This document shows, piece after piece, positions 1 to 64,000 of a stretch of DNA of 64,000 nucleotides. The position numbers and the translations under genes were made by a program. Location of the stretch: NCBI RefSeq assembly GCF_046119375.1, contig NW_027362768.1, positions 158,658,001 through 158,722,000 of the forward strand, written 5' to 3'. The first letter of the stretch is position 1; every line of letters begins with the position of its first letter. This DNA comes from Phyllobates terribilis. Taxonomy: Eukaryota. The notes under the pieces are model-generated. The model was not told the DNA's origin. It did not search any database and was given only the letters and a program-made list of their open reading frames with translations.

Positions 1-1205
1 CCTCTATATATACTCACCACATAGTGATCACTAGTCCGGTTTAGCACCTCTATATATACTCACCACATAGTGATCACTAGTCCGGTTTAGCTCCTCTATA
101 TATACTGACCACATAGTGATCACTAGTCCGGTTTAGCTCCTCTATATATACTGACCACATAGTGATCACTAGTCCGGTTTAGCTCCTCTATATATACTGA
201 CCACATAGTGATCACTAGTCCGGTTTAGCACCTCTATATATACTGACCACATAGTGATCACTAGTCCGGTTTAGCTCCTCTATATATACTGACCACATAG
301 TGATCACTAGTATGGTTTAGCTCCTCTATATATACTCACCACATAGTGATCACCAGTAATCTGGTTTGGCTCCTTTATATATACTGACCACATAGTGATC
401 ACTAGTCCAGTTTAGCTCCTCTATATATACTGACCACATAGTGATCACTAGTCCAGTTTAGCTCCTCTATATATATATATACTGACCATAGTGATCACTA
501 GTCCAGTTTACCTCCTCTATATATACTGACCACATAGTGATCACTAGTCCAGTTTAGCTCCTCTATATATACTGACCACATAGTGATCACTAGTCCAGTT
601 TAGCTCCTCTATATATACTGACCACATAGTGATCACTAGTCCGGTTTAGCTCCTCTCTATATATATATACTGACCATAGTGATCACTAGTCCGGTTTAGC
701 TCCTCTATATATATACTGACCATAGTGATCACTAGTCCGGTTTAGCACCTCTATATATCCTGACCACATAGTGATAACTAGTATGGTTTAGCTCCTCTAT
801 ATATACTGACCACATAGTGATCACTAGTCCAGTTTAGCTCCTCTATATATACTGACCACATAGTGATCACTAGTCCAGTTTAGCTCCTCTATATATACTG
901 ACCACATAGTGATCACTAGTCCGGTTTAGCTCCTCTATATACTGACCATAGTGATCACTAGTCCAGTTTAGCTCCTCTATATATACTGACCACATAGTGA
1001 TCACTAGTCCAGTTTAGCTCCTCTATATATACTGACCACATAGTGATCACTAGTCCAGTTTAGCTCCTCTATATATACTGACCACATAGTGATCACTAGT
1101 CCGGTTTAGCTCCTCTATATATATACTGACCATAGTGATCACTAGTCCGGTTTAGCTCCTCTATATATACTGACCATAGTGATCACTAGTCCGGTTTAGC
1201 ACCTC
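1..1205. repeat. 46-bp tandem minisatellite (about 26 copies visible, runs off the window start), intronic in TESK2
   Basis: Unit CCTCTATATATACTGACCACATAGTGATCACTAGTCCGGTTTAGCT repeats with period 46 (1, 47, ...); TA-run length varies; each unit contains the 12-bp palindrome TAGTGATCACTA. Confidence 0.95.
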
Positions 1206-1749
1206 TCAAAAATGTCTACATCTAGTCACTAGTAGTCTAGAACATCTCCGATTACTGACTTGCGCTCGGATACAGAACCTTTCGCTATCTGAGCAGCGAT
1301 CTTGTACAGAATCTTTTTCATCTTTGACCAGAAGGTCGGACAATTTTTTGATTTCTCACCAGAGCTGCAGTAAGATCTAGAATAGCGTCTCTCAGACTCC
1401 CACTGACATCTAGCTCTGGGACATGGGCTTCATGCTGTGCAGCCGGCCATACACATATAAATGCCGGTGTCCTGCCATCCATCCTAGGCAGTGGTGATCA
1501 TGGAGGGCACGGTCTGCTGCATTGTGGAAGATGTAGCGTTCACACCAAGCACGCTACACTACACAAATCCATGCAAAAAAAAGAAATAAATTCTAGCACC
1601 TGCACAATGCATTATCATGGATCTCCAGCTGAGATTCTAGGAGGGCAATCGGCTTACACAATAGTAAAGGATTTCATGTTGCAGCAGCCCCATGGATGCG
1701 GCATGATGGTGACTAGAGGAGCAATCAGCGCAGGCCCTGACTGACTCAC

Positions 1750-1871
1750 CTCAGTATATTGGGGTGTGACAGGCGGTTCATCAGCTGCACCTCCTTCAGC
1801 ATGTTGGCTCGGTTACTGCTCAGTTTGTTCATCTTCAGCGCCATAACTTGGTCAGACGTCCGGTGACGAAC
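1750..1871 (-). CDS. TESK2: TESK2 second coding exon (kinase subdomains II-IV)
   Basis: Reverse strand reads ttttgcag|[40 protein letters not shown](R)|gtgagt; 122 nt, joins in frame to the 8065-8277 exon; near-identical to the remembered TESK2 sequence [15 protein letters not shown]. Confidence 0.95.
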
Positions 1872-2080
1872 CTGCAAAATAAAAACCAAAAGGCAAATGA
1901 GAAGGAGGCAGCTTATAACAGAAGTAAGCTAAGCTTCCCCAACCAGCCCTTTAAATATGTAGACATTTTACATAGGAGAGGTATAGCCTGATAAAAAAAA
2001 GGTTAGGGATCCCATCAAAAATAAAAGTCACCTTGTCTTGGCTGGCAGGCACACACAAATTTGTGTGAGAAGTACCTTAA

Positions 2081-2532
2081 GGCTATGTTCACACATTTCG
2101 TTTTTGCTGCAGCAAAATCTGATCTCTTGCCAGGAGGTTTGATCAGGATTTTTCTTGCTTTTTTGCTTGTTTTGTTGGAGCGTTTTTTTTCACTGTCCTT
2201 TTCTCTCTTTATGCATGTACATAAAGTTCAGTGAAAAAAAAAAACTCATTCTGGTTTTGGCACAAAAACACTGAAAAACCTGACACCTGCGTTTTTGGTG
2301 CATTTTTTTAACCACCCATTACTTCCAATGGGTGAAAAAAAATGAAAGAATTGACATGCTCTATTGTGCAAAAAAAAAAACATGCAAAGCACAAAATCCT
2401 GATTAAGAAAAAAAACAAGCTGTGTGCATGAGATTTCTGGAATCTCATAGACTTTGCTGGTATTATAAAACGCAGCAGAAAATTTTATATTAAAAAAAAA
2501 ACGCAGCAAAAATGAAATGTGTGAACACAGCC
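2081..2532. mobile_element. Harbinger/Tourist-like MITE
   Basis: TIRs GGCTATGTTCACAC / GTGTGAACACAGCC, flanked by TAA on both sides; no coding capacity. Confidence 0.75.
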
Positions 2533-2566
2533 TAAAGGGGTGTCGACTACTTGAGCAAGCTCTTAA

Positions 2567-2858
2567 AGGGAACCTATCACCAGGTTTTTCCCATACAAGG
2601 TAAGACCAGTACCTTTCAGCCCTGATATACAGCATTCTAATATACTGTATATATGCCCCCAATCCGGCCTGCAAGACAAGAAAAAGAGCTTTTATTATAC
2701 TTGCCCTCATCCGGTCCGATGGGCATCTCAGGTCTTGATCTATTGCCTCCTTTCTTGTTGTGATACCGTCATATATACAGTATATTAGAATGCTGTATAT
2801 CAGGGCTTACAGGTACTCGCCCTACCTCATATGGGAAAAACCTGGTGACAGGTTCCCT
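2567..2858. mobile_element. TTAA-targeting T2/Kolobok-type MITE
   Basis: TTAA|AGGGAACCTATCACCAGG ... CCTGGTGACAGGTTCCCT|TTAA, with imperfect inverted arms of about 90 bp. Confidence 0.8.
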
Positions 2859-4650
2859 TTAAATGCTGTACTCCCTCCCCAATGTAATATAAAGACAACA
2901 AAACACTCGCCTTCTGCACGGGCGCCGTTCCAGTAATGTCAGCGCCTTACGGGATATTGTTATGCAACATGAGCACTGCAGTCAATCGGCGGCCTGTAAT
3001 GGGCTGCAGTTCTCACACTTCCCTCATAGATCAGTTCTGTGTAAGGGAAGTGTGAGAGAAGCAGCCGTTGATTGTTACAGTGTTTGTGTGAGCGTTGCAA
3101 ACAGTCACGTGAGTGTCGGGAAATCCAGCACCAACATCACTGAAACAGTAACAGTGTGGGAGGCGAGTATCCGCTATTTTTATTTTGCATTGGGGAGAAC
3201 AGTATTTATGAAGTGGACAACCTCAATCATGTCGTAAGTATATTCTGTACGATGCAGTTTACATTTCACATATTCAATGCTTGTACATATCCGGATGCAC
3301 TGGGTTTTGCTCTCCGTAGAGAGAAGAACGACCCGCACGATATTTATGTGACCTCTGCTGTCACTTTAAGAGAGATTGGATTTGGCTTTTCTCGCACAGG
3401 AACGTTACATGGATTATGAAACATTAATGCGTTTTGCTCCGAGTCCTCATGCTGTGATCTCAGGGCCGTTCATGCCTTTTAAGGATTTCATCTGCCCCAA
3501 AATCCTAAAGAAAACTGGAGGAGGAATCACTGCAAAAAACCCAAACTACAACCTCATCAATGAAAGAACACAAACTGCACCTGTAACCAACCAAACGTTT
3601 ACACCCCGTACGCTGAGGATTGTACGGATGCTTTGTAAATGCGGTTGAGTCTGTAATAAATGATACCGCCATCTCTTGTGGAATCCATCCATGGGATATT
3701 TTTCATATACCTTATATGCTAAAGATTAGGATATTGTCCTCTTATACCTTAAGGATTAATCAACACTGTTCTTACTTTTGTGGCACAAAAAATGTGTGTA
3801 ACTGGAGTGGAGATGATGTAATGCAAGACAAGTAATTAAAATGTATGGAGAAAAAAAAAGCATTAAAATTGCACGAAAAGGCAGAAAAAAAAAAAAAAAA
3901 AAAAAAAACACACCCCAAACAGCCTCATCAACGAGATCAGTGATGTGGGGTTCTGCTGTCAAATCAAAATATGACTGATCTGAGATTTACGCAGCTTTTT
4001 CCATTTTTATTACAACTCTAACTTCAAACTTTTGACCTCCGCCCCAGACATAAGTCCTTACATGTAAGGAGAACATTGTGTATGACACCCAGTTACTCCA
4101 CCTGAATCTCTGATATCACGGCCCAACACACTCAGAGATCAGATGATGGATGGGCCTGCGGGACAGGAAGCCACTGTGCAGATGGGAGGCCAGCCATGTA
4201 CAAACAGGAGCCTCCCGTCATTAATATATATAAATTAGATATTATACCATCACATGTGACATAATGGAAAATAGCAGTCAAATGTATGCAAGTAATACAC
4301 CCCGATGATTAGCGGATGGAGGCTCCTTGTCTGCTCAGGGCCCGTGCTCTGTGCCCCTGCTTACATTGGAGCAGCTCGTGGCTCCTCTGGCTGATCCGTG
4401 TCAGGCTCCTTTCACTTACGTTGTTTCGCTCTGCGAGCATCATGTGACCACTTTACAATGCAAGTTCCCTCGGCAGGACTCCTTCCCTCTGCACCTCGTA
4501 ATTGATTTATTAGGTGTCTATAGTATAGGATTACTAAGTGTTCTCCATGGGGAGGACAGAGCTCAGGCTCTGTATACAGGATGCCATAATGCAGGGGCCC
4601 CGTGCAGCAGGTCATTATACAGCAGGGGCCTTGTTCTCAATGATACAATA

Positions 4651-4902
4651 CAGGGGTCCCGTTCTCCTGGATGACATAACGCCAGGGGTCCCGTTCTCCT
4701 GGATGACATAACGCCAGGGGTCCCGTTCTCCTGGATGACATAACGCCAGGGGTCCCGTTCTCCTGGATGACATAACGCCAGGGGTCCCGTTCTCCTGGAT
4801 GACATAACGCCAGGGGTCCCGTTCTCCTGGATGACATAATGCCAGGGGTCCCGTTCTCCTGGATGACATAATGCCAGGGGTCCCGTTCTCCTGGATGACA
4901 TA
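4651..4902. repeat. 32-bp minisatellite (about 8 copies)
   Basis: Unit CAGGGGTCCCGTTCTCCTGGATGACATAACGC at 4651, 4683, 4715 ...; degenerate copies precede it. Confidence 0.9.
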
Positions 4903-7659
4903 CCGGTCCCTTTCTAAATATGGGATGTTATAACGCTGATCTCTGGAGGGGGGGGGGGGGTCACTAATCTTTGCTTTTTATACTTTTACTTAACGACGAG
5001 ACCATTCATATTATTTTTCCAATGATCTCAACACTAAGCAAAACACACACTTTATATCTAATTAGATTTCTCTAATGGGAAGTCCACCGTCTGCCGGAGA
5101 ATTGCAGCGCTCGTCCTGGCAAATAAAAAGTGTAAAATACTCTGAACATCTGTATATTACACAACCAGTCCCAGACAGAAGTTGCGTGACTAACCAATCA
5201 CCTGCTGACATGCCATACCATCTGAGAGACAACATGGCTGCCAGTGACTACCATGTATACAGTCTATCCCCAGTGGAGGGTACAAGTTGCCTATAGCAAC
5301 CAATCAGCTTTCATTCCTCCAGAACATATCGGCAAAAGAAAGCAGGGTTTTGATTGGTTGCTATGAGAGAAATAAAACGCAGTGGTTGATGTGGTCTCCT
5401 GCACTTGAAAACTATGATTGAATTTTACAAGCTTTATTGACAACGAAAAAGACAACCGCTAATCCCCCCTAAACCCACTAACTGATGAAAACTATTAACT
5501 CCCAATTGTATGTGTTGATAATGCACACTACATGCAGGTCACCCTGGGACTTGTAGTCCTACAACAGCTGTGGGTTCCCCTCCAGTTCACTGAGCATTTA
5601 ATCCGGTCATGTAAAGTCGCTGAGCTCCTATCACGCAGACATCATGGAACCTGCCCTGACAGGAGAGGTAATTACACGTCGCAGCCCTGCACGCAAATCA
5701 CAGATGCTAGCCGCGCGGTAACTGAAGACAGCCCGTAATAATAAACCTCCGCTACGGCTCAAAATAAAGATCAAAGAGGAGACGAGCGGCTGAGAATCCC
5801 ACATCCCACTGGATCCAGACAGCGGAACAAAGATGAAACCCGGAGGAGACGTCAGACAGGACCGGCTGACGTCTGACATATACTGGGCCTCATTTATACT
5901 TTGCTGCCCTGAGCAACCAATCACTGCTCAGCTTTCATCTCATAACCAGCTCTGGAAAAATGAAAGCTGCGTTGTGATTGGTTACTATGGGCATCAAAGG
6001 CAGTTGTACTGTTTAAGCTCCCCAAGAAGTGTCCAAAATGGCCACCGTCACATATTTCAGGCAGCAACCCATCTCCTTCAATAGAGCTATGCGAGGACTT
6101 GTTACCTTCAAGGCAAGCCGTCATTAGTATAGGTACCATTTTTGGGTACATATGCAGCTTTATTTTGTTTTTTTTATTGCTAAACGGAGACGAAAAAAAT
6201 GAATTTCTGTGCTTCAACATTTTTTTTGCTTTACGGAGCTTATTGTGCAGGTTAAACAATTGTATTATTAAGTACCGTAATATAATTAATAATATATAAT
6301 ATATATTATTAATAATAATAATAATAATAATATGTGGTAATACCAAATATGTTTATTTTTCACATTTCTAAATACATTTTTAGTTTGTTAATATTATTAA
6401 AATGTTCATTTTTTTATTTTATATTTTATTTGATCGCTTGTTCTACATATTCTAGTATTCCAGCATATATTTATATTGACCAAGATAGCAGTATCGGGGG
6501 TCTTCAGTAGGTCCCAAACTGCCATGACATTCATCCTGCAATTGCATCGAGAGGGGGCTGAGCCTGTGCGCAATGGCATCCAAGCCATTAAAACGCTGCC
6601 GTCAGTGATTGACAGCAGCATTTAAATAAACAGCAGCAATTAAAACTCGCTTCTATCGTTGCTATTATGTTACAGGCAATGTGATGCAATGACATAAATA
6701 AGTGAGATGCATTGAACATGAACCAATTATGCAAATTTTTATTAAATTCAGTGAAACTGGTGCCATTTACAGCAACCTATAAATTCACGGATTTCGATAA
6801 ATCGCTGTCATCCAACGAGTGTCGTCCTCAAAACCTGGAGTTAAGCTTTGGCCGGCGAAACAGGGAAAGAAATGAGGCATCGCAGGTGATAATATAAAAG
6901 GATCTGCCGTCAATTACCATGACAACTGTGGCTGTGAGACTACATTAATCATCATATAGATGTATCTATAAGTATATATAGCTCAGCATCTTCCTACACA
7001 GGCTGGCAGTGAGGGAGCAATATGCTGCAGGTTTGCAGCGCTCAGATGCATCTCTGCAAAAAAACACAAGAATCCTGAGATGGTCATGTCTAACTATATT
7101 GTACACTTTGCAGATGCAGGTCCCTTTAAGAGCACACAGTGATGCGGAGACTATTTATACAACGATTAATGCAAACATAGCACTGAACCGCAGAGAATCT
7201 TTCCCAGGATCATAACAAAATTGAAGAAAATGAAAAAAACCTGCTGCAAACAAGACCTGCTGCAAACAGAAAGAGAAACCGACGACAAGTTCCAAAGTTT
7301 TCCCAGAAGTGACGACCGACGTCTGCTCTCTATCGCTGTTCGGAGTGTGGGCCGCGTGCGTTTGGTCACATGACCTTGTTCTCTGGTATTTAGCATGTTA
7401 CAATGTATATCTACATATAAAACCTACGCTTTACTTATCTTGTAACAACCCTGTTACATCATAGGCACAGGTAGCATCTCTGTCGCTCCACCATGCTTTA
7501 TATTACAGCTTTGCTTGTTCACACAAGCTGTTCACACAGGCACAGAAGTCAGTACATGGAGAGATGATAAAAATATAATAAGGACAGAAGATTAAAAAAC
7601 TACAAGCAACTGAACTGAAAAATAGTTCAGGAAACTGTTGGACAGACAAAAGGGAGGAG

Positions 7660-7782
7660 CCCATAGATAAGGGGGAGGGGCAGGCCCCATAGACAAGGGG
7701 CGGGCCCCATAGACAAGGGGCGGGCCCCATAGACAAGGGGCGGGCCCCATAGACAAGGGGCGGGCCCCATAGACAAGGGGCG
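7660..7782. repeat. 20-bp G-rich minisatellite (about 6 copies)
   Basis: Unit GGGGCGGGCCCCATAGACAA repeated head to tail. Confidence 0.9.
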
Positions 7783-8064
7783 GTGCAAGATAGACAGGCA
7801 TCTAATATAGGTGCGAAATATGTTGCCGTTCTAGAAATAAAAATAATAATTATTATTATCGAGTGCAGAGATGACTATAAACAGCAAGTATTAGGGCCAG
7901 AATGGGTTTTCTGCCTCTGGATGTAAACAATATTATTTCCATGTACTGACAGCAAGCAGAGATCTTAAACCTGGTAAGGAAATTATATGAAGCATATCAG
8001 AAGATTAAATGTACTGAATGTTTGCAAACCAAACGTATTAAGGATGACTGCAAACGAAAATTAC

Positions 8065-8277
8065 CTTAAAGACCTCGGAGAAGAAGCCAGATCCGATCTT
8101 CTCGCAGGTGAAGTCATCGAGTCGCGTCAGCCTGGAGAAGGCGCTGATGAGTGCGTTGTAGGACGAGGAGTAGACTCTGCCCAGCTGACCAATCGCGCCT
8201 TCACCTGAGACGGTATCCTCAATACGGTCCAACCGAGGCGGGAATCCGGCGATTGAATTTCGTTTATTCCGATCCAT
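8065..8277 (-). CDS. TESK2: TESK2 first coding exon (N-terminus to the glycine-rich loop), 71 aa
   Basis: [71 protein letters not shown]|gtaatt; matches the TESK2 N-terminus. Likely acceptor tctgtttttttttag just upstream of 8363 gives 86 nt of 5'UTR. Confidence 0.95.
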
Positions 8278-9609
8278 TGCTCCCTGAGTTAAGACTGGAT
8301 GTGAAGAGGAACGATCACATTTTAGGGCGTCCTAGAGCGCGGCCGCACGGCGTTCATGAAGCGCTAAAAAAAACAGAATGGTGTTAACGCAGCAGAAAAG
8401 AGCAAAGGACTGACAGCGACACGGCGGCGACTAATAATCAATGGGACTATAAAAAAAAGGACCAAATAAAAATAACAATGTGTAATGCTTAAACTGCAAA
8501 GTAGCAAACATTATATGCTGTGTTTCATTGTAGATTGAACACAACTGTAACGAACCCTCAGCTGTTTGGGTTATGACCAGTTTTTAACTTCTGTATGTAA
8601 ACAAAAATGTTCCCATTCACTGAAAGCAGGCAGAAATCATCAACATAGTGATAAAATAAAACAAAATCTAATAGAAATTTGCAGAACTTTTTTTTTTAAT
8701 ACAAACTTATTCTACATATACCCAGTGAATGAGGCGTGCAGCTCTGGATGTGACTAGAGTACAATACAGCCTATAACAACCTTATTCTACATATGCCCAG
8801 TGAATAAGGAGCGCAGCTCTGGATGTAACTAGAGTACAATACAGCCTATAAAATTCAAGATCAATAAACGAAAATTCCAGCCTTGAAAGAAGACGCAACC
8901 AGTAAAGCCATTTTCAGTAGCCGGCGGTGAGGGAACGCCGTATGGACGGATGACTGGGAAGGGACCCTGGGATTTTACATAAAAAGCTTTTTCCCAGCTG
9001 CAAAACAGGAAAACAAATCAACTCAGGATGACTTTATGAAGCGCGTCTTATACGAGCAGTGACCTCAGGGGACAAATGATTAGAGAGCCAGCAGCCAGCG
9101 CGCTCACTCCGCCATCCCGTGACCGATGAGCTCCAGCGGCCGCGCACTGATTAACCTTTAGGAAGCAAGGGATTGATTAAAGCTGAAAAACAATTTATGC
9201 ACTGATCAGATATGGCAAGGGCTTTGCCGACAATCCACTGGGCATGCTTAGACTTGTAGTCATACAGGAGGACTGCGAACTGCGCTCCTTAGAGGGACAT
9301 GCCACCAAATCTAGGACAACCCCATTAATTTCTTATAGAACATTTCAGACTCACTTTTAGGAGAGCGCTGTAAGATTCGCCGATGCTGCTAAATCCACGG
9401 TTTGTTGATTAAAGGGGTGGTGTTCTGGGCACCGCAGAAGCCGGTACCATAGGTCACATTACACGACGCAGTGCGATAATCAGTATGAGGGATCATAGGG
9501 CAGGTAGCATTTCATTTACAATGTCTCTGCTGCATGCACCAAGCCGAGGGCACCATCGAGAGGCAGAATACAACCAAGCAGGATGGGGACGGTGTCCAGT
9601 CTGACATCA

Positions 9610-10350
9610 ATAAACCTTATTCCTACTGACGAAGCCAATTTTGCAATTTGCGAAAAAGCCCCATTTTGCAAATCTGACGTGTCACTTTATGTGGCAATAA
9701 CTCTGGAAAGCTTCTACGTAAATCAGCGATTCTGAAATCGTTTTTCATAACTTATTGTAATTTATGTCGACGTGTTTTTTAAAATTTAGGTCGATCGATC
9801 TTGCAAATATTTATGAAAACAACTGAAATTCAATGAAAATGTTGAAAAATTAACAATTTTCACAGTTTGAGTTTTTATACCCTTAAACTAAAGAGTTGCC
9901 AACTCTTCAGGCGATTCACAAGAAAGAAAAATTACATTTTTAATCACTAAAAACTTTTACTTTAGCCCCAAAACTTTTCATTTACATACATGGTAACAGG
10001 AGAAAATGGAGCCCATGATTAGTTATGCAACTTCTAACAAATATAGTGATACCCTAAGGTGGCCATAAAAACTGTTTGGGCGCACAACAGTGCTCGGAAA
10101 GGACGAAAGAGCACGGTTTGATTTTTGTAGTGTAAATTTGGCTTGAATAGATTGTAGATGCCGTGCCGCATGGGCAGAGCCCCCCCCGAGGTGCCAAAAT
10201 AGCAGAAACACTTACAGGTGACCCCATTTTAGAAACTAGACCCCTTAAAAGTAGCTCGAGTATAGAGTGAAAGCCGTCACAAGAACGACTGCGAACCCAC
10301 CTCAGGAAAATGACCACTGGCCTTTTCCTGAAAAAGCTTCACATGGGAAA
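9610..10350. mobile_element. Degenerate non-autonomous DNA-transposon fragment (piggyBac-like internal sequence)
   Basis: Contains GTGACCCCATTTTAGAAACTAGACCCCTT-type motifs recalled from frog piggyBac-derived repeats; no termini identified. Confidence 0.3.
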
Positions 10351-10869
10351 ACTCAGCAGCAGCGCCGGCATCTAAATTACACCGCAATTACATTTCTTTA
10401 TAGCTTTTTTATGATTTGCCTTTTTTTTTTTTTACACCAAAATTATTCTTTTCTTTCTTTTTTTTTTTTTTAACACCTGTCAGCTTTAGGGCACATGCAG
10501 ACGTCCGTGCAAATTGGCCACAGCTCTCCCAACCTGAGCGTGACAGCCTCATGGAAATACATGAAGATGCTATGCTCCGGTCGGGAGAACTGCAGCCTGT
10601 CCGTGCATTGCGGTGCGAGATCGGACCAATTTGAAAGGAAGTCTGAATGAGCGCTTATAGCGTCAGGAGGGCTATAAGCCGCCGCTTTTGGCAGGGCCTA
10701 ACACGCCACCGTATCTGGCAGACTCCAGATTTCCATAGCAAACACCAGCATACTGAGATTGCGCTGCAGGGGTGCCAATAGGGTGAAAGAGCGAGCCACC
10801 TCCCTCAGCTGTGTTTTGCAGGAGCAGTGTTGGTACACAGCACCATACACAACTGTTCTAAGCCAGAAT

Positions 10870-11437
10870 ATGGCAAGAACCACTCAACTAAAGAGAAACC
10901 ACAGTCCATCGTTACTTTATGACATGAAATCAATCCGAAAAATTGCTAGGACCTTGACGGTATCTTCAAGTGTAGTCATGAAAACCATCAATCGCTAAGA
11001 AACTTACTCTCATGATGACTGCCCAAGGAAAGAGAACAAGAATTCTCTGCTGCAGAGGATAAGTTCATCAGAGTTACCAGCCTCAGAATATGCAAACAGA
11101 CAGCCCCTCAGATAAAGACCCTCATAAATGATACACAGACATCAAGTAGCAGACACATCTCAGCATCAGCTGTCCAGAGGAGACTGTGAGGAGATGATCT
11201 TTATGGTCAAATTGTCGAAAAGCTGCAAAGAAGCTGCTACTGAAGACCACAAACAAGAAAAAAACTTGTTTGGACGAAGCAACACAAGGACCGGACATTA
11301 GATCAGTGGAAGTGTGAACTCTGCGCTGATGAGGGAAAATTTGAGATTTTTTGTGCAAACCGCCATGTCTTTGTGAAAAGCAGAAAATGAGAATGGATGG
11401 TTTCTATGTGTGTGGTGCCCACCGAAGCACAGAGGGG
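10870..11437 (+). pseudogene. Old, 3'-truncated Tc1-family transposase relic, related to the elements at 15166 and 52550
   Basis: Frameshifted fragments MARTTQL..., EDKFIRVTSL, WTLDQWK..., FEIF...VVPT.KH align by eye with the N-terminal half of the 53002 transposase; cut off by the 34-bp array. Confidence 0.8.
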
Positions 11438-11444
11438 ACAAGCT

Positions 11445-14400
11445 CTGCTAAAACTGTATACAGGGGCGCACAGAGCGGTATATAACACAGTATACAGGGA
11501 CGCACAGAGTGGTATATAACACTGTATACAGGGACGCACAGAGCGGTATATAACACTGTATACAGGGACACACACAGAGCGGCATATAACACTGTATACA
11601 GGCACGCACAGAGCGGTATATAACACAGTATACAGGGACGCACAGAGCGGTATATAACACTGTATACAGGCACGCACAGAGCGGCATATAACACTGTATA
11701 CAGGCACGCACAGAGCGGCATATAACACTGTATACAGGCACGCACAGAGCGGCATATAACACTGTATACAGGGACACACACAGAGCGGCATATAACACTG
11801 TATACAGGCACGCACAGAGCGGCATATAACACTGTATACAGGCACGCACAGAGCGGCATATAACACTGTATACAGGGACGCACAGAGCGGCATATAACAC
11901 TGTATACAGGGACGCACAGAGCGGCATATAACACTGTATACAGGGACGCACAGAGCGGTATATAACACAGTATACAGGGACGCACAGAGCGGTATATAAC
12001 ACAGTATACAGGGACGCACAGAGCGGTATATAACACAGTATACAGGGACGCACAGAGCGGCATATAACACTGTATACAGGGACACACACAGAGCGGCATA
12101 TAACACTGTATACAGGCACGCACAGAGCGGCATATAACACTGTATACAGGCACGCACAGAGCGGCATATAACACTGTATACAGGCACGCACAGAGCGGCA
12201 TATAACACTGTATACAGGCACGCACAGAGCGGCATATAACACTGTATACAGGCACGCACAGAGCGGCATATAACACTGTATACAGTGACACACACAGAGC
12301 GGCATATAACACTGTATACAGGCACGCACAGAGCGGCATATAACACTGTATACAGGCACGCACAGAGCGGCATATAACACTGTATACAGGCACGCACAGA
12401 GCGGCATATAACACTGTATACAGGCACGCACAGAGCGGCATATAACACTGTATACAGTGACACACACAGAGCGGCATATAACACTGTATACAGGCACGCA
12501 CAGAGCGGCATATAACACTGTATACAGGCACGCACAGAGCGGCATATAACACTGTATACAGGCACGCACAGAGCGGCATATAACACTGTATACAGGCACG
12601 CACAGAGCGGCATATAACACTGTATACAGGCACGCACAGAGCGGCATATAACACTGTATACAGGCACGCACAGAGCGGCATATAACACTGTATACAGGCA
12701 CGCACAGAGCGGCATATAACACTGTATACAGGCACGCACAGAGCGGCATATAACACTGTATACAGGCACGCACAGAGCGGCATATAACACTGTATACAGG
12801 CACGCACAGAGCGGCATATAACACTGTATACAGGCACGCACAGAGCGGCATATAACACTGTATACAGGCACGCACAGAGCGGCATATAACACTGTATACA
12901 GGCACGCACAGAGCGGCATATAACACTGTATACAGGCACGCACAGAGCGGCATATAACACTGTATACAGGCACGCACAGAGCGGCATATAACACTGTATA
13001 CAGGCACGCACAGAGCGGCATATAACACTGTATACAGGCACGCACAGAGCGGCATATAACACTGTATACAGGCACGCACAGAGCGGCATATAACACTGTA
13101 TACAGGCACGCACAGAGCGGCATATAACACTGTATACAGGCACGCACAGAGCGGCATATAACACTGTATACAGGCACGCACAGAGCGGCATATAACACTG
13201 TATACAGGCACGCACAGAGCGGCATATAACACTGTATACAGGCACGCACAGAGCGGCATATAACACTGTATACAGGCACGCACAGAGCGGCATATAACAC
13301 TGTATACAGGCACGCACAGAGCGGCATATAACACTGTATACAGGCACGCACAGAGCGGCATATAACACTGTATACAGGCACGCACAGAGCGGCATATAAC
13401 ACTGTATACAGGCACGCACAGAGCGGCATATAACACTGTATACAGGCACGCACAGAGCGGCATATAACACTGTATACAGGCACGCACAGAGCGGCATATA
13501 ACACTGTATACAGGCACGCACAGAGCGGCATATAACACTGTATACAGGCACGCACAGAGCGGCATATAACACTGTATACAGGCACGCACAGAGCGGCATA
13601 TAACACTGTATACAGGCACGCACAGAGCGGCATATAACACTGTATACAGGCACGCACAGAGCGGCATATAACACTGTATACAGGCACGCACAGAGCGGCA
13701 TATAACACTGTATACAGGCACGCACAGAGCGGCATATAACACTGTATACAGGCACGCACAGAGCGGCATATAACACTGTATACAGGCACGCACAGAGCGG
13801 CATATAACACTGTATACAGGCACGCACAGAGCGGCATATAACACTGTATACAGGCACGCACAGAGCGGCATATAACACTGTATACAGGCACGCACAGAGC
13901 GGCATATAACACTGTATACAGGCACGCACAGAGCGGCATATAACACTGTATACAGGCACGCACAGAGCGGCATATAACACTGTATACAGGCACGCACAGA
14001 GCGGCATATAACACTGTATACAGGCACGCACAGAGCGGCATATAACACTGTATACAGGCACGCACAGAGCGGCATATAACACTGTATACAGGCACGCACA
14101 GAGCGGCATATAACACTGTATACAGGCACGCACAGAGCGGCATATAACACTGTATACAGGCACGCACAGAGCGGCATATAACACTGTATACAGGCACGCA
14201 CAGAGCGGCATATAACACTGTATACAGGCACGCACAGAGCGGCATATAACACTGTATACAGGCACGCACAGAGCGGCATATAACACTGTATACAGGCACG
14301 CACAGAGCGGCATATAACACTGTATACAGGCACGCACAGAGCGGCATATAACACTGTATACAGGCACGCACAGAGCGGCATATAACACTGTATACAGGCA

Positions 14401-15140
14401 CGCACAGAGCGGCATATAACACTGTATACAGGCACGCACAGAGCGGCATATAACACTGTATACAGGCACGCACAGAGCGGCATATAACACTGTATACAGG
14501 CACGCACAGAGCGGCATATAACACTGTATACAGGCACGCACAGAGCGGCATATAACACTGTATACAGGCACGCACAGAGCGGCATATAACACTGTATACA
14601 GGCACGCACAGAGCGGCATATAACACTGTATACAGGCACGCACAGAGCGGCATATAACACTGTATACAGGCACGCACAGAGCGGCATATAACACTGTATA
14701 CAGGCACGCACAGAGCGGCATATAACACTGTATACAGGCACGCACAGAGCGGTATATAACACTGTATACAGGCACACACAGAGCGGTATATAACACTGTA
14801 TACAGGCACACACAGAGCGGTATATAACACTGTATACAGGCACACACAGAGCGGTATATAACACTGTATACAGGCACACACAGAGCGGTATATAACACTG
14901 TATACAGGCACACACAGAGCGGTATATAACACTGTATACAGGCACACACAGAGCGGTATATAACACTGTATACAGGCACACACAGAGCGGTATATAACAC
15001 TGTATACAGGCACACACAGAGCGGTATATAACACTGTATACAGGCACACACAGAGCGGTAGATAACACTGTATACAGGCACACACAGAGCGGCATATAAC
15101 ACTGTATACAGGCACACACAGAGCGGTATATAACACTGAA
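11445..15140. repeat. 34-bp minisatellite, about 108 copies (3.7 kb), in TESK2 intron 1
   Basis: Unit CAGAGCGGCATATAACACTGTATACAGGCACGCA; the 34-aa periodicity of the three minus-strand ORFs equals 3 x 34 nt; the core ~12450-14740 is homogeneous. Confidence 0.97.
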
Positions 15141-15165
15141 TATAGTGTGTGTGTGTGTGTGTGTG

Positions 15166-16793
15166 CAGTACAGACCAAAAGTTTGGACACACCTACTCAT
15201 TTAAAGATTTTTCTGTATTTTCATGACTTTGAAAATTGTACATTCACACTGAAGGCATCAAAACTATGAATTAACACATGTGGAATTATATACTTAACAA
15301 AAAAGTGTGAAACAACTGAAAATATGTCTTATATTCTAGGTTCTTCAAAGTAGCCACCTTTTGCTTTGATGACTGCTTTGCACACTCTTGGCATTCTCTT
15401 GATGAGCTTCAAGAGGTAGTCACCGGAGATGCTCTTCCAACAATCTTGAAGGAGTTCCCAGAGATGCTTAGCACTTGTTGGCCCTTTTGCCTTCACTCTG
15501 CGGTCCAGCTCACCCCAAACCATCTCGATTGGGTTCAGGTCTGGTGACTGTGGAGGCCAGGTCATCTAGGTAAGCACCCCATCACTCTCCTTGGTCAAAT
15601 AGCCCTTACACAGCCTGGAGGTGTGTTTGGGGTCATTGTCCTGTTGAAAAATAAATGATGGTCCAACTAAACGCAAACCGGATGGAATAGCATGCCGCTG
15701 CAAGATGCTGTGGTAGCCATGCTGGTTTAGTACGCCTTCAATTTTGAATAAATCCCCAACAGTGTCACCAGCAAAGCACCCCCACACCATCACACCTCCT
15801 CCTCCTCCTCCTCCATGCTTCACGGTGGGAACCAGGCATGTAGAGTCCATCCGTTCACCTTTTCTGCGTCGCACAAAGACATGGTGGTTGGAACCGAAGA
15901 TCTCAAATTTGGACTCATCAGACCAAAGCACAGGTTTCCACTGGTCTAATGTCCATTCCTTGTGTTCTTTAGCCCAAACAAGTCTCTTTTGCTTGTTGCC
16001 TGTCCTTAGCAGTGGTTTCCTAGCAGCTATTTTACCATGAAGGCCTGCTGCACAAAGTCTCCTCTTAACGGTTGTTGAAGAGATGTGTCTGCTGCTAGAA
16101 CTCTGTGTGGCAATGACCTGGTCTCTAATTTGAGCTGCTGTTAACCTGCGATTTCTGAGGCTGGTGACTCGGATAAACTTATCCTCAGAAGCAGAGGTGA
16201 CTCTTGGTCTTCCTTTCCTGGGGCGGTCCTTGTGAGCCAGTTTCTTTGTAGCGCTTGATGGTTTTCGCAACTGCACTTGGGGACACTTTCAAAGTTTTCC
16301 CAATTTTTTGCACTGACTGACCTTCATTTCTTAAAGTAATGATGGCCACTCGTTTTTCTTTACTTTGCTTTTTTCTTGCCATAATACAAATTCTAACAGT
16401 CTATTCAGTAGGACTATCAGCTGTGTATCCACCTGACTTCTGCACAACACAACTGATGGTCCCAACCCCATTTATAAGGCAAGAAATCCCACTTATTAAA
16501 CCTGACAGGGCACACCTGTGAAGTGAAAACCATTTCCGGTGACTACCTCTTGAAGCTCATCAAGAGAATGCCAAGAGTGTGCAAAGCAGTCATCAAAGCA
16601 AAAGGTGGCTACTTTGAAGAACCTACAATATAAGACATATTTTCAGTTGTTTCACACTTTTTTGTTAAGTATATAATTCCACATGTGTTAATTCATAGTT
16701 TTGATGCCTTCAGTGTAAATGTACAGTTTTCATAGTCATGAAAATACAGAAAAATCTTTAAATGAGGTGTGTCCAAACTTTTGGTCTGTACTG
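15166..16793 (-). mobile_element. Tc1/mariner element, copy 1 of the DD38E (Intruder-type) family; defective transposase
   Basis: ~260-bp TIRs beginning CAGTACAGACCAAAAGTTTGGACAC; TA on the right flank, TG on the left. Transposase on - (16382 to 15329) is broken by a frameshift near GSHEDRP and a stop in VLT*MTW. Confidence 0.92.
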
Positions 16794-16794
16794 T

Positions 16795-17610
16795 ATATAG
16801 TGTGTGTGTGTCAGTCAGTATACAGTGTGTCACTGTATATAGTGTGTGTGTCAGTGTATATAGTGTGTGTATATAGTGTGTGTCACTGTATATAGTGTGT
16901 GTGTCAGTATACAGTGTGTATATGTATCACTGTATATAGTGTGTGTCAGTGTATATAGTGTGTGTATATAGTGTGTGTCACTGTATATAGTGTGTATATA
17001 GTGTGTGTCACTGTATATAGTGTGTGTCACTGTATATAGTGTTTGTCACTGTATATAGTGTGTGCGTCAGTATATAGTGTGTGCGTCAGTGTATATAGCG
17101 CGTGCGTCAGTGTATATAGCGCGTGCGTCAGTGTATATAGCGCGTGCGTCAGTGTATATAGCGCGTGCGTCAGTGTATATAGCGCGTGCGTCAGTGTATA
17201 TAGCGCGTGCGTCAGTGTATATAGCGCGTGCGTCAGTGTATATAGCGCGTGCGTCAGTGTATATAGCGCGTGTGTCAGTGTATATAGCGCGTGTGTCAGT
17301 GTATATAGTGTGTGTATATATAGCGCGTGTCAGGGTATATAGCGCGTGTCAGGGTATATAGCGCGCGTCAGGGTATATAGCGCGTGTATATATAGCGCGT
17401 GTCAGTGTATATAGCGCGCGTCAGTGTATATAGCGCGCGTCAGTGTATATAGCGCGCGTCAGTGTATATAGTGTGTGTATATATAGCGCGTGTCAGTGTA
17501 TATAGCGCGTGTCAGTGTATATAGCGCGTGTCAGTGTATATAGCGCGTGTCAGTGTGTGTCACTGTTGTCAGTATATATTGTGTGTGTGTCACTGTATAT
17601 AGTGTGTGTG
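16795..17610. repeat. TG/TATA-rich degenerate repeat with a 21-bp CpG-rich core
   Basis: Core unit CAGTGTATATAGCGCGTGCGT (7-aa VSVYSAC period), 17060-17300; flanks are CACTGTATATAGTGTGTG variants. Confidence 0.9.
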
Positions 17611-17639
17611 TCGTTGTACATCAGGCTGTGGCCCCTCTG

Positions 17640-18210
17640 AGCTGTATGTTGCAGCAACACTAGGGGTCGCTAGTGAGCGGGATGGGTCGGATACGTCCGC
17701 GGCCGTAGAGGGCGGTACGTCACGCTGCACTCACCGTACGCGGTTTCCCGTACCGCCCGCCGCCCTCAGCGTTCTTCTCCGGCCTCCATGTCCGCCAATG
17801 TCGATCTCTCAGCGGAGACTCCGCCGCGACCCAGCGCAGCTTCAACAGGGGGCGGAACCCTACAGTGTACCCCGCCCACCTCTCGTACACTAGCCAATCT
17901 ACGTTCGCGAAAGCGTGACTGACATGTTACACTCTCGTCCAATCACTAATCGCAATTTTCGCATAGCCCGACTCCCACACAGAAGTCGTTTTTCTATTGG
18001 CTGCCTATTTACTGAGTGGCAGTCGCTTTGTCGAATAGAAAGCATATACTGTTGGGGCGGGCCTGATAATTGTCAGCCAATAGGAGGCGGGAGGGCGCAT
18101 GTCGCAGCTCAAAGTTGGTAAATAGTTTTGTGGACAGGATGTTTCTCTCCTGGGATTGGTCAGTAACTCTCAGAGGGAGGAGCCTAGGAGGAAGTAATGT
18201 GCCAATAGTT
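17640..18210 (-). promoter_or_regulatory. CpG-island promoter of TESK2 with several CCAAT boxes and GC boxes
   Basis: CCAAT/ATTGG at about 17894, 17939, 17996, 18077, 18156 and 18202; GGGGCGGG near 18054; high CpG density relative to the flanks. Confidence 0.7.
17735..17890 (-). other. TESK2: Probable non-coding exon 1 of TESK2
   Basis: GC/CpG-rich segment ending in a minus-strand donor ACG|GTGAGTG at 17735/17734, directly downstream of a CCAAT-rich promoter; the 5' end is approximate. Confidence 0.6.
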
Positions 18211-19020
18211 ATACTTTATAAATGATTGACAGATTATTTGACGAATTAAAAGTGAGCAGTGGTAAAGTAGTGGTGGTGGTGACAGTCCTGCTGATGCTGA
18301 GTGCCCTCAGTGCGGCACAGACCCTTTGCTGGTTCTTTACGGTACAGGCAGTGGTGGATTTTATCATTACAGCTTTCTGGTCTGTTTTTCCTTTTTTTGC
18401 AGGTGATCAGGACTTCCGCTGATTCTTTTATCTCTTGGGGCTCACAGAGGAGGAATATTATATTTTATTATTTTGGACCGTCACTGGTGCGCTGACGGCA
18501 AATATGTTATTTTAACATTTTTAGATTTTATTTTCGCTCCTAGGAATACAGCGGACGAGTGACGTGAAGTTTGCTTTATTTTACCTTATAAAACATTTTT
18601 ATTTATTTTAATTAATTTTTTTTTTTTACATTTTATTTTCTTGCTCTTCCAACAGGAGCGGTGATCGCCTGCGCACAATGCCCTGTAGTCCTGCAATATT
18701 CCGCTGTATTGTAAACTTACTGCTCTGCTGTGGAGACTCAGAAGGTGTACAAAGATGGCGGACACGGGGGGCCGCCAGCTGCCAGGATAACGTGTCTGCC
18801 CCCTCTATCAGTACAGGACTTGATGGGTGACAGAAGGGAAACCTTTCCCAAATTTTTATATGCCGCTGTGATGAGCTCCGATTGCACATGTTATACCTGA
18901 GCGCCGGCTGTACACAGCGCACACATTACATACATGTACTCGGGATGGCACCAACTGATACCTGGGCAGAACTGATCCTCCTGGAGCTGTTGTCCCCAGC
19001 ACTTACCCTGATCTCAGAGA

Positions 19021-19784
19021 CAGTATCACACATGGTAGGATTAGATACACATCTCAGCAGACTATCATACATGATAGGATTAGATACACATCTCAGCAGA
19101 CAGTATCACACAGGATAGGATTAGATACACAGCTCAGCAGACAGTATCACACAGGATAGGATTAGATGCACAGCTCAGCAGACAGTATTATACAGGATAG
19201 GATTAGATACACGGCTCAGCAGACAGTATCACACAGGATAGGATTAGATACACAGCTCAGCAGACAGTATCACACAGGATAGGATTAGATACACAGCTCA
19301 GCAGACAATATCACACAGGATAGGATTAGATACACATCTCAGCAGACAGTATCACACAGGATAGGATTAGATTCATGGCTCAGCAGACAGTATTATACAT
19401 GATAGGATTAGATACACAGCTCAGCAGACAGTATCACACAGGATAGGATTAGATACACAGCTCAGCAGACAATATCACACAGGATAGGATTAGATACACA
19501 TCTCAGCAGACAGTATCACACAGGATAGGATTAGATACACAGCTCAGCAGACAGTATCACACATGATAGGATTAGATACACAGCTCAGCAGACAGTATTA
19601 TACAGGATAGGATTAGATACACAGCTCAGCAGACAGTATCACACAGAATAGGATTAGATACACATCTCAGAAGACAGTATCACACATGGTAGGATTAGAT
19701 ACACAGCTCAGCAGACAGTACCACACATGGTAGGATTAGATACACAGCTCAGCAGACAGTATCACACATGGTAGGATTAGATAC
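19021..19784 (+). repeat. 41-bp minisatellite (about 18.5 copies)
   Basis: Unit CAGTATCACACAGGATAGGATTAGATACACAGCTCAGCAGA. Confidence 0.95.
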
Positions 19785-20081
19785 TTTACTTTCCCGGTCT
19801 TTCTCCCTATACCTGAGCTGTATTGTGATTTTCCTTGTAGCTTCATTATTCCTGGTGGACGGTGGTTATTTTATAATCATTTGCTGTCCTCTGGTGGACA
19901 TTACTGGTATTACTTGCTTTGCTAGCAGGTCACTGACATTTGTGTCCTCTGTATCTCTTCCATTGAACTGATGATTAACCTGATGTTATTCATTAATGTT
20001 ATTAGGTGTTTTTTCCATGATATAACTGGCAGATCATTCTCTGTTGTAAACAGAATTTATTTCCAGTGACTTTGCTAATTA

Positions 20082-20275
20082 GGCCATGTTCACACGTTCA
20101 GTATTTGGTCAGTTTTTTACATCAGTATTTGTAAGCCAAAACCAGGAGTGGGTGATAAATGCAGACGTGGTGACGTGTTTCTATTATACTTTTCCTCTAA
20201 TTGTTCCACTCCTGGTTTTGGTTTACAAATACCGATGTAAAATACTGACCAAATACTGAACATGTGAACGTGGCC
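20082..20275. mobile_element. Harbinger-like MITE, ~190-bp family (other copies at 25012 and 54386)
   Basis: TTA|GGCCATGTTCACACG ... TGTGAACGTGGCC|TAA; shares the core CCAAAACCAGGAGTGGGTGATAAATGCAGA with the other copies. Confidence 0.8.
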
Positions 20276-20479
20276 TAAAAGTGATTACATTCTAGCATGT
20301 GAGCTACATCCTGACGAGATGCCTGTAGCCAGCAGTTGCCACAATGTCCACAGTGTCACCAGAGCTCACATCGTACTCTACTGGTTTAAATGGAAGCTGC
20401 CATCACGTTTTTAAGGAGGAAGGTGTGGTACGGCTGTCCCCCTACAATGCCCCCTTCACACATCAGTGTCCGGTACGTG

Positions 20480-23400
20480 TGGTGACAGTTTCCACACGTA
20501 CTGGAGACACTTACACACATAGACCCACTCACATCTATGGGTCTGCGCACATGTCAGTGTGTTTACATGGACCGTGTGCCCCACACGTAGACATATCCAT
20601 TTTTACGGATTTTTATGTAAGTTCACGGCGGACCCATGTGGATTAATTTTATTTTTATTGTAATAAATGGGTAAATGATGGTAATTGTCGGGCAGTGATT
20701 TTTACAATTAAAGGACTTTTTTTCTGTGTGTTTATTACTTTTGACTATGGGGTTAACAATGGGGGTGTCTGATAGACTCCTCACCATTACTAACCCCTGG
20801 GCTTCATGTCCGTGGACATTACACAGCTGACATCAACCCCACAATCCCATTACCCCGATTGCCAACGCACCAGGGTAATTGGGAAGAGCCAAGGCTAAAC
20901 ACCAGAATTGGCGCGTCTAATGGATACACCATTTCTGGGCTGGCTGAGCGCTGGTGTTATTAGTCTGGGAGGGGGCCAATATCCATGGCCCCTTCCCAGC
21001 CTATTAATATCAGCCCACAGCTGTCTGCTTAGCCTTTGCTGGTTATTAAAAATAGGGTCGACTCCACGTAATTTTTTTGGGTCCAACATTTTTAATAACC
21101 AGTTAAGGCTATGCAGACAGCTGTGGGCTGATATTAATGGTCTGGTAAGCTCCATGGATATTGTCCACTTCCCAGAATAATAACACCTGCCCCCAGCTGT
21201 CTGCTTTTCCTCAGCAAGTACACATGCAAAGCGCTGATTATATATCACACTGACATATTTCTATAACCAATCATCGATCTATCTCTATCTTTGCACATCT
21301 AACACCTGAACATCTGTCATTTGTATTCTTCATTCTATTCCAGTACTAAGACTGAGATCTCAGGGGTAAGGTTTCTCCTTGTGGAGAGTGACATGCCAGG
21401 TCTGGCACGCCTTAGCCTCTCACCCAGCCAAATCAGATCTCATACTTTGCACTGATGAGAAGCAATACCCCGAAACACCGTGTCTGAAAATTGAGGTTCT
21501 GATTTGGCTTTTATCCTAAGTCATATTTCAGGCTCGCTAAAGGGTCGATAATGACTTTTAGGGTTGCTACTTCCAATAGGTGGCGCTCTAGAATTCAAGT
21601 CCTCTTCCTCTCTGAAGAGACAGTTTGCATATTTAATTCCCCAGAGGAGCATGCAAGGCGTTTAAGGCTATGTGCACACTGTGCATTTTTGGTGCATTTT
21701 TGCAGCATTTATTCCACTCGAAAATGGGCCAAAAACGCTAGGTAATCCGTCTGCCAGCTAATGCAATGACAATCCTGAAGTGCTGTGCACATGATCAGGT
21801 ATTTTCCTGTCAGGATTGTCATTGCGTTTAAATCTGCAGCATGTCAATTCTTTGTGCCTTTCTGAAGCGTTTTTCAGCCATTGACTTGAATTGAGTCAGT
21901 AAAATCCGCAGCAAAAACGCAGGTATAAAAATATTTGTGGATTTGCTGCAGATGTTTGCTGCGTATTTGACTGACTCAATTCAAGTCAATAAGTCAAAAT
22001 CGCTGCAAAAAAACTCACAAAGAATTGCCAGCGGGAGACTACTCCTCCCATCATCCTACTGCTGCTCCAGCTGATAATCGCAGGAGCAGTGGCCACTGAG
22101 GGGTGAAGTAGTCTCCTCCAGCCGGCGTCTGTGCGCAGTGTAAAAAATAAAAAAGTTAAAATAAATCGATGTTAAAATAATAAACACTTTATACTCACCT
22201 ACCGCCATCATCACGAGTGTCCCACGGCGATCAGATCACTCGGCAGCACTCTATACAGGAGTGTAATCTCTCCTGGCAGTGTATAGCGCTGAGGTGCCGG
22301 GACTGAGGCCACTGGAGTTCATTCAGCTGAAGATCAGCTGAAAGCTCCAGTGACCTCACTTACGGCATTTTCTCACGCAACACTGATGCAGTAAGTGAGG
22401 GCACCAAAGCTCTCAGCTGATCTTCATCAGTCCCGGCACCTCAGCGCTATACACTGACAGGAGTGATTACACTCCTGTCAGTGTATACAGTGATGTCTTC
22501 TACAACAGTCACAGCAGTGATTGCTGATGTGACTGCTGTAGAAGTGACCAGATCGTCGTGGGACACTGGAATTACATCATAACGGCAGACAGATGAGGGA
22601 TATGGTTGTTTTTTATTTTTGGTTTCTTACAGGTGACAATGGCTTCAGCGGAATGGGTCTTAGGTGAGTATATGGTGTTTTTTATATTTAAATAAATTAT
22701 TAAAACCGTGTGGAATTTTATTTAAAATTAAAGACTTTATTTTGCTAGGGGGAAGAGCGGAGGCTAAGTGCCAGATATGGCGCATCTTATGGTAGCGCCA
22801 GTTCTGGGACTGCTGAGAGCTGATATTATTAGCCTTAGAAGGGGCCAGGATACATGGCCCCTTCCCTGGCTATTAATATCAGCTCACAGCTGTCTGTTTA
22901 GCCTTCGCTGGTTAGATTTTATAGGGAGACCCTACGTCAATTTTTGTCCCCCTGTAATCTAGCCAGTAAAGGCTAAGCAAACAGCTATGAGCTGTTATTA
23001 ATAGCCTGGGAACATTTTTGGCTAATGGCCCCTTCCCCAGCTAGCAATGTCAGCCCTCAGTAGTTGGCTTTCCCTCTGTTGGTTATGAAAATGATCTGGA
23101 AGCCCACGCCTTTTTTTAAATTTTAGGCTATGTGCCCACTATCCGGACGTAGCAGCGCTTTGGACGCAGCATGTTTTCTCTGCGTCCAAAACTCTGCATT
23201 CTATTGAATGCCGGTAAATCCACGTGTTCACTGAACCATGCAGATTTATCGCATTCAATACATTCTAGTGGTCAAATTTCTGTTGCATAGACTAGCGACT
23301 CCGCAAGTGAATTTGACATGCTGCGGTCCTGAAAGACGCGGTCTGCAGCCTCAGATGCACGCATAGTGAACATGGGATTTCTAGAAATCTTATCCACTAT

Positions 23401-23600
23401 ACTGTAACATCTGGCCGCTGCGGGTTTGACGCTGTATAAATAAGCAGAATCAAACCCGCAGCATTTCCTCATCATGGGCACATACCCAAACTCACTAGCA
23501 GCATGTCAATCTTTATAAATGTTCTTTATTTTTTTTTAAATAAATCGATATTAAAATAAAAACTTTTTTTTTTTTTTTGCACGTTTCTGAAAAGAGCCAT
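20480..23600. mobile_element. Composite region of non-autonomous DNA-transposon sequence with a duplicated internal block and nested MITEs
   Basis: Block ~20900-21200 is repeated with divergence at ~22765-23110; MITE-type ends GGCTATGTGCACAC at 21666 and GGCTATGTGCCCA...TGGGCACATACCC at 23126-23487; outer termini not resolved. Confidence 0.5.
21426..21509 (+). ncRNA. Type I hammerhead ribozyme motif (minimal, dimer-type stem III), probably partly degenerate
   Basis: CTGATGA at 21452-58, stem II GAAG-CAATA-CCCC, GAAA at 21472-75, stem III ACAC-C-GTGT, GTC cleavage triplet at 21482-84; extended stem I AGCCAAATCAGATCTCATACTTTGCA pairs with TGAAAATTGAGGTTCTGATTTGGCT. Confidence 0.75.
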
Positions 23601-23967
23601 GATGTAGGGATAGAGATCCTGATTCCAGTAATGTATCACTTAGTTTAGTGGGTGCAGCAGTTGTGATAGAATCACAGTTTACTCTGCTGCAGATTTAGCA
23701 GAACTGAGAATGATGAGCTCTGTATAACTGATAGGCAGCTTTCTGTGTACACGGTGTATTGATAGAAAGCTGCTAATCAGTGGTGGGGGTGTAGTTGGAC
23801 CAGGAGGCACGAGATACCTAGTCCTGTAGTGATCATCGCCTTCTGATAAAACACTGATTGAATTGAAACAGCAACAAAGTGTAGTAAGTGACACATCGAT
23901 CAGGGTCTCTGCCCCTACATTATAGTGCTCTCAGATTACATAGCAAAAACCTGCTGGGAGATTCCCT
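23590..23967. mobile_element. T2/Kolobok-type MITE (family also at ~28735-29104 and 29523-29908)
   Basis: Right end GCAAAAACCTGCTGGGAGATTCCCT|TTAA; internal sequence matches the two downstream copies (GTAAGTGACACATCG...CAGGGTCTCTGCCCCTACATTAT). Confidence 0.65.
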
Positions 23968-25011
23968 TTAAATGATTATACAGTATAATGACATTTTTAG
24001 ACAGAAATTTAATTTTTTTTTTATTTTTGTCAAGATCTTTACTTCCTGTGAGTGAAAAGTAACTTAATTATTTAGGAAACTGAATACCTACTCTGACCTA
24101 GATGGTTTCTTAAGCAATGGTGATCAGCTGTTATCATTGCTGGTAGTTAATTTCAGCCGCTGCGCCTCTGGCTGATTATTGCCACTGAACCTAGTGATCT
24201 TCTTCACCAAAGTCATGTCAATATATCATTATTTTTATTGCTGTCGTATAATTATAGGATTTTTCTGTATTATGTAACCAGCGTTGGATGTTTGGAGATT
24301 TCAGGTGAAGGCAATAGCACTGACCAGCAGGTGGCAGCATAAGACAAGCGCTGCAGATGATCGCAGCTGAAGGACCGATTCATTGTTAATTAACGCTCTC
24401 TCCGCTGACATCTATTATGTACGAGACGTGTGGGGTTTATTGTATCGATGGGAACAGATAAATCTCATTACTCAGAAAGAACATTGAAGGAAATATTCTC
24501 CTGACGTTGTGGGCGAAGATGACAGCACCACACGCTGTGCCCTGGGCAGCAAGGTCACCGTGACCTTTACATCAAACTTGTGTCACTGATGAAAACCCTC
24601 AGATCATTTTTTTTTTGTGTATAAAATCAAATTGCAAAATCCGCCCGACTCCAAACTGCTTTATTTCTCACACGCTGGTGTGAATGTTGCTTTAGTCACA
24701 TTATTTGTTAGCCCCATAGTCCGCAATTTCACTTGTGCTTTTTTCTGTCCTTCCGTGTTAACACGGGGAAGTATTCTTTTTTTTTTTTTAATTTTATACT
24801 TCCTTTAATGTACCTGTCTGTGTGGACCCCGAGAAATGGGAATTACTACCTTCCCGCACATGATTGGCTCGTAAAAGCCACTTTTGGGAAGATCCTTTCT
24901 TCTCATCTGGGTGCAATTTTCAGGCACATCTGTGGTGTAGGATGGATCATCAATTCCTCATCCCAGGAGAATACATTTCTAAGCATTATTTCATGTCAGA
25001 ATTTCTTCTAA

Positions 25012-25192
25012 GGCCACGGCCCCACTATCAGTATTTTTTCTCAGGAGTGGGAGCCAAAACCAGGAGTGGGTGATAAATGCAGAATTGGTGACTTGTTTCT
25101 ATTATTCTCTTTGTCTGATTGTTCCTCACCTGGTTTTGGCTCCCACTCCTGAAAAAAAATACTGACCGAATACTGATAGTGGAGCCGTGGTC
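25012..25192. mobile_element. Harbinger-like MITE (same family as 20082; reverse-complement of the 54386 copy)
   Basis: TAA|GGCCACGGCCCACTATCAGTAT ... ATACTGATAGTGGAGCCGTGGTC|TTA. Confidence 0.8.
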
Positions 25193-25568
25193 TTATGAAG
25201 AGCCTACACGCGGATCTAAATCAGACTTATATAATGACCCAGACCAATATCTCTTTGTCAGATGTGAAGTTATGGGGTCTTACAACAGTAGCCACCGAGA
25301 CACAGGGGCGGATATAACGCCAGTGCAGCTGCACCGGGGCCCGGAGGGTCAGGGAGGCCCTTGCCGGGCGGCTAATGTTGAGGGCAATCTGGCCTGCTTC
25401 TCGGAGCACAAAGCTCCGGGGGGGCACATGGCCAGATTGCCCTCTCATGTACGGTGGTCAGGGAACGATCCCTCAGCTCTGCTGCCTCCAGCTCCGCTGC
25501 TGACAGGAGGAAAATGGCAGCAAAGCTGGAGGGATCCGTCCTCTGCTTCCTGCCCGACGCTTCCTCCC

Positions 25569-25988
25569 TGTTAGAACCCTCCTGTTAGTTTTTTTTCTAT
25601 TTTTGTTGGTCACATGACTTTTTGCCTATTTAATCCAGCTCCGCCCTCCTGGCCTTGCTGGACTTCAGTGTTACATTTACTCTTAAGCTAGCCAGGTGCC
25701 TTGTACCTTACTCTGTAGTTTGCTTGGTCTTTGGACCACTAGTACTTTTTGTTTGTTTATCTTTGCTCTGCTACAATTTCTGCTAGGAGGTGTCCAACTA
25801 TATCCCAGTCCTTAGTTCTTGTAGGGACCCCTCCCTTATATCTATAGGTCTACGTTCAGACTAGCCGAGGACTTAGGTGGGTCTGTTCACAAGGAACAGG
25901 TCCCCCGCTGCATCGTAGGGAATCAGCTTAGTCCTATTGTAGGGACAGTTTTCCTATCTTTCCTTAGTGCTTGTAGCAGTTCATAACA
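25569..25988. mobile_element. Solo LTR (420 bp) nested in the hAT element
   Basis: Termini TGTTA...TAACA with a 5-bp TSD CTCCC at 25564-68 and 25989-93. Confidence 0.8.
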
Positions 25989-26149
25989 CTCCCTGACACA
26001 GATGCACGCAGCTTGATGACGTCATCATGCAGCGCGCGCCTGAGTCAGGGAGAAAGTTGCTGGCAAGGAGGATGCTGCAGGGGAAGAGCAGAGAGGTAAG
26101 TTGTTTTTTTTGTTTTTTTACTGAAACGCTGGGAATGGGAACAGGAGAA

Positions 26150-26640
26150 TGAGGGGAGGTGGGGAAGAGCAATGTTGGGGATGGAGAGAGCAATGATGGG
26201 GATGGTGGCGATGGGGAGAGCAATGATGGGGATGGGGAGAGCAGTGATGAGGATGAGGAGAGCAATGATGGGGATGAAGAGAGCAATGATAGGGATGGTG
26301 GCGATGGGGAGAGCAATAATGGGGTTAATGGGGATGGGGAGAGCAATGATGAGCAATGATGGGGCTGGGGAGAGCAATGATGGGGCTGGGGAGAGCAATG
26401 ATGGGGATGGGGAGAGCAATGATGGGGCTGGGGAGAGCAATGATGGGGCTGGGGAGAGCAATGACGGGTTGCTGGGAGAGCAATGACGGAGGTGCTGGGA
26501 GAGAGCTATGATGAGGGTGCTGGGAGAGAGCAATGATGGGGTGCTGGGAGAGAGCAATGACGGGGGTGCTGGGACAGACCAATGATGGAGGTGCTGGGAT
26601 AGAGCAATGATGGAGGTGGTGGGAAAGAGCAATGATGGGG
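26150..26640. repeat. G-rich ~21-bp degenerate minisatellite inside the hAT element
   Basis: Repeated GGGGAGAGCAATGATGGGG(A/C)T. Confidence 0.85.
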
Positions 26641-27986
26641 GTTTCAGTTTGCTTGTACTGTAAAGCCTTGTATGTTTTCCGTGTGCACATAGCCTTACAG
26701 TTAATTGGGGAGAGTCACAGAGACTGAATACTTTATATTATTGGCTGGGGGAGATTATAGTTAATGGGGGGCACAGTGCTGCTTATCACTTTATATTTTG
26801 ATTGGTGCTTGGCTAATAGTATATTAATGGGGGGGGTACATATCTGTAGTCAGGGGCGCAGTGCAGAGGAGACACATGTATATATACAATATATGTGACC
26901 TTGTTATTTTCTAGGCTGGAGATCATCGTGACAAGACGAGTCGTGGCTGGGAGATGTCGTCATGAAGGTCTGACCAGATGGTGAAAAAGCAGCAGAAACC
27001 GACTCTGATCAGATGAGACGTCAGCGGTAAGTGCCTGGATGTAAATATTATTCTGTATCTGCACTGTGTGACTTGGAGTGATGATGTTATCTGTAAAATC
27101 CCTCAGGCCACATTCTCACATTTGTGTGAAATGTCCGTGTGCTGCCAGATCTTTTTATCGGATGGTCCACGGACTCGTAGAGTTTTATAGATCCATTCAC
27201 ACATCCATGAAAATCACGGATCTGAGAATGAGATCTGTGAGGGTCAGATAATGTCCTGTTCTGATCTGATTTTGGGGATTAGAATAGGACATGCTCAATG
27301 CGTCGGTAAAACAGGGCAGCACACCGACACTGCATACAGATACAGGAATGTAGCCGTATTATGTATAGCACAGTCCCTTAGTATATAGTGTACTCACTTA
27401 TTATGAAGAGCGCCATCCTTAGTTACATAGTTTCCTCTTTTATTATGTATAACGCCCTCCCTTATTACGTACCATCCTCTCTAGTTATATATGGTGCTGT
27501 CTCTTATTATATAGTTTCCTCTGCTGTTATGTACAGTGCTGTCCCTTCCATAGTGTATTCTTGTTATTTTTGTCAGTCACAGCGCCCTCTTTTATTACAT
27601 AGTCGTCTCTTGTTAGATATAAAATGACGGCTGATGGGGCAGCCGGTGACCAGAAGACCAGTCCATCAGCTCCTCCATCAGAAAAGATGCTTTCCCATGC
27701 TCCATCAGTCGTCATTGCATTATATATCTAACAAGAGAGGACACTATGTAATAAGGACAGGGTGCTATAGATAATCCAATATGTAAGGGACGGTGCTGTA
27801 CATAACAAGAGAGGGCACTGTGTAAAAAGGGGCAGCAATATACATAATAAAGGAGGCTATGTAAGAGGAATATATGTGTGTGTGACTATATATACATGTG
27901 TAGCTTTGTCGCCACAAAAGCTGGGGGTCCAGACACATTACTTGCACAGGGGCCCCAAGCAGTCAGTGTCCGCCCCTGCCGAGACA

Positions 27987-28715
27987 GTAGGACGGCCGGT
28001 CATTGTTCCCCCTCCATGGACAGAGATAGCGACAGATGCGCCTCTTACAGGATGGGACGCCCATATGACGGGCCAGATGGACAGACGAGCTCCATCTTCA
28101 AACCTCAGTGAGTTAAAGGCAGTTCAGAGAACTCTTCTGTACTTTCATCCATCCAGCGGAGATCTGTCAGGATCATGTCTGACAACCAGGCGGCAGTGTC
28201 CTGTGTAAACCATCAGGGATGTGTCAGATCCGTAGCTCTTCTAATCCATCTTTTCTTGGGCAGAAAACAATTTACAGCAATTATCAGCGGAGTATATCAG
28301 GAGGGACCGGAATAATCTAGCAGTCCGGCTAAGTTGCGATTTGCTCCTTCCAGGAGAACGGTCTCAGGACCAGAACATCTTTCTCCAGATGGAGAACCGT
28401 GGCAGGTATCTTCAGGTGGACTTGAAGGCCACTTGCAAGAACAAGAAAGCAGCTCGTCCACTTCCGCTCCCTCTTCGTAGCTCTGGATTATCTTCCGATA
28501 TCGTGGCACTTATGTGATTCCTTCAATTTCGATAATCGCAAAAGGTTTCACAAACGCTCAGATGGGAACAGGTCTTGCTTATCATTTTCTTCCCAAGAGG
28601 ACCTGGTTCACAGCCTGGATAGTGATGAGCAAGGATGCTCCCTGATCTTGTGACACAGGACAGCCGATGTTGTCCTCACCTAGACCCCCGTTATCTGAAG
28701 ACGTGGAGGTTGATT
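27987..28715 (+). mobile_element. Degenerate DIRS-like retrotransposon relic (RNase H / methyltransferase-like region)
   Basis: Reads PPWTEIATDAPLTGWDAH...SSNLSELKAVQRTLL, then frameshifted SDNQAAV..VNHQG, resembling the DIRS TDAS..GWG / SSN.RE..AV / SDN / NHQGG motifs; compared from memory, not by search. Confidence 0.65.
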
Positions 28716-28734
28716 GCCCCTTTTTCTTAATGTG

Positions 28735-29104
28735 TCACATACTGGGCTTCTTGCTGTAGTTTTGATAAAATCACAGTTTTATCAGCAGGAGATTATCCCT
28801 AGAGGACTAGTAAACCTGCTGATGTGTAGTCCTCCATATTCATGAGCTTTGTTTAACCCCGCCCCCATCACTGATTACCAACTTTCAGCCTATGCACAGC
28901 ATACACAGGAAGCATCCAATCAGTGGTGTGGGCCGGGTTATACAGAGCAAAGTATTCAGAGAACTGCTAGATCTACAGCAGAGAAAACAGATTTTGATCA
29001 AAACTGCAGCAAGCAAGTAAGTGACACATCGCTGGAATCAGAGCCTCTGCCTCTACATCATGCTGCTCTCAGATGGGGAAGCAAAACCTGGTGACAGATT
29101 CCCT
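28735..29104. mobile_element. T2/Kolobok-type MITE, left end degraded
   Basis: Right end GCAAAACCTGGTGACAGATTCCCT-TTTAA; interior homologous to 29523-29908. Confidence 0.65.
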
Positions 29105-29522
29105 TTTAATGAATTTGATGCATCTTTCAGCAACTGTGTGTCTTTGCCTGAAATGTTACCCCAGTCACTGACTGGAGTACATTTCTGGCGTAATTTACCC
29201 CATTTTAGTATCATAAATTGTCATTAATTATCTGTATGATAACAAGAAAAGGGAAAAAACAAAGGGAAGATTACAAAGTTTTCGAAGTTGAGCCCCTTCA
29301 GATGTTTGGATTTATTTTTCTCTCCAGCACAAAAACGGGCTTGAGCTGCATAATCAAAGTGATGTGTGACCCCAGGGGACCCTGCGCCACCAAGATTTGA
29401 TAATTTGAAGATTCCTCTTAGAATCTCAAACTTTGTAAAGTGGAAAAAATGCGACAAAAACATAAGTCACATATTAACATATACATTTTTTTTTAGCTGG
29501 GGAAGAAAATAAGTGAAGTTAA

Positions 29523-29908
29523 AGGGAATTTGTCACAAGAATTCTGCGCCCTCATCTGAGTGCAGCATAATATAGGGGCAGAGACCCTGTTTCCAGTGAT
29601 GTGTCACTTACTGGCCTGCTTGTTGTTATTTTGATAAAATCTCTTTTTTATTTGCTGCATATCTAGCTGAGCTCTGTATAGCCACGCCTACAGTAGTGAT
29701 TGGCTGCTTTCTGCCTATGCACAGTGTATACCAAAAGCTGCCAGTCAGTGGTGGGGGAGGGGTTTATACTAATCTCCTGATAAAACTGTGATTATATGAA
29801 AAGTACAGCAAACACCCCAGTAAGTGACACATCGCTGGAATCAGGGTATCTGCCTCTACATTATGCTGCTCTCACGTTAGGTGCCAAAATACTGGTGGCA
29901 GATTCCCT
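29523..29908. mobile_element. T2/Kolobok-type MITE
   Basis: TTAA|AGGGAATTTGTCAC ... GTGGCAGATTCCCT|TTGA. Confidence 0.75.
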
Positions 29909-30103
29909 TTGACAAAAGAAACAGCTATTTTCTGTGTAGTTACAGTTTCTGGACAGCAGGGGGCGCCCATCACTGCACAAGACATGGTAGAGATCTACCA
30001 GAGCTGGGATCTGCCTTTTAAAACATGTTTCTTGCAAGTTGTTCTGATCCATTATAATGAAAATGACCTGATCCACGACCTTAAACATGAGCCTCATAGG
30101 GAG

Positions 30104-30268
30104 CAGCGGTGTAACTTGAAGCGCGTGGGCCCCAATGCAAAATCTCAAACGGGCCCCCCAATTATTAGAGATCTTTAATAGTAATGGTCTTTTCATATGG
30201 GCCAAAGGAGCCCCCTACCAGGGCCCGGATGCAATTGCAACCCCTGCACCTATTATAGTTACCCCCTG
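30104..30268. mobile_element. Short hAT MITE (165 bp) just upstream of the mucin-gene promoter
   Basis: CAGCGGTGTAACT ... AGTTACCCCCTG with an 8-bp TSD ATAGGGAG/ATAGGCAG (7 of 8 match). Confidence 0.75.
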
Positions 30269-30329
30269 ATAGGCAGGGGCAGCAGGGGGCGCCATATACA
30301 ACTCTCTCATCACTGTCTCAGCTCTTGGT

Positions 30330-30853
30330 CACTCTGGGGCCCGTGATCCCGGGACCGGGACTTTTCCTACAATTATCCCGCACACCGGACACTTCCGAGT
30401 CCCCTATAAATCCCTACAATAAATCCACCAATCACAGGGCCGGGAGAATCTATGGGCGTGGCAGACGGCGCGGCTTGGCCTATCAGTGCACAGTGGGCGG
30501 GGCCGGGGTGCGCAGTCCTTTGTTGCCGCTGATACAAAGTAACAATAGCGTCTGAGCAGCAAGCGCCACCGTGACGTCACACACCGGGTCCTGCTTCAGT
30601 GTGACGTCACATACAAAGCGGGAAATCCGGCTTCAGCGTGACGTCACACTGTTCATCGCTTTAGGAGGAGACCGCGCCGGGTCCGGGTTGTTGCTGAAGG
30701 TTCCCCCAACTACAGAACTGCGATCTAAGCCGCGTGACATCATAGCAGAGGAGATCCCCTGACGTCACTGGAGGCTCCTGTTCGCCTCACACCCCTGAGG
30801 GAGGACTCCAGCCTCAGTCACACGTGGCAGCTCCACTTCGGGACTCGGCTGGG
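30330..30853 (+). promoter_or_regulatory. CpG-island promoter of the mucin-like gene with a CRE cluster
   Basis: TGACGTCA at 30572, 30602, 30639 and 30760, plus TGACATCA at 30735; CCAAT near 30428; GC box GGGCGGGGC near 30495. Confidence 0.8.
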
Positions 30854-30923
30854 ATGGGAGGACGGTGGGAGAGCTGCCTGCTCCTGGGGCTCCTGTGCCT
30901 GCTCTCAGGGGCTCTGCTGCCGG
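30854..30923 (+). CDS. Unnamed type I membrane mucin-like protein, exon 1 (signal peptide)
   Basis: gggATGg Kozak context; MGGRWESCLLLGLLCLLSGALLP(G)|gtgagt, phase 1; hydrophobic signal-peptide core. Confidence 0.8.
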
Positions 30924-31165
30924 GTGAGTGCCCCCTGTGGGATACATGGACGAGCCGAGTCCGGGGTACAAGTGGTTAACCTCGAATCTCCGCTCTGCAC
31001 ATGGATGGGGATGATTGTAGGTGAGGGGTCTGCACACAGCGGGTCATAGAGGGCGCGACCCCCAATACTGAGCTAGGCAGCTCTGCGGAGACGTGGTATG
31101 CAAGGGGTTAATCAGGAATGACCGGGGTGGGGTGGGGGACGCTATCACTAGGAAGTATCACAGTT

Positions 31166-33108
31166 CTGGGGGTGCACGGTATGACAGCCCTGTACTGGGG
31201 GGGTGCACGGTATGACAGCCCTGTACTGGGGGGGTGCACGGTATGACAGCCCTGTACTGGGGGGGTGCACGGTATGACAGCCCTGTACTGGGGGGTGCAC
31301 GGTATGACAGCCCTGTACTGAGGGGGTGCACGGTATGACAGCCCTGTACTGAGGGGGTGCACGGTATGACAGCCCTGTACTGGGGGTGCACGGTATGACA
31401 GCCCTGTACTGGGGGGGTGCACGGTATGACAGCCCTGTACTGGGGGGGTGCACGGTATGACAGCTCTGTACTGGGGGGGTGTACGGTATGACAGCCCTGT
31501 ACTGGGGGGGGGGGTGTACGGTATGACAGCCCTGTACTGGGGGGTGTATGGTATGACAGCTCTGTACTGGGGGGGGGTGCACGGTATGACAGCCCTGTGC
31601 TGGGGGGGGGGGGTGCACGGTATGACAGCCCTGTGCTGGGGGGGGGGGTGCACGGTATGACAGCCCTGTGCTGGGGGGGGGGGTGCACGGTATGACAGCC
31701 CTGTGCTGGGGGGGGGTGCACGGTATGACAGCCCTGTGCTGGGGGGGGGGTGCACGGTATGACAGCCCTGTACTGGGGGGGGGGTGCACGGTATGACAGC
31801 CCTGTACTGGGGAGGTGCACGGTATGACAGCCCTGTACTGGGGGGGTGCACGGTATGACAGCCCTGTACTGGGGAGGTGCACGGTATGACAGCCCTGTAC
31901 TGGGGGGGTGCACGGTATGACAGCCCTGTACTGGGGGGTGCACGGTATGACAGCCCTGTACTGGGGGGTGCACGGTATGACAGCCCTGTACTGAGGGGGT
32001 GCACGGTATGACAGCCCTGTACTGGGGGTGCATGGTATGACAGCCCTGTACTGGGGGGGTGCACGGTATGACAGCCCTGTACTGGGGGGGTGCACGGTAT
32101 GACAGCCCTGTACTGGGGGGGTGCACGGTATGACAGCCCTGTACTGGGGGGGTGCACGGTATGACAGCTCTGTACTGGGGGGGTGTACGGTATGACAGCC
32201 CTGTACTGGGGGGGGGGGGGTGTACGGTATGACAGCCCTGTACTGGGGGGTGTATGGTATGACAGCTCTGTACTGGGGGGGGGGTGCACGGTATGACAGC
32301 TCTGTACTGGGGGGGGGTGCACGGTATGACAGCCCTGTGCTGGGGGGGGGGGGTGCACGGTATGACAGCCCTGTGCTGGGGGGGGGGGGGTGCACGGTAT
32401 GACAGCCCTGTGCTGGGGGGGGGGGGGTGCACGGTATGACAGCCCTGTGCTGGGGGGGGGGGTGCACGGTATGACAGCCCTGTGCTGGGGGGGGGTGCAC
32501 GGTATGACAGCCCTGTGCTGGGGGGGGGTGCACGGTATGACAGTCCTGTGCTGGGGGGGGGTGCACGGTATGACAGCCCTGTGCTGGGGGGGGGGGTGCA
32601 CGGTATGACAGCCCTGTGCTGGGGGGGGTGCACGGTATGACAGCCCTGTGCTGGGGGGGGGGGGGTGCACGGTATGACAGCCCTGTGCTGGGGGGGGGGG
32701 GTGCACGGTATGACAGCCCTGTGCTGGGGGGGGGGGGTGCACGGTATGACAGCCCTGTGCTGGGGGGGGGGGTGCACGGTATGACAGCCCTGTGCTGGGG
32801 GGGGGGTGCACGGTATGACAGCCCTGTGCTGGGGGGGGGGTGCACGGTATGACAGCCCTGTGCTGGGGGGGGGGTGCACGGTATGACAGCCCTGTGCTGG
32901 GGGGGGGGTGCACGGTATGACAGCCCTGTGCTGGGGGGGGGGGTGCACGGTATGACAGCCCTGTGCTGGGGGGGGGGGTGCACGGTATGACAGCCCTGTG
33001 CTGGGGGGGGGGTGCACGGTATGACAGCCCTGTGCTGGGGGGGGGGGGTGCACGGTATGACAGCCCTGTACTGGGGGGGGCACGGTATGACAGCCCTCTA
33101 CTGGGGGG
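31166..33108 (+). repeat. G-run minisatellite, 24-bp core plus about G5-G13, roughly 55-60 copies, in intron 1 of the mucin-like gene
   Basis: Unit TGCACGGTATGACAGCCCTGT(A/G)CT followed by a variable poly-G run. Confidence 0.95.
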
Positions 33109-35064
33109 TGGGAGTGCACTGTATCTCAGTCCCATCACAACAGTGCATCTCAGGCGTATATCGACGTTGAGGTCTTTGGGACTCTGTGAACTGCTTTACA
33201 TTGATCCCTGCAGTGCAGATACCAGGAACTATAACTCTCAGCATGGCCATTCTGGATACATGTGGTGAGAATGCTGTTGAGAATTGTAGTCTCCTGACAA
33301 TGGGCCACCGGTCGCAGATTGCAGCTGTGTTGTCAGATGGTCCTTGGAGCATTATACTGATATAATGGGATATGAGTACATTCTGAGCCTTCTAGTTCCA
33401 CAGTGGCTGGTGCTTCCATGCCTGCCTCGCCCACCTGTCATATTGAAGCTGTGTGGATTCCCATTATCACCAGGATGAATAAAATATGACACCAAGTGAC
33501 GTCACTTTGTCTGATTAACCTTTTCAGTGCTGGGCCGGAGAGCAGAGGGATTTTCCTCAGGGAAGGACCCACAATCTATCCCACAGTATCCTTCATTGGG
33601 CAGCTGCAGGAATAGACTGAACAAGGATTCGTCACCAGATTTTACAATATTCTATAGTGTTATTTAATGCTATGTAGATGTTTTAGACCTGATGACATTG
33701 GTGTACTTACTTTTAAAATTCATGTCAGAATGGCTGTATCATTCTTAAATTAAAACGAACAGCCTATGAGTCCATCCACAGCCCTTCAGGGAAATTTTCC
33801 AGAAGGATTATACAGACTTACTGACATGGATTCTTGCAATAAATACACTAGCCTCATCAGGTCCAAGAGATCTATTTAATAATGTCTGCAGTTTGTATTG
33901 TAGAGTCTGATGACAGATCCGCTTTATGGGGCTGCTGCAGCTTCATGTTCCTTTTTGTTGTTGTACATGTCCCATTAACCTTTCCACTTCCTGCCATTAT
34001 TTAGTATTTTTGGGAAACCCTTTACCCTACAGGTTACTCCTATGCGTTTCTGACTGAGGACCAATGTGGCGACCTCTACCGCTCCCACATGGCCTCAGTA
34101 CTGCACCTCTGCATCACCCAACTTTCCCGGATTCAGAAATGAACGAGTCCTTTAAGAATTTAACAGAAGCCGAAAGTTTGGAATTTCTATTTTCTTGGGG
34201 GGAGATTATTTTAGATTTTTGGCTTATTCAGTAATGTTCGGCTTAAAGGGCTGATCCACGTTCAGAAGGCTCGACTATCTGGGTTTGTACATGCCCCGTT
34301 AACCCTTCGTTATCGGTCTCCTCTTTTATATCAGCATTTTCAGGGACATCACGAGTTAGGATTTAAAGGGCAGAAAAGTAAAGTCGTCTGACGGCCGGCG
34401 TCATTTTATCGCAAACTCATAGTGCTCTTTCTCGTTATCGACAGACCCTTTTGTCTAAGGTTTATAGCAGAGCCGACCGGTGATGCAACAGATGAGACAT
34501 CCACAGGGGATAGGAGAGACATCTGGTGTAACGAGACCGCAGACGTGAGAGGTCTCCTGGGCACTTGGAGAGGCGGCTGCGCTGTGGATACAGTGTCGTT
34601 GTAGCCTGTCGGTAGTGTGAGGGTTAATATGGCAGAGATTAGCGAGCGCAGAGACCGCCGGGCAATTTCCAGGAAGCATCTGACGTGTGCGAACCTGCAG
34701 CCGCACATCCCGAGCCCGGCCGTGACACTATATCCACAGAATCACACAAAACCGTTGCGGATCTCCGTGATGGCGCAGAACACGGCCGGCAGCAGTGACT
34801 TCACCCCGGCTGCAGCGTCTTTTGGCGTCTTTGGTCGGCCGAGTACAGACGAGTGCATGAAAAATATGGATTTTCATCCAGAAAAAGAGCGGACATTTTT
34901 ATATCCGCATGTTTTTTGTCTTTTTTACATCCACGTGACATTCGGTTTATACATCAACAATTTAAAAATAAAAGTTTTATAAAAGGCCGAATACATAGTT
35001 TGAAATCCACCACTGTTTCATCAAAGGTTTTGCTTGCTGTCCTGTTTTTTGGGTTGTTTTTTTT

Positions 35065-36130
35065 CCGATTGCTTTACACTGCAGCTTTGCTTCATTAGGA
35101 CCAAGCATGACTCCTGTTCAGCTGCATTGCCTATCGGAGTCTGAGGTTGTTCTGATTTACATGGCTGTATTTGTCAACCAAAACCAGGAATGGGTCTAAC
35201 AGATGAAGGAGTAATTTTATTCCTATAGGTTCCACTTCTGATTTTGGCTTAAAAATACTAATGGAAAATGCTGGCCAGAATACTACTGTGCGAAAGTGGC
35301 GGTAATCTGAGATCTACCCTTTCTCCTGCTCCTCCTCAGTGCTTTACACTGAAGCTCTGCTCTATTAGGGGACCTTTTATGCTGAGAGGTTCCAGGTTCC
35401 CAACAGATTAATTCCATCATCTGTTGGAGTCTGAGGTTGTCTGGAATCTAATTCCTGTCTGACCAGAGACTCGGTTGCTGCTCTGTCTCTCTGCCATGCT
35501 TTACACTACAACTTTGCTTCATTAGAGAACCTCCGTGTTCAGAAGCTCCATCTTAACTGCATTGTCTATTGGAGTCTGATTTAGGCTCCTCAGAGTTCCA
35601 GCTTACTGAGGCTATCTCTCACCTATGCTTTACAGTGCAGCTCTGCTCCATAAGGGAACCTCTGTGTTGAGTGGCTCTAGCCTCTCTGCATTGTCTATAG
35701 GAATCGAAGGCAGGCTGAAATCCATCTCTTTTCTCATCAGCGGTTTAGGTGGTTGTTCTGTCTTTTCCCCATGCTTTACACTACAGCTCTGCTCTATAAG
35801 AGCACCTCTGTATTGAGTGGCTCTAGCCTATCTGCATCATCTACTGGAATTTGAGGTAGGTTGAACTCTATCTCTGGGTGGTGGTTCCGTCTCTTCCCCA
35901 TGCTTTACACTACAACGCTTCTTTGAAATGGCTCCTCTGCGTTGAGCGGCTCCTGCTTAACTGCATTATCTACTGGAGCCTGGGGTAGGCTTAAATTCAA
36001 CTCCTTTCTCATCAGAGGCTCAGGTTGCTGCTCTGTCCCTCTCTCATGCTCTACACTACAGCTCTGCTCCATTACGGCTGCTGTTTGTTTAGAGGCTCTG
36101 ATTTAGCTGCATTGTCAATTGGCGTCTGAG
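35065..36130. repeat. Old, diverged tandem repeat of ~130-150 bp (about 7 copies)
   Basis: GCTTTACACT(G/A)CAGCTCTGCTCCATTAGG...CTGCATTGTCTATTGGAGTCTGAGG recurs at about 35071, 35341, 35497, 35627, 35773, 35902 and 36047. Confidence 0.75.
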
Positions 36131-37226
36131 GTGGTTTAAAAAAAAGCCCTCGCCTCAGAAGAGGCTCAGTCTGGCGCTTTTTGGGGTGAAATGTCCAATT
36201 TCTTTACTTTTGTATTTTTATTTACTTTTTTTAACTTTGTTTGTAAACAGTTTCTGGATTCTTATTGATGGAGTTCTGCAGTGTATATAGGTTCATGATT
36301 ACCGTGCATTATAGCATATGACAGCCGTCTCCTGTATATACATTATACTCCATGAGGTTCAGCACCTGGGGCCCTATAATGTGTTCCAGGGGCCCCAACC
36401 ATCACATGCTGTATAGTCGCCCTGGGGCGGTGCGCGGTTGAGATGGGTGTGACGTTGCCATATCATTGTGCTTTGAAGTTCCCGGAGTCACATCTGTAGG
36501 AAGCGAGACAATAAAGGCAGGATGGCTTTTATCTAATAATGAGGTGGCCTGTGGCTCCTTCACCTGCATCTCCCCAGAAATAAATCTCTGTAAAATGAGA
36601 CCTGGAGTCGATTATCTCATGTACAAGCTGACTACAGCGCTCGGCTTTCTCCGGCAACCCTATAGACACTGAATGGAGCGACGGTTGAGCGTGCGCGCTT
36701 CCCCCCAAAGTGTCCATTTATGGCATCTTAACGGTCAGACCCCCATCAATCTATTCTGTGGATACGCAATAATTTTTTTGTAAACCGGAATCCCCCTTTA
36801 ATATCCACCCATGGTGCACATCCTGGCATCACTTCCTCTGTTTCCTCCAAGTCCCAACCTGCAGGAATAATGGCGACTCCCCAGCCTCTGGGCCTGGAAT
36901 CTGCGTGTTCCCACAAAGAAGCGTTCACCCTCGCCCCTATCCCAGACTCCCATCATGGTGACCACCATCCTGCCAGATCCAGGGTTGCCTGGTGTGATGG
37001 AGCTTCTGTTCACACCTCCCTGCTAAAGCTGCAAGAAGTGTCCAATTTGCAAAGAGAAACTATTTCATCTCCCTGAGACCCCTGAGGGGTTTTTATTTAG
37101 TCTATTTGTGATGTAAGGATGAAAAGACAGAAATGTGACACCGAGGTGCAACTGAATGACTGACCAGGGGGCGCCTGCTAGGTGGTCACTTAGGCTTTGA
37201 TCTATAGTTCAGAGCTGAGCCACCAC

Positions 37227-37860
37227 TGAGCTGTGTATCTAATCCTATCCTGTGTGATACTGTCTGCTGAGCTGTGTATCTAATCCTATCCTGTGTGATA
37301 CTGTCTGCTGAGCTGTGTATCTAATCCTATCCTGTGTGATACTGTCTGCTGAGCCGTGTATCTAATCCTATCCTGTGTGATACTGTCTGCTGAGCTGTGT
37401 ATCTAATCCTGTCCTGTGTGGTACTGTCTGCTGAGCTGTGTATCTAATCCTATCCTGTGTGATACCGGCTGCTCAGCTGTGTATCTGATCCCATCCTGTG
37501 TGATACTGTCTGCTGAGCTGTGTGTCTAATCCTATCCTGTGTGATACTGTCAGCTGAGCCGTGTATCTGATCCCATTCTGTGTGATACTGTCAGCTGAGC
37601 CATGTATCTAATCCTATCCTGTGTGATACTGTCTGCTGAGCTGTCTATCTAATCCTATCCTGTGTGATACTGTCTGCTGAGCCATGTATCTAATCCTACC
37701 ATGTGTGACAGTGTCTGCTGAGCTGTGTATCTAATCCTATCCTGTGTGATACTGTCTGCTGAGCCGTGTATCTGGTCCCATCCTGTGTGATACTGTCTGC
37801 TGAGCCATGTATCTGATCCCATCCTGTGTGATACTGTCTGCTGAGCCGTGTATCTAATCT
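37227..37860 (-). repeat. 41-bp minisatellite (about 15.5 copies), reverse complement of the 19021 array
   Basis: Unit TGAGCTGTGTATCTAATCCTATCCTGTGTGATACTGTCTGC. Confidence 0.95.
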
Positions 37861-40555
37861 TATGATACCATGGGTGTCTTTGACACCTGTCTGATTTCAT
37901 CAGTCACCGTATACTCTGCTGCTCTCGTGTGTTGCGGCTCTGCGGAGATTTGCCGCGGTTTGTGGCTGATCTATTATTTATTGGCTGATGTCAGACGGAC
38001 ATTGGAAGCGACAGCGTTTGCAGGCGGAGAGCACCTTCCCCTGGCGCGGGTCTCTGAGGACGGTTGCGTTGGCGCAGTGCACTGGGCAGCAATGACATCA
38101 GCTTCCAGCCTGGAGATGCCGCACCACCTCCATAGTGCGAGGAGGTGAGATTTCTCACAACTGCCCTCGCAGTCCACCATGTGCCACGTGCCTCCAGAAC
38201 TGGGTCATGGCACAAAGGATCCAAGTAAAATCCAGGTCACTGAAATGCGTCGGACTAATTCTCCAACATTTCATGCAAAATAAACTCATTTAAAGGGCCA
38301 GTCTGTTCCTTTTTCTCTCTTGCTGGATCTTCAGTTGCTTGTGCACTGTGCAAACCTGAATATTCTCTGCACAAACACCCGACACGGGCATCAGATCCAC
38401 ACCTTATACTAGAGTAACAGCTATTCATCTTGGTGCTGACAACCAGCCACTATATCATGTCTGGGAGGTTTCACAGCCCCAACCTCTGTTATTTAAGGGG
38501 GTTTTGGGCACTGATTTTTTTTTTTCTAGTCTTATGGCTTTAAAACAATACTTGGAGGCATTCTCGCCCTCCAGGACCACAGTGGATCCAAAACAGGCCA
38601 CTCTGGAGGGCTGTACTATCGCTGGAAGTGATGTCTGCTCCATTTGGAAGTTACCAGGACCGCTGCAGTCTGTGGTTGGCTGCAGCGGTCAGGTTTGTAC
38701 CATCACCGGAAGTGATATCTGCTCCATTGGAAGTCACCAGGATTGCTGCAGTATGTGGTTGCCTGCAGCGGTCATTGAACTAGAAGAGCCCATTATCAGA
38801 GAAACACCCAATGTCATGCTCTTGTAGTCACCTTACCACTGCAGCCAACCACCGACTGCAGTGGTCAGGTCTACTAGCTGCAGAAATTATGTGTACTCCA
38901 TTGGAAGTTACCAGGACCGCTGCAGTCTGTGGTTGGCTGCAGTGGTCAGGTGACTAGAAGAGTCCATCATCAGAGAAACCTCTAATGTCATGCTTTTGTA
39001 GTCATCTTACCGCTGCAGCCAAGCACCAACTGCCGCGATCTTGGTGACTTAAAAACAGCGCAGACATTGCTTCAGCAACTGGTGCAGAGACCACCGGAGC
39101 AGCCTGTGCCGGATCCGCGGGGGTCCTGTAAGACGAGTCTGCTTCCTTTTATTGTTTTTAAACCTTTCATACCTATAAAAAGAAAAGTGATTTGATGATC
39201 TGACAACCCCTGTAACATTAGTAATATAATGAGTGGTAGTCAGATGTACGGGGCGTTAGTTGCCACCTGGAAGATTCTTCGTCCATTTCTAGAGCATTGT
39301 CATCAGTCGGACCCCCGATGTCTCAGGACTTCTCTGTTTTGTCTGGATCCTGGGGGGAGAGATGCAGATTTATGCTGCATTTCTCGTCTGTTGGAGCCTT
39401 GAGCAAATATTTATAAGATCCTTTCCGCGTGCGTCAGTGCCGGAGCCCCGAGCTCTTCCTAATAGGGTCTAGAGCTTTGTCTGCAGCCCGGCCCGTCCTG
39501 GGAATTCGCTTCCTCGGTGACTCAGCGCCCACCGGAGCCTCAATCACAGGACGACCGAGGTGTAAATGATGTAAAGATGAGCGTGAAAATCGTGCATCCG
39601 AGCGTTTATCCCACGTCCGTCCGCCCCCAGAAACACTTTTAACACCTCAGATTTTTATAGCCAGTGATCAGAGGCGTAGCTAGAGTTTGGGATCAGGAAG
39701 GGGGGGGGGGATTCTGAGGTAACCCTGATTACAGCTATGGTGGCGCACCCTAATGGTGGATGTAGGAGACCCTCAGCAGATGACTGCGCTGTTACTGAAA
39801 ATAATCTCTATACAAAAACCAGCACTGATATTACCGCCATATGGTGACATATGGTGGTAGATACCAGTCCTGCAGAACATATAAGAGATTACAGTACAGT
39901 TTATATATAGTGACTTACAGCTGATGTTCTTTCTGATGGGATCGTTCACTTTTCCCGTCTTTTCCATCTGGCCCAGACCGACATGACGACTTCTCCATCC
40001 AGGACTCGTCTACAGAGATTACAGCACAGACACATCTGACTTCTCACATTTCAGGCCCCGTCCCCATCTATTCCCAACCTGCACAAATGCCTCATCCTGC
40101 TGATACCCCAATACTGAGCTTCTGCTGCTGTATGTGTCCCAATTACTGCACCTGCTGTGTGCTCTCTAGATGGTAAAACAACCCTCTAGAATATATTACT
40201 GCCCTGTGCAAGTGCCCTAGAAAACCGTGCCCACATTTTGCCCCCTAGAAAGTAATAGTGCCCTCTGTGTGCCACTTTGACAGTCACAATAACCAGAGTG
40301 CCCCTATAACAATAAGTGCCCACTTAACATTTAATAATGTCCTGAGTCTCCCCCCCCCCCCCGTACAGCTCCCCTCTACACGTATGATGCTCTCCTATAC
40401 ACAGTGTAATGCCCTCACACTGTATAGTACCCCCCACACAGTACACTGACCCCTTAGTAGCCACCAAACTGTTTGATGGCCCCCACACTCTACAAAGACC
40501 CCAAATAACCTTTCACACTGTAATCCCCGCAGTGTATGATAGCCCCATAAATATC

Positions 40556-42091
40556 CTCCATATAGTATAATGCACTCCCCATAGGCCTCTATATAGCATA
40601 ATGCACTCCCCATAGGCATCTATATAGTATAATGCACTCTTCATATAGTATAATGCACTCCCCATAGTCTTCCATATAGTATAATGCACTTCCCATAGTC
40701 TTCCATATAGTATAATGCACTTCCCATAGTCTTCCATATAGTATAATGCACTCCCCATAGTCTTCCATATAGTATAATGCACTCCCCATAGTCCTCCATA
40801 TAGTATAATGCACTCCCCATAGGTCTCCATATAGTATAGTGCACCCCCCATAGGCCTATATACAGTATAATGCACTCCCCATAGTCCTCCATACAGTATA
40901 ATGCACTCCCCATAGTCTTCCATATAGTATAATGCACTCCCCATAGTCTTCCATATAGTATAATGCACTCCCCATAGTCTTCCATATAGTATAATGCACT
41001 CCCCATAGTCTTCCATATAGTATAATGCACTCCCCATAGTCTTCCATATAGTATAATGCACTCCCCATAGTCTTCCATATAGTATAATGCACTCCCCATA
41101 GTCTTCCATATAGTATAATGCACTCCCCATAGTCTTCCATATAGTATAATGCACTCCCCATAGTCTTCCATATAGTATAATGCACTCCCCATAGTCTTCC
41201 ATATAGTATAATGCACTCCCCATAGTCTTCCATATAGTATAATGCACTCCCCATAGTCTTCCATATAGTATAATGCACTCCCCATAGTCTTCCATATAGT
41301 ATAATGCACTCCCCATAGTCTTCCATATAGTAGAATGCACTCCCCATAGTCCTCCATATAGTAGAATGCACTCCCCATAGTCCTCCATATAGTAGAATGC
41401 ACTCCCCATAGTCCTCCATATAGTAGAATGCACTCCCCATAGTCCTCCATATAGTAGAATGCACTCCCCATAGTCCTCCATATAGTAGAATGCACTCCCC
41501 ATAGTCCTCCATATAGTAGAATGCACTCCCCATAGTCCTCCATATAGTAGAATGCACTCCCCATAGTCCTCCATATAGTAGAATGCACTCCCCATAGTCC
41601 TCCATATAGTAGAATGCACTCCCCATAGTCCTCCATATTGTATAATGCACTCCCCATAGTCCTCCATATAGTATAATGCACTCCCCATAGGCCTTCATAT
41701 AGTATAATGCACTCCCCATAGTCTTCCATATAGTATAATGCACTCCCCATAGTCTTCCATATAGTATAATGCACTCCCCATAGTCTTCCATATAGTATAA
41801 TGCACTCCCCATAATCTTCCATATAGTATAATGCACTCCCCATAGTCCTCCATATAGTATAATGCACTCCCCATAGACCTATATATTGTATAATGCACTC
41901 CCCATAGTCTTCCATATAGTATAATGCACTCCACATAGTCTTCCATATAGTATAATGCACTCCCCATAGTCTTCCATATAGTATAATGCACTCCCCATAG
42001 TCTTCCATATAGTATAATGCACTCCCCATAGGCCTTCATACAGTATAATGCACTCCCCATAGTCCTCCATATAGTATAATGCACTCCCCAT
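40556..42091. repeat. 31-bp minisatellite (about 50 copies), possibly internal to a hAT-like element starting at 39669
   Basis: Unit CCATATAGTATAATGCACTCCCCATAGTCTT (31-aa ORF period = 3 x 31 nt); hAT-like left end CAGAGGCGTAGCTAG at 39669, but no matching TSD on the right. Confidence 0.9.
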
Positions 42092-42924
42092 GGGCCTCTG
42101 GTTTTGTATGGGCATTTCTTCAGTTAGTCCCTCACACTAGACTCACACTTTAAGTGTGTGTTGTTATTTTGGCAAAATAAAATGTATTACTTTTATATTA
42201 TTATTGCAGTGTTCATGTTTTGTTTACCTTGCCACTGGTGTGGTTTTACGGGTATCAATGTTGACTGACCATTTCCTTAAATACTCTGTTCTGCAGACCT
42301 CACTGCTCATTTCTTTTACCCTTTCTAGATTATGGATTCGGATATGTTTCCATTGGGTCTGTTATGTGATTGACCGGTGGATATTTTGTCGGACCATATG
42401 TCTTCTGCACGCTCTCCTCCTTTTACGGGACAGTATAGTAGGGCTCATGGCGGGCATGTACTGCTCCTTGGCACAGGGCAGAGCTGAAAGGGTGCAGTGT
42501 CTTGTGGTTGGGGCAGGATATTCCTGTGTGTTTACACGGCCTCTCTCATGAATGGAGCAGTGTGAGACTATTATTAACACGTTCCCATTGAGTGACCCTG
42601 GAGCCGAGCATCATGGAGCTTTCCTGCAGCGACCTCCACTCACAATCCGCTTTTCATGATGAAGAAGGGGCTGACTGTGGGTACAATATGGTGAATGCCT
42701 GGGGAATACCCCTACAACTCATTAACACTGTATCTCAAGTCCAGTCCATGGGGGCCGGCAAAGGGCCAGATGTGTAATACGGTATGTTCTAGTTCATTTT
42801 ATTGAGGGATTTAACAAACAATAAGCTTCTAGATCAATAACTGTATCAATATCAGACCCTCTACAGTCCAAGGACTCGTATATTGTTGCTTTGGTAGGAT
42901 CCCTGCTTATCACCCCTTCACATA

Positions 42925-43648
42925 TAATGCACAAGAATATAACTACTATAATACTGCCCCCTATGTACAAGGCTATAACTACTATAATACTGTCCCCTAT
43001 GTACAAGAAGAAAACTACTATAATACTGCCCCCTATGTACAAGAATATAACTACTATAATACTGCCCCCTATGTACAAGAATATAACTACTATATTACTG
43101 CTCCCTATGTACAAGAATATAACTACTATAATACTGCCCCCTATGTACAAGAATATAACTACTATAATACTGCTCCATATGTACAAGAATATAACTACTA
43201 TAATACTGTCCCCTATGTACAAGAATATAACTACTATAATACTGCTCCCTATGTACAAGAATATAACTACTATAATACTGCCCCTATGTACAAGAATATA
43301 ACTACTATAATACTGCCCCCTATGTACAAGAATATAACTACTATATTACTGCTCCCTATGTACAAGAATATAACTACTATAATACTGCCCCCTATGTACA
43401 AGAATATAACTACTATAATACTGCCCCCTATGTACAAGAATATAACTACTATAATACTGCTCCATATGTACAAGAATATAACTACTATAATACTGTCCCC
43501 TATGTACAAGAATATAACTACTATAATACTGCTCCCTATGTACAAGAATATAACTACTATAATACTGCCCCCTATGTACAAGAATATAACTACTATAATA
43601 CTGCCCCCTATGTACAAGAATATAACTACTATAATACTGCCCCCTATA
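42925..43648. repeat. 36-bp minisatellite (about 20 copies)
   Basis: Unit TATGTACAAGAATATAACTACTATAATACTGCCCCC (12-aa period MYKNITTIILPP). Confidence 0.95.
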
Positions 43649-43818
43649 CTGGATTTGGGTCCCTATAAAAGAAATCCACAAATATAAAGATGAGGCAGAA
43701 CTACAAAGTTTAGTGAAAATATATAAAAAAAACAATCAGCGTCAATCTTTATTCACCCACACGTGATATTTCGGTTCTGCTCATGGAGACTTTGTCGAGC
43801 GCTGACGTGCTGTAGTGT

Positions 43819-44028
43819 CCGGGTATAAATACATGTGCTTGGTGTCCACAATGAAATGATTAATGAAAGTTCCTTATACAATATTTAGTGACCGTCCATA
43901 GATGTGCAATCACATTGGTTCATTTATGCAGTGAACTGATGTGATTGCAAATCTATGGACTGTCAATAGTGTATGGAGAACTTTCATTAATCATTTCACT
44001 GACACCATGCACATGTATTTATACCCGG
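43819..44028. repeat. Long imperfect inverted repeat (arms ~100 bp, 9-nt loop)
   Basis: CCGGGTATAAATACATGTGC...TGCAATCACATTGGTTCA pairs with TGAACTGATGTGATTGCA...GCACATGTATTTATACCCGG. Confidence 0.85.
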
Positions 44029-45082
44029 AAAAACAAAGTGTCGATAATACAAGTGTAACATAATACATATATATATATTTTTATGTATTCCGTATAAATA
44101 GATGCAAGCACAGATCCCCTATTATCTGGTAGTTTCCTCCCTAGCCCCATTTAATAGAAATATCAGGCCTGATTCATGATTTTAGTCTTTTTTTTTTTTT
44201 TTTTTTTTTCTTTTTTTGGGGGGGGGGGATTAGTTTACATTTTTTGGATTGAATTCTTCAAAATGGCACGTGTGATTCATGAATTTTGTGAAATATTTTT
44301 AATCTATTTCGTGCCCTTTGCACAAATTTTTGCCGTACAAAGAAAAAAAATCACAGGGGGGACCTAGTTCATTTACGCAAAAACTGTTGCAACTTTTCAA
44401 ATAGTCGCAATTGGTCACAAACATCATGGAACAAAAAAAGTTATGCCCACAATGGTGAGTGGAATAAATAGATGAATAATAAAAAAATAAATGACACAGG
44501 CTAACACCATAAAAAGATGCAAATCAAAAACAGGCTAAAAACACCAAATACTAGAGAAAAAAAAAACTGGTTGAAATGCAATAATAAAGCAGGGCCCTTT
44601 TTCTGGAAAGGCAGAAGAACCCTAATATGTGACCGCTGTATATATGCTGTAACTGGTTTGCATCGTTGCCAGATTGCTGTGATATTGGTTTACACTGGAT
44701 TCTGACTTCTAAGTTCAGGGATTTCTCAGTTTGGGGGGTGAGTGGTTTTTAGAATCACTTTTCTGAGTTTATACTTGTAGAGATTGTTACTAATAGTTTT
44801 GTTCTTGTTTTATGAATTGCTTTGTTACATCTGTAGTAGATCGCCCTCTAGTGGACGTACCTGAGATTGCTTCAGAATTTATTTTATGTTATGGGGGGGG
44901 GGTGTCTGCTAGAGGACCTTTTTTAGCTAGGTTGTTTTAGGGGAATTTACAATATAAAAAAACGACTGTCTACTCTAAAACTCTCTTTATTTTTTTTGGG
45001 GGGGGGGTTGGAATGGCTGATAACAGAAAATAATAGATTTCTCTCCACCTGCCCCGTCTCATCTGTTGTGTTTATCTTCTAG

Positions 45083-45463
45083 GTGAAGCTCAGGAGGGGA
45101 CGAGCCTCCTTCCCACTGACAGCTCTGTGGCCACCACCGGCCTGTTTCTTCTGAGTTCTTCTGATTTGGGTACCAGCTCCAATGTCCCCCCCGGATCACC
45201 TGATGCTTCCTCCGAGCTTCCAGATAATGAGATAATAACAGAGACTGGGCGGCCAACCCTTCCGCCCTCATTCACCATCGGTGGGCCAGAATCGGACGAC
45301 GCAGGTGTCAGCGTCACCACCGCACCAGGTGAGGATGTCTCATCTCTGTCTCCGGTGACGTCGGACCCCAGCAGCGTGTCCCCCGTGACAAGAAGCAGTG
45401 AGACCACCAGTATGGAGGCCACCCAGCCCCCTCCAATATCGCCAGCAAACAATGTGACAGACG
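45083..45463 (+). CDS. Mucin-like protein exon 2 (Ser/Thr/Pro-rich)
   Basis: tttatcttctag|(G)EAQEGTSLLPTDSSVATTG...PPPISPANNVTD(D)|gtgagt; 381 nt, phase 1-1, open throughout. Confidence 0.88.
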
Positions 45464-45732
45464 GTGAGTTAGATCTGACTTTTGGGGGGTCCTACTTTGC
45501 CCCTTTTTAAGATCCAGAGTCTGGCATCATCATGAATTTAGCTCCCAGCTAGAGACCACCAGTAAGTTGGCTCAGGGGAAAGTTTCCTAAGGTGGAAACA
45601 GTCAGTATTGCTGAAGCTTTGAGTTAAATGTACTTGTCCTATCCCTTTCTGTATTGCAGTCAGAGCCCCTCTCGCAGTTATCAGCCTGCATTGCAATGCT
45701 TTGTACATGTCCCCTCCTCTTATCCACCATAG

Positions 45733-46005
45733 ACACCGTGACAGAGACGTCCTCTTTCCTCGCCACTCTCAGGACGACCGCAGCAGCCAAGACGGCCCCC
45801 AGCGATGATGCCACCCCTTACACCACGGGCTCCATATCCTACCACTCCACCTGGATGTCCACTATCACCACCAGCCTCTTCACCACCACCACAGTGACCT
45901 CCCAAGAACCGAGCAGCGCGGCCACCCCGAGCACCACCGCACCGCACACAACCAGGGCGGAGGTGCAGAGGGGGCCGTCTGTGCTGGAAGTAGGGGATGA
46001 GAAAG
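45733..46005 (+). CDS. Mucin-like protein exon 3 (Thr-rich)
   Basis: ctcctcttatccaccatag|(D)TVTETSSFLATLRTT...TTRAEVQRGPSVLEVGDEK(D)|gtgggt; 273 nt, phase 1-1. Confidence 0.82.
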
Positions 46006-46349
46006 GTGGGTTTGGGGATTTGTTACCATCTATCAGTGCAGGGTTCAGGACAGGAAGAATTTTCTTTCCGCTGATACATTGTAATATTGGAAACAGTCAG
46101 CAAGCTTGTGGATCCAACGCCCCCCCTGACAGCTTAGCTGAGCTCCAGTATTGGGAGGGGGGATATCCTTTTCCTGAAACTTACTAGAGCAAGCTGAGAA
46201 TGCTGGAAGATTTCAGCTCCGAAGCGGAAGTATTCACAAAGCAATTCTGCTGTTTATGGAGATTGTGTATGTGACCGGTAAGATGGAGTCAGTGGTCAGG
46301 CTCCCGTTGGCTGTTGATGGATCCAGTGATCTGTTCCCTCTTGTTGTAG

Positions 46350-46513
46350 ATCTGACAAGTTATCACTCCAGGAACAGCTCCAACCCGCTGTTCGTCATGA
46401 TCGTCTCCGTCTTCACCATCATGGTGCTCATGGTGGTGGTTGTAGTTGGCTTCCATCAATACAAGAAGAGGAACAACCGTACGGAGTTCAGACGCCTGCA
46501 GGATCTACCAATG
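46350..46513 (+). CDS. Mucin-like protein exon 4 (transmembrane helix and stop-transfer segment)
   Basis: ttccctcttgttgtag|(D)LTSYHSRNSSNPLFVMIVSVFTIMVLMVVVVVGFHQYKKRNNRTEFRRLQDLPM|gtgaga. Confidence 0.9.
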
Positions 46514-47130
46514 GTGAGACCTGAAAAACCACACGCGGGACCCCCCATTACTGTCACAGCATGAAAATCCAACTTCTCACAGTGGTTCAGTGACAGCCAG
46601 CATTATAGTAGCTAAAAACTGGTACTGCTTGGAAACCATCAACAAGTAGGCTCACTGCTGATGACGGATCTTATTAACAGATATTTTTTTCATTCTGATT
46701 ATGTTGTGTGAACACATGGGACTGCCGGGCTTATGTCCATAAATAGTAAATATACAGACAGTAAAATACAGATCTGTTACCGGCAGCTTGTTGACAGTTT
46801 CCAATTAGCAAAAAAAATATTGAAACCTAAAAAAAGGTGTATACAATTTATACAGACTGAATTTTATATTATTATTATTATATTTTTAACTCTATGCAGA
46901 GGTAGGGTCTTTTTGTTATTGAGCAATAACACAACCTGTTAGGATCTGTGGCAGGTCCCATGGCGGCATGGCCTGTATCCAGTGACATTAGGTCGCTTGG
47001 ATGATGTCACTGTTGTATCTGATCCAAAACCTCCATTCTTTACACTGCAAAGTGTTCCCAGGACAGTCCCCTTTTAATAGCACTGCTTTCTGGACACGAA
47101 TGGAGCATTTTATTATTTCCTCTCGTCATA

Positions 47131-48717
47131 CAGTGCCTACAAGTAGTATTCAACCCCCTGCAGATTTAGCTGGTTTGATAAGATGCAAATAAGTTAGAGC
47201 CTTCAAACTGCAAACGAGAGTAGGTTTTATGAACAGAAGCATAAATCTTACAAACCAAAAAGTCATGTTGCTCAGTTGAATTTTATTAAATTTTAAACAT
47301 AAAAGTGTGGGTCAATTATTATACAACCCCTATGTTTAATATTTTGTGGAATAACCCTTGTTTGCAATTACAGCTAATAATCGTCTTTTATAAGACCTGA
47401 TCAGGCCGGCACAGGTCTGTGGAGTTATCTTGGCCCACTCCTCCATGCAGATCTTCTCCAAGTTATCTAGGTTCTTTGGGTGTCTCATGTGGACTTTATT
47501 CTTGAGCTCCTTCCACAAGTTTTCAATTGGGTTAAGGTCAGGAGACTGACTAGGCCACTCCAACACCTTGACTTTTTCCCTCTTGAACCAGGCCTTGGTT
47601 TTCTTGGCTGTGTGCTTTGGGTCGTTGTCTTGTTGGAAGATGAAATTACGACCCATCTTAAGATCCTTGATGGAGGAGTGGAGGTTCTTGGCCAAAATCT
47701 CCAGGTAGGCCGTGCTATCCATCTTCCCATGGATGCGGACCAGATGGCCAGGCCCCTTGGCAGAGAAACAGCCCCACAGCATGATGCTGCCACCGCCATG
47801 CTTGACTGTAGGGATGGTATTATTGGGGTCGTATGCAGTGCCATCCAGTCTGCAAACGTCACGTGTGTGGTTGGCACCAAAGATCTCGATCTTGGTCTCA
47901 TCAGACCATAGAACCTTGAACCAGTCTGTCTCAGAGTCCTCCAAGTGATCATGAGCAAACTGTAGACGAGCCTTGACATGACGCTTTGAAAGTAAAGGTA
48001 CCTTACGGGCTCGTCTGGAACGGAGACCATTGCGGTGGAGTACGTTACTTATGGTAGTGACTGAAACCAATGTCCCCACTGCCATGAGATCTTCCCGGAG
48101 CTCCTTCCTTGTTGTCCTTGGGTTAGCCTTGACTCTTCGGGCAAGCCTGGCCTCAGCACGGGAGGACACTTTCAAAGGCTGTCCAGGCCGTGGAAGGCTA
48201 ACAGTAGTTCCATAAGCCTTCCACTTACGGATGATGCTCCCAACAGTGGAGACAGGTAGGCCCAACTCCTTGGAAAGAGTTTTGTACCCCTTGCCAGCCT
48301 TGTGACCCTCCACGATCTTGTCTCTGATGGCCTTGGAATGCTCCTTTGTCTTTCCCATGTTGACCATGTCTGAGTGCTGTTCACAAGTTTGGGGAGGGTC
48401 TTAAATAGTCAGAAAAGGCTGGCAAAAGAGATCTTTAATCCACACATGTGAAGCTCATTATTCTTGGTGCCTGAACTACTTCTTAATACTTTAGGGGGAC
48501 CAAACAGAATTCTTGTGGTTTGAGGGGTTGAATAATAAATGACACTCTGAATTAACTTTTAACGTTTTAAAAAAACAAAAAAACAAAAACAAAATTTGCT
48601 GCAGGGCATTTACCACTTCCAGGCTGATCTACAGTACAAATGTCACAATTCCAAGTTAATTCCGCATGTGTCAACCAGCTAAATCTGCAGGGGGTTGAAT
48701 ACTACTTGTAGGCACTG
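47131..48717 (-). mobile_element. Full-length Tc1 (DD34E, IR/DR type) in intron 4 of the mucin-like gene
   Basis: TA|CAGTGCCTACAAGTAGTATTCAACCCCCTGCAG ... CTGCAGGGGGTTGAATACTACTTGTAGGCACTG|TA; ~45-bp perfect outer IR plus inner direct-repeat copies near 47320 and 48524. Confidence 0.95.
47336..48358 (-). CDS. Tc1 transposase, uninterrupted 340 aa
   Basis: MGKTKEHSKAIRDKIV...WSDETK...QQDNDPKH-(34 aa spacing)-NPIE...KGYSTKY*; no stops or frameshifts. Confidence 0.93.
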   Translation of the reverse strand: MGKTKEHSKAIRDKIVEGHKAGKGYKTLSKELGLPVSTVGSIIRKWKAYGTTVSLPRPGQPLKVSSRAEARLARRVKANPRTTRKELREDLMAVGTLVSVTTISNVLHRNGLRSRRARKVPLLSKRHVKARLQFAHDHLEDSETDWFKVLWSDETKIEIFGANHTRDVCRLDGTAYDPNNTIPTVKHGGGSIMLWGCFSAKGPGHLVRIHGKMDSTAYLEILAKNLHSSIKDLKMGRNFIFQQDNDPKHTAKKTKAWFKREKVKVLEWPSQSPDLNPIENLWKELKNKVHMRHPKNLDNLEKICMEEWAKITPQTCAGLIRSYKRRLLAVIANKGYSTKY

Positions 48718-49032
48718 TATCTTCATATGTTCCAGTTGCAGTAGGGGCTTTTTTTTTTTTCCTGCCACTTTTGAAAAATGGAGCGAGCTTACAGAGAATC
48801 GATCAGTGAGATCAACACTCATAAACTGCACATGCAGGTCTTTCAAATCCATTCCCTAGAAAATAGCATTTTCATTCATATGCAAATGAGGCTTTAAGTG
48901 CTATGGGCGTGACAGAGCACTTAACGAGTCTCTGCTTCCTGAGGTTGTTTTGCAGTTATTCAACATTTTAAGATGTCTGCCTGCTGTCCGTCACTCATTA
49001 ATGTTTATAAACCTATCCCCCCCCCCCTGCAG

Positions 49033-49077
49033 GACGACATGATGGAGGACACCCCGTTGTCTCTGTACAGCTACTAG
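49033..49077 (+). CDS. Mucin-like protein exon 5 (C-terminal tail)
   Basis: ccccccctgcag|DDMMEDTPLSLYSY*(TAG); phase 0 matches the exon 4 donor. Confidence 0.8.
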   Translation, partial: DDMMEDTPLSLYSY

Positions 49078-50024
49078 AGCCTTATATTGCACAGAGCCTC
49101 CTCCTCTGGACGGGGCGACGTTCCCTCTGTGCCTTCAGTCAGTTCGGGGCGGCCTTGGCGCACTTATGGGAGGACTTTAGCTGAAAATGTGTGAAAGAAA
49201 CGCAACACAGACACTTTTACTACTGAAGACCCCTCCACGAGTCTGTGACCCCTCGTCCCCCTCTCGTGACGGGCGCCTCAGGTGCATCTTTTATCGTTTG
49301 CCTTTAATTACATCCTGGGTGATCGTCACGATCCGGCATCCGCTTGGAGTCTATGTGGACTTTTATCATCCCGAACACCGTCCTAACCCCCCCCCCTCCC
49401 CCCGCTGTTATCTGCCAATTTTTTTGTTTTTATGCTCAGATTGGCAGAATTCTCCATTGTATGTAGATGGGGGCTTGTGCTGTAAATGTGGGGGTCCTTA
49501 AAGGGGTCACATTCATCGATGTGCTGCTGGATTACACACACAGCTTTACCATCTCATAGAAAGACAATCAAACCGGGAACATTTAGTGTTTAATGTTAAT
49601 TTAATTATTTTTTTTTTGTAAATTGCACAAGAAAATACGATTTACAGGTTATTTTTTTCCCAGTATTGATAATCTGGTCTGATGTCCCCAATTTTTTTAT
49701 ATTTTTTTTTTTGGGGGGGGGGGGGGGTTCAAAATGTAATATATTGATCATCACGGTTGTTTCCGTACACGTCACTCTCATCGTAGATATAGTCCATCAT
49801 TTGCACTCAGGGTAACGCGTCCGGTGAGGAACAGGGGCACGGCCTTACCAGGCAGACCACCCCGCAGCACAGGGTATTGCCCCACAGGAGACGCCATCAC
49901 ATTGCGCCATTGTCGCATATAAGCGGCACGAAACGTCGCCGCACATTCGGCCTCTCCAGCAGTACTGAACGTTGGGGAAACTGTACTGAAAAGTTTTTTC
50001 TTTTTCGTTTTTATTACTTGGTGA

Positions 50025-50030
50025 AATAAA
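50025..50030 (+). terminator. Probable polyadenylation signal of the mucin-like gene
   Basis: AATAAA followed by a U/GU-rich tract, about 950 nt after the stop codon. Confidence 0.6.
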
Positions 50031-50933
50031 GTTTTTATTTTTCCCCAATTTTGTGTTGTTTTTTTCAATGCAATGTTCCGGACGCGCAGTTTTGGAAAGT
50101 ATCATCCATCGTACAAGACCTTCATAAGTCGTATTAAGTTGAGGAACTTCGCTAATAAGTCTCTTTACTAAGTTATTATACTCCAGTCACATCCAGAGCT
50201 GTCATCATAATTCTGCTCGTTTCCTGGATTATAGGAGCGGAGATGAGTTTTGCACAATTAAGACTTTGCTGTTACATTTCACACAAGACAGAAGCTCATT
50301 TTTTTGGGACGTGAAGGTAATGTTCAAAATCCATAAAGCCAAAGCAAGTCACTTAACCCTTTCCCTACCATAAAACGTAACCTTACGTCATATATGCACA
50401 GAGTGTGTTATGAAGCGGGCGAGGTGTTATTACAGAGCTGGCAGCTACGGGGGCGAGCTCCAATCATTGCTGCAATCAGTGTCAGCGGTATTTAAATGGT
50501 GGGGTTTAATGGCTCCCATCAATCCCACAAGGACACAATGGAGGGGTGCCAATAAGTTACGATGGCAGGTGAGGTGTGCTGAAGACCCCTATTGCTGCCA
50601 TGCAGATCAAACCATGAGGCCCAGCCTGGGGTTTAGTTTTATATGACAACTGTACAGTATAAGTGATCAAATAATTGCGGGTTCAAGCTTTAAAGATTCA
50701 AATCACCTAGTTAAAAAATAAAAATAAAAGCAGATTTGGTTTCATTGCGTCTATAAAAGTCCAATCTATCAAAATATTAAATTATTTAACCCGTACAGTA
50801 AGTGCTGTAAAAAACAAAAAAATTAAAACTGATAATTTGCTGGTTTATTGGCGGCAGCACATCCCCTATAAAAAAAAAAAACTGCAATAAAAAGGTGATA
50901 AATATTGTATGTACACCAAGATGATATCCATAA

Positions 50934-52478
50934 ATTATTATTTATTATAGTGACATTTATTCCATGGCGCTTTACATGTCAAGAGGGGTATACATAATAA
51001 AAACAAGTACAATAACCTTGAACAATACAAGTCGGTGACTGGTACAGGAGGAGCGAGGACCCTGCCCTCGAGGGCTCACAATCTACAAGGGATGGGTGAG
51101 GATACAGTAGGTGAGGGTAGAGCTGTTCGTGCAGAGGTATGGTGGAGCGGTGGTTCCTGCAGGTTGCAGGTTTGTCGGAACAGGTGGGTCTTCAGGTTCC
51201 TTTTGAAGGTTTCCACGGTAGGTAAGCGTCTGATATGTTGGGGTAGAGAGTTCCAGAGTAGGGGGGATGCACGGGAGAAATCTTGTATGTGATTGTGGGA
51301 GGAGGAGATAAGAGGGGAGTAGAGAAGGAGATCTTGTGATGATTGGAGGTTGCGTGCAGGTATGTACCGGGAGACTAGGTCACAGATGTATGGGGGAGAC
51401 AGGTTGTGGATGGCTTTGTATGCGGTGGTTAGGGTCTTGAACTGGAGTCTCTGAGTAATGGGGAGCCAGTGAAGGGATTGACAGAGGGGAGAGGCCGGGG
51501 AATAGCGGGGGACAGGTGGATTAGTCGGGCAGCAGAGTTTAGGATAGATTGGAGGGGCAAAAGAGTGTTAGAGGGGAGGCCACAGAGCAGGAGGTTGCAG
51601 TAGTCGAGGTGGGAGATGATGAGGGCGTGCACCAGTGATTTTGCAGATTCATGGTTGAGGAATGAGTGGATTCGGGAGATATTTTTGAGTTGGAGTCGGC
51701 AGGAGGTGGAAAGGGCTTGGATATGTGGTTTGAAGGAGAGATTAGAGTCCAGGGTTACCCCGCGGCAGCGAGCTTGTGGGACTGGGGAGAGTGAAGAGCC
51801 ATTGACTTTTATGGATAGGTCAGATGGGGGGGGGCTGAGTGAGTTGGTGGAAAGATGATGAATTCTGTTTTATCCATGTTAAGTTTTAGAAATCTAGCAG
51901 AGAAGAAGGATGAGATGGCGGACAGGCAGTGTGGGATTTTGGTTAGTAGGGAGGAGATATCGGATCCAGAGAGGTAGAGCTGTGTGTCATCAGCATAGAG
52001 ATGAAACCGAAAGCCGTGAGACTCTGAGCTGTCCCAGGCCGAAGGTGTAGATGGAGAAGAGCAGGGGCCCTAGAACTGAGCCTTAGGGGACACCGACAGA
52101 TAGGTGGTGAGTGAGCGGGAGACACAATGTCCAGTCTGTTAAGTATGAGGAGATCCAAGATAGCGCCAAGTCTGTGTTGCCGAGAGATGAGAGTCTGCAG
52201 TAAGAGGGAATGGTTCACTGTGTCAAAGGCAGATGACAGGTCCAGGAGGAGGAGGACAGAGTAGGGTCGCTTGGATTTGGCGGTCAGTAGGTCGTTGGTG
52301 ACTTTAGTCAGGGCAGTTTCAGTGGAGTGGTGCAGTCGGAAGCCAGATTGGAGGCGGTCAAAGAGGGAGCAAGAGGAGAGGTGGGAGGATAGTTCGAGAT
52401 GGACGTGATGTTCCAGTAGTTTTGAGGCGTAAGGGAGAAGTGATATGGGGCGATAGCTAGCCAGAGAGGATGGGTCAA
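50934..52478 (-). mobile_element. 5'-truncated L2-clade LINE (RT fragment plus 3' UTR and ATT-rich tail)
   Basis: [15 protein letters not shown]...QSGFR..HSTETAL...[13 protein letters not shown] and HALIISHLDYCNLLLCGLP fragments; 3' end ...TGTAAAGCGCCATGGAATAAATGTCACTATAATAAATAATAAT. Confidence 0.9.
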
Positions 52479-52549
52479 CTCTGCATGTGGGAAACAAGCC
52501 CTAATTCTGCTCCATTGACAGAAATGTAAAGAACAAAAATAGACATGTA

Positions 52550-54180
52550 CAGTACAGACCAAAAGTTTGGACACACCTTCTCATTTAAAGATTTTTCTGT
52601 ATTTTCATGACTATGAAAATTGTACATTCACACTGAAGGCATCAAAACTATGAATTAACACATGTGGAATTATATACTTAACAAAAAAAAGTGTGAAACA
52701 ACTGAAAATATGTTTTAGATTCTAGGTTCTTCAAAGTAGCCACCTTTTGCTTTGATGACTGCTTTGCACACTCTTGGCATTCTCTTGATGAGCTTCAAGA
52801 GGTAGTCACCGGAAATGGTTTTCACTTCACAGGTGTGCCCTGTCAGGTTTAATAAGTGGGATTTCTTGCCTTAAAAATGGGGTTGGGACCATCAGTTGTG
52901 TTGTGCAGAAGTCAGGTGGATACACAGCTGATAGTCCTACTGAATAGACTGTTAGCAGCTTTTTTCTTGCCATAAAACAAATTCTAAGTAAAGAAAAATG
53001 AGTGGTCATTATTACTTTAAGAAATGAAGGTCAGTCAGTGCGAAAAATTGGGCAAACTTTGAAAGTGTCCCCAATTGCAGTTGCAAAAACCATCAAGCCC
53101 TACAAAGAAACTGGCTCACATGAGGACCGCCCCAGGAAAGGAAGACCAAGAGTCACCTCTGCTTCTGAGGATAAGTTTATCCGAGTCACCAGCCTCAGAA
53201 ATCGCAGGTTAACAGCAGCTCAGATTAGAGACCAGGTCAATGCCACACAGAGTTCTAGCAGCAGACACATCTCTACAACAACTGTTAAGAGGAGACTTTG
53301 TGCAGCAGGCCTTCATGGTAAAATAGCTGCTAGGAAACCACTGCTAAGGACAGGCAACAAGCAGAAGAGACTTGTTTGGGCTAAAGAACACAAGGAATGG
53401 ACATTAGACCAGTGGAAATCTGTGCTTTGGTCTGATGAGTCCAAATTTGAGATCTTTGGTTCCAACCACCGTGTCTTTGTGCGACGCAGAAAAGGTGAAC
53501 GGATGGACTCTACATGCCTGGTTCCCACCGTGAAGCATGGAGGAGGAGGTGTGATGATGTGGGGGTGCTTTGCTGGTGACACTGTTGGGGATTTATTCAA
53601 AATTGAAGGCATACTGAACCAGCATGGCTACCACAGCATCTTGCAGCGGCATGCTATTCCATCCGGTTTGCGTTTAGTTGGACCATCATTTATTTTTCAA
53701 CAGGACAATGACCCCAAACACACCTCCAGGCTGTGTAAGGGCTATTTGACCAAGAAGGAGGGTGATGGGGTGCTACGCCAGATGACCTGGCCTCCACAGT
53801 CACCAGACCTGAACCCAATTGAGATGGTTTGGGGTGAGCTGGACGCAGAGTGAAGGCAAAAGGGCCAACAAGTGCTAAGCATCTCTGGGAGCTCCTTCAA
53901 GATTGTTGGAAGACCATTTCCGGTGACTACCTCTTGAAGCTCATCAAGAGAATGCCAAGAGTGTGCAAAGCAGTCATCAAAGCAAAAGGTGGCTACTTTG
54001 AAGAACCTAGAATATAAGACATATTTTCAGTTCTTTCACACTTTTTTGTTAAGTATATAATTCCACATGTGTTAATTCATAGTTTTGATGCCTTCAGTGT
54101 GAATGTACAATTTTCATAGTCATGAAAATACAGAAAAATCTTTAAATGCGAAGGTGTGTCCAAACTTTTGGTCTGTACTG
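52550..54180 (+). mobile_element. Tc1/mariner DD38E (Intruder-type) element, copy 2; defective
   Basis: TA|CAGTACAGACCAAAAGTTTGG ... CCAAACTTTTGGTCTGTACTG|TA with ~260-bp TIRs; ORF 53002-53853 has 38 residues between QQD and NPIE; start codon inverted, frameshift near 53843. Confidence 0.93.
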
Positions 54181-54385
54181 TATATATATATATTTTTACA
54201 AAAGTTTAAAATATAAAAAAAATGCAACCTTTTTTTTTTTTTTTACTAGTTTTTTTTTCCCATTCTTGATTACATTATATGATAAAGTAAATGCTGTCAT
54301 TCTATACATCAGCTTGTCCCACAAAAAAAACAACAATCATATGGCTATAGTATGTAAATGTGAAGAAAAAAAGTTATGGCTCATA

Positions 54386-54566
54386 GGCCATGGACCCACT
54401 ATCAGTATTCGGTCAGTATTTTTTCTCCGGAGTGGGAGCCAAAATCAGGAGTGGAACAATCAGAGAAAAGGTGTAATAGAAACAAGTCACCAATTCTGCA
54501 TTTATCACCCACTCCTGGTTTTGGCTCCCACTCCTGAGAAAAAATACTGATAGTGGGGCCGTGGCC
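54386..54566. mobile_element. Harbinger-like MITE (family of 20082 and 25012)
   Basis: GGCCATGGACCCACTATCAGTAT ... ATACTGATAGTGGGGCCGTGGCC|TAA. Confidence 0.8.
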
Positions 54567-54669
54567 TAATATTCAGACCCTCTCGCTGGAGCCGCAGCCC
54601 GTACGTACATTACACACACACACGTTCCCTCTCATAATCTTGTGACAAACCAGGAGATAATGTGTCCAT

Positions 54670-54675
54670 TTTATT
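54670..54675 (-). terminator. Candidate polyadenylation signal of MMACHC
   Basis: TTTATT on + (AATAAA on -), about 310 nt after the MMACHC stop codon. Confidence 0.45.
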
Positions 54676-54987
54676 AGAATCTCATTACAAAAATAAAACT
54701 TTCCATTTTTAAATAAAATTTTTCCCGAAGTTTAATAAATAATAAAAAAAGTCATAAAATAAATCTGAAGTTTTAAGAATCAGAAATAAAGAAAATCCAG
54801 AAACTACAATCCCAGCCCCCGCACCATCTACAAGACCAATAAATACCAAGTACCATGTAGTGTTAGATCTTCCCGTAATTGTCCAGTACCGGCCACCTGT
54901 ACCCATGACCTGCCGGACTGCAGCCTGGGGCCACAGAATACACTGAATATAGGGAAGGACTAGGTTAGTGGAGGAGTCGTCACAGTC

Positions 54988-55299
54988 TCAGCAGGGATGG
55001 ATGGGCTGTATCTGACCCGAAAGTGTAAGTAACGTCAGTCTCTCCGCAGGTGGAGTAGCAAAGTACAGAGTCTGCTCCGCTGAATACTTCTCCTCTGCCG
55101 GCAGCACGTCCCGGTACTTCCCATCCTTCCAGTTAAAGTTGAAGCTTTCTAGGAGACTTATCCTGTCCTCCCTGCTGGGGACACAGTCAATGGGAAGAGT
55201 CTGCTCCAAGCCCAGAGCCTGGACATCGGTAAACACCAGCACAGCGCGAATGGCAAACCAGCCCCCGAATCGCGGATGAACACAGACACCGAACATCTT
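54988..55299 (-). CDS. MMACHC: MMACHC exon 4
   Basis: ttctttgctccaacag|KMFGVCVHPRFGGWFAIRAVLVF...CVPSREDRISLLESFNFNWKD...YFATPPAERL...HPC*; carries the hallmark HPRFGGWFAIR motif. Confidence 0.96.
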   Translation of the reverse strand, partial: KMFGVCVHPRFGGWFAIRAVLVFTDVQALGLEQTLPIDCVPSREDRISLLESFNFNWKDGKYRDVLPAEEKYSAEQTLYFATPPAERLTLLTLSGQIQPIHPC

Positions 55300-56103
55300 C
55301 TGTTGGAGCAAAGAACACAAAGAACTCGGTGAATGTCTGCAGAAAAATAATAACATAAATCTGACTTTCTGCAAACCTCACTTATTAATTATATCACTAC
55401 CTCTTGCACATTTTTATTAGAAATATGTAGTTCCCCATTATGTCCACTAAGTGTCAGTATGGTAGTAGCTGCTACATACACAAGTATGTGTATCGTGACA
55501 CCTAGTGGACATAATGGGGAACTTCAAATTTTCTAATAAAAAGTGAAAGTGGTGTTGACAAAAACTAAGATGGTTTCACCTGTGGGAGACAATAAGTAAA
55601 ATCTAGTAAAAGTAAAATCTAATGTCATCCCCACCCCCCAAATATAAAATACAGAACTAACTCTAAACAAAGACCTGACAGATAAAGTGCAGAAATTCCA
55701 GAGAATCAAGAAAGTTTTCGTTGGACTTCGCCCTGAGTCTTCACTAATCTTGGAGGAATGTGAAAAGCCGCTAAACCTGTTTCCAGAGAACCCAGACCGT
55801 CAACTCCCAGCCTGGACCCTCCACCCATTATATATCAGGTCTTCTCCATTATTGTCACTGGTTTTGACGTGCTCCCCAAATCCAAGAAGTCCTGCAGCAG
55901 TTGGGGCAATATAACTTATAATATACACCCCAGCTGCTGCAGAACCTCATCAGTGACTGCCGTAATCCCTTCGGAGTATTATCAGGCGCTGCACCCCCCA
56001 TACAGCACACAATCCATATTCCGGCAGGCGGAGCCGATAGCTGTAACTCTCAGCTCTGACATTAATATGTTCATAATCTGTGCGGCTTCTGTCGGGTGTC
56101 ATT

Positions 56104-56520
56104 CCTGACAGGTGCTGGTCAGAGACCCTCAGTCCCTCCTCCTGACAGGTGCAGGTCAGAGACCCTCAGTCCCTCCTCCTGACAGGTGCAGGTCAGAGAC
56201 CCTCAGTCCCTCCTCCTGACTGCCCCTGGTAATGATCAGAGACCCTCAGTCCCTCCTCCTGACAGGTGCTGGTCAGAGACCCTCAGTCCCTCCTCCTGAC
56301 AGGTGCAGGTCAGAGACCCTCAGTCCCTCCTCCTGACAGGTGCAGGTCAGAGACCCTCAGTCCCTCCTCCTGACAGGTGCTGGTCAGAGACCCTCAGTCC
56401 CTCCTCCTGACTGCCCCTGGTAATGATCAGAGGCCCTCAGTCCCTCCTCTTGACAGGTGCTGGTCAGAGACCCTCAGTCCCTCCTCCTGACAGGTGCTGG
56501 TCAGAGACACTCAGTCCCTT
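56104..56520. repeat. 37-bp minisatellite with a 191-bp higher-order period, in MMACHC intron 3
   Basis: Unit TCCTGACAGGTGC(A/T)GGTCAGAGACCCTCAGTCCCTCC; a 43-bp variant (TGCCCCTGGTAATGAT) occurs at 56221 and 56412. Confidence 0.9.
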
Positions 56521-56580
56521 CTCCTGGCAGTCCCACTGACCAGACAGCTTTGTACAAGCGCCGATTATTACTGCACTTAC

Positions 56581-56733
56581 CTTCGCCCCCCAGGGATCCT
56601 GCTCCACGTCTTTCCTCTGGTAATAGTACGCCGCTCCGGACACGTGTGCCGCCGTCTGCATGAGAACCTTCGGCCGCCGATTGGGGTGGAGTTCATAGTC
56701 GTAGATGATGTCAATGTCGTATGCGGAAAATCT
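56581..56733 (-). CDS. MMACHC: MMACHC exon 3 (153 nt)
   Basis: ttcccacag|[51 protein letters not shown]|gtaagt. Confidence 0.96.
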
Positions 56734-56942
56734 CTGTGGGAAGGAGCTGAAGATGAATCCATTGTCGCCTCCATGGTGGCCCCGCTCCCGTACAACAGTA
56801 ATTATTCAGGCCATGCCCCCGCTTAGCCAGATTCCACTAGACTCCGCCCATGGACAACTGTCTCCATCAAACCCCCCCCCCTCATCTAGGCCACACCCAC
56901 CCCTAACCCCCCAATCTTTTCCGGCGGGGTCTCTGCACCCAC

Positions 56943-57137
56943 CTCCTTCACCTGCACCATGTGGTAGGACACGCACTGATCTATCGGGTCCCGGAGACTC
57001 TGCAGCTCGTGCTGAGCGAGGAAAGGCTTAAACGCCTTCTCAAACATGGAGGGCGCACTCAGCACCACAACCGCCAGCGTGTCAGATGGGAAGGAGAGAT
57101 GGAAGACGGGATCCAGGACGCCATTGTACCAACCGAC
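56943..57137 (-). CDS. MMACHC: MMACHC exon 2 (195 nt)
   Basis: ttccttgcag|VGWYNGVLDPVFHLSFPSDTLAVVVLSAPSMFEKAFKPFL...DPIDQCVSYHMVQVKE|gtgggt. Confidence 0.96.
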
Positions 57138-57369
57138 CTGCAAGGAAAACACCAGGGAAAAGCAACTGGAAGATTACACTACAGGACACAATCAAGCCTC
57201 TTACCCATCGAGCCACATCATGTTTCTAATGTCCAGTCCTCCTGTGCATCTACCTACTGAGCCTCCAATGAGGAGTTTGTTTTAGTATTCTATTAATTGA
57301 ACCTTCTCGCCCCATCTCTGACCCACTGTACCTAGTCTCATAGATGGAGAATATCTCTAGACTCGTTCT

Positions 57370-58525
57370 CACTGACCCTACAAGTCATACATACTTCTTC
57401 ATTCTCTTACCCACTGTCTCTGCACCCCAGACATTGACCATACCTAGTCTTTTACCCACTAATCCTCCACCTCAGACATACACCTCTAATTTCTTACTCA
57501 CTGATCCCCCCTCATTAGACATACACCTCCTGCAGTCTCTTACCTACTGACTTTCCTCCTACGACACACTAGTCTCTTACCCACTGATCCTTCTCCTCAG
57601 ACATATACTTCCTCCTGTCTCTTACCCATCCTTCTCCTCAGACATATTCCTCCTCCAGTTTCTTACCCACTGACCCTCTATTTAAGGAACACACCTTCTA
57701 TAGTCTCTTACCCACTGATCCTCTTCAGACACAAATCTCCTCCAGTTCTTTATCCACTGACCCCCCTCCTCAGACATGCAACTAACCCAGCCTCTTACTT
57801 ACTGAACCTCCTCAGACATGAACCTAACCCAGTAGCTTACCCACTGACCCCCTCCGACACACACTTCCAATGTCTAACCCACTGACCCTCCCCTATTAGT
57901 GATGGATCCTTGCACCCTACTCATTCACTGCACCACTTTCTTCACGATATTACAGCTGTTCCATATGTAGCACAGTCTCTTACTCATCTTCAGACTGTTA
58001 CACACTGAGCCCTCTCCTATGTCAGTTATAACCGATCTCCAGCTGTGGCAAAACTGCAAGTAGCAGCACAAATTTGTGATCTGATAACTGAAACAGAAGT
58101 TATTTTGCCTTCTCCTCCAGTCTCCTACTCACTGAGCCTCCTCCTGCAGCCTCTAACTCACTGAGCCTCCAGACTCTTACTCACTGCACCTCCTCCTAAT
58201 CTCTCTTAATCACTGAGCCTCCTCTCACAGCCTCTTACCCACTGAGCCTTCTCCTCTTCTCTCTTACTTGCTGAGCCTCCTCCTGTAGCCTCTTACTCAC
58301 TGAGCCTCCTCTGCAGCCTCCTACACACTGAACCTTCTCCTCCTCTCTCTTACTCACTGAGCCTCCTCCTGCAACCTCTTACTTACAGAGCCGCCTCCTC
58401 CTCTACTCTCTTACTCACAGAGCCTCCTGCTCTACTCTCTTACTGACTGAGCCTTCTCCTCCTCTCTCTTACTCACTGAGCCTCCTCCTGCAGCCTCTTA
58501 CTCACAGAGCCTCCTCCTCTACTGA
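57370..58525. repeat. Degenerate pyrimidine-rich ~30-bp tandem repeat filling MMACHC intron 1
   Basis: Variants of CTCTTACTCACTGAGCCTCCTCCTGCAGC, more regular toward 58100-58525. Confidence 0.8.
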
Positions 58526-58558
58526 CATTCAGAAGTATATTTCGGGACCCCCGGTTAC

Positions 58559-58636
58559 CTGGAATGGATACACCTCGAACCCCTGCCACTGTAGCGCCCC
58601 CTGCAGCTTCTCCAGGATCTCCACGTGTGCGCCCAT
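58559..58636 (-). CDS. MMACHC: MMACHC exon 1 (26 aa)
   Basis: MGAHVEILEKLQGALQWQGFEVYPFQ|gtaacc; GFEVYPFQ matches MMACHC; the four exons total 245 aa. Confidence 0.93.
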
Positions 58637-58928
58637 TATACCCCAAGTCACCTCCAGCCGCGGCGCCTCATGGGATTTGTAGTACGGGGGCGGAGCTGAT
58701 GTTACGTGCACAGTGCGTGCACTGCGTGGAGACTCTTGGGACTTGTAGTTTCTTTTCTCGCCGCTCTCTGTACAAGGTGTGGCAAAGAGAACTACACATC
58801 CCGGCGTCCTCCGCGGCAGGCGCCGTTACCGAGAGCTGGACGCTACTGGTGCCCGGGAGACTGTTTGAATGGTCAGGGAAGGAGAGCGGAGATGAGAGGA
58901 GCCTAAGTTGAGAGGTCGGGGGCCCCCA
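58637..58928. promoter_or_regulatory. Bidirectional CpG promoter of MMACHC and the CCDC163-like gene, with three ACTACAnnTCCC motifs
   Basis: Motifs at 58671-83 (-), 58737-49 (-) and 58791-802 (+); GC box at 58686; plus-strand donor CCA|GTAAGT at 58928/58929 suggests a non-coding first exon of the CCDC163-like gene. Confidence 0.8.
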
Positions 58929-59243
58929 GTAAGTGCGGGACGACCCTCACAGGGCCTCTGTGATCACAATAACCATCATAAGGTGCTGCAGACTGTGGGG
59001 TAAGAGCTCTGCTGACTGCACAGCTGAGTGTTTGTTACAGTGAGTCTATAGACCTGGTCCCCACATCAGCAGCACAGGCCTCTCCTGCTGATGGTCTGTT
59101 ACAATGTGTCAGGCTGCTTATAATCTCATGATCCATTGTAACGGACCCTCCTCTGTGATCTTTGTTCTCTGGGATATTTATAGCTATTTCTTCTGTTTTC
59201 TTCCAGAATTTCCATTGTTTCCTAGTGAGGACCGGCCGCCGCC

Positions 59244-59309
59244 ATGAACTGGGACTCTAAGCTGGACGCCGTCCTCATGGCCGCTGACGACAGCGTGGCG
59301 AAAATCAAG
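59244..59309 (+). CDS. CCDC163: CCDC163-like protein, first coding exon
   Basis: gccgccATG Kozak; MNWDSKLDAVLMAADDSVAKIK|gtgaga resembles the recalled CCDC163 N-terminus (W.EQLD.LL.ATDGNV..IK); head-to-head with MMACHC as in mammals; acceptor ends at 59206. Confidence 0.75.
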
Positions 59310-59548
59310 GTGAGAGGCCGCGGCGCTGCAGTCTGTCCCTGGCGCTGCAACAATCCTTCTCCCCTTCTTACAAGAGCCAGAACTTTTTTTTTGTATTTTT
59401 TTTAGTTTTTACGACTTTTTAATAGTGCGGTAAACATGACTGGAAAACATTCCTCTAAACAGCACGATCCCGGCGTTGCCAAACCTGTGTAGGGTGTTTA
59501 TTTATTTGCTATTCGGGTGACATTTTGAAAAATCTTTATTGCGATATA

Positions 59549-61074
59549 CACTGCTCAAATAAAGGGAACACAAATACCACATCCTAGAGATCACTGCATG
59601 AAATATTCCAGTTGCAAATCTCTATTCATTACATAGCGGAGCGTTGAGAACAAGAAAACATAAAAATGATCAATGTAAATCAAAATTAATATCCCATGGA
59701 GTCTAGATTTGGGATGATACTCAATCAAATTACAGGCTGATCCAACTTCAGTGGAAATGCCTCAAGACAAGGAAATGAGTCTCAGTATTGTGTGTGGCCT
59801 CCACGTGCCTGTATGACCTCCCTACAATGCCTGGGCATGCTCCTGATGAGGTTGCGGATGGTCTCCTGTGGGATCTCCTCCCAGACCTGGACTAAAGCAT
59901 CCGCCAACTCCTGGACAGTCTGTGGTGCAACGTGACGTTGGTGGATGGAGCAAGACATGATGTGTTCAATCGGATTCAGGTCTGGGGAACGGGCGGGCCA
60001 GTCCATAGCTTCAATGCCTTCATCTTGCAGAAACTGCTGACACACTCCAGCCACATGAGGTCTGGCATTGTCTTGCATTAGGAGGAACCCAGGGCCAACC
60101 GCACCAGCATATGGTCTCACAAGGGTCCTGAGGATCTCATCTTGGTACCTAATGGCAGTCAGGCTACCACTGGCGAGCACATGGAGGGCTGTGCGGCCCT
60201 CCAAAGAAATGCCACCCCACACCATTACTGACCCACTGCCAAACTGGTCATGCTGAAGGATGTTGCAGGCAGCAGAACGTTCTCCATGGCGTCTCCAGAC
60301 TCGGACATGTCTGTCACACCAATGCTCAGTGTGAACCGGCTCTCATCCACGAAGAGCACAGGGCGCCAATGTGGAATCTGCCAATCTTGGTGTTCTCTGG
60401 CAAATGCCAATCTCTCTCGCACGGTGTTGGGCTGTGAGCACAACATCCATTTGTGGACGTCAGACTCTCATTAAGTCTGTTTCTGAGAGCAGACATGAGG
60501 ATGTTAGTGGCGGCTGGAGGTAATTTTGCAGGGCTGTGACACTGCTCCTGTTCCTCTTTGCACAAAGGAGGAGGCAGCGGTTCTACTGCCGCCCTCATAT
60601 GGCCCCCTCCATGTCTCCTGGTGTACTGGCCTGTCTCCTGGTATCTGCTCCATCCTCTGGACACTGTGCTGACAGACACAGCAAACCTTCTTGCCACAGC
60701 TCACATTGATGTGCATCCTGGATGAGCTGCATTACCTGAGCAACTTCTGTGAGTTGTAGACACCACCTCATGCTGTTGTACCACTCAGGGTGAGAGCAGT
60801 GACAAAATGCTAAAGTGACCAAAACAACAGCCAAAAAGGATGAGAACAGAGAAATGGTCTGTGGTCACCACCTGCTGAACCACTCCTTTTATAGGGGGTA
60901 TCTTGCTAATTGCCGATCATTTATTTCTACCAGTTGTCTGTTCCATTTGCACGACAGCAGGAGAAATTGATTTACAATCCGTGTTGCTTCTTAACTGGAC
61001 AGGCTGATGTCAGAGAAGTGTGATTGACTTGGAGTTGTGTTGTTTAAGTGTTCCCTTTATTTTTTTGAGCAGTA
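59549..61074 (-). mobile_element. Degenerate Tc1 (DD34E) element in a CCDC163-like intron
   Basis: Ends TA|CACTGCTCAAATAAAGGGAACAC ... GTGTTCCCTTTATTTTTTTGAGCAGT; fragmented transposase including MVWGGIS...QDNARPH-(34)-NPIEH. Confidence 0.88.
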
Positions 61075-61248
61075 TGTAAATTTATTTTTTTATTGCATTT
61101 TTATGCAATAAAACAAAACAAAAAAAAAATTTAGCATTTATGGGTAAAATAATTTTGTATTTTGATGGATTGGACTTTTTTTTTCTTTTTTTATTCGTTT
61201 AATTATTTTTAGATGGCGAGAAGGCGGTGATCGTATTTAGGTTTTATT

Positions 61249-61287
<39 letters not shown>

Positions 61288-61761
61288 GTAGACTCTAACC
61301 TGCGATCGCCCGATGGCTTCTTCTATATACTCCAGTATTGCAGTACATAGTGAAATCAGTCTCCTGTTAAGTCCAGCTTGTGGCTGAGCTTCACAGGAGC
61401 ACCATAATGGCGACAATGAGGGCCTTCAGCTGGCATTGGCTGCCTTGGCAGGTCATTGGCACCGCAGTGAGATCATGGGGAGGGGGGTCGGCAAAAGGTG
61501 CCTGTGATTGATAGCTTGCTCCGATCGCTGCTGTTGGAGGTGGGTGCTGGCTGTATAACACAGCCGGCATCTGCCCTGTGGAGCAGTTAAATATCAAAGT
61601 GCTGGATATTATAAATGCCGTGTACATCTAGAGCAGTGACCTTTGGGATTTCTGGACTCTGCCTGTAGGTGTTGTGAACGTCCTATAAGAATACAAGGGG
61701 TTAGTAATGGCGTCTGTGACATTACCTGCTGCACTTCTGACACACGCTCTTTTCTCTGCAG

Positions 61762-61795
61762 GAAAGGCTGAACACCCGGGGCGACACCATCAGAG
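61762..61795 (+). CDS. CCDC163: CCDC163-like protein, second coding exon (34 nt)
   Basis: ttttctctgcag|ERLNTRGDTIR(D)|gtaaaa; phases 0 and 1 fit the neighbouring exons. Confidence 0.7.
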
Positions 61796-62059
61796 GTAAA
61801 ACTCGCTCTCATGATTCAGATTGCGTCAAGTATCGGGCATACAAGCCGCGCACTAAACTTGCAACACGTTCTAACCTCGGGCTGCACAGCGACGATGGTC
61901 ATATTGCAATGATTGTTCATTTGGATTCCATTGTAGTCTGTTTGCAAGATCTCTGCTGTCACTAAACCAGAGCATTCTTATATTTGTGCAGGTTTTCAGT
62001 TTCTGGCTGTAATATATTTTATTTGTAAGAGAGGGAAAGAATTTCAACTTTGGGATATA

Positions 62060-63432
62060 CAGTGGTGTGAAAAAGTTTGTCCCCTTCCTGATTTCTTATT
62101 CTTTCGCATGTTTTTCGCACTTAAATGTTTCAGATCACAAAACACATCTAAATATTAGACAAAGATAACACAAGTAAACACGAAATGCAGTTTTTTAAAT
62201 AAAGATCTTTATTATTTTAAGGGGGAAAAAAATCCAAACCTACAGGGCCCTGTGTGAAAAAGTGATTTCTCCCCCCTCTTAAAACATAAATTATCTGTGG
62301 TTTATCACATCTTTGGGAAGCTGAGTTCAATTTCCCTAGCCACACACAGGCCTGATCACTGCCACACCTGTTCTCAATCAAGAAATCACTAAAATAGCAT
62401 CTGCCTGATAAAGTGAAGCAGATCAAAAGATCCTCAAAAGCTAGACATCATGCTGAGATCCAGAGAAATTCAGGAACAAATGAGAAACAAAGTAATTGAG
62501 ATCTATCAGCCTGGAAAAGGTTATGAAGCCATTTCTAAAGCTTTGGGACTCCAGCTAACCACAGTGAGAGCCATTATCCACAAATGGTGAAAACATGGAA
62601 CAGTGGTGAACCTTCCCAGGAGTGGTCGACCGACCAAAATTACCCAAGAGCACAGCAACTACTCATCCAAGAGGTCACAAAAGACCCCACAACATCATCC
62701 AAAGAACTGCAGACCTCACTTGCTTCAGTTAAGGTCAATGTTCCAGACTCCACCATAAGAGACAGGGCAAAAATGGCATGATTGGCAGAGGTCCAAGACG
62801 AAAACCACTGCTAATCAAAAAGAACATAAAGGCTCGTCTTAGTTTTTGCTAGAAAACATCTTGATGATTCCCAAGACTTTTGGAGGAATACTCTGTGGAC
62901 TGACTAGACAAAAGTTGAACTTTTCAGGAAAGGAACATCATACCAACAGTAAAATATAGTGGTGGTAGTGTGATGGATTGGGGATGAAGACTTTGGAGTG
63001 GCTTAGTCAAAGTCCTGACCTTAGTCCGATTTGAGATGCTGTGGCATGACCTTAAGACAGATCATGCTCGGAAACCCTCCAATGTGGCTGAATTACAACA
63101 ATTTTCTAAAGATGAGTGGCCAAAATTCCTTCAGAGGGTTGTACAAGACTCATTGGCAGTTATCGCAAATTCTTGATTGCAGTTGTTGCTGCTAAGGGCC
63201 CAACCAGTTATTAGGTTTAGGGGGTAATCACTTTTTCACACAGGGCTCTGTATGTTTGGATTTCTTTTCCCCTTAATAATAAAGAACTTCATTTAAAAAC
63301 TGCATTTTGTGTTTACTTGTGTTATCTTTCTCTAATACTTACATTTATTTTGTGATCTGAAACATTTAAGTGTGACAAACATGCAAAAGAATAAGAAATC
63401 AGGAAGGGGGCAAACACTTTTTCACATCACTG
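62060..63432 (+). mobile_element. Internally deleted, degenerate Tc1 element with long (~200 bp) TIRs
   Basis: TA|CAGTGGTGTGAAAAAGTTTG ... CAAACACTTTTTCACATCACTG|TA; remnants RS.EIQEQMRNKVIEIYQ, LIQEVTKDP and LWTD.TKVELF. Confidence 0.88.
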
Positions 63433-63534
63433 TAAATCAGCGGAGAACTTGAAGATGCAACACTGAGGCCTGAAAGCTTTGAGGATACTGGACTGGTTCA
63501 GAATTTCTATTGTGGCTTTTTTTTTTTTTTGCAG

Positions 63535-63698
63535 ATTTTTGCTATGATTCAACTCCTGTCAGAAGATCAGTCCAGTATGATGACAGGTCAGCAATTAAAC
63601 CCGCCTCACCGTATGCCCCGTTTGCCTACACCCACACCGCGCTGGTGTCCTCTGAAGACATGGTCAATCTGAGCAGTCAGCTGCTGTCACAGGCTAAG
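63535..63698 (+). CDS. CCDC163: CCDC163-like protein, third coding exon (gene continues beyond the window)
   Basis: tttttttgcag|(D)FCYDSTPVRRSVQYDDRSAIKPASPYAPFAYTHTALVSSEDMVNLSSQLLSQAK|gtataa; 164 nt, in frame. Confidence 0.7.
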
Positions 63699-64000
63699 GT
63701 ATAATGTCCTCACCTCACGGGCTGCACCGTTATAAGCGTCACCATCGCACAAGCGGTAACTCGGTGGATTTAGTTTCGGATAGGTCTAATATGGAAAAGT
63801 CACCGTGGCCCTTTAATTGCATCTCTGTAGTCAGATCCCCACAGATCAAACATGAATGCTCTATCTTAAAGGGAACCTGACAGCGGATTCCTGCTGCCTG
63901 GAACACGGGAGCAAAAATTAGTCTTGCTCCATCATTTTAGAAAAAAACATAAGTTTAAGAGCCAGCCAATGACCATGCACGACCCGCTTCCCATGACCAC

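What the first reader, a model, noticed from the sequence alone, without database searches (positions are those of the whole stretch)
30854..49077. Unnamed five-exon membrane mucin gene between TESK2 and MMACHC, with a conserved-looking sorting/PDZ tail
Seen: five exons with canonical GT-AG sites and matching phases (1,1,1,0) give a 310-aa protein. It has a signal peptide (possible cleavage after GEA), a Cys-free Ser/Thr/Pro-rich ectodomain of ~230 aa with sequons NVT and NSS, one TM helix, a basic KKR stop-transfer, and a tail ending TEFRRLQDLPMDDMMEDTPLSLYSY. Known: in human, CCDC163/MMACHC lie next to TESK2 with no such gene between them. Inference: EFRRL resembles the YxxL sorting motifs of TGN46 (DYQRL) and C5orf15/KCT2 (EYHRL) with Tyr replaced by Phe, and the terminal YSY fits a class II PDZ ligand. 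It may be an uncharacterised trafficking sialomucin of non-mammalian vertebrates. I cannot assign a name.
Basis: partly seen in the sequence, partly recalled or inferred. Interest (0 to 1): 0.75.

Follow-up and report, generated by a model that had tools for sequence, protein, structure and literature searches.

The report
Orphan vertebrate mucin-like membrane protein gene
This is a real, expressed five-exon frog gene for a small sugar-coated membrane protein whose 24-residue inner tail has stayed almost unchanged from bony fish to birds (near-identical in a shark), yet the gene has no name, no paper and no mammalian counterpart that I could find.

Summary
The five exons (30854-30923, 45083-45463, 45733-46005, 46350-46513, 49033-49077) splice GT-AG in phases 1,1,1,0. 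They give a 310-aa protein identical to an NCBI 'uncharacterized protein' of Phyllobates terribilis. All four junctions appear in spliced contigs, most likely transcripts, from two studies.

The gene lies between TESK2-type kinase exons (minus strand) and MMACHC (minus strand).

About 280 related sequences were retrieved, from shark, sturgeon, bowfin, teleosts, coelacanth, lungfish, amphibians, squamates, turtles, crocodilians and birds. No mammal is among those I could identify. All names are automatic ('mucin-2-like' and the like), and no paper cites the motif or the locus ids.

The ectodomain is fast-evolving, Ser/Thr/Pro-rich (median 43%) and Cys-free. The tail EFRRLQDLPMDDMMEDTPLSLYSY is near-invariant. 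Frog and chicken differ there at 11 synonymous and 0 non-synonymous sites.

No Pfam family fits, and PARM fails although a control shows that model detects a PARM-1 tail.

The Phe is invariant, so this is not a degenerate YxxL. YSY fits a class II PDZ pattern only loosely.

Most likely this is an orphan sialomucin-type protein whose disordered tail docks conserved cytosolic machinery, probably for trafficking. That function is inferred, not shown.

The parts
30854..30923 (+). Exon 1 coding part: start codon and signal peptide (aa 1-23 plus one base of codon 24). The 5'UTR is at least about 227 nt long; it would begin near 30627 if it is colinear with the genome.
   Evidence: First in-frame ATG after an upstream stop, followed by a GT donor. 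The 30 nt ending at 30922 are joined to exon 2 in contigs of X1, X2 and X15. The X15 contig extends 297 nt 5' of exon 2. Colinearity of the UTR is inferred.
30924..45082 (+). Intron 1 (14.2 kb), filled with minisatellites: 31168-33108 (31 bp x 59), 37226-37863, 40557-42091 and 42927-43647.
   Evidence: GT..AG ends. Tandem Repeats Finder explains the long three-frame ORFs listed.
45083..45463 (+). Exon 2: first half of the Ser/Thr/Pro-rich ectodomain, including sequon NVT.
   Evidence: Contig joint 45463/45733 in X1 and X15.
45733..46005 (+). Exon 3: second half of the mucin-like ectodomain. It ends with the conserved juxtamembrane acidic motif PSVLEVGDE (45975-46001; family consensus SVLDVGDD).
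   Evidence: Contig joint 46005/46350.
46350..46513 (+). Exon 4: NSS sequon, the NPL/DPL motif, the transmembrane helix (46388-46453), the basic stop-transfer, and the first part of the invariant tail, EFRRLQDLPM (46484-46513).
   Evidence: AlphaFold2 gives a confident helix only for aa 254-284. This is the only exon that tblastx matches between frog and chicken DNA. The exon ends at ...DLPM in rainbowfish as well.
49033..49077 (+). Exon 5 coding part: DDMMEDTPLSLYSY plus the stop codon. The 3'UTR runs at least to 49600, and an AATAAA lies at 50025.
   Evidence: Contig joint 46513/49033 and contigs reaching 49403 and 49600. AATAAA position.
47339..48367 (-). Tc1/Sleeping-Beauty-type transposase ORF (343 aa) inside intron 4. 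It is not part of the gene product.
   Evidence: Pfam HTH_SB, HTH_Tnp_Tc3_2 and DDE_3. Contig depth is very high over 47105-48774.
1749..8277 (-). Upstream neighbour: 5' coding exons of a TESK2-type kinase (8041-8277 carrying the start codon and GSGFFSEV; 1749-1889). It is transcribed away from the mucin gene.
   Evidence: ORF translations. Pkinase hit at E 6e-5. The name TESK2 comes from my knowledge of the TESK sequence.
54988..58636 (-). Downstream neighbour MMACHC, convergent with the mucin gene.
   Evidence: Called gene with PF16690 (MMACHC) at L001 34135-37783, converted to window coordinates.

Best explanation
The locus is a real gene with spliced transcripts. It belongs to an orphan family of single-pass, sialomucin-type membrane glycoproteins found across jawed vertebrates and apparently missing from mammals.

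Shown here:
- the exon structure and its spliced contigs, most likely transcripts;
- the architecture: signal peptide, a fast-evolving Cys-free Ser/Thr/Pro-rich ectodomain, a conserved acidic stalk motif (SVLDVGDD ... DPL), one transmembrane helix, and a basic stop-transfer;
- a 24-residue cytosolic tail under extreme protein-level purifying selection.

Inferred:
- the ectodomain is a heavily O-glycosylated spacer;
- the function lies in the tail, which is intrinsically disordered and acts as a composite linear-motif docking site (aromatic-basic FRRL, acidic Met-rich DLPMDDMMED, TPL, and the free C-terminus Y-S/T-Y) for conserved cytosolic machinery;
- the most likely role of that docking is to control the protein's itinerary between plasma membrane, endosomes and TGN, as the YGRL tail does for the architecturally parallel PARM-1.

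The tail nearly matches three canonical signals but misses each: Phe in place of Tyr in YxxPhi, L-S in place of L-L in ExxxLL, and Tyr at PDZ position 0. It therefore probably uses a recognition mode that has not been described.
For: Gene model and expression:
- Canonical splice sites and phases.
- Identity to NCBI's own prediction.
- All four junctions appear in contigs from two studies.
- A full-length chicken mRNA-like contig exists (L003).

Family:
- 277 clusters matched in the word search.
- 208 representatives matched the profile search of 1.84 billion proteins.
- Named members run from Scyliorhinus to birds.
- Rainbowfish has the same five-exon plan and also lies near MMACHC.

Selection on the tail:
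- F288, L291, D293, M296, D298, E301 and L305 are identical in 241 of 241 sequences.
- Frog versus chicken tail: 11 synonymous and 0 non-synonymous differences, pS 0.77. The peptide is conserved, not the DNA.
- The ectodomain is only about 30% identical across the family.

Disorder: AlphaFold2 is confident only for the transmembrane helix; tail pLDDT is 54-71 with no secondary structure.

Analogy: human PARM-1 is also 310 aa, mucin-like, and has a 30-aa tail conserved from human to chicken. Its YGRL motif drives internalisation (PMC3750824). hhalign places FRRLQD on YGRLDD.
Against: - No experiment or localisation data exist for any member.
- The tail fits no canonical sorting signal exactly. 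The aromatic residue is Phe, never Tyr.
- The alignment with PARM-1 is not significant (probability 4%).
- A signalling or scaffolding role would explain the conservation equally well.
- Absence from mammals rests on protein databases only. The 58 weakest profile hits were not visible, and mammalian genomes could not be searched here.
- The runs are labelled RNA only as a guess, although intron-less contigs with GT..AG joints argue strongly for mRNA.
Confidence: 0.55

Rival explanations
1. The tail is a scaffold or signalling docking site rather than a sorting signal. The free C-terminus Y-S/T-Y would bind a class II PDZ domain. Alternatively, after phosphorylation of the penultimate Ser/Thr it would bind a 14-3-3 dimer in C-terminal 'mode III', like the YTV end of the plant H+-ATPase. 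Either way the mucin would be anchored at a membrane domain or would relay a signal.
For: Y310 is conserved in 98% of sequences, Y308 in 96%, and position 309 is Ser or Thr in 96%. The tail always ends exactly there. The tail is disordered. CD34-family sialomucins are known to use C-terminal PDZ ligands (my knowledge).
Against: Tyr at position 0 is rare among PDZ ligands, and mode III 14-3-3 sites usually carry a basic residue upstream (both my knowledge). The equally invariant FRRLQDLPMDD block, 15-20 residues upstream, is not explained by a C-terminal ligand alone. Nothing was tested.
Confidence: 0.25
2. It is a diverged paralogue of PARM-1 (a 'PARM1-like' gene) that shares PARM-1's Golgi/endosome cycling. 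It would then be a new member of a named family rather than an orphan family.
For: Same size and layout as human PARM-1 (310 aa; mucin ectodomain, transmembrane helix, roughly 30-aa invariant tail). An aromatic-x-R-L-x-D motif sits at the same distance from the membrane, and a PL..Y lies near the end. [quoted passage not shown]
Against: The Pfam PARM model detects the PARM-1 TM plus tail at E 1.6e-55 (positive control). It gives no hit at E<=1 to 15 full-length members, or at E<=10 to 6 C-terminal fragments, of this family. hhalign probability is 4%. Chicken has both genes (PARM-1 XP_429964 in PMC3750824, and P0053), so at most this is an ancient paralogue.
Confidence: 0.12
3. A mammalian orthologue exists under another name or at another locus, with a diverged tail. 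The gene would then be relocated or renamed rather than lost.
For: 58 of the 208 profile hits could not be inspected. Mucin ectodomains evolve too fast to trace by sequence.
Against: Even fragments carrying only the TM plus EFRRLQDLPM scored 66-83 bits and were listed. No mammal appears among the 120 named hits or the roughly 30 further names looked up. The tail is invariant in every other jawed-vertebrate class, so strong divergence in mammals alone would itself be unusual.
Confidence: 0.08

Closest known systems
[quoted passage not shown]
   Same: Type I membrane protein of about 300 aa. The ectodomain is variable and about 40% Ser/Thr/Pro. There is one transmembrane helix and a roughly 30-aa tail that is invariant across amniotes. 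An aromatic-x-R-L motif lies a few residues after the membrane, and in PARM-1 it drives internalisation to Golgi and endosomes (PMC3750824).
   Different: No significant sequence relation. The aromatic residue is an invariant Phe, not Tyr. The rest of the tail is unrelated (DLPMDDMMEDTPLSLYSY versus DDHDYGSWGNYNNPLYDDS). PARM-1 is present in mammals. Both genes coexist in chicken.
TGN46/TGOLN2 and KCT2 (C5orf15)
   Different: Those motifs are true YxxL signals. This family never has Tyr at that position. No Pfam family reached even E<=1. I had no tool-given TGN46 or KCT2 sequences, so they were not compared directly.
CD164/endolyn (MGC-24, PF05283) and CD34-family sialomucins (CD34, podocalyxin, endoglycan)
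   Same: Single-pass sialomucins whose short conserved tails carry the functional signal at the extreme C-terminus: YHTL lysosomal targeting in CD164, and DTHL/DTEL PDZ ligands in the CD34 family (my knowledge).
   Different: No Cys-containing domain: 209 of 234 ectodomains have no Cys. MGC-24 matched one of 15 members at E 0.077, far below its cutoff. The C-terminus is YSY, neither YxxPhi nor a class I PDZ ligand.

Membership tests
PARM (PF17061) | Match to the PARM profile, which covers the TM and tail (positions 224-296) | tested here: not met
   Control: the human PARM-1 C-terminus scores E 1.6e-55. This family gives no PARM hit at E<=1 for 15 members or at E<=10 for 6 C-terminal fragments. 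hhalign probability is 4%.
PARM (PF17061) | YGRL tyrosine-based internalisation motif in the tail | tested here: not met
   The corresponding position reads F-[RH]-R-L, with Phe in 241 of 241 sequences.
TGN46 / KCT2-type YxxL cargo | Tyr at position 0 of YxxPhi (needed for AP mu-subunit binding; textbook knowledge) | tested here: not met
   Phe288 is invariant. No Pfam family was hit. Direct comparison with TGN46 or KCT2 sequences was not done.
CD164 / MGC-24 sialomucin (PF05283) | Profile match, and a Cys-containing domain between the mucin domains | tested here: not met
   One of 15 members matched at E 0.077, below cutoff. 209 of 234 ectodomains have no Cys.
Class II PDZ ligand | Hydrophobic or aromatic residues at positions 0 and -2 of a free C-terminus | tested here: met
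   Y308 is conserved in 96% and Y310 in 98% of sequences, and the protein always ends there. This tests the pattern only.
Class II PDZ ligand | Actual binding to a PDZ domain | not testable with these tools
   No interaction data exist. No PDB peptide is similar.
Membrane mucin / sialomucin (architectural class) | Signal peptide, Ser/Thr/Pro-rich ectodomain, single TM, short tail | tested here: met
   Composition is 38% S+T+P in frog and a median of 43% across the family. TM helix. O-glycosylation itself was not tested.

The most novel reading that the evidence does not exclude
The invariant tail is a previously undescribed composite sorting or docking signal. It would be read by a cytosolic machine that mammals still possess although they lost this cargo. 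The 24-mer could then serve as bait to define a new motif-adaptor pair.
Probability: 0.25. Interest if true: 0.65.

Novelty: new variant of a known kind. Interest (0 to 1): 0.42.

Why it matters
Single-pass sialomucins with short signal-bearing tails (PARM-1, TGN46, CD164, the CD34 family) are a well-known kind of protein. This family is a separate lineage with no detectable homology to any of them. It spans jawed vertebrates, has no name, no Pfam model and no paper, and appears to have been lost in mammals.

The 24-residue tail is conserved far beyond what a simple YxxPhi or PDZ motif needs. That points to an extended, specific interaction with conserved cytosolic proteins. Finding that partner would be a clean, tractable experiment in Xenopus, chicken or zebrafish, and could reveal a recognition mode absent from the current motif catalogue.

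It is also a concrete example of a conserved vertebrate gene that stays invisible because it is missing from human and mouse.

Tried and rejected
- Pfam scans of the frog protein, 15 diverse members and 6 C-terminal fragments gave only sub-threshold hits driven by the transmembrane segment. These were inconsistent between members (Psg1, DUF7248, TMEM154, DAP10, MGC-24) and I rejected them as noise.
- A PDB sequence search with the tail found nothing at E<=10.
- Full-text searches for five tail substrings and six locus or accession ids found no paper.
- Chicken synteny was uninformative. tblastx of the chicken locus with 10-kb flanks against the window matched only exon 4, and no MMACHC or TESK2 exon lay within reach. 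Adjacency to MMACHC is therefore shown only for the frog and a rainbowfish.
- Look-ups of the catfish and X. tropicalis proteins found no record.
- The AlphaFold2 model of the last 85 residues was too disordered outside the TM helix to justify a fold search.
- The long multi-frame ORFs in intron 1 and upstream are minisatellites, not genes.
- I considered LIR, clathrin-box, TRAF6, acidic-dileucine, DXXLL, NPxY and PPxY/LPxY readings of the tail by eye. None fits its consensus, and this is judgement from memory, not a tool result.
- The spliced protein had no reference until the database returned it as P0001, so early calls carried it as letters.
Full report
**Observation.** Every intron is GT..AG and the cumulative phases are 1,1,1,0. 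I first mis-set the acceptor positions by one base and lost the frame.

- The ATG at 30854 is the first in-frame ATG after an upstream stop.
- The protein has a hydrophobic signal sequence and Cys only at residues 8 and 15. Composition is 15% Ser, 14.5% Thr and 9% Pro.
- Sequons NVT and NSS are present. A hydrophobic stretch at 255-276 is followed by HQYKKRNNR and the tail TEFRRLQDLPMDDMMEDTPLSLYSY.

**The model is already in the databases and has spliced contigs.**

- The protein is 100% identical over 310 residues to 'uncharacterized protein [Phyllobates terribilis]' (P0001).
The gene is therefore not unannotated; it is unnamed.
- Contigs of four public runs were laid on 44600-49600. Runs X1 and X15, from two different studies, hold intron-less contigs with GT..AG joints at 45463/45733, 46005/46350 and 46513/49033.
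- In X1, X2 and X15 the letters preceding 45083 are the last 30 nt of exon 1. They match the window uniquely at 30893-30922.
- The runs are only guessed to be RNA. Spliced contigs of 1.1-1.5 kb are hard to explain otherwise.
- The X15 contig carries 297 nt upstream of exon 2, so the 5'UTR is at least about 227 nt. The 3'UTR runs past 49600. An AATAAA lies at 50025.

**Surroundings.**

- MMACHC (PF16690) is called on the minus strand at about 54988-58636.
- On the minus strand at 8041-8277 and 1749-1889 are exons reading ...[15 protein letters not shown] and ...[40 protein letters not shown]. Pfam Pkinase hits the second at E 6e-5. I recognise them as TESK2, but that name rests on my memory of TESK sequences.
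- Intron 1 is full of minisatellites. Intron 4 holds a Tc1/Sleeping-Beauty-type transposase ORF.

**Family.**

- A word search with residues 231-310 found 277 clusters. The 120 listed come from frogs, salamanders, birds, turtles, crocodilians, squamates, lungfish, coelacanth and teleosts.
- I then ran a profile of the last 85 residues of 44 diverse members (A2) against 1.84 billion representatives. It found 208 proteins at E<=1e-3 and 173 at E<=1e-10.
- All but three of the 150 shown end in the same tail or in exon 4 read into intron 4. P0241-P0243 match only internally.
- Name look-ups added a catshark, sturgeon, bowfin, a caecilian, geckos and cyprinids.
- All names are automatic ('mucin-2-like', 'FLO11-like', 'XB5735880.S', 'LOC100492579').
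- No mammal is among the named hits. This is good but not complete evidence of absence, because 58 weak hits were not displayed and mammalian genomes could not be searched.
- No paper in the library contains the tail motif or the locus ids.
- A rainbowfish orthologue has the same five-exon plan, with exon 4 ending in ...DLPM and exon 5 encoding the last 14 residues. It lies in the order IPO13(-), gene(+), a 392-aa gene(-), MMACHC(+).
- From my knowledge of the human map (TESK2, CCDC163, MMACHC, with IPO13 in the same 1p34.1 band), the locus is the expected syntenic place and holds no such gene in human.

**What is conserved.**

- Full-length members are only about 30% identical to the frog protein. 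Their ectodomains have a median of 43% Ser/Thr/Pro and usually no Cys.
- Conservation begins at a juxtamembrane acidic motif (SVLDVGDD), continues through D/N-P-L, the TM helix and a basic cluster, and peaks in the tail.
- Over 241 sequences, F288, L291, D293, M296, D298, E301 and L305 are 100% identical. R290, D297 and P304 are above 99%. Y310 is 98%, Y308 is 96%, and position 309 is Ser or Thr in 96%.
- Between frog and chicken the 24 tail codons differ at 11 synonymous and 0 non-synonymous sites (pS 0.77). Frog versus rainbowfish shows 12 synonymous and 1 non-synonymous difference. Selection therefore acts on the peptide, not on the DNA.
- AlphaFold2 on the last 85 residues is confident only for the TM helix (aa 254-284). 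The tail is left without secondary structure at pLDDT 54-71. That is the signature of a disordered segment that works as a linear motif.

**Comparison with known families.**

- No Pfam family reaches its threshold for the frog protein, 15 members or 6 C-terminal fragments.
- The closest analogue is PARM-1. It is also 310 aa in human, mucin-like, and has a TM plus tail invariant from human to chicken. Its YGRL motif drives internalisation, and the protein resides in Golgi and endosomes (PMC3750824).
- As a control, the Pfam PARM model detects the PARM-1 TM plus tail at E 1.6e-55. It does not detect this family.
- hhalign lines FRRLQD up with YGRLDD, but at 4% probability. Chicken has both genes. 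Membership in PARM is therefore tested and not met; the resemblance is architectural.
In this family the aromatic residue is never Tyr, whereas canonical AP mu-subunit binding needs the Tyr hydroxyl (textbook knowledge). An invariant Phe over some 450 million years (my estimate) is a feature, not a degenerate Tyr.
- The C-terminal Y-S/T-Y fits Phi-x-Phi, but Tyr at position 0 is unusual for PDZ ligands (my knowledge). A penultimate Ser/Thr at a free C-terminus could equally be a phospho-dependent 14-3-3 'mode III' site.
- EDTPLSL resembles an acidic dileucine signal but has Ser where the second Leu should be.
- The tail thus narrowly misses three canonical signals.

**Explanation.** I take this to be an orphan sialomucin-type type I membrane glycoprotein. 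Its glycosylated ectodomain is a rapidly evolving spacer. Its function resides in the disordered, invariant tail, which docks conserved cytosolic proteins, most probably to steer trafficking between surface, endosomes and TGN as in PARM-1. The gene, its spliced contigs, its phylogenetic spread and the selection on the tail are shown. The glycosylation, the docking and the trafficking role are inferred. A scaffold or signalling role through the C-terminus is the main rival.

**Verdict.** The family is a new variant of a known kind of protein. It is worth a bench follow-up because of the exceptional tail, but it is not categorically new.

Noticed in passing
window 47105-48774 (ORF 47339-48367, minus strand): An uninterrupted 343-aa Tc1/Sleeping-Beauty-type transposase ORF (HTH_SB, HTH_Tnp_Tc3_2, DDE_3) lies in intron 4. 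Contig depth there is very high in all four runs, so this is a multi-copy and probably transcribed element. Related broken copies lie at 15332-16276(-) and 53002-53850(+).
   Followed up: partly
window 11449-15142: A 34-bp minisatellite of 108 copies at 98% identity lies between TESK2 and the mucin gene. It produces three overlapping ORFs of more than 1250 aa that are not genes. Further arrays lie at 1-1206 (46 bp x 26), 31168-33108 (31 bp x 59) and 40557-42091 (31 bp x 50).
   Followed up: partly
proteins P0163-P0219: Many fish sequences carry a second tail type, EFHRLQDLPMDDLMEDTPLSRYSY/TY, beside the EFRRL...SMYSY type. This suggests two paralogues in some teleost lineages. I did not check whether both occur in one species.
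   Followed up: no
proteins P0187-P0198 (catshark): Chondrichthyan members have EFRRLHELPMDDMMEEDTPLSLYSY, with one extra Glu. This is the only indel seen inside the tail.
   Followed up: no
window 46485-47156: A low-depth contig in run X1 runs from the end of exon 4 into intron 4, indicating unspliced precursor or intron retention. X. tropicalis isoform P0033 and many fragment ORFs likewise read ...DLPM into intron sequence. Such a product would lack the last 14 residues.
   Followed up: no
window 30760-30767: A perfect palindromic TGACGTCA (CRE-like) lies about 90 nt upstream of the start codon, within a moderately CpG-enriched stretch (30400-30800).
   Followed up: no
I did not examine it.
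   Followed up: no
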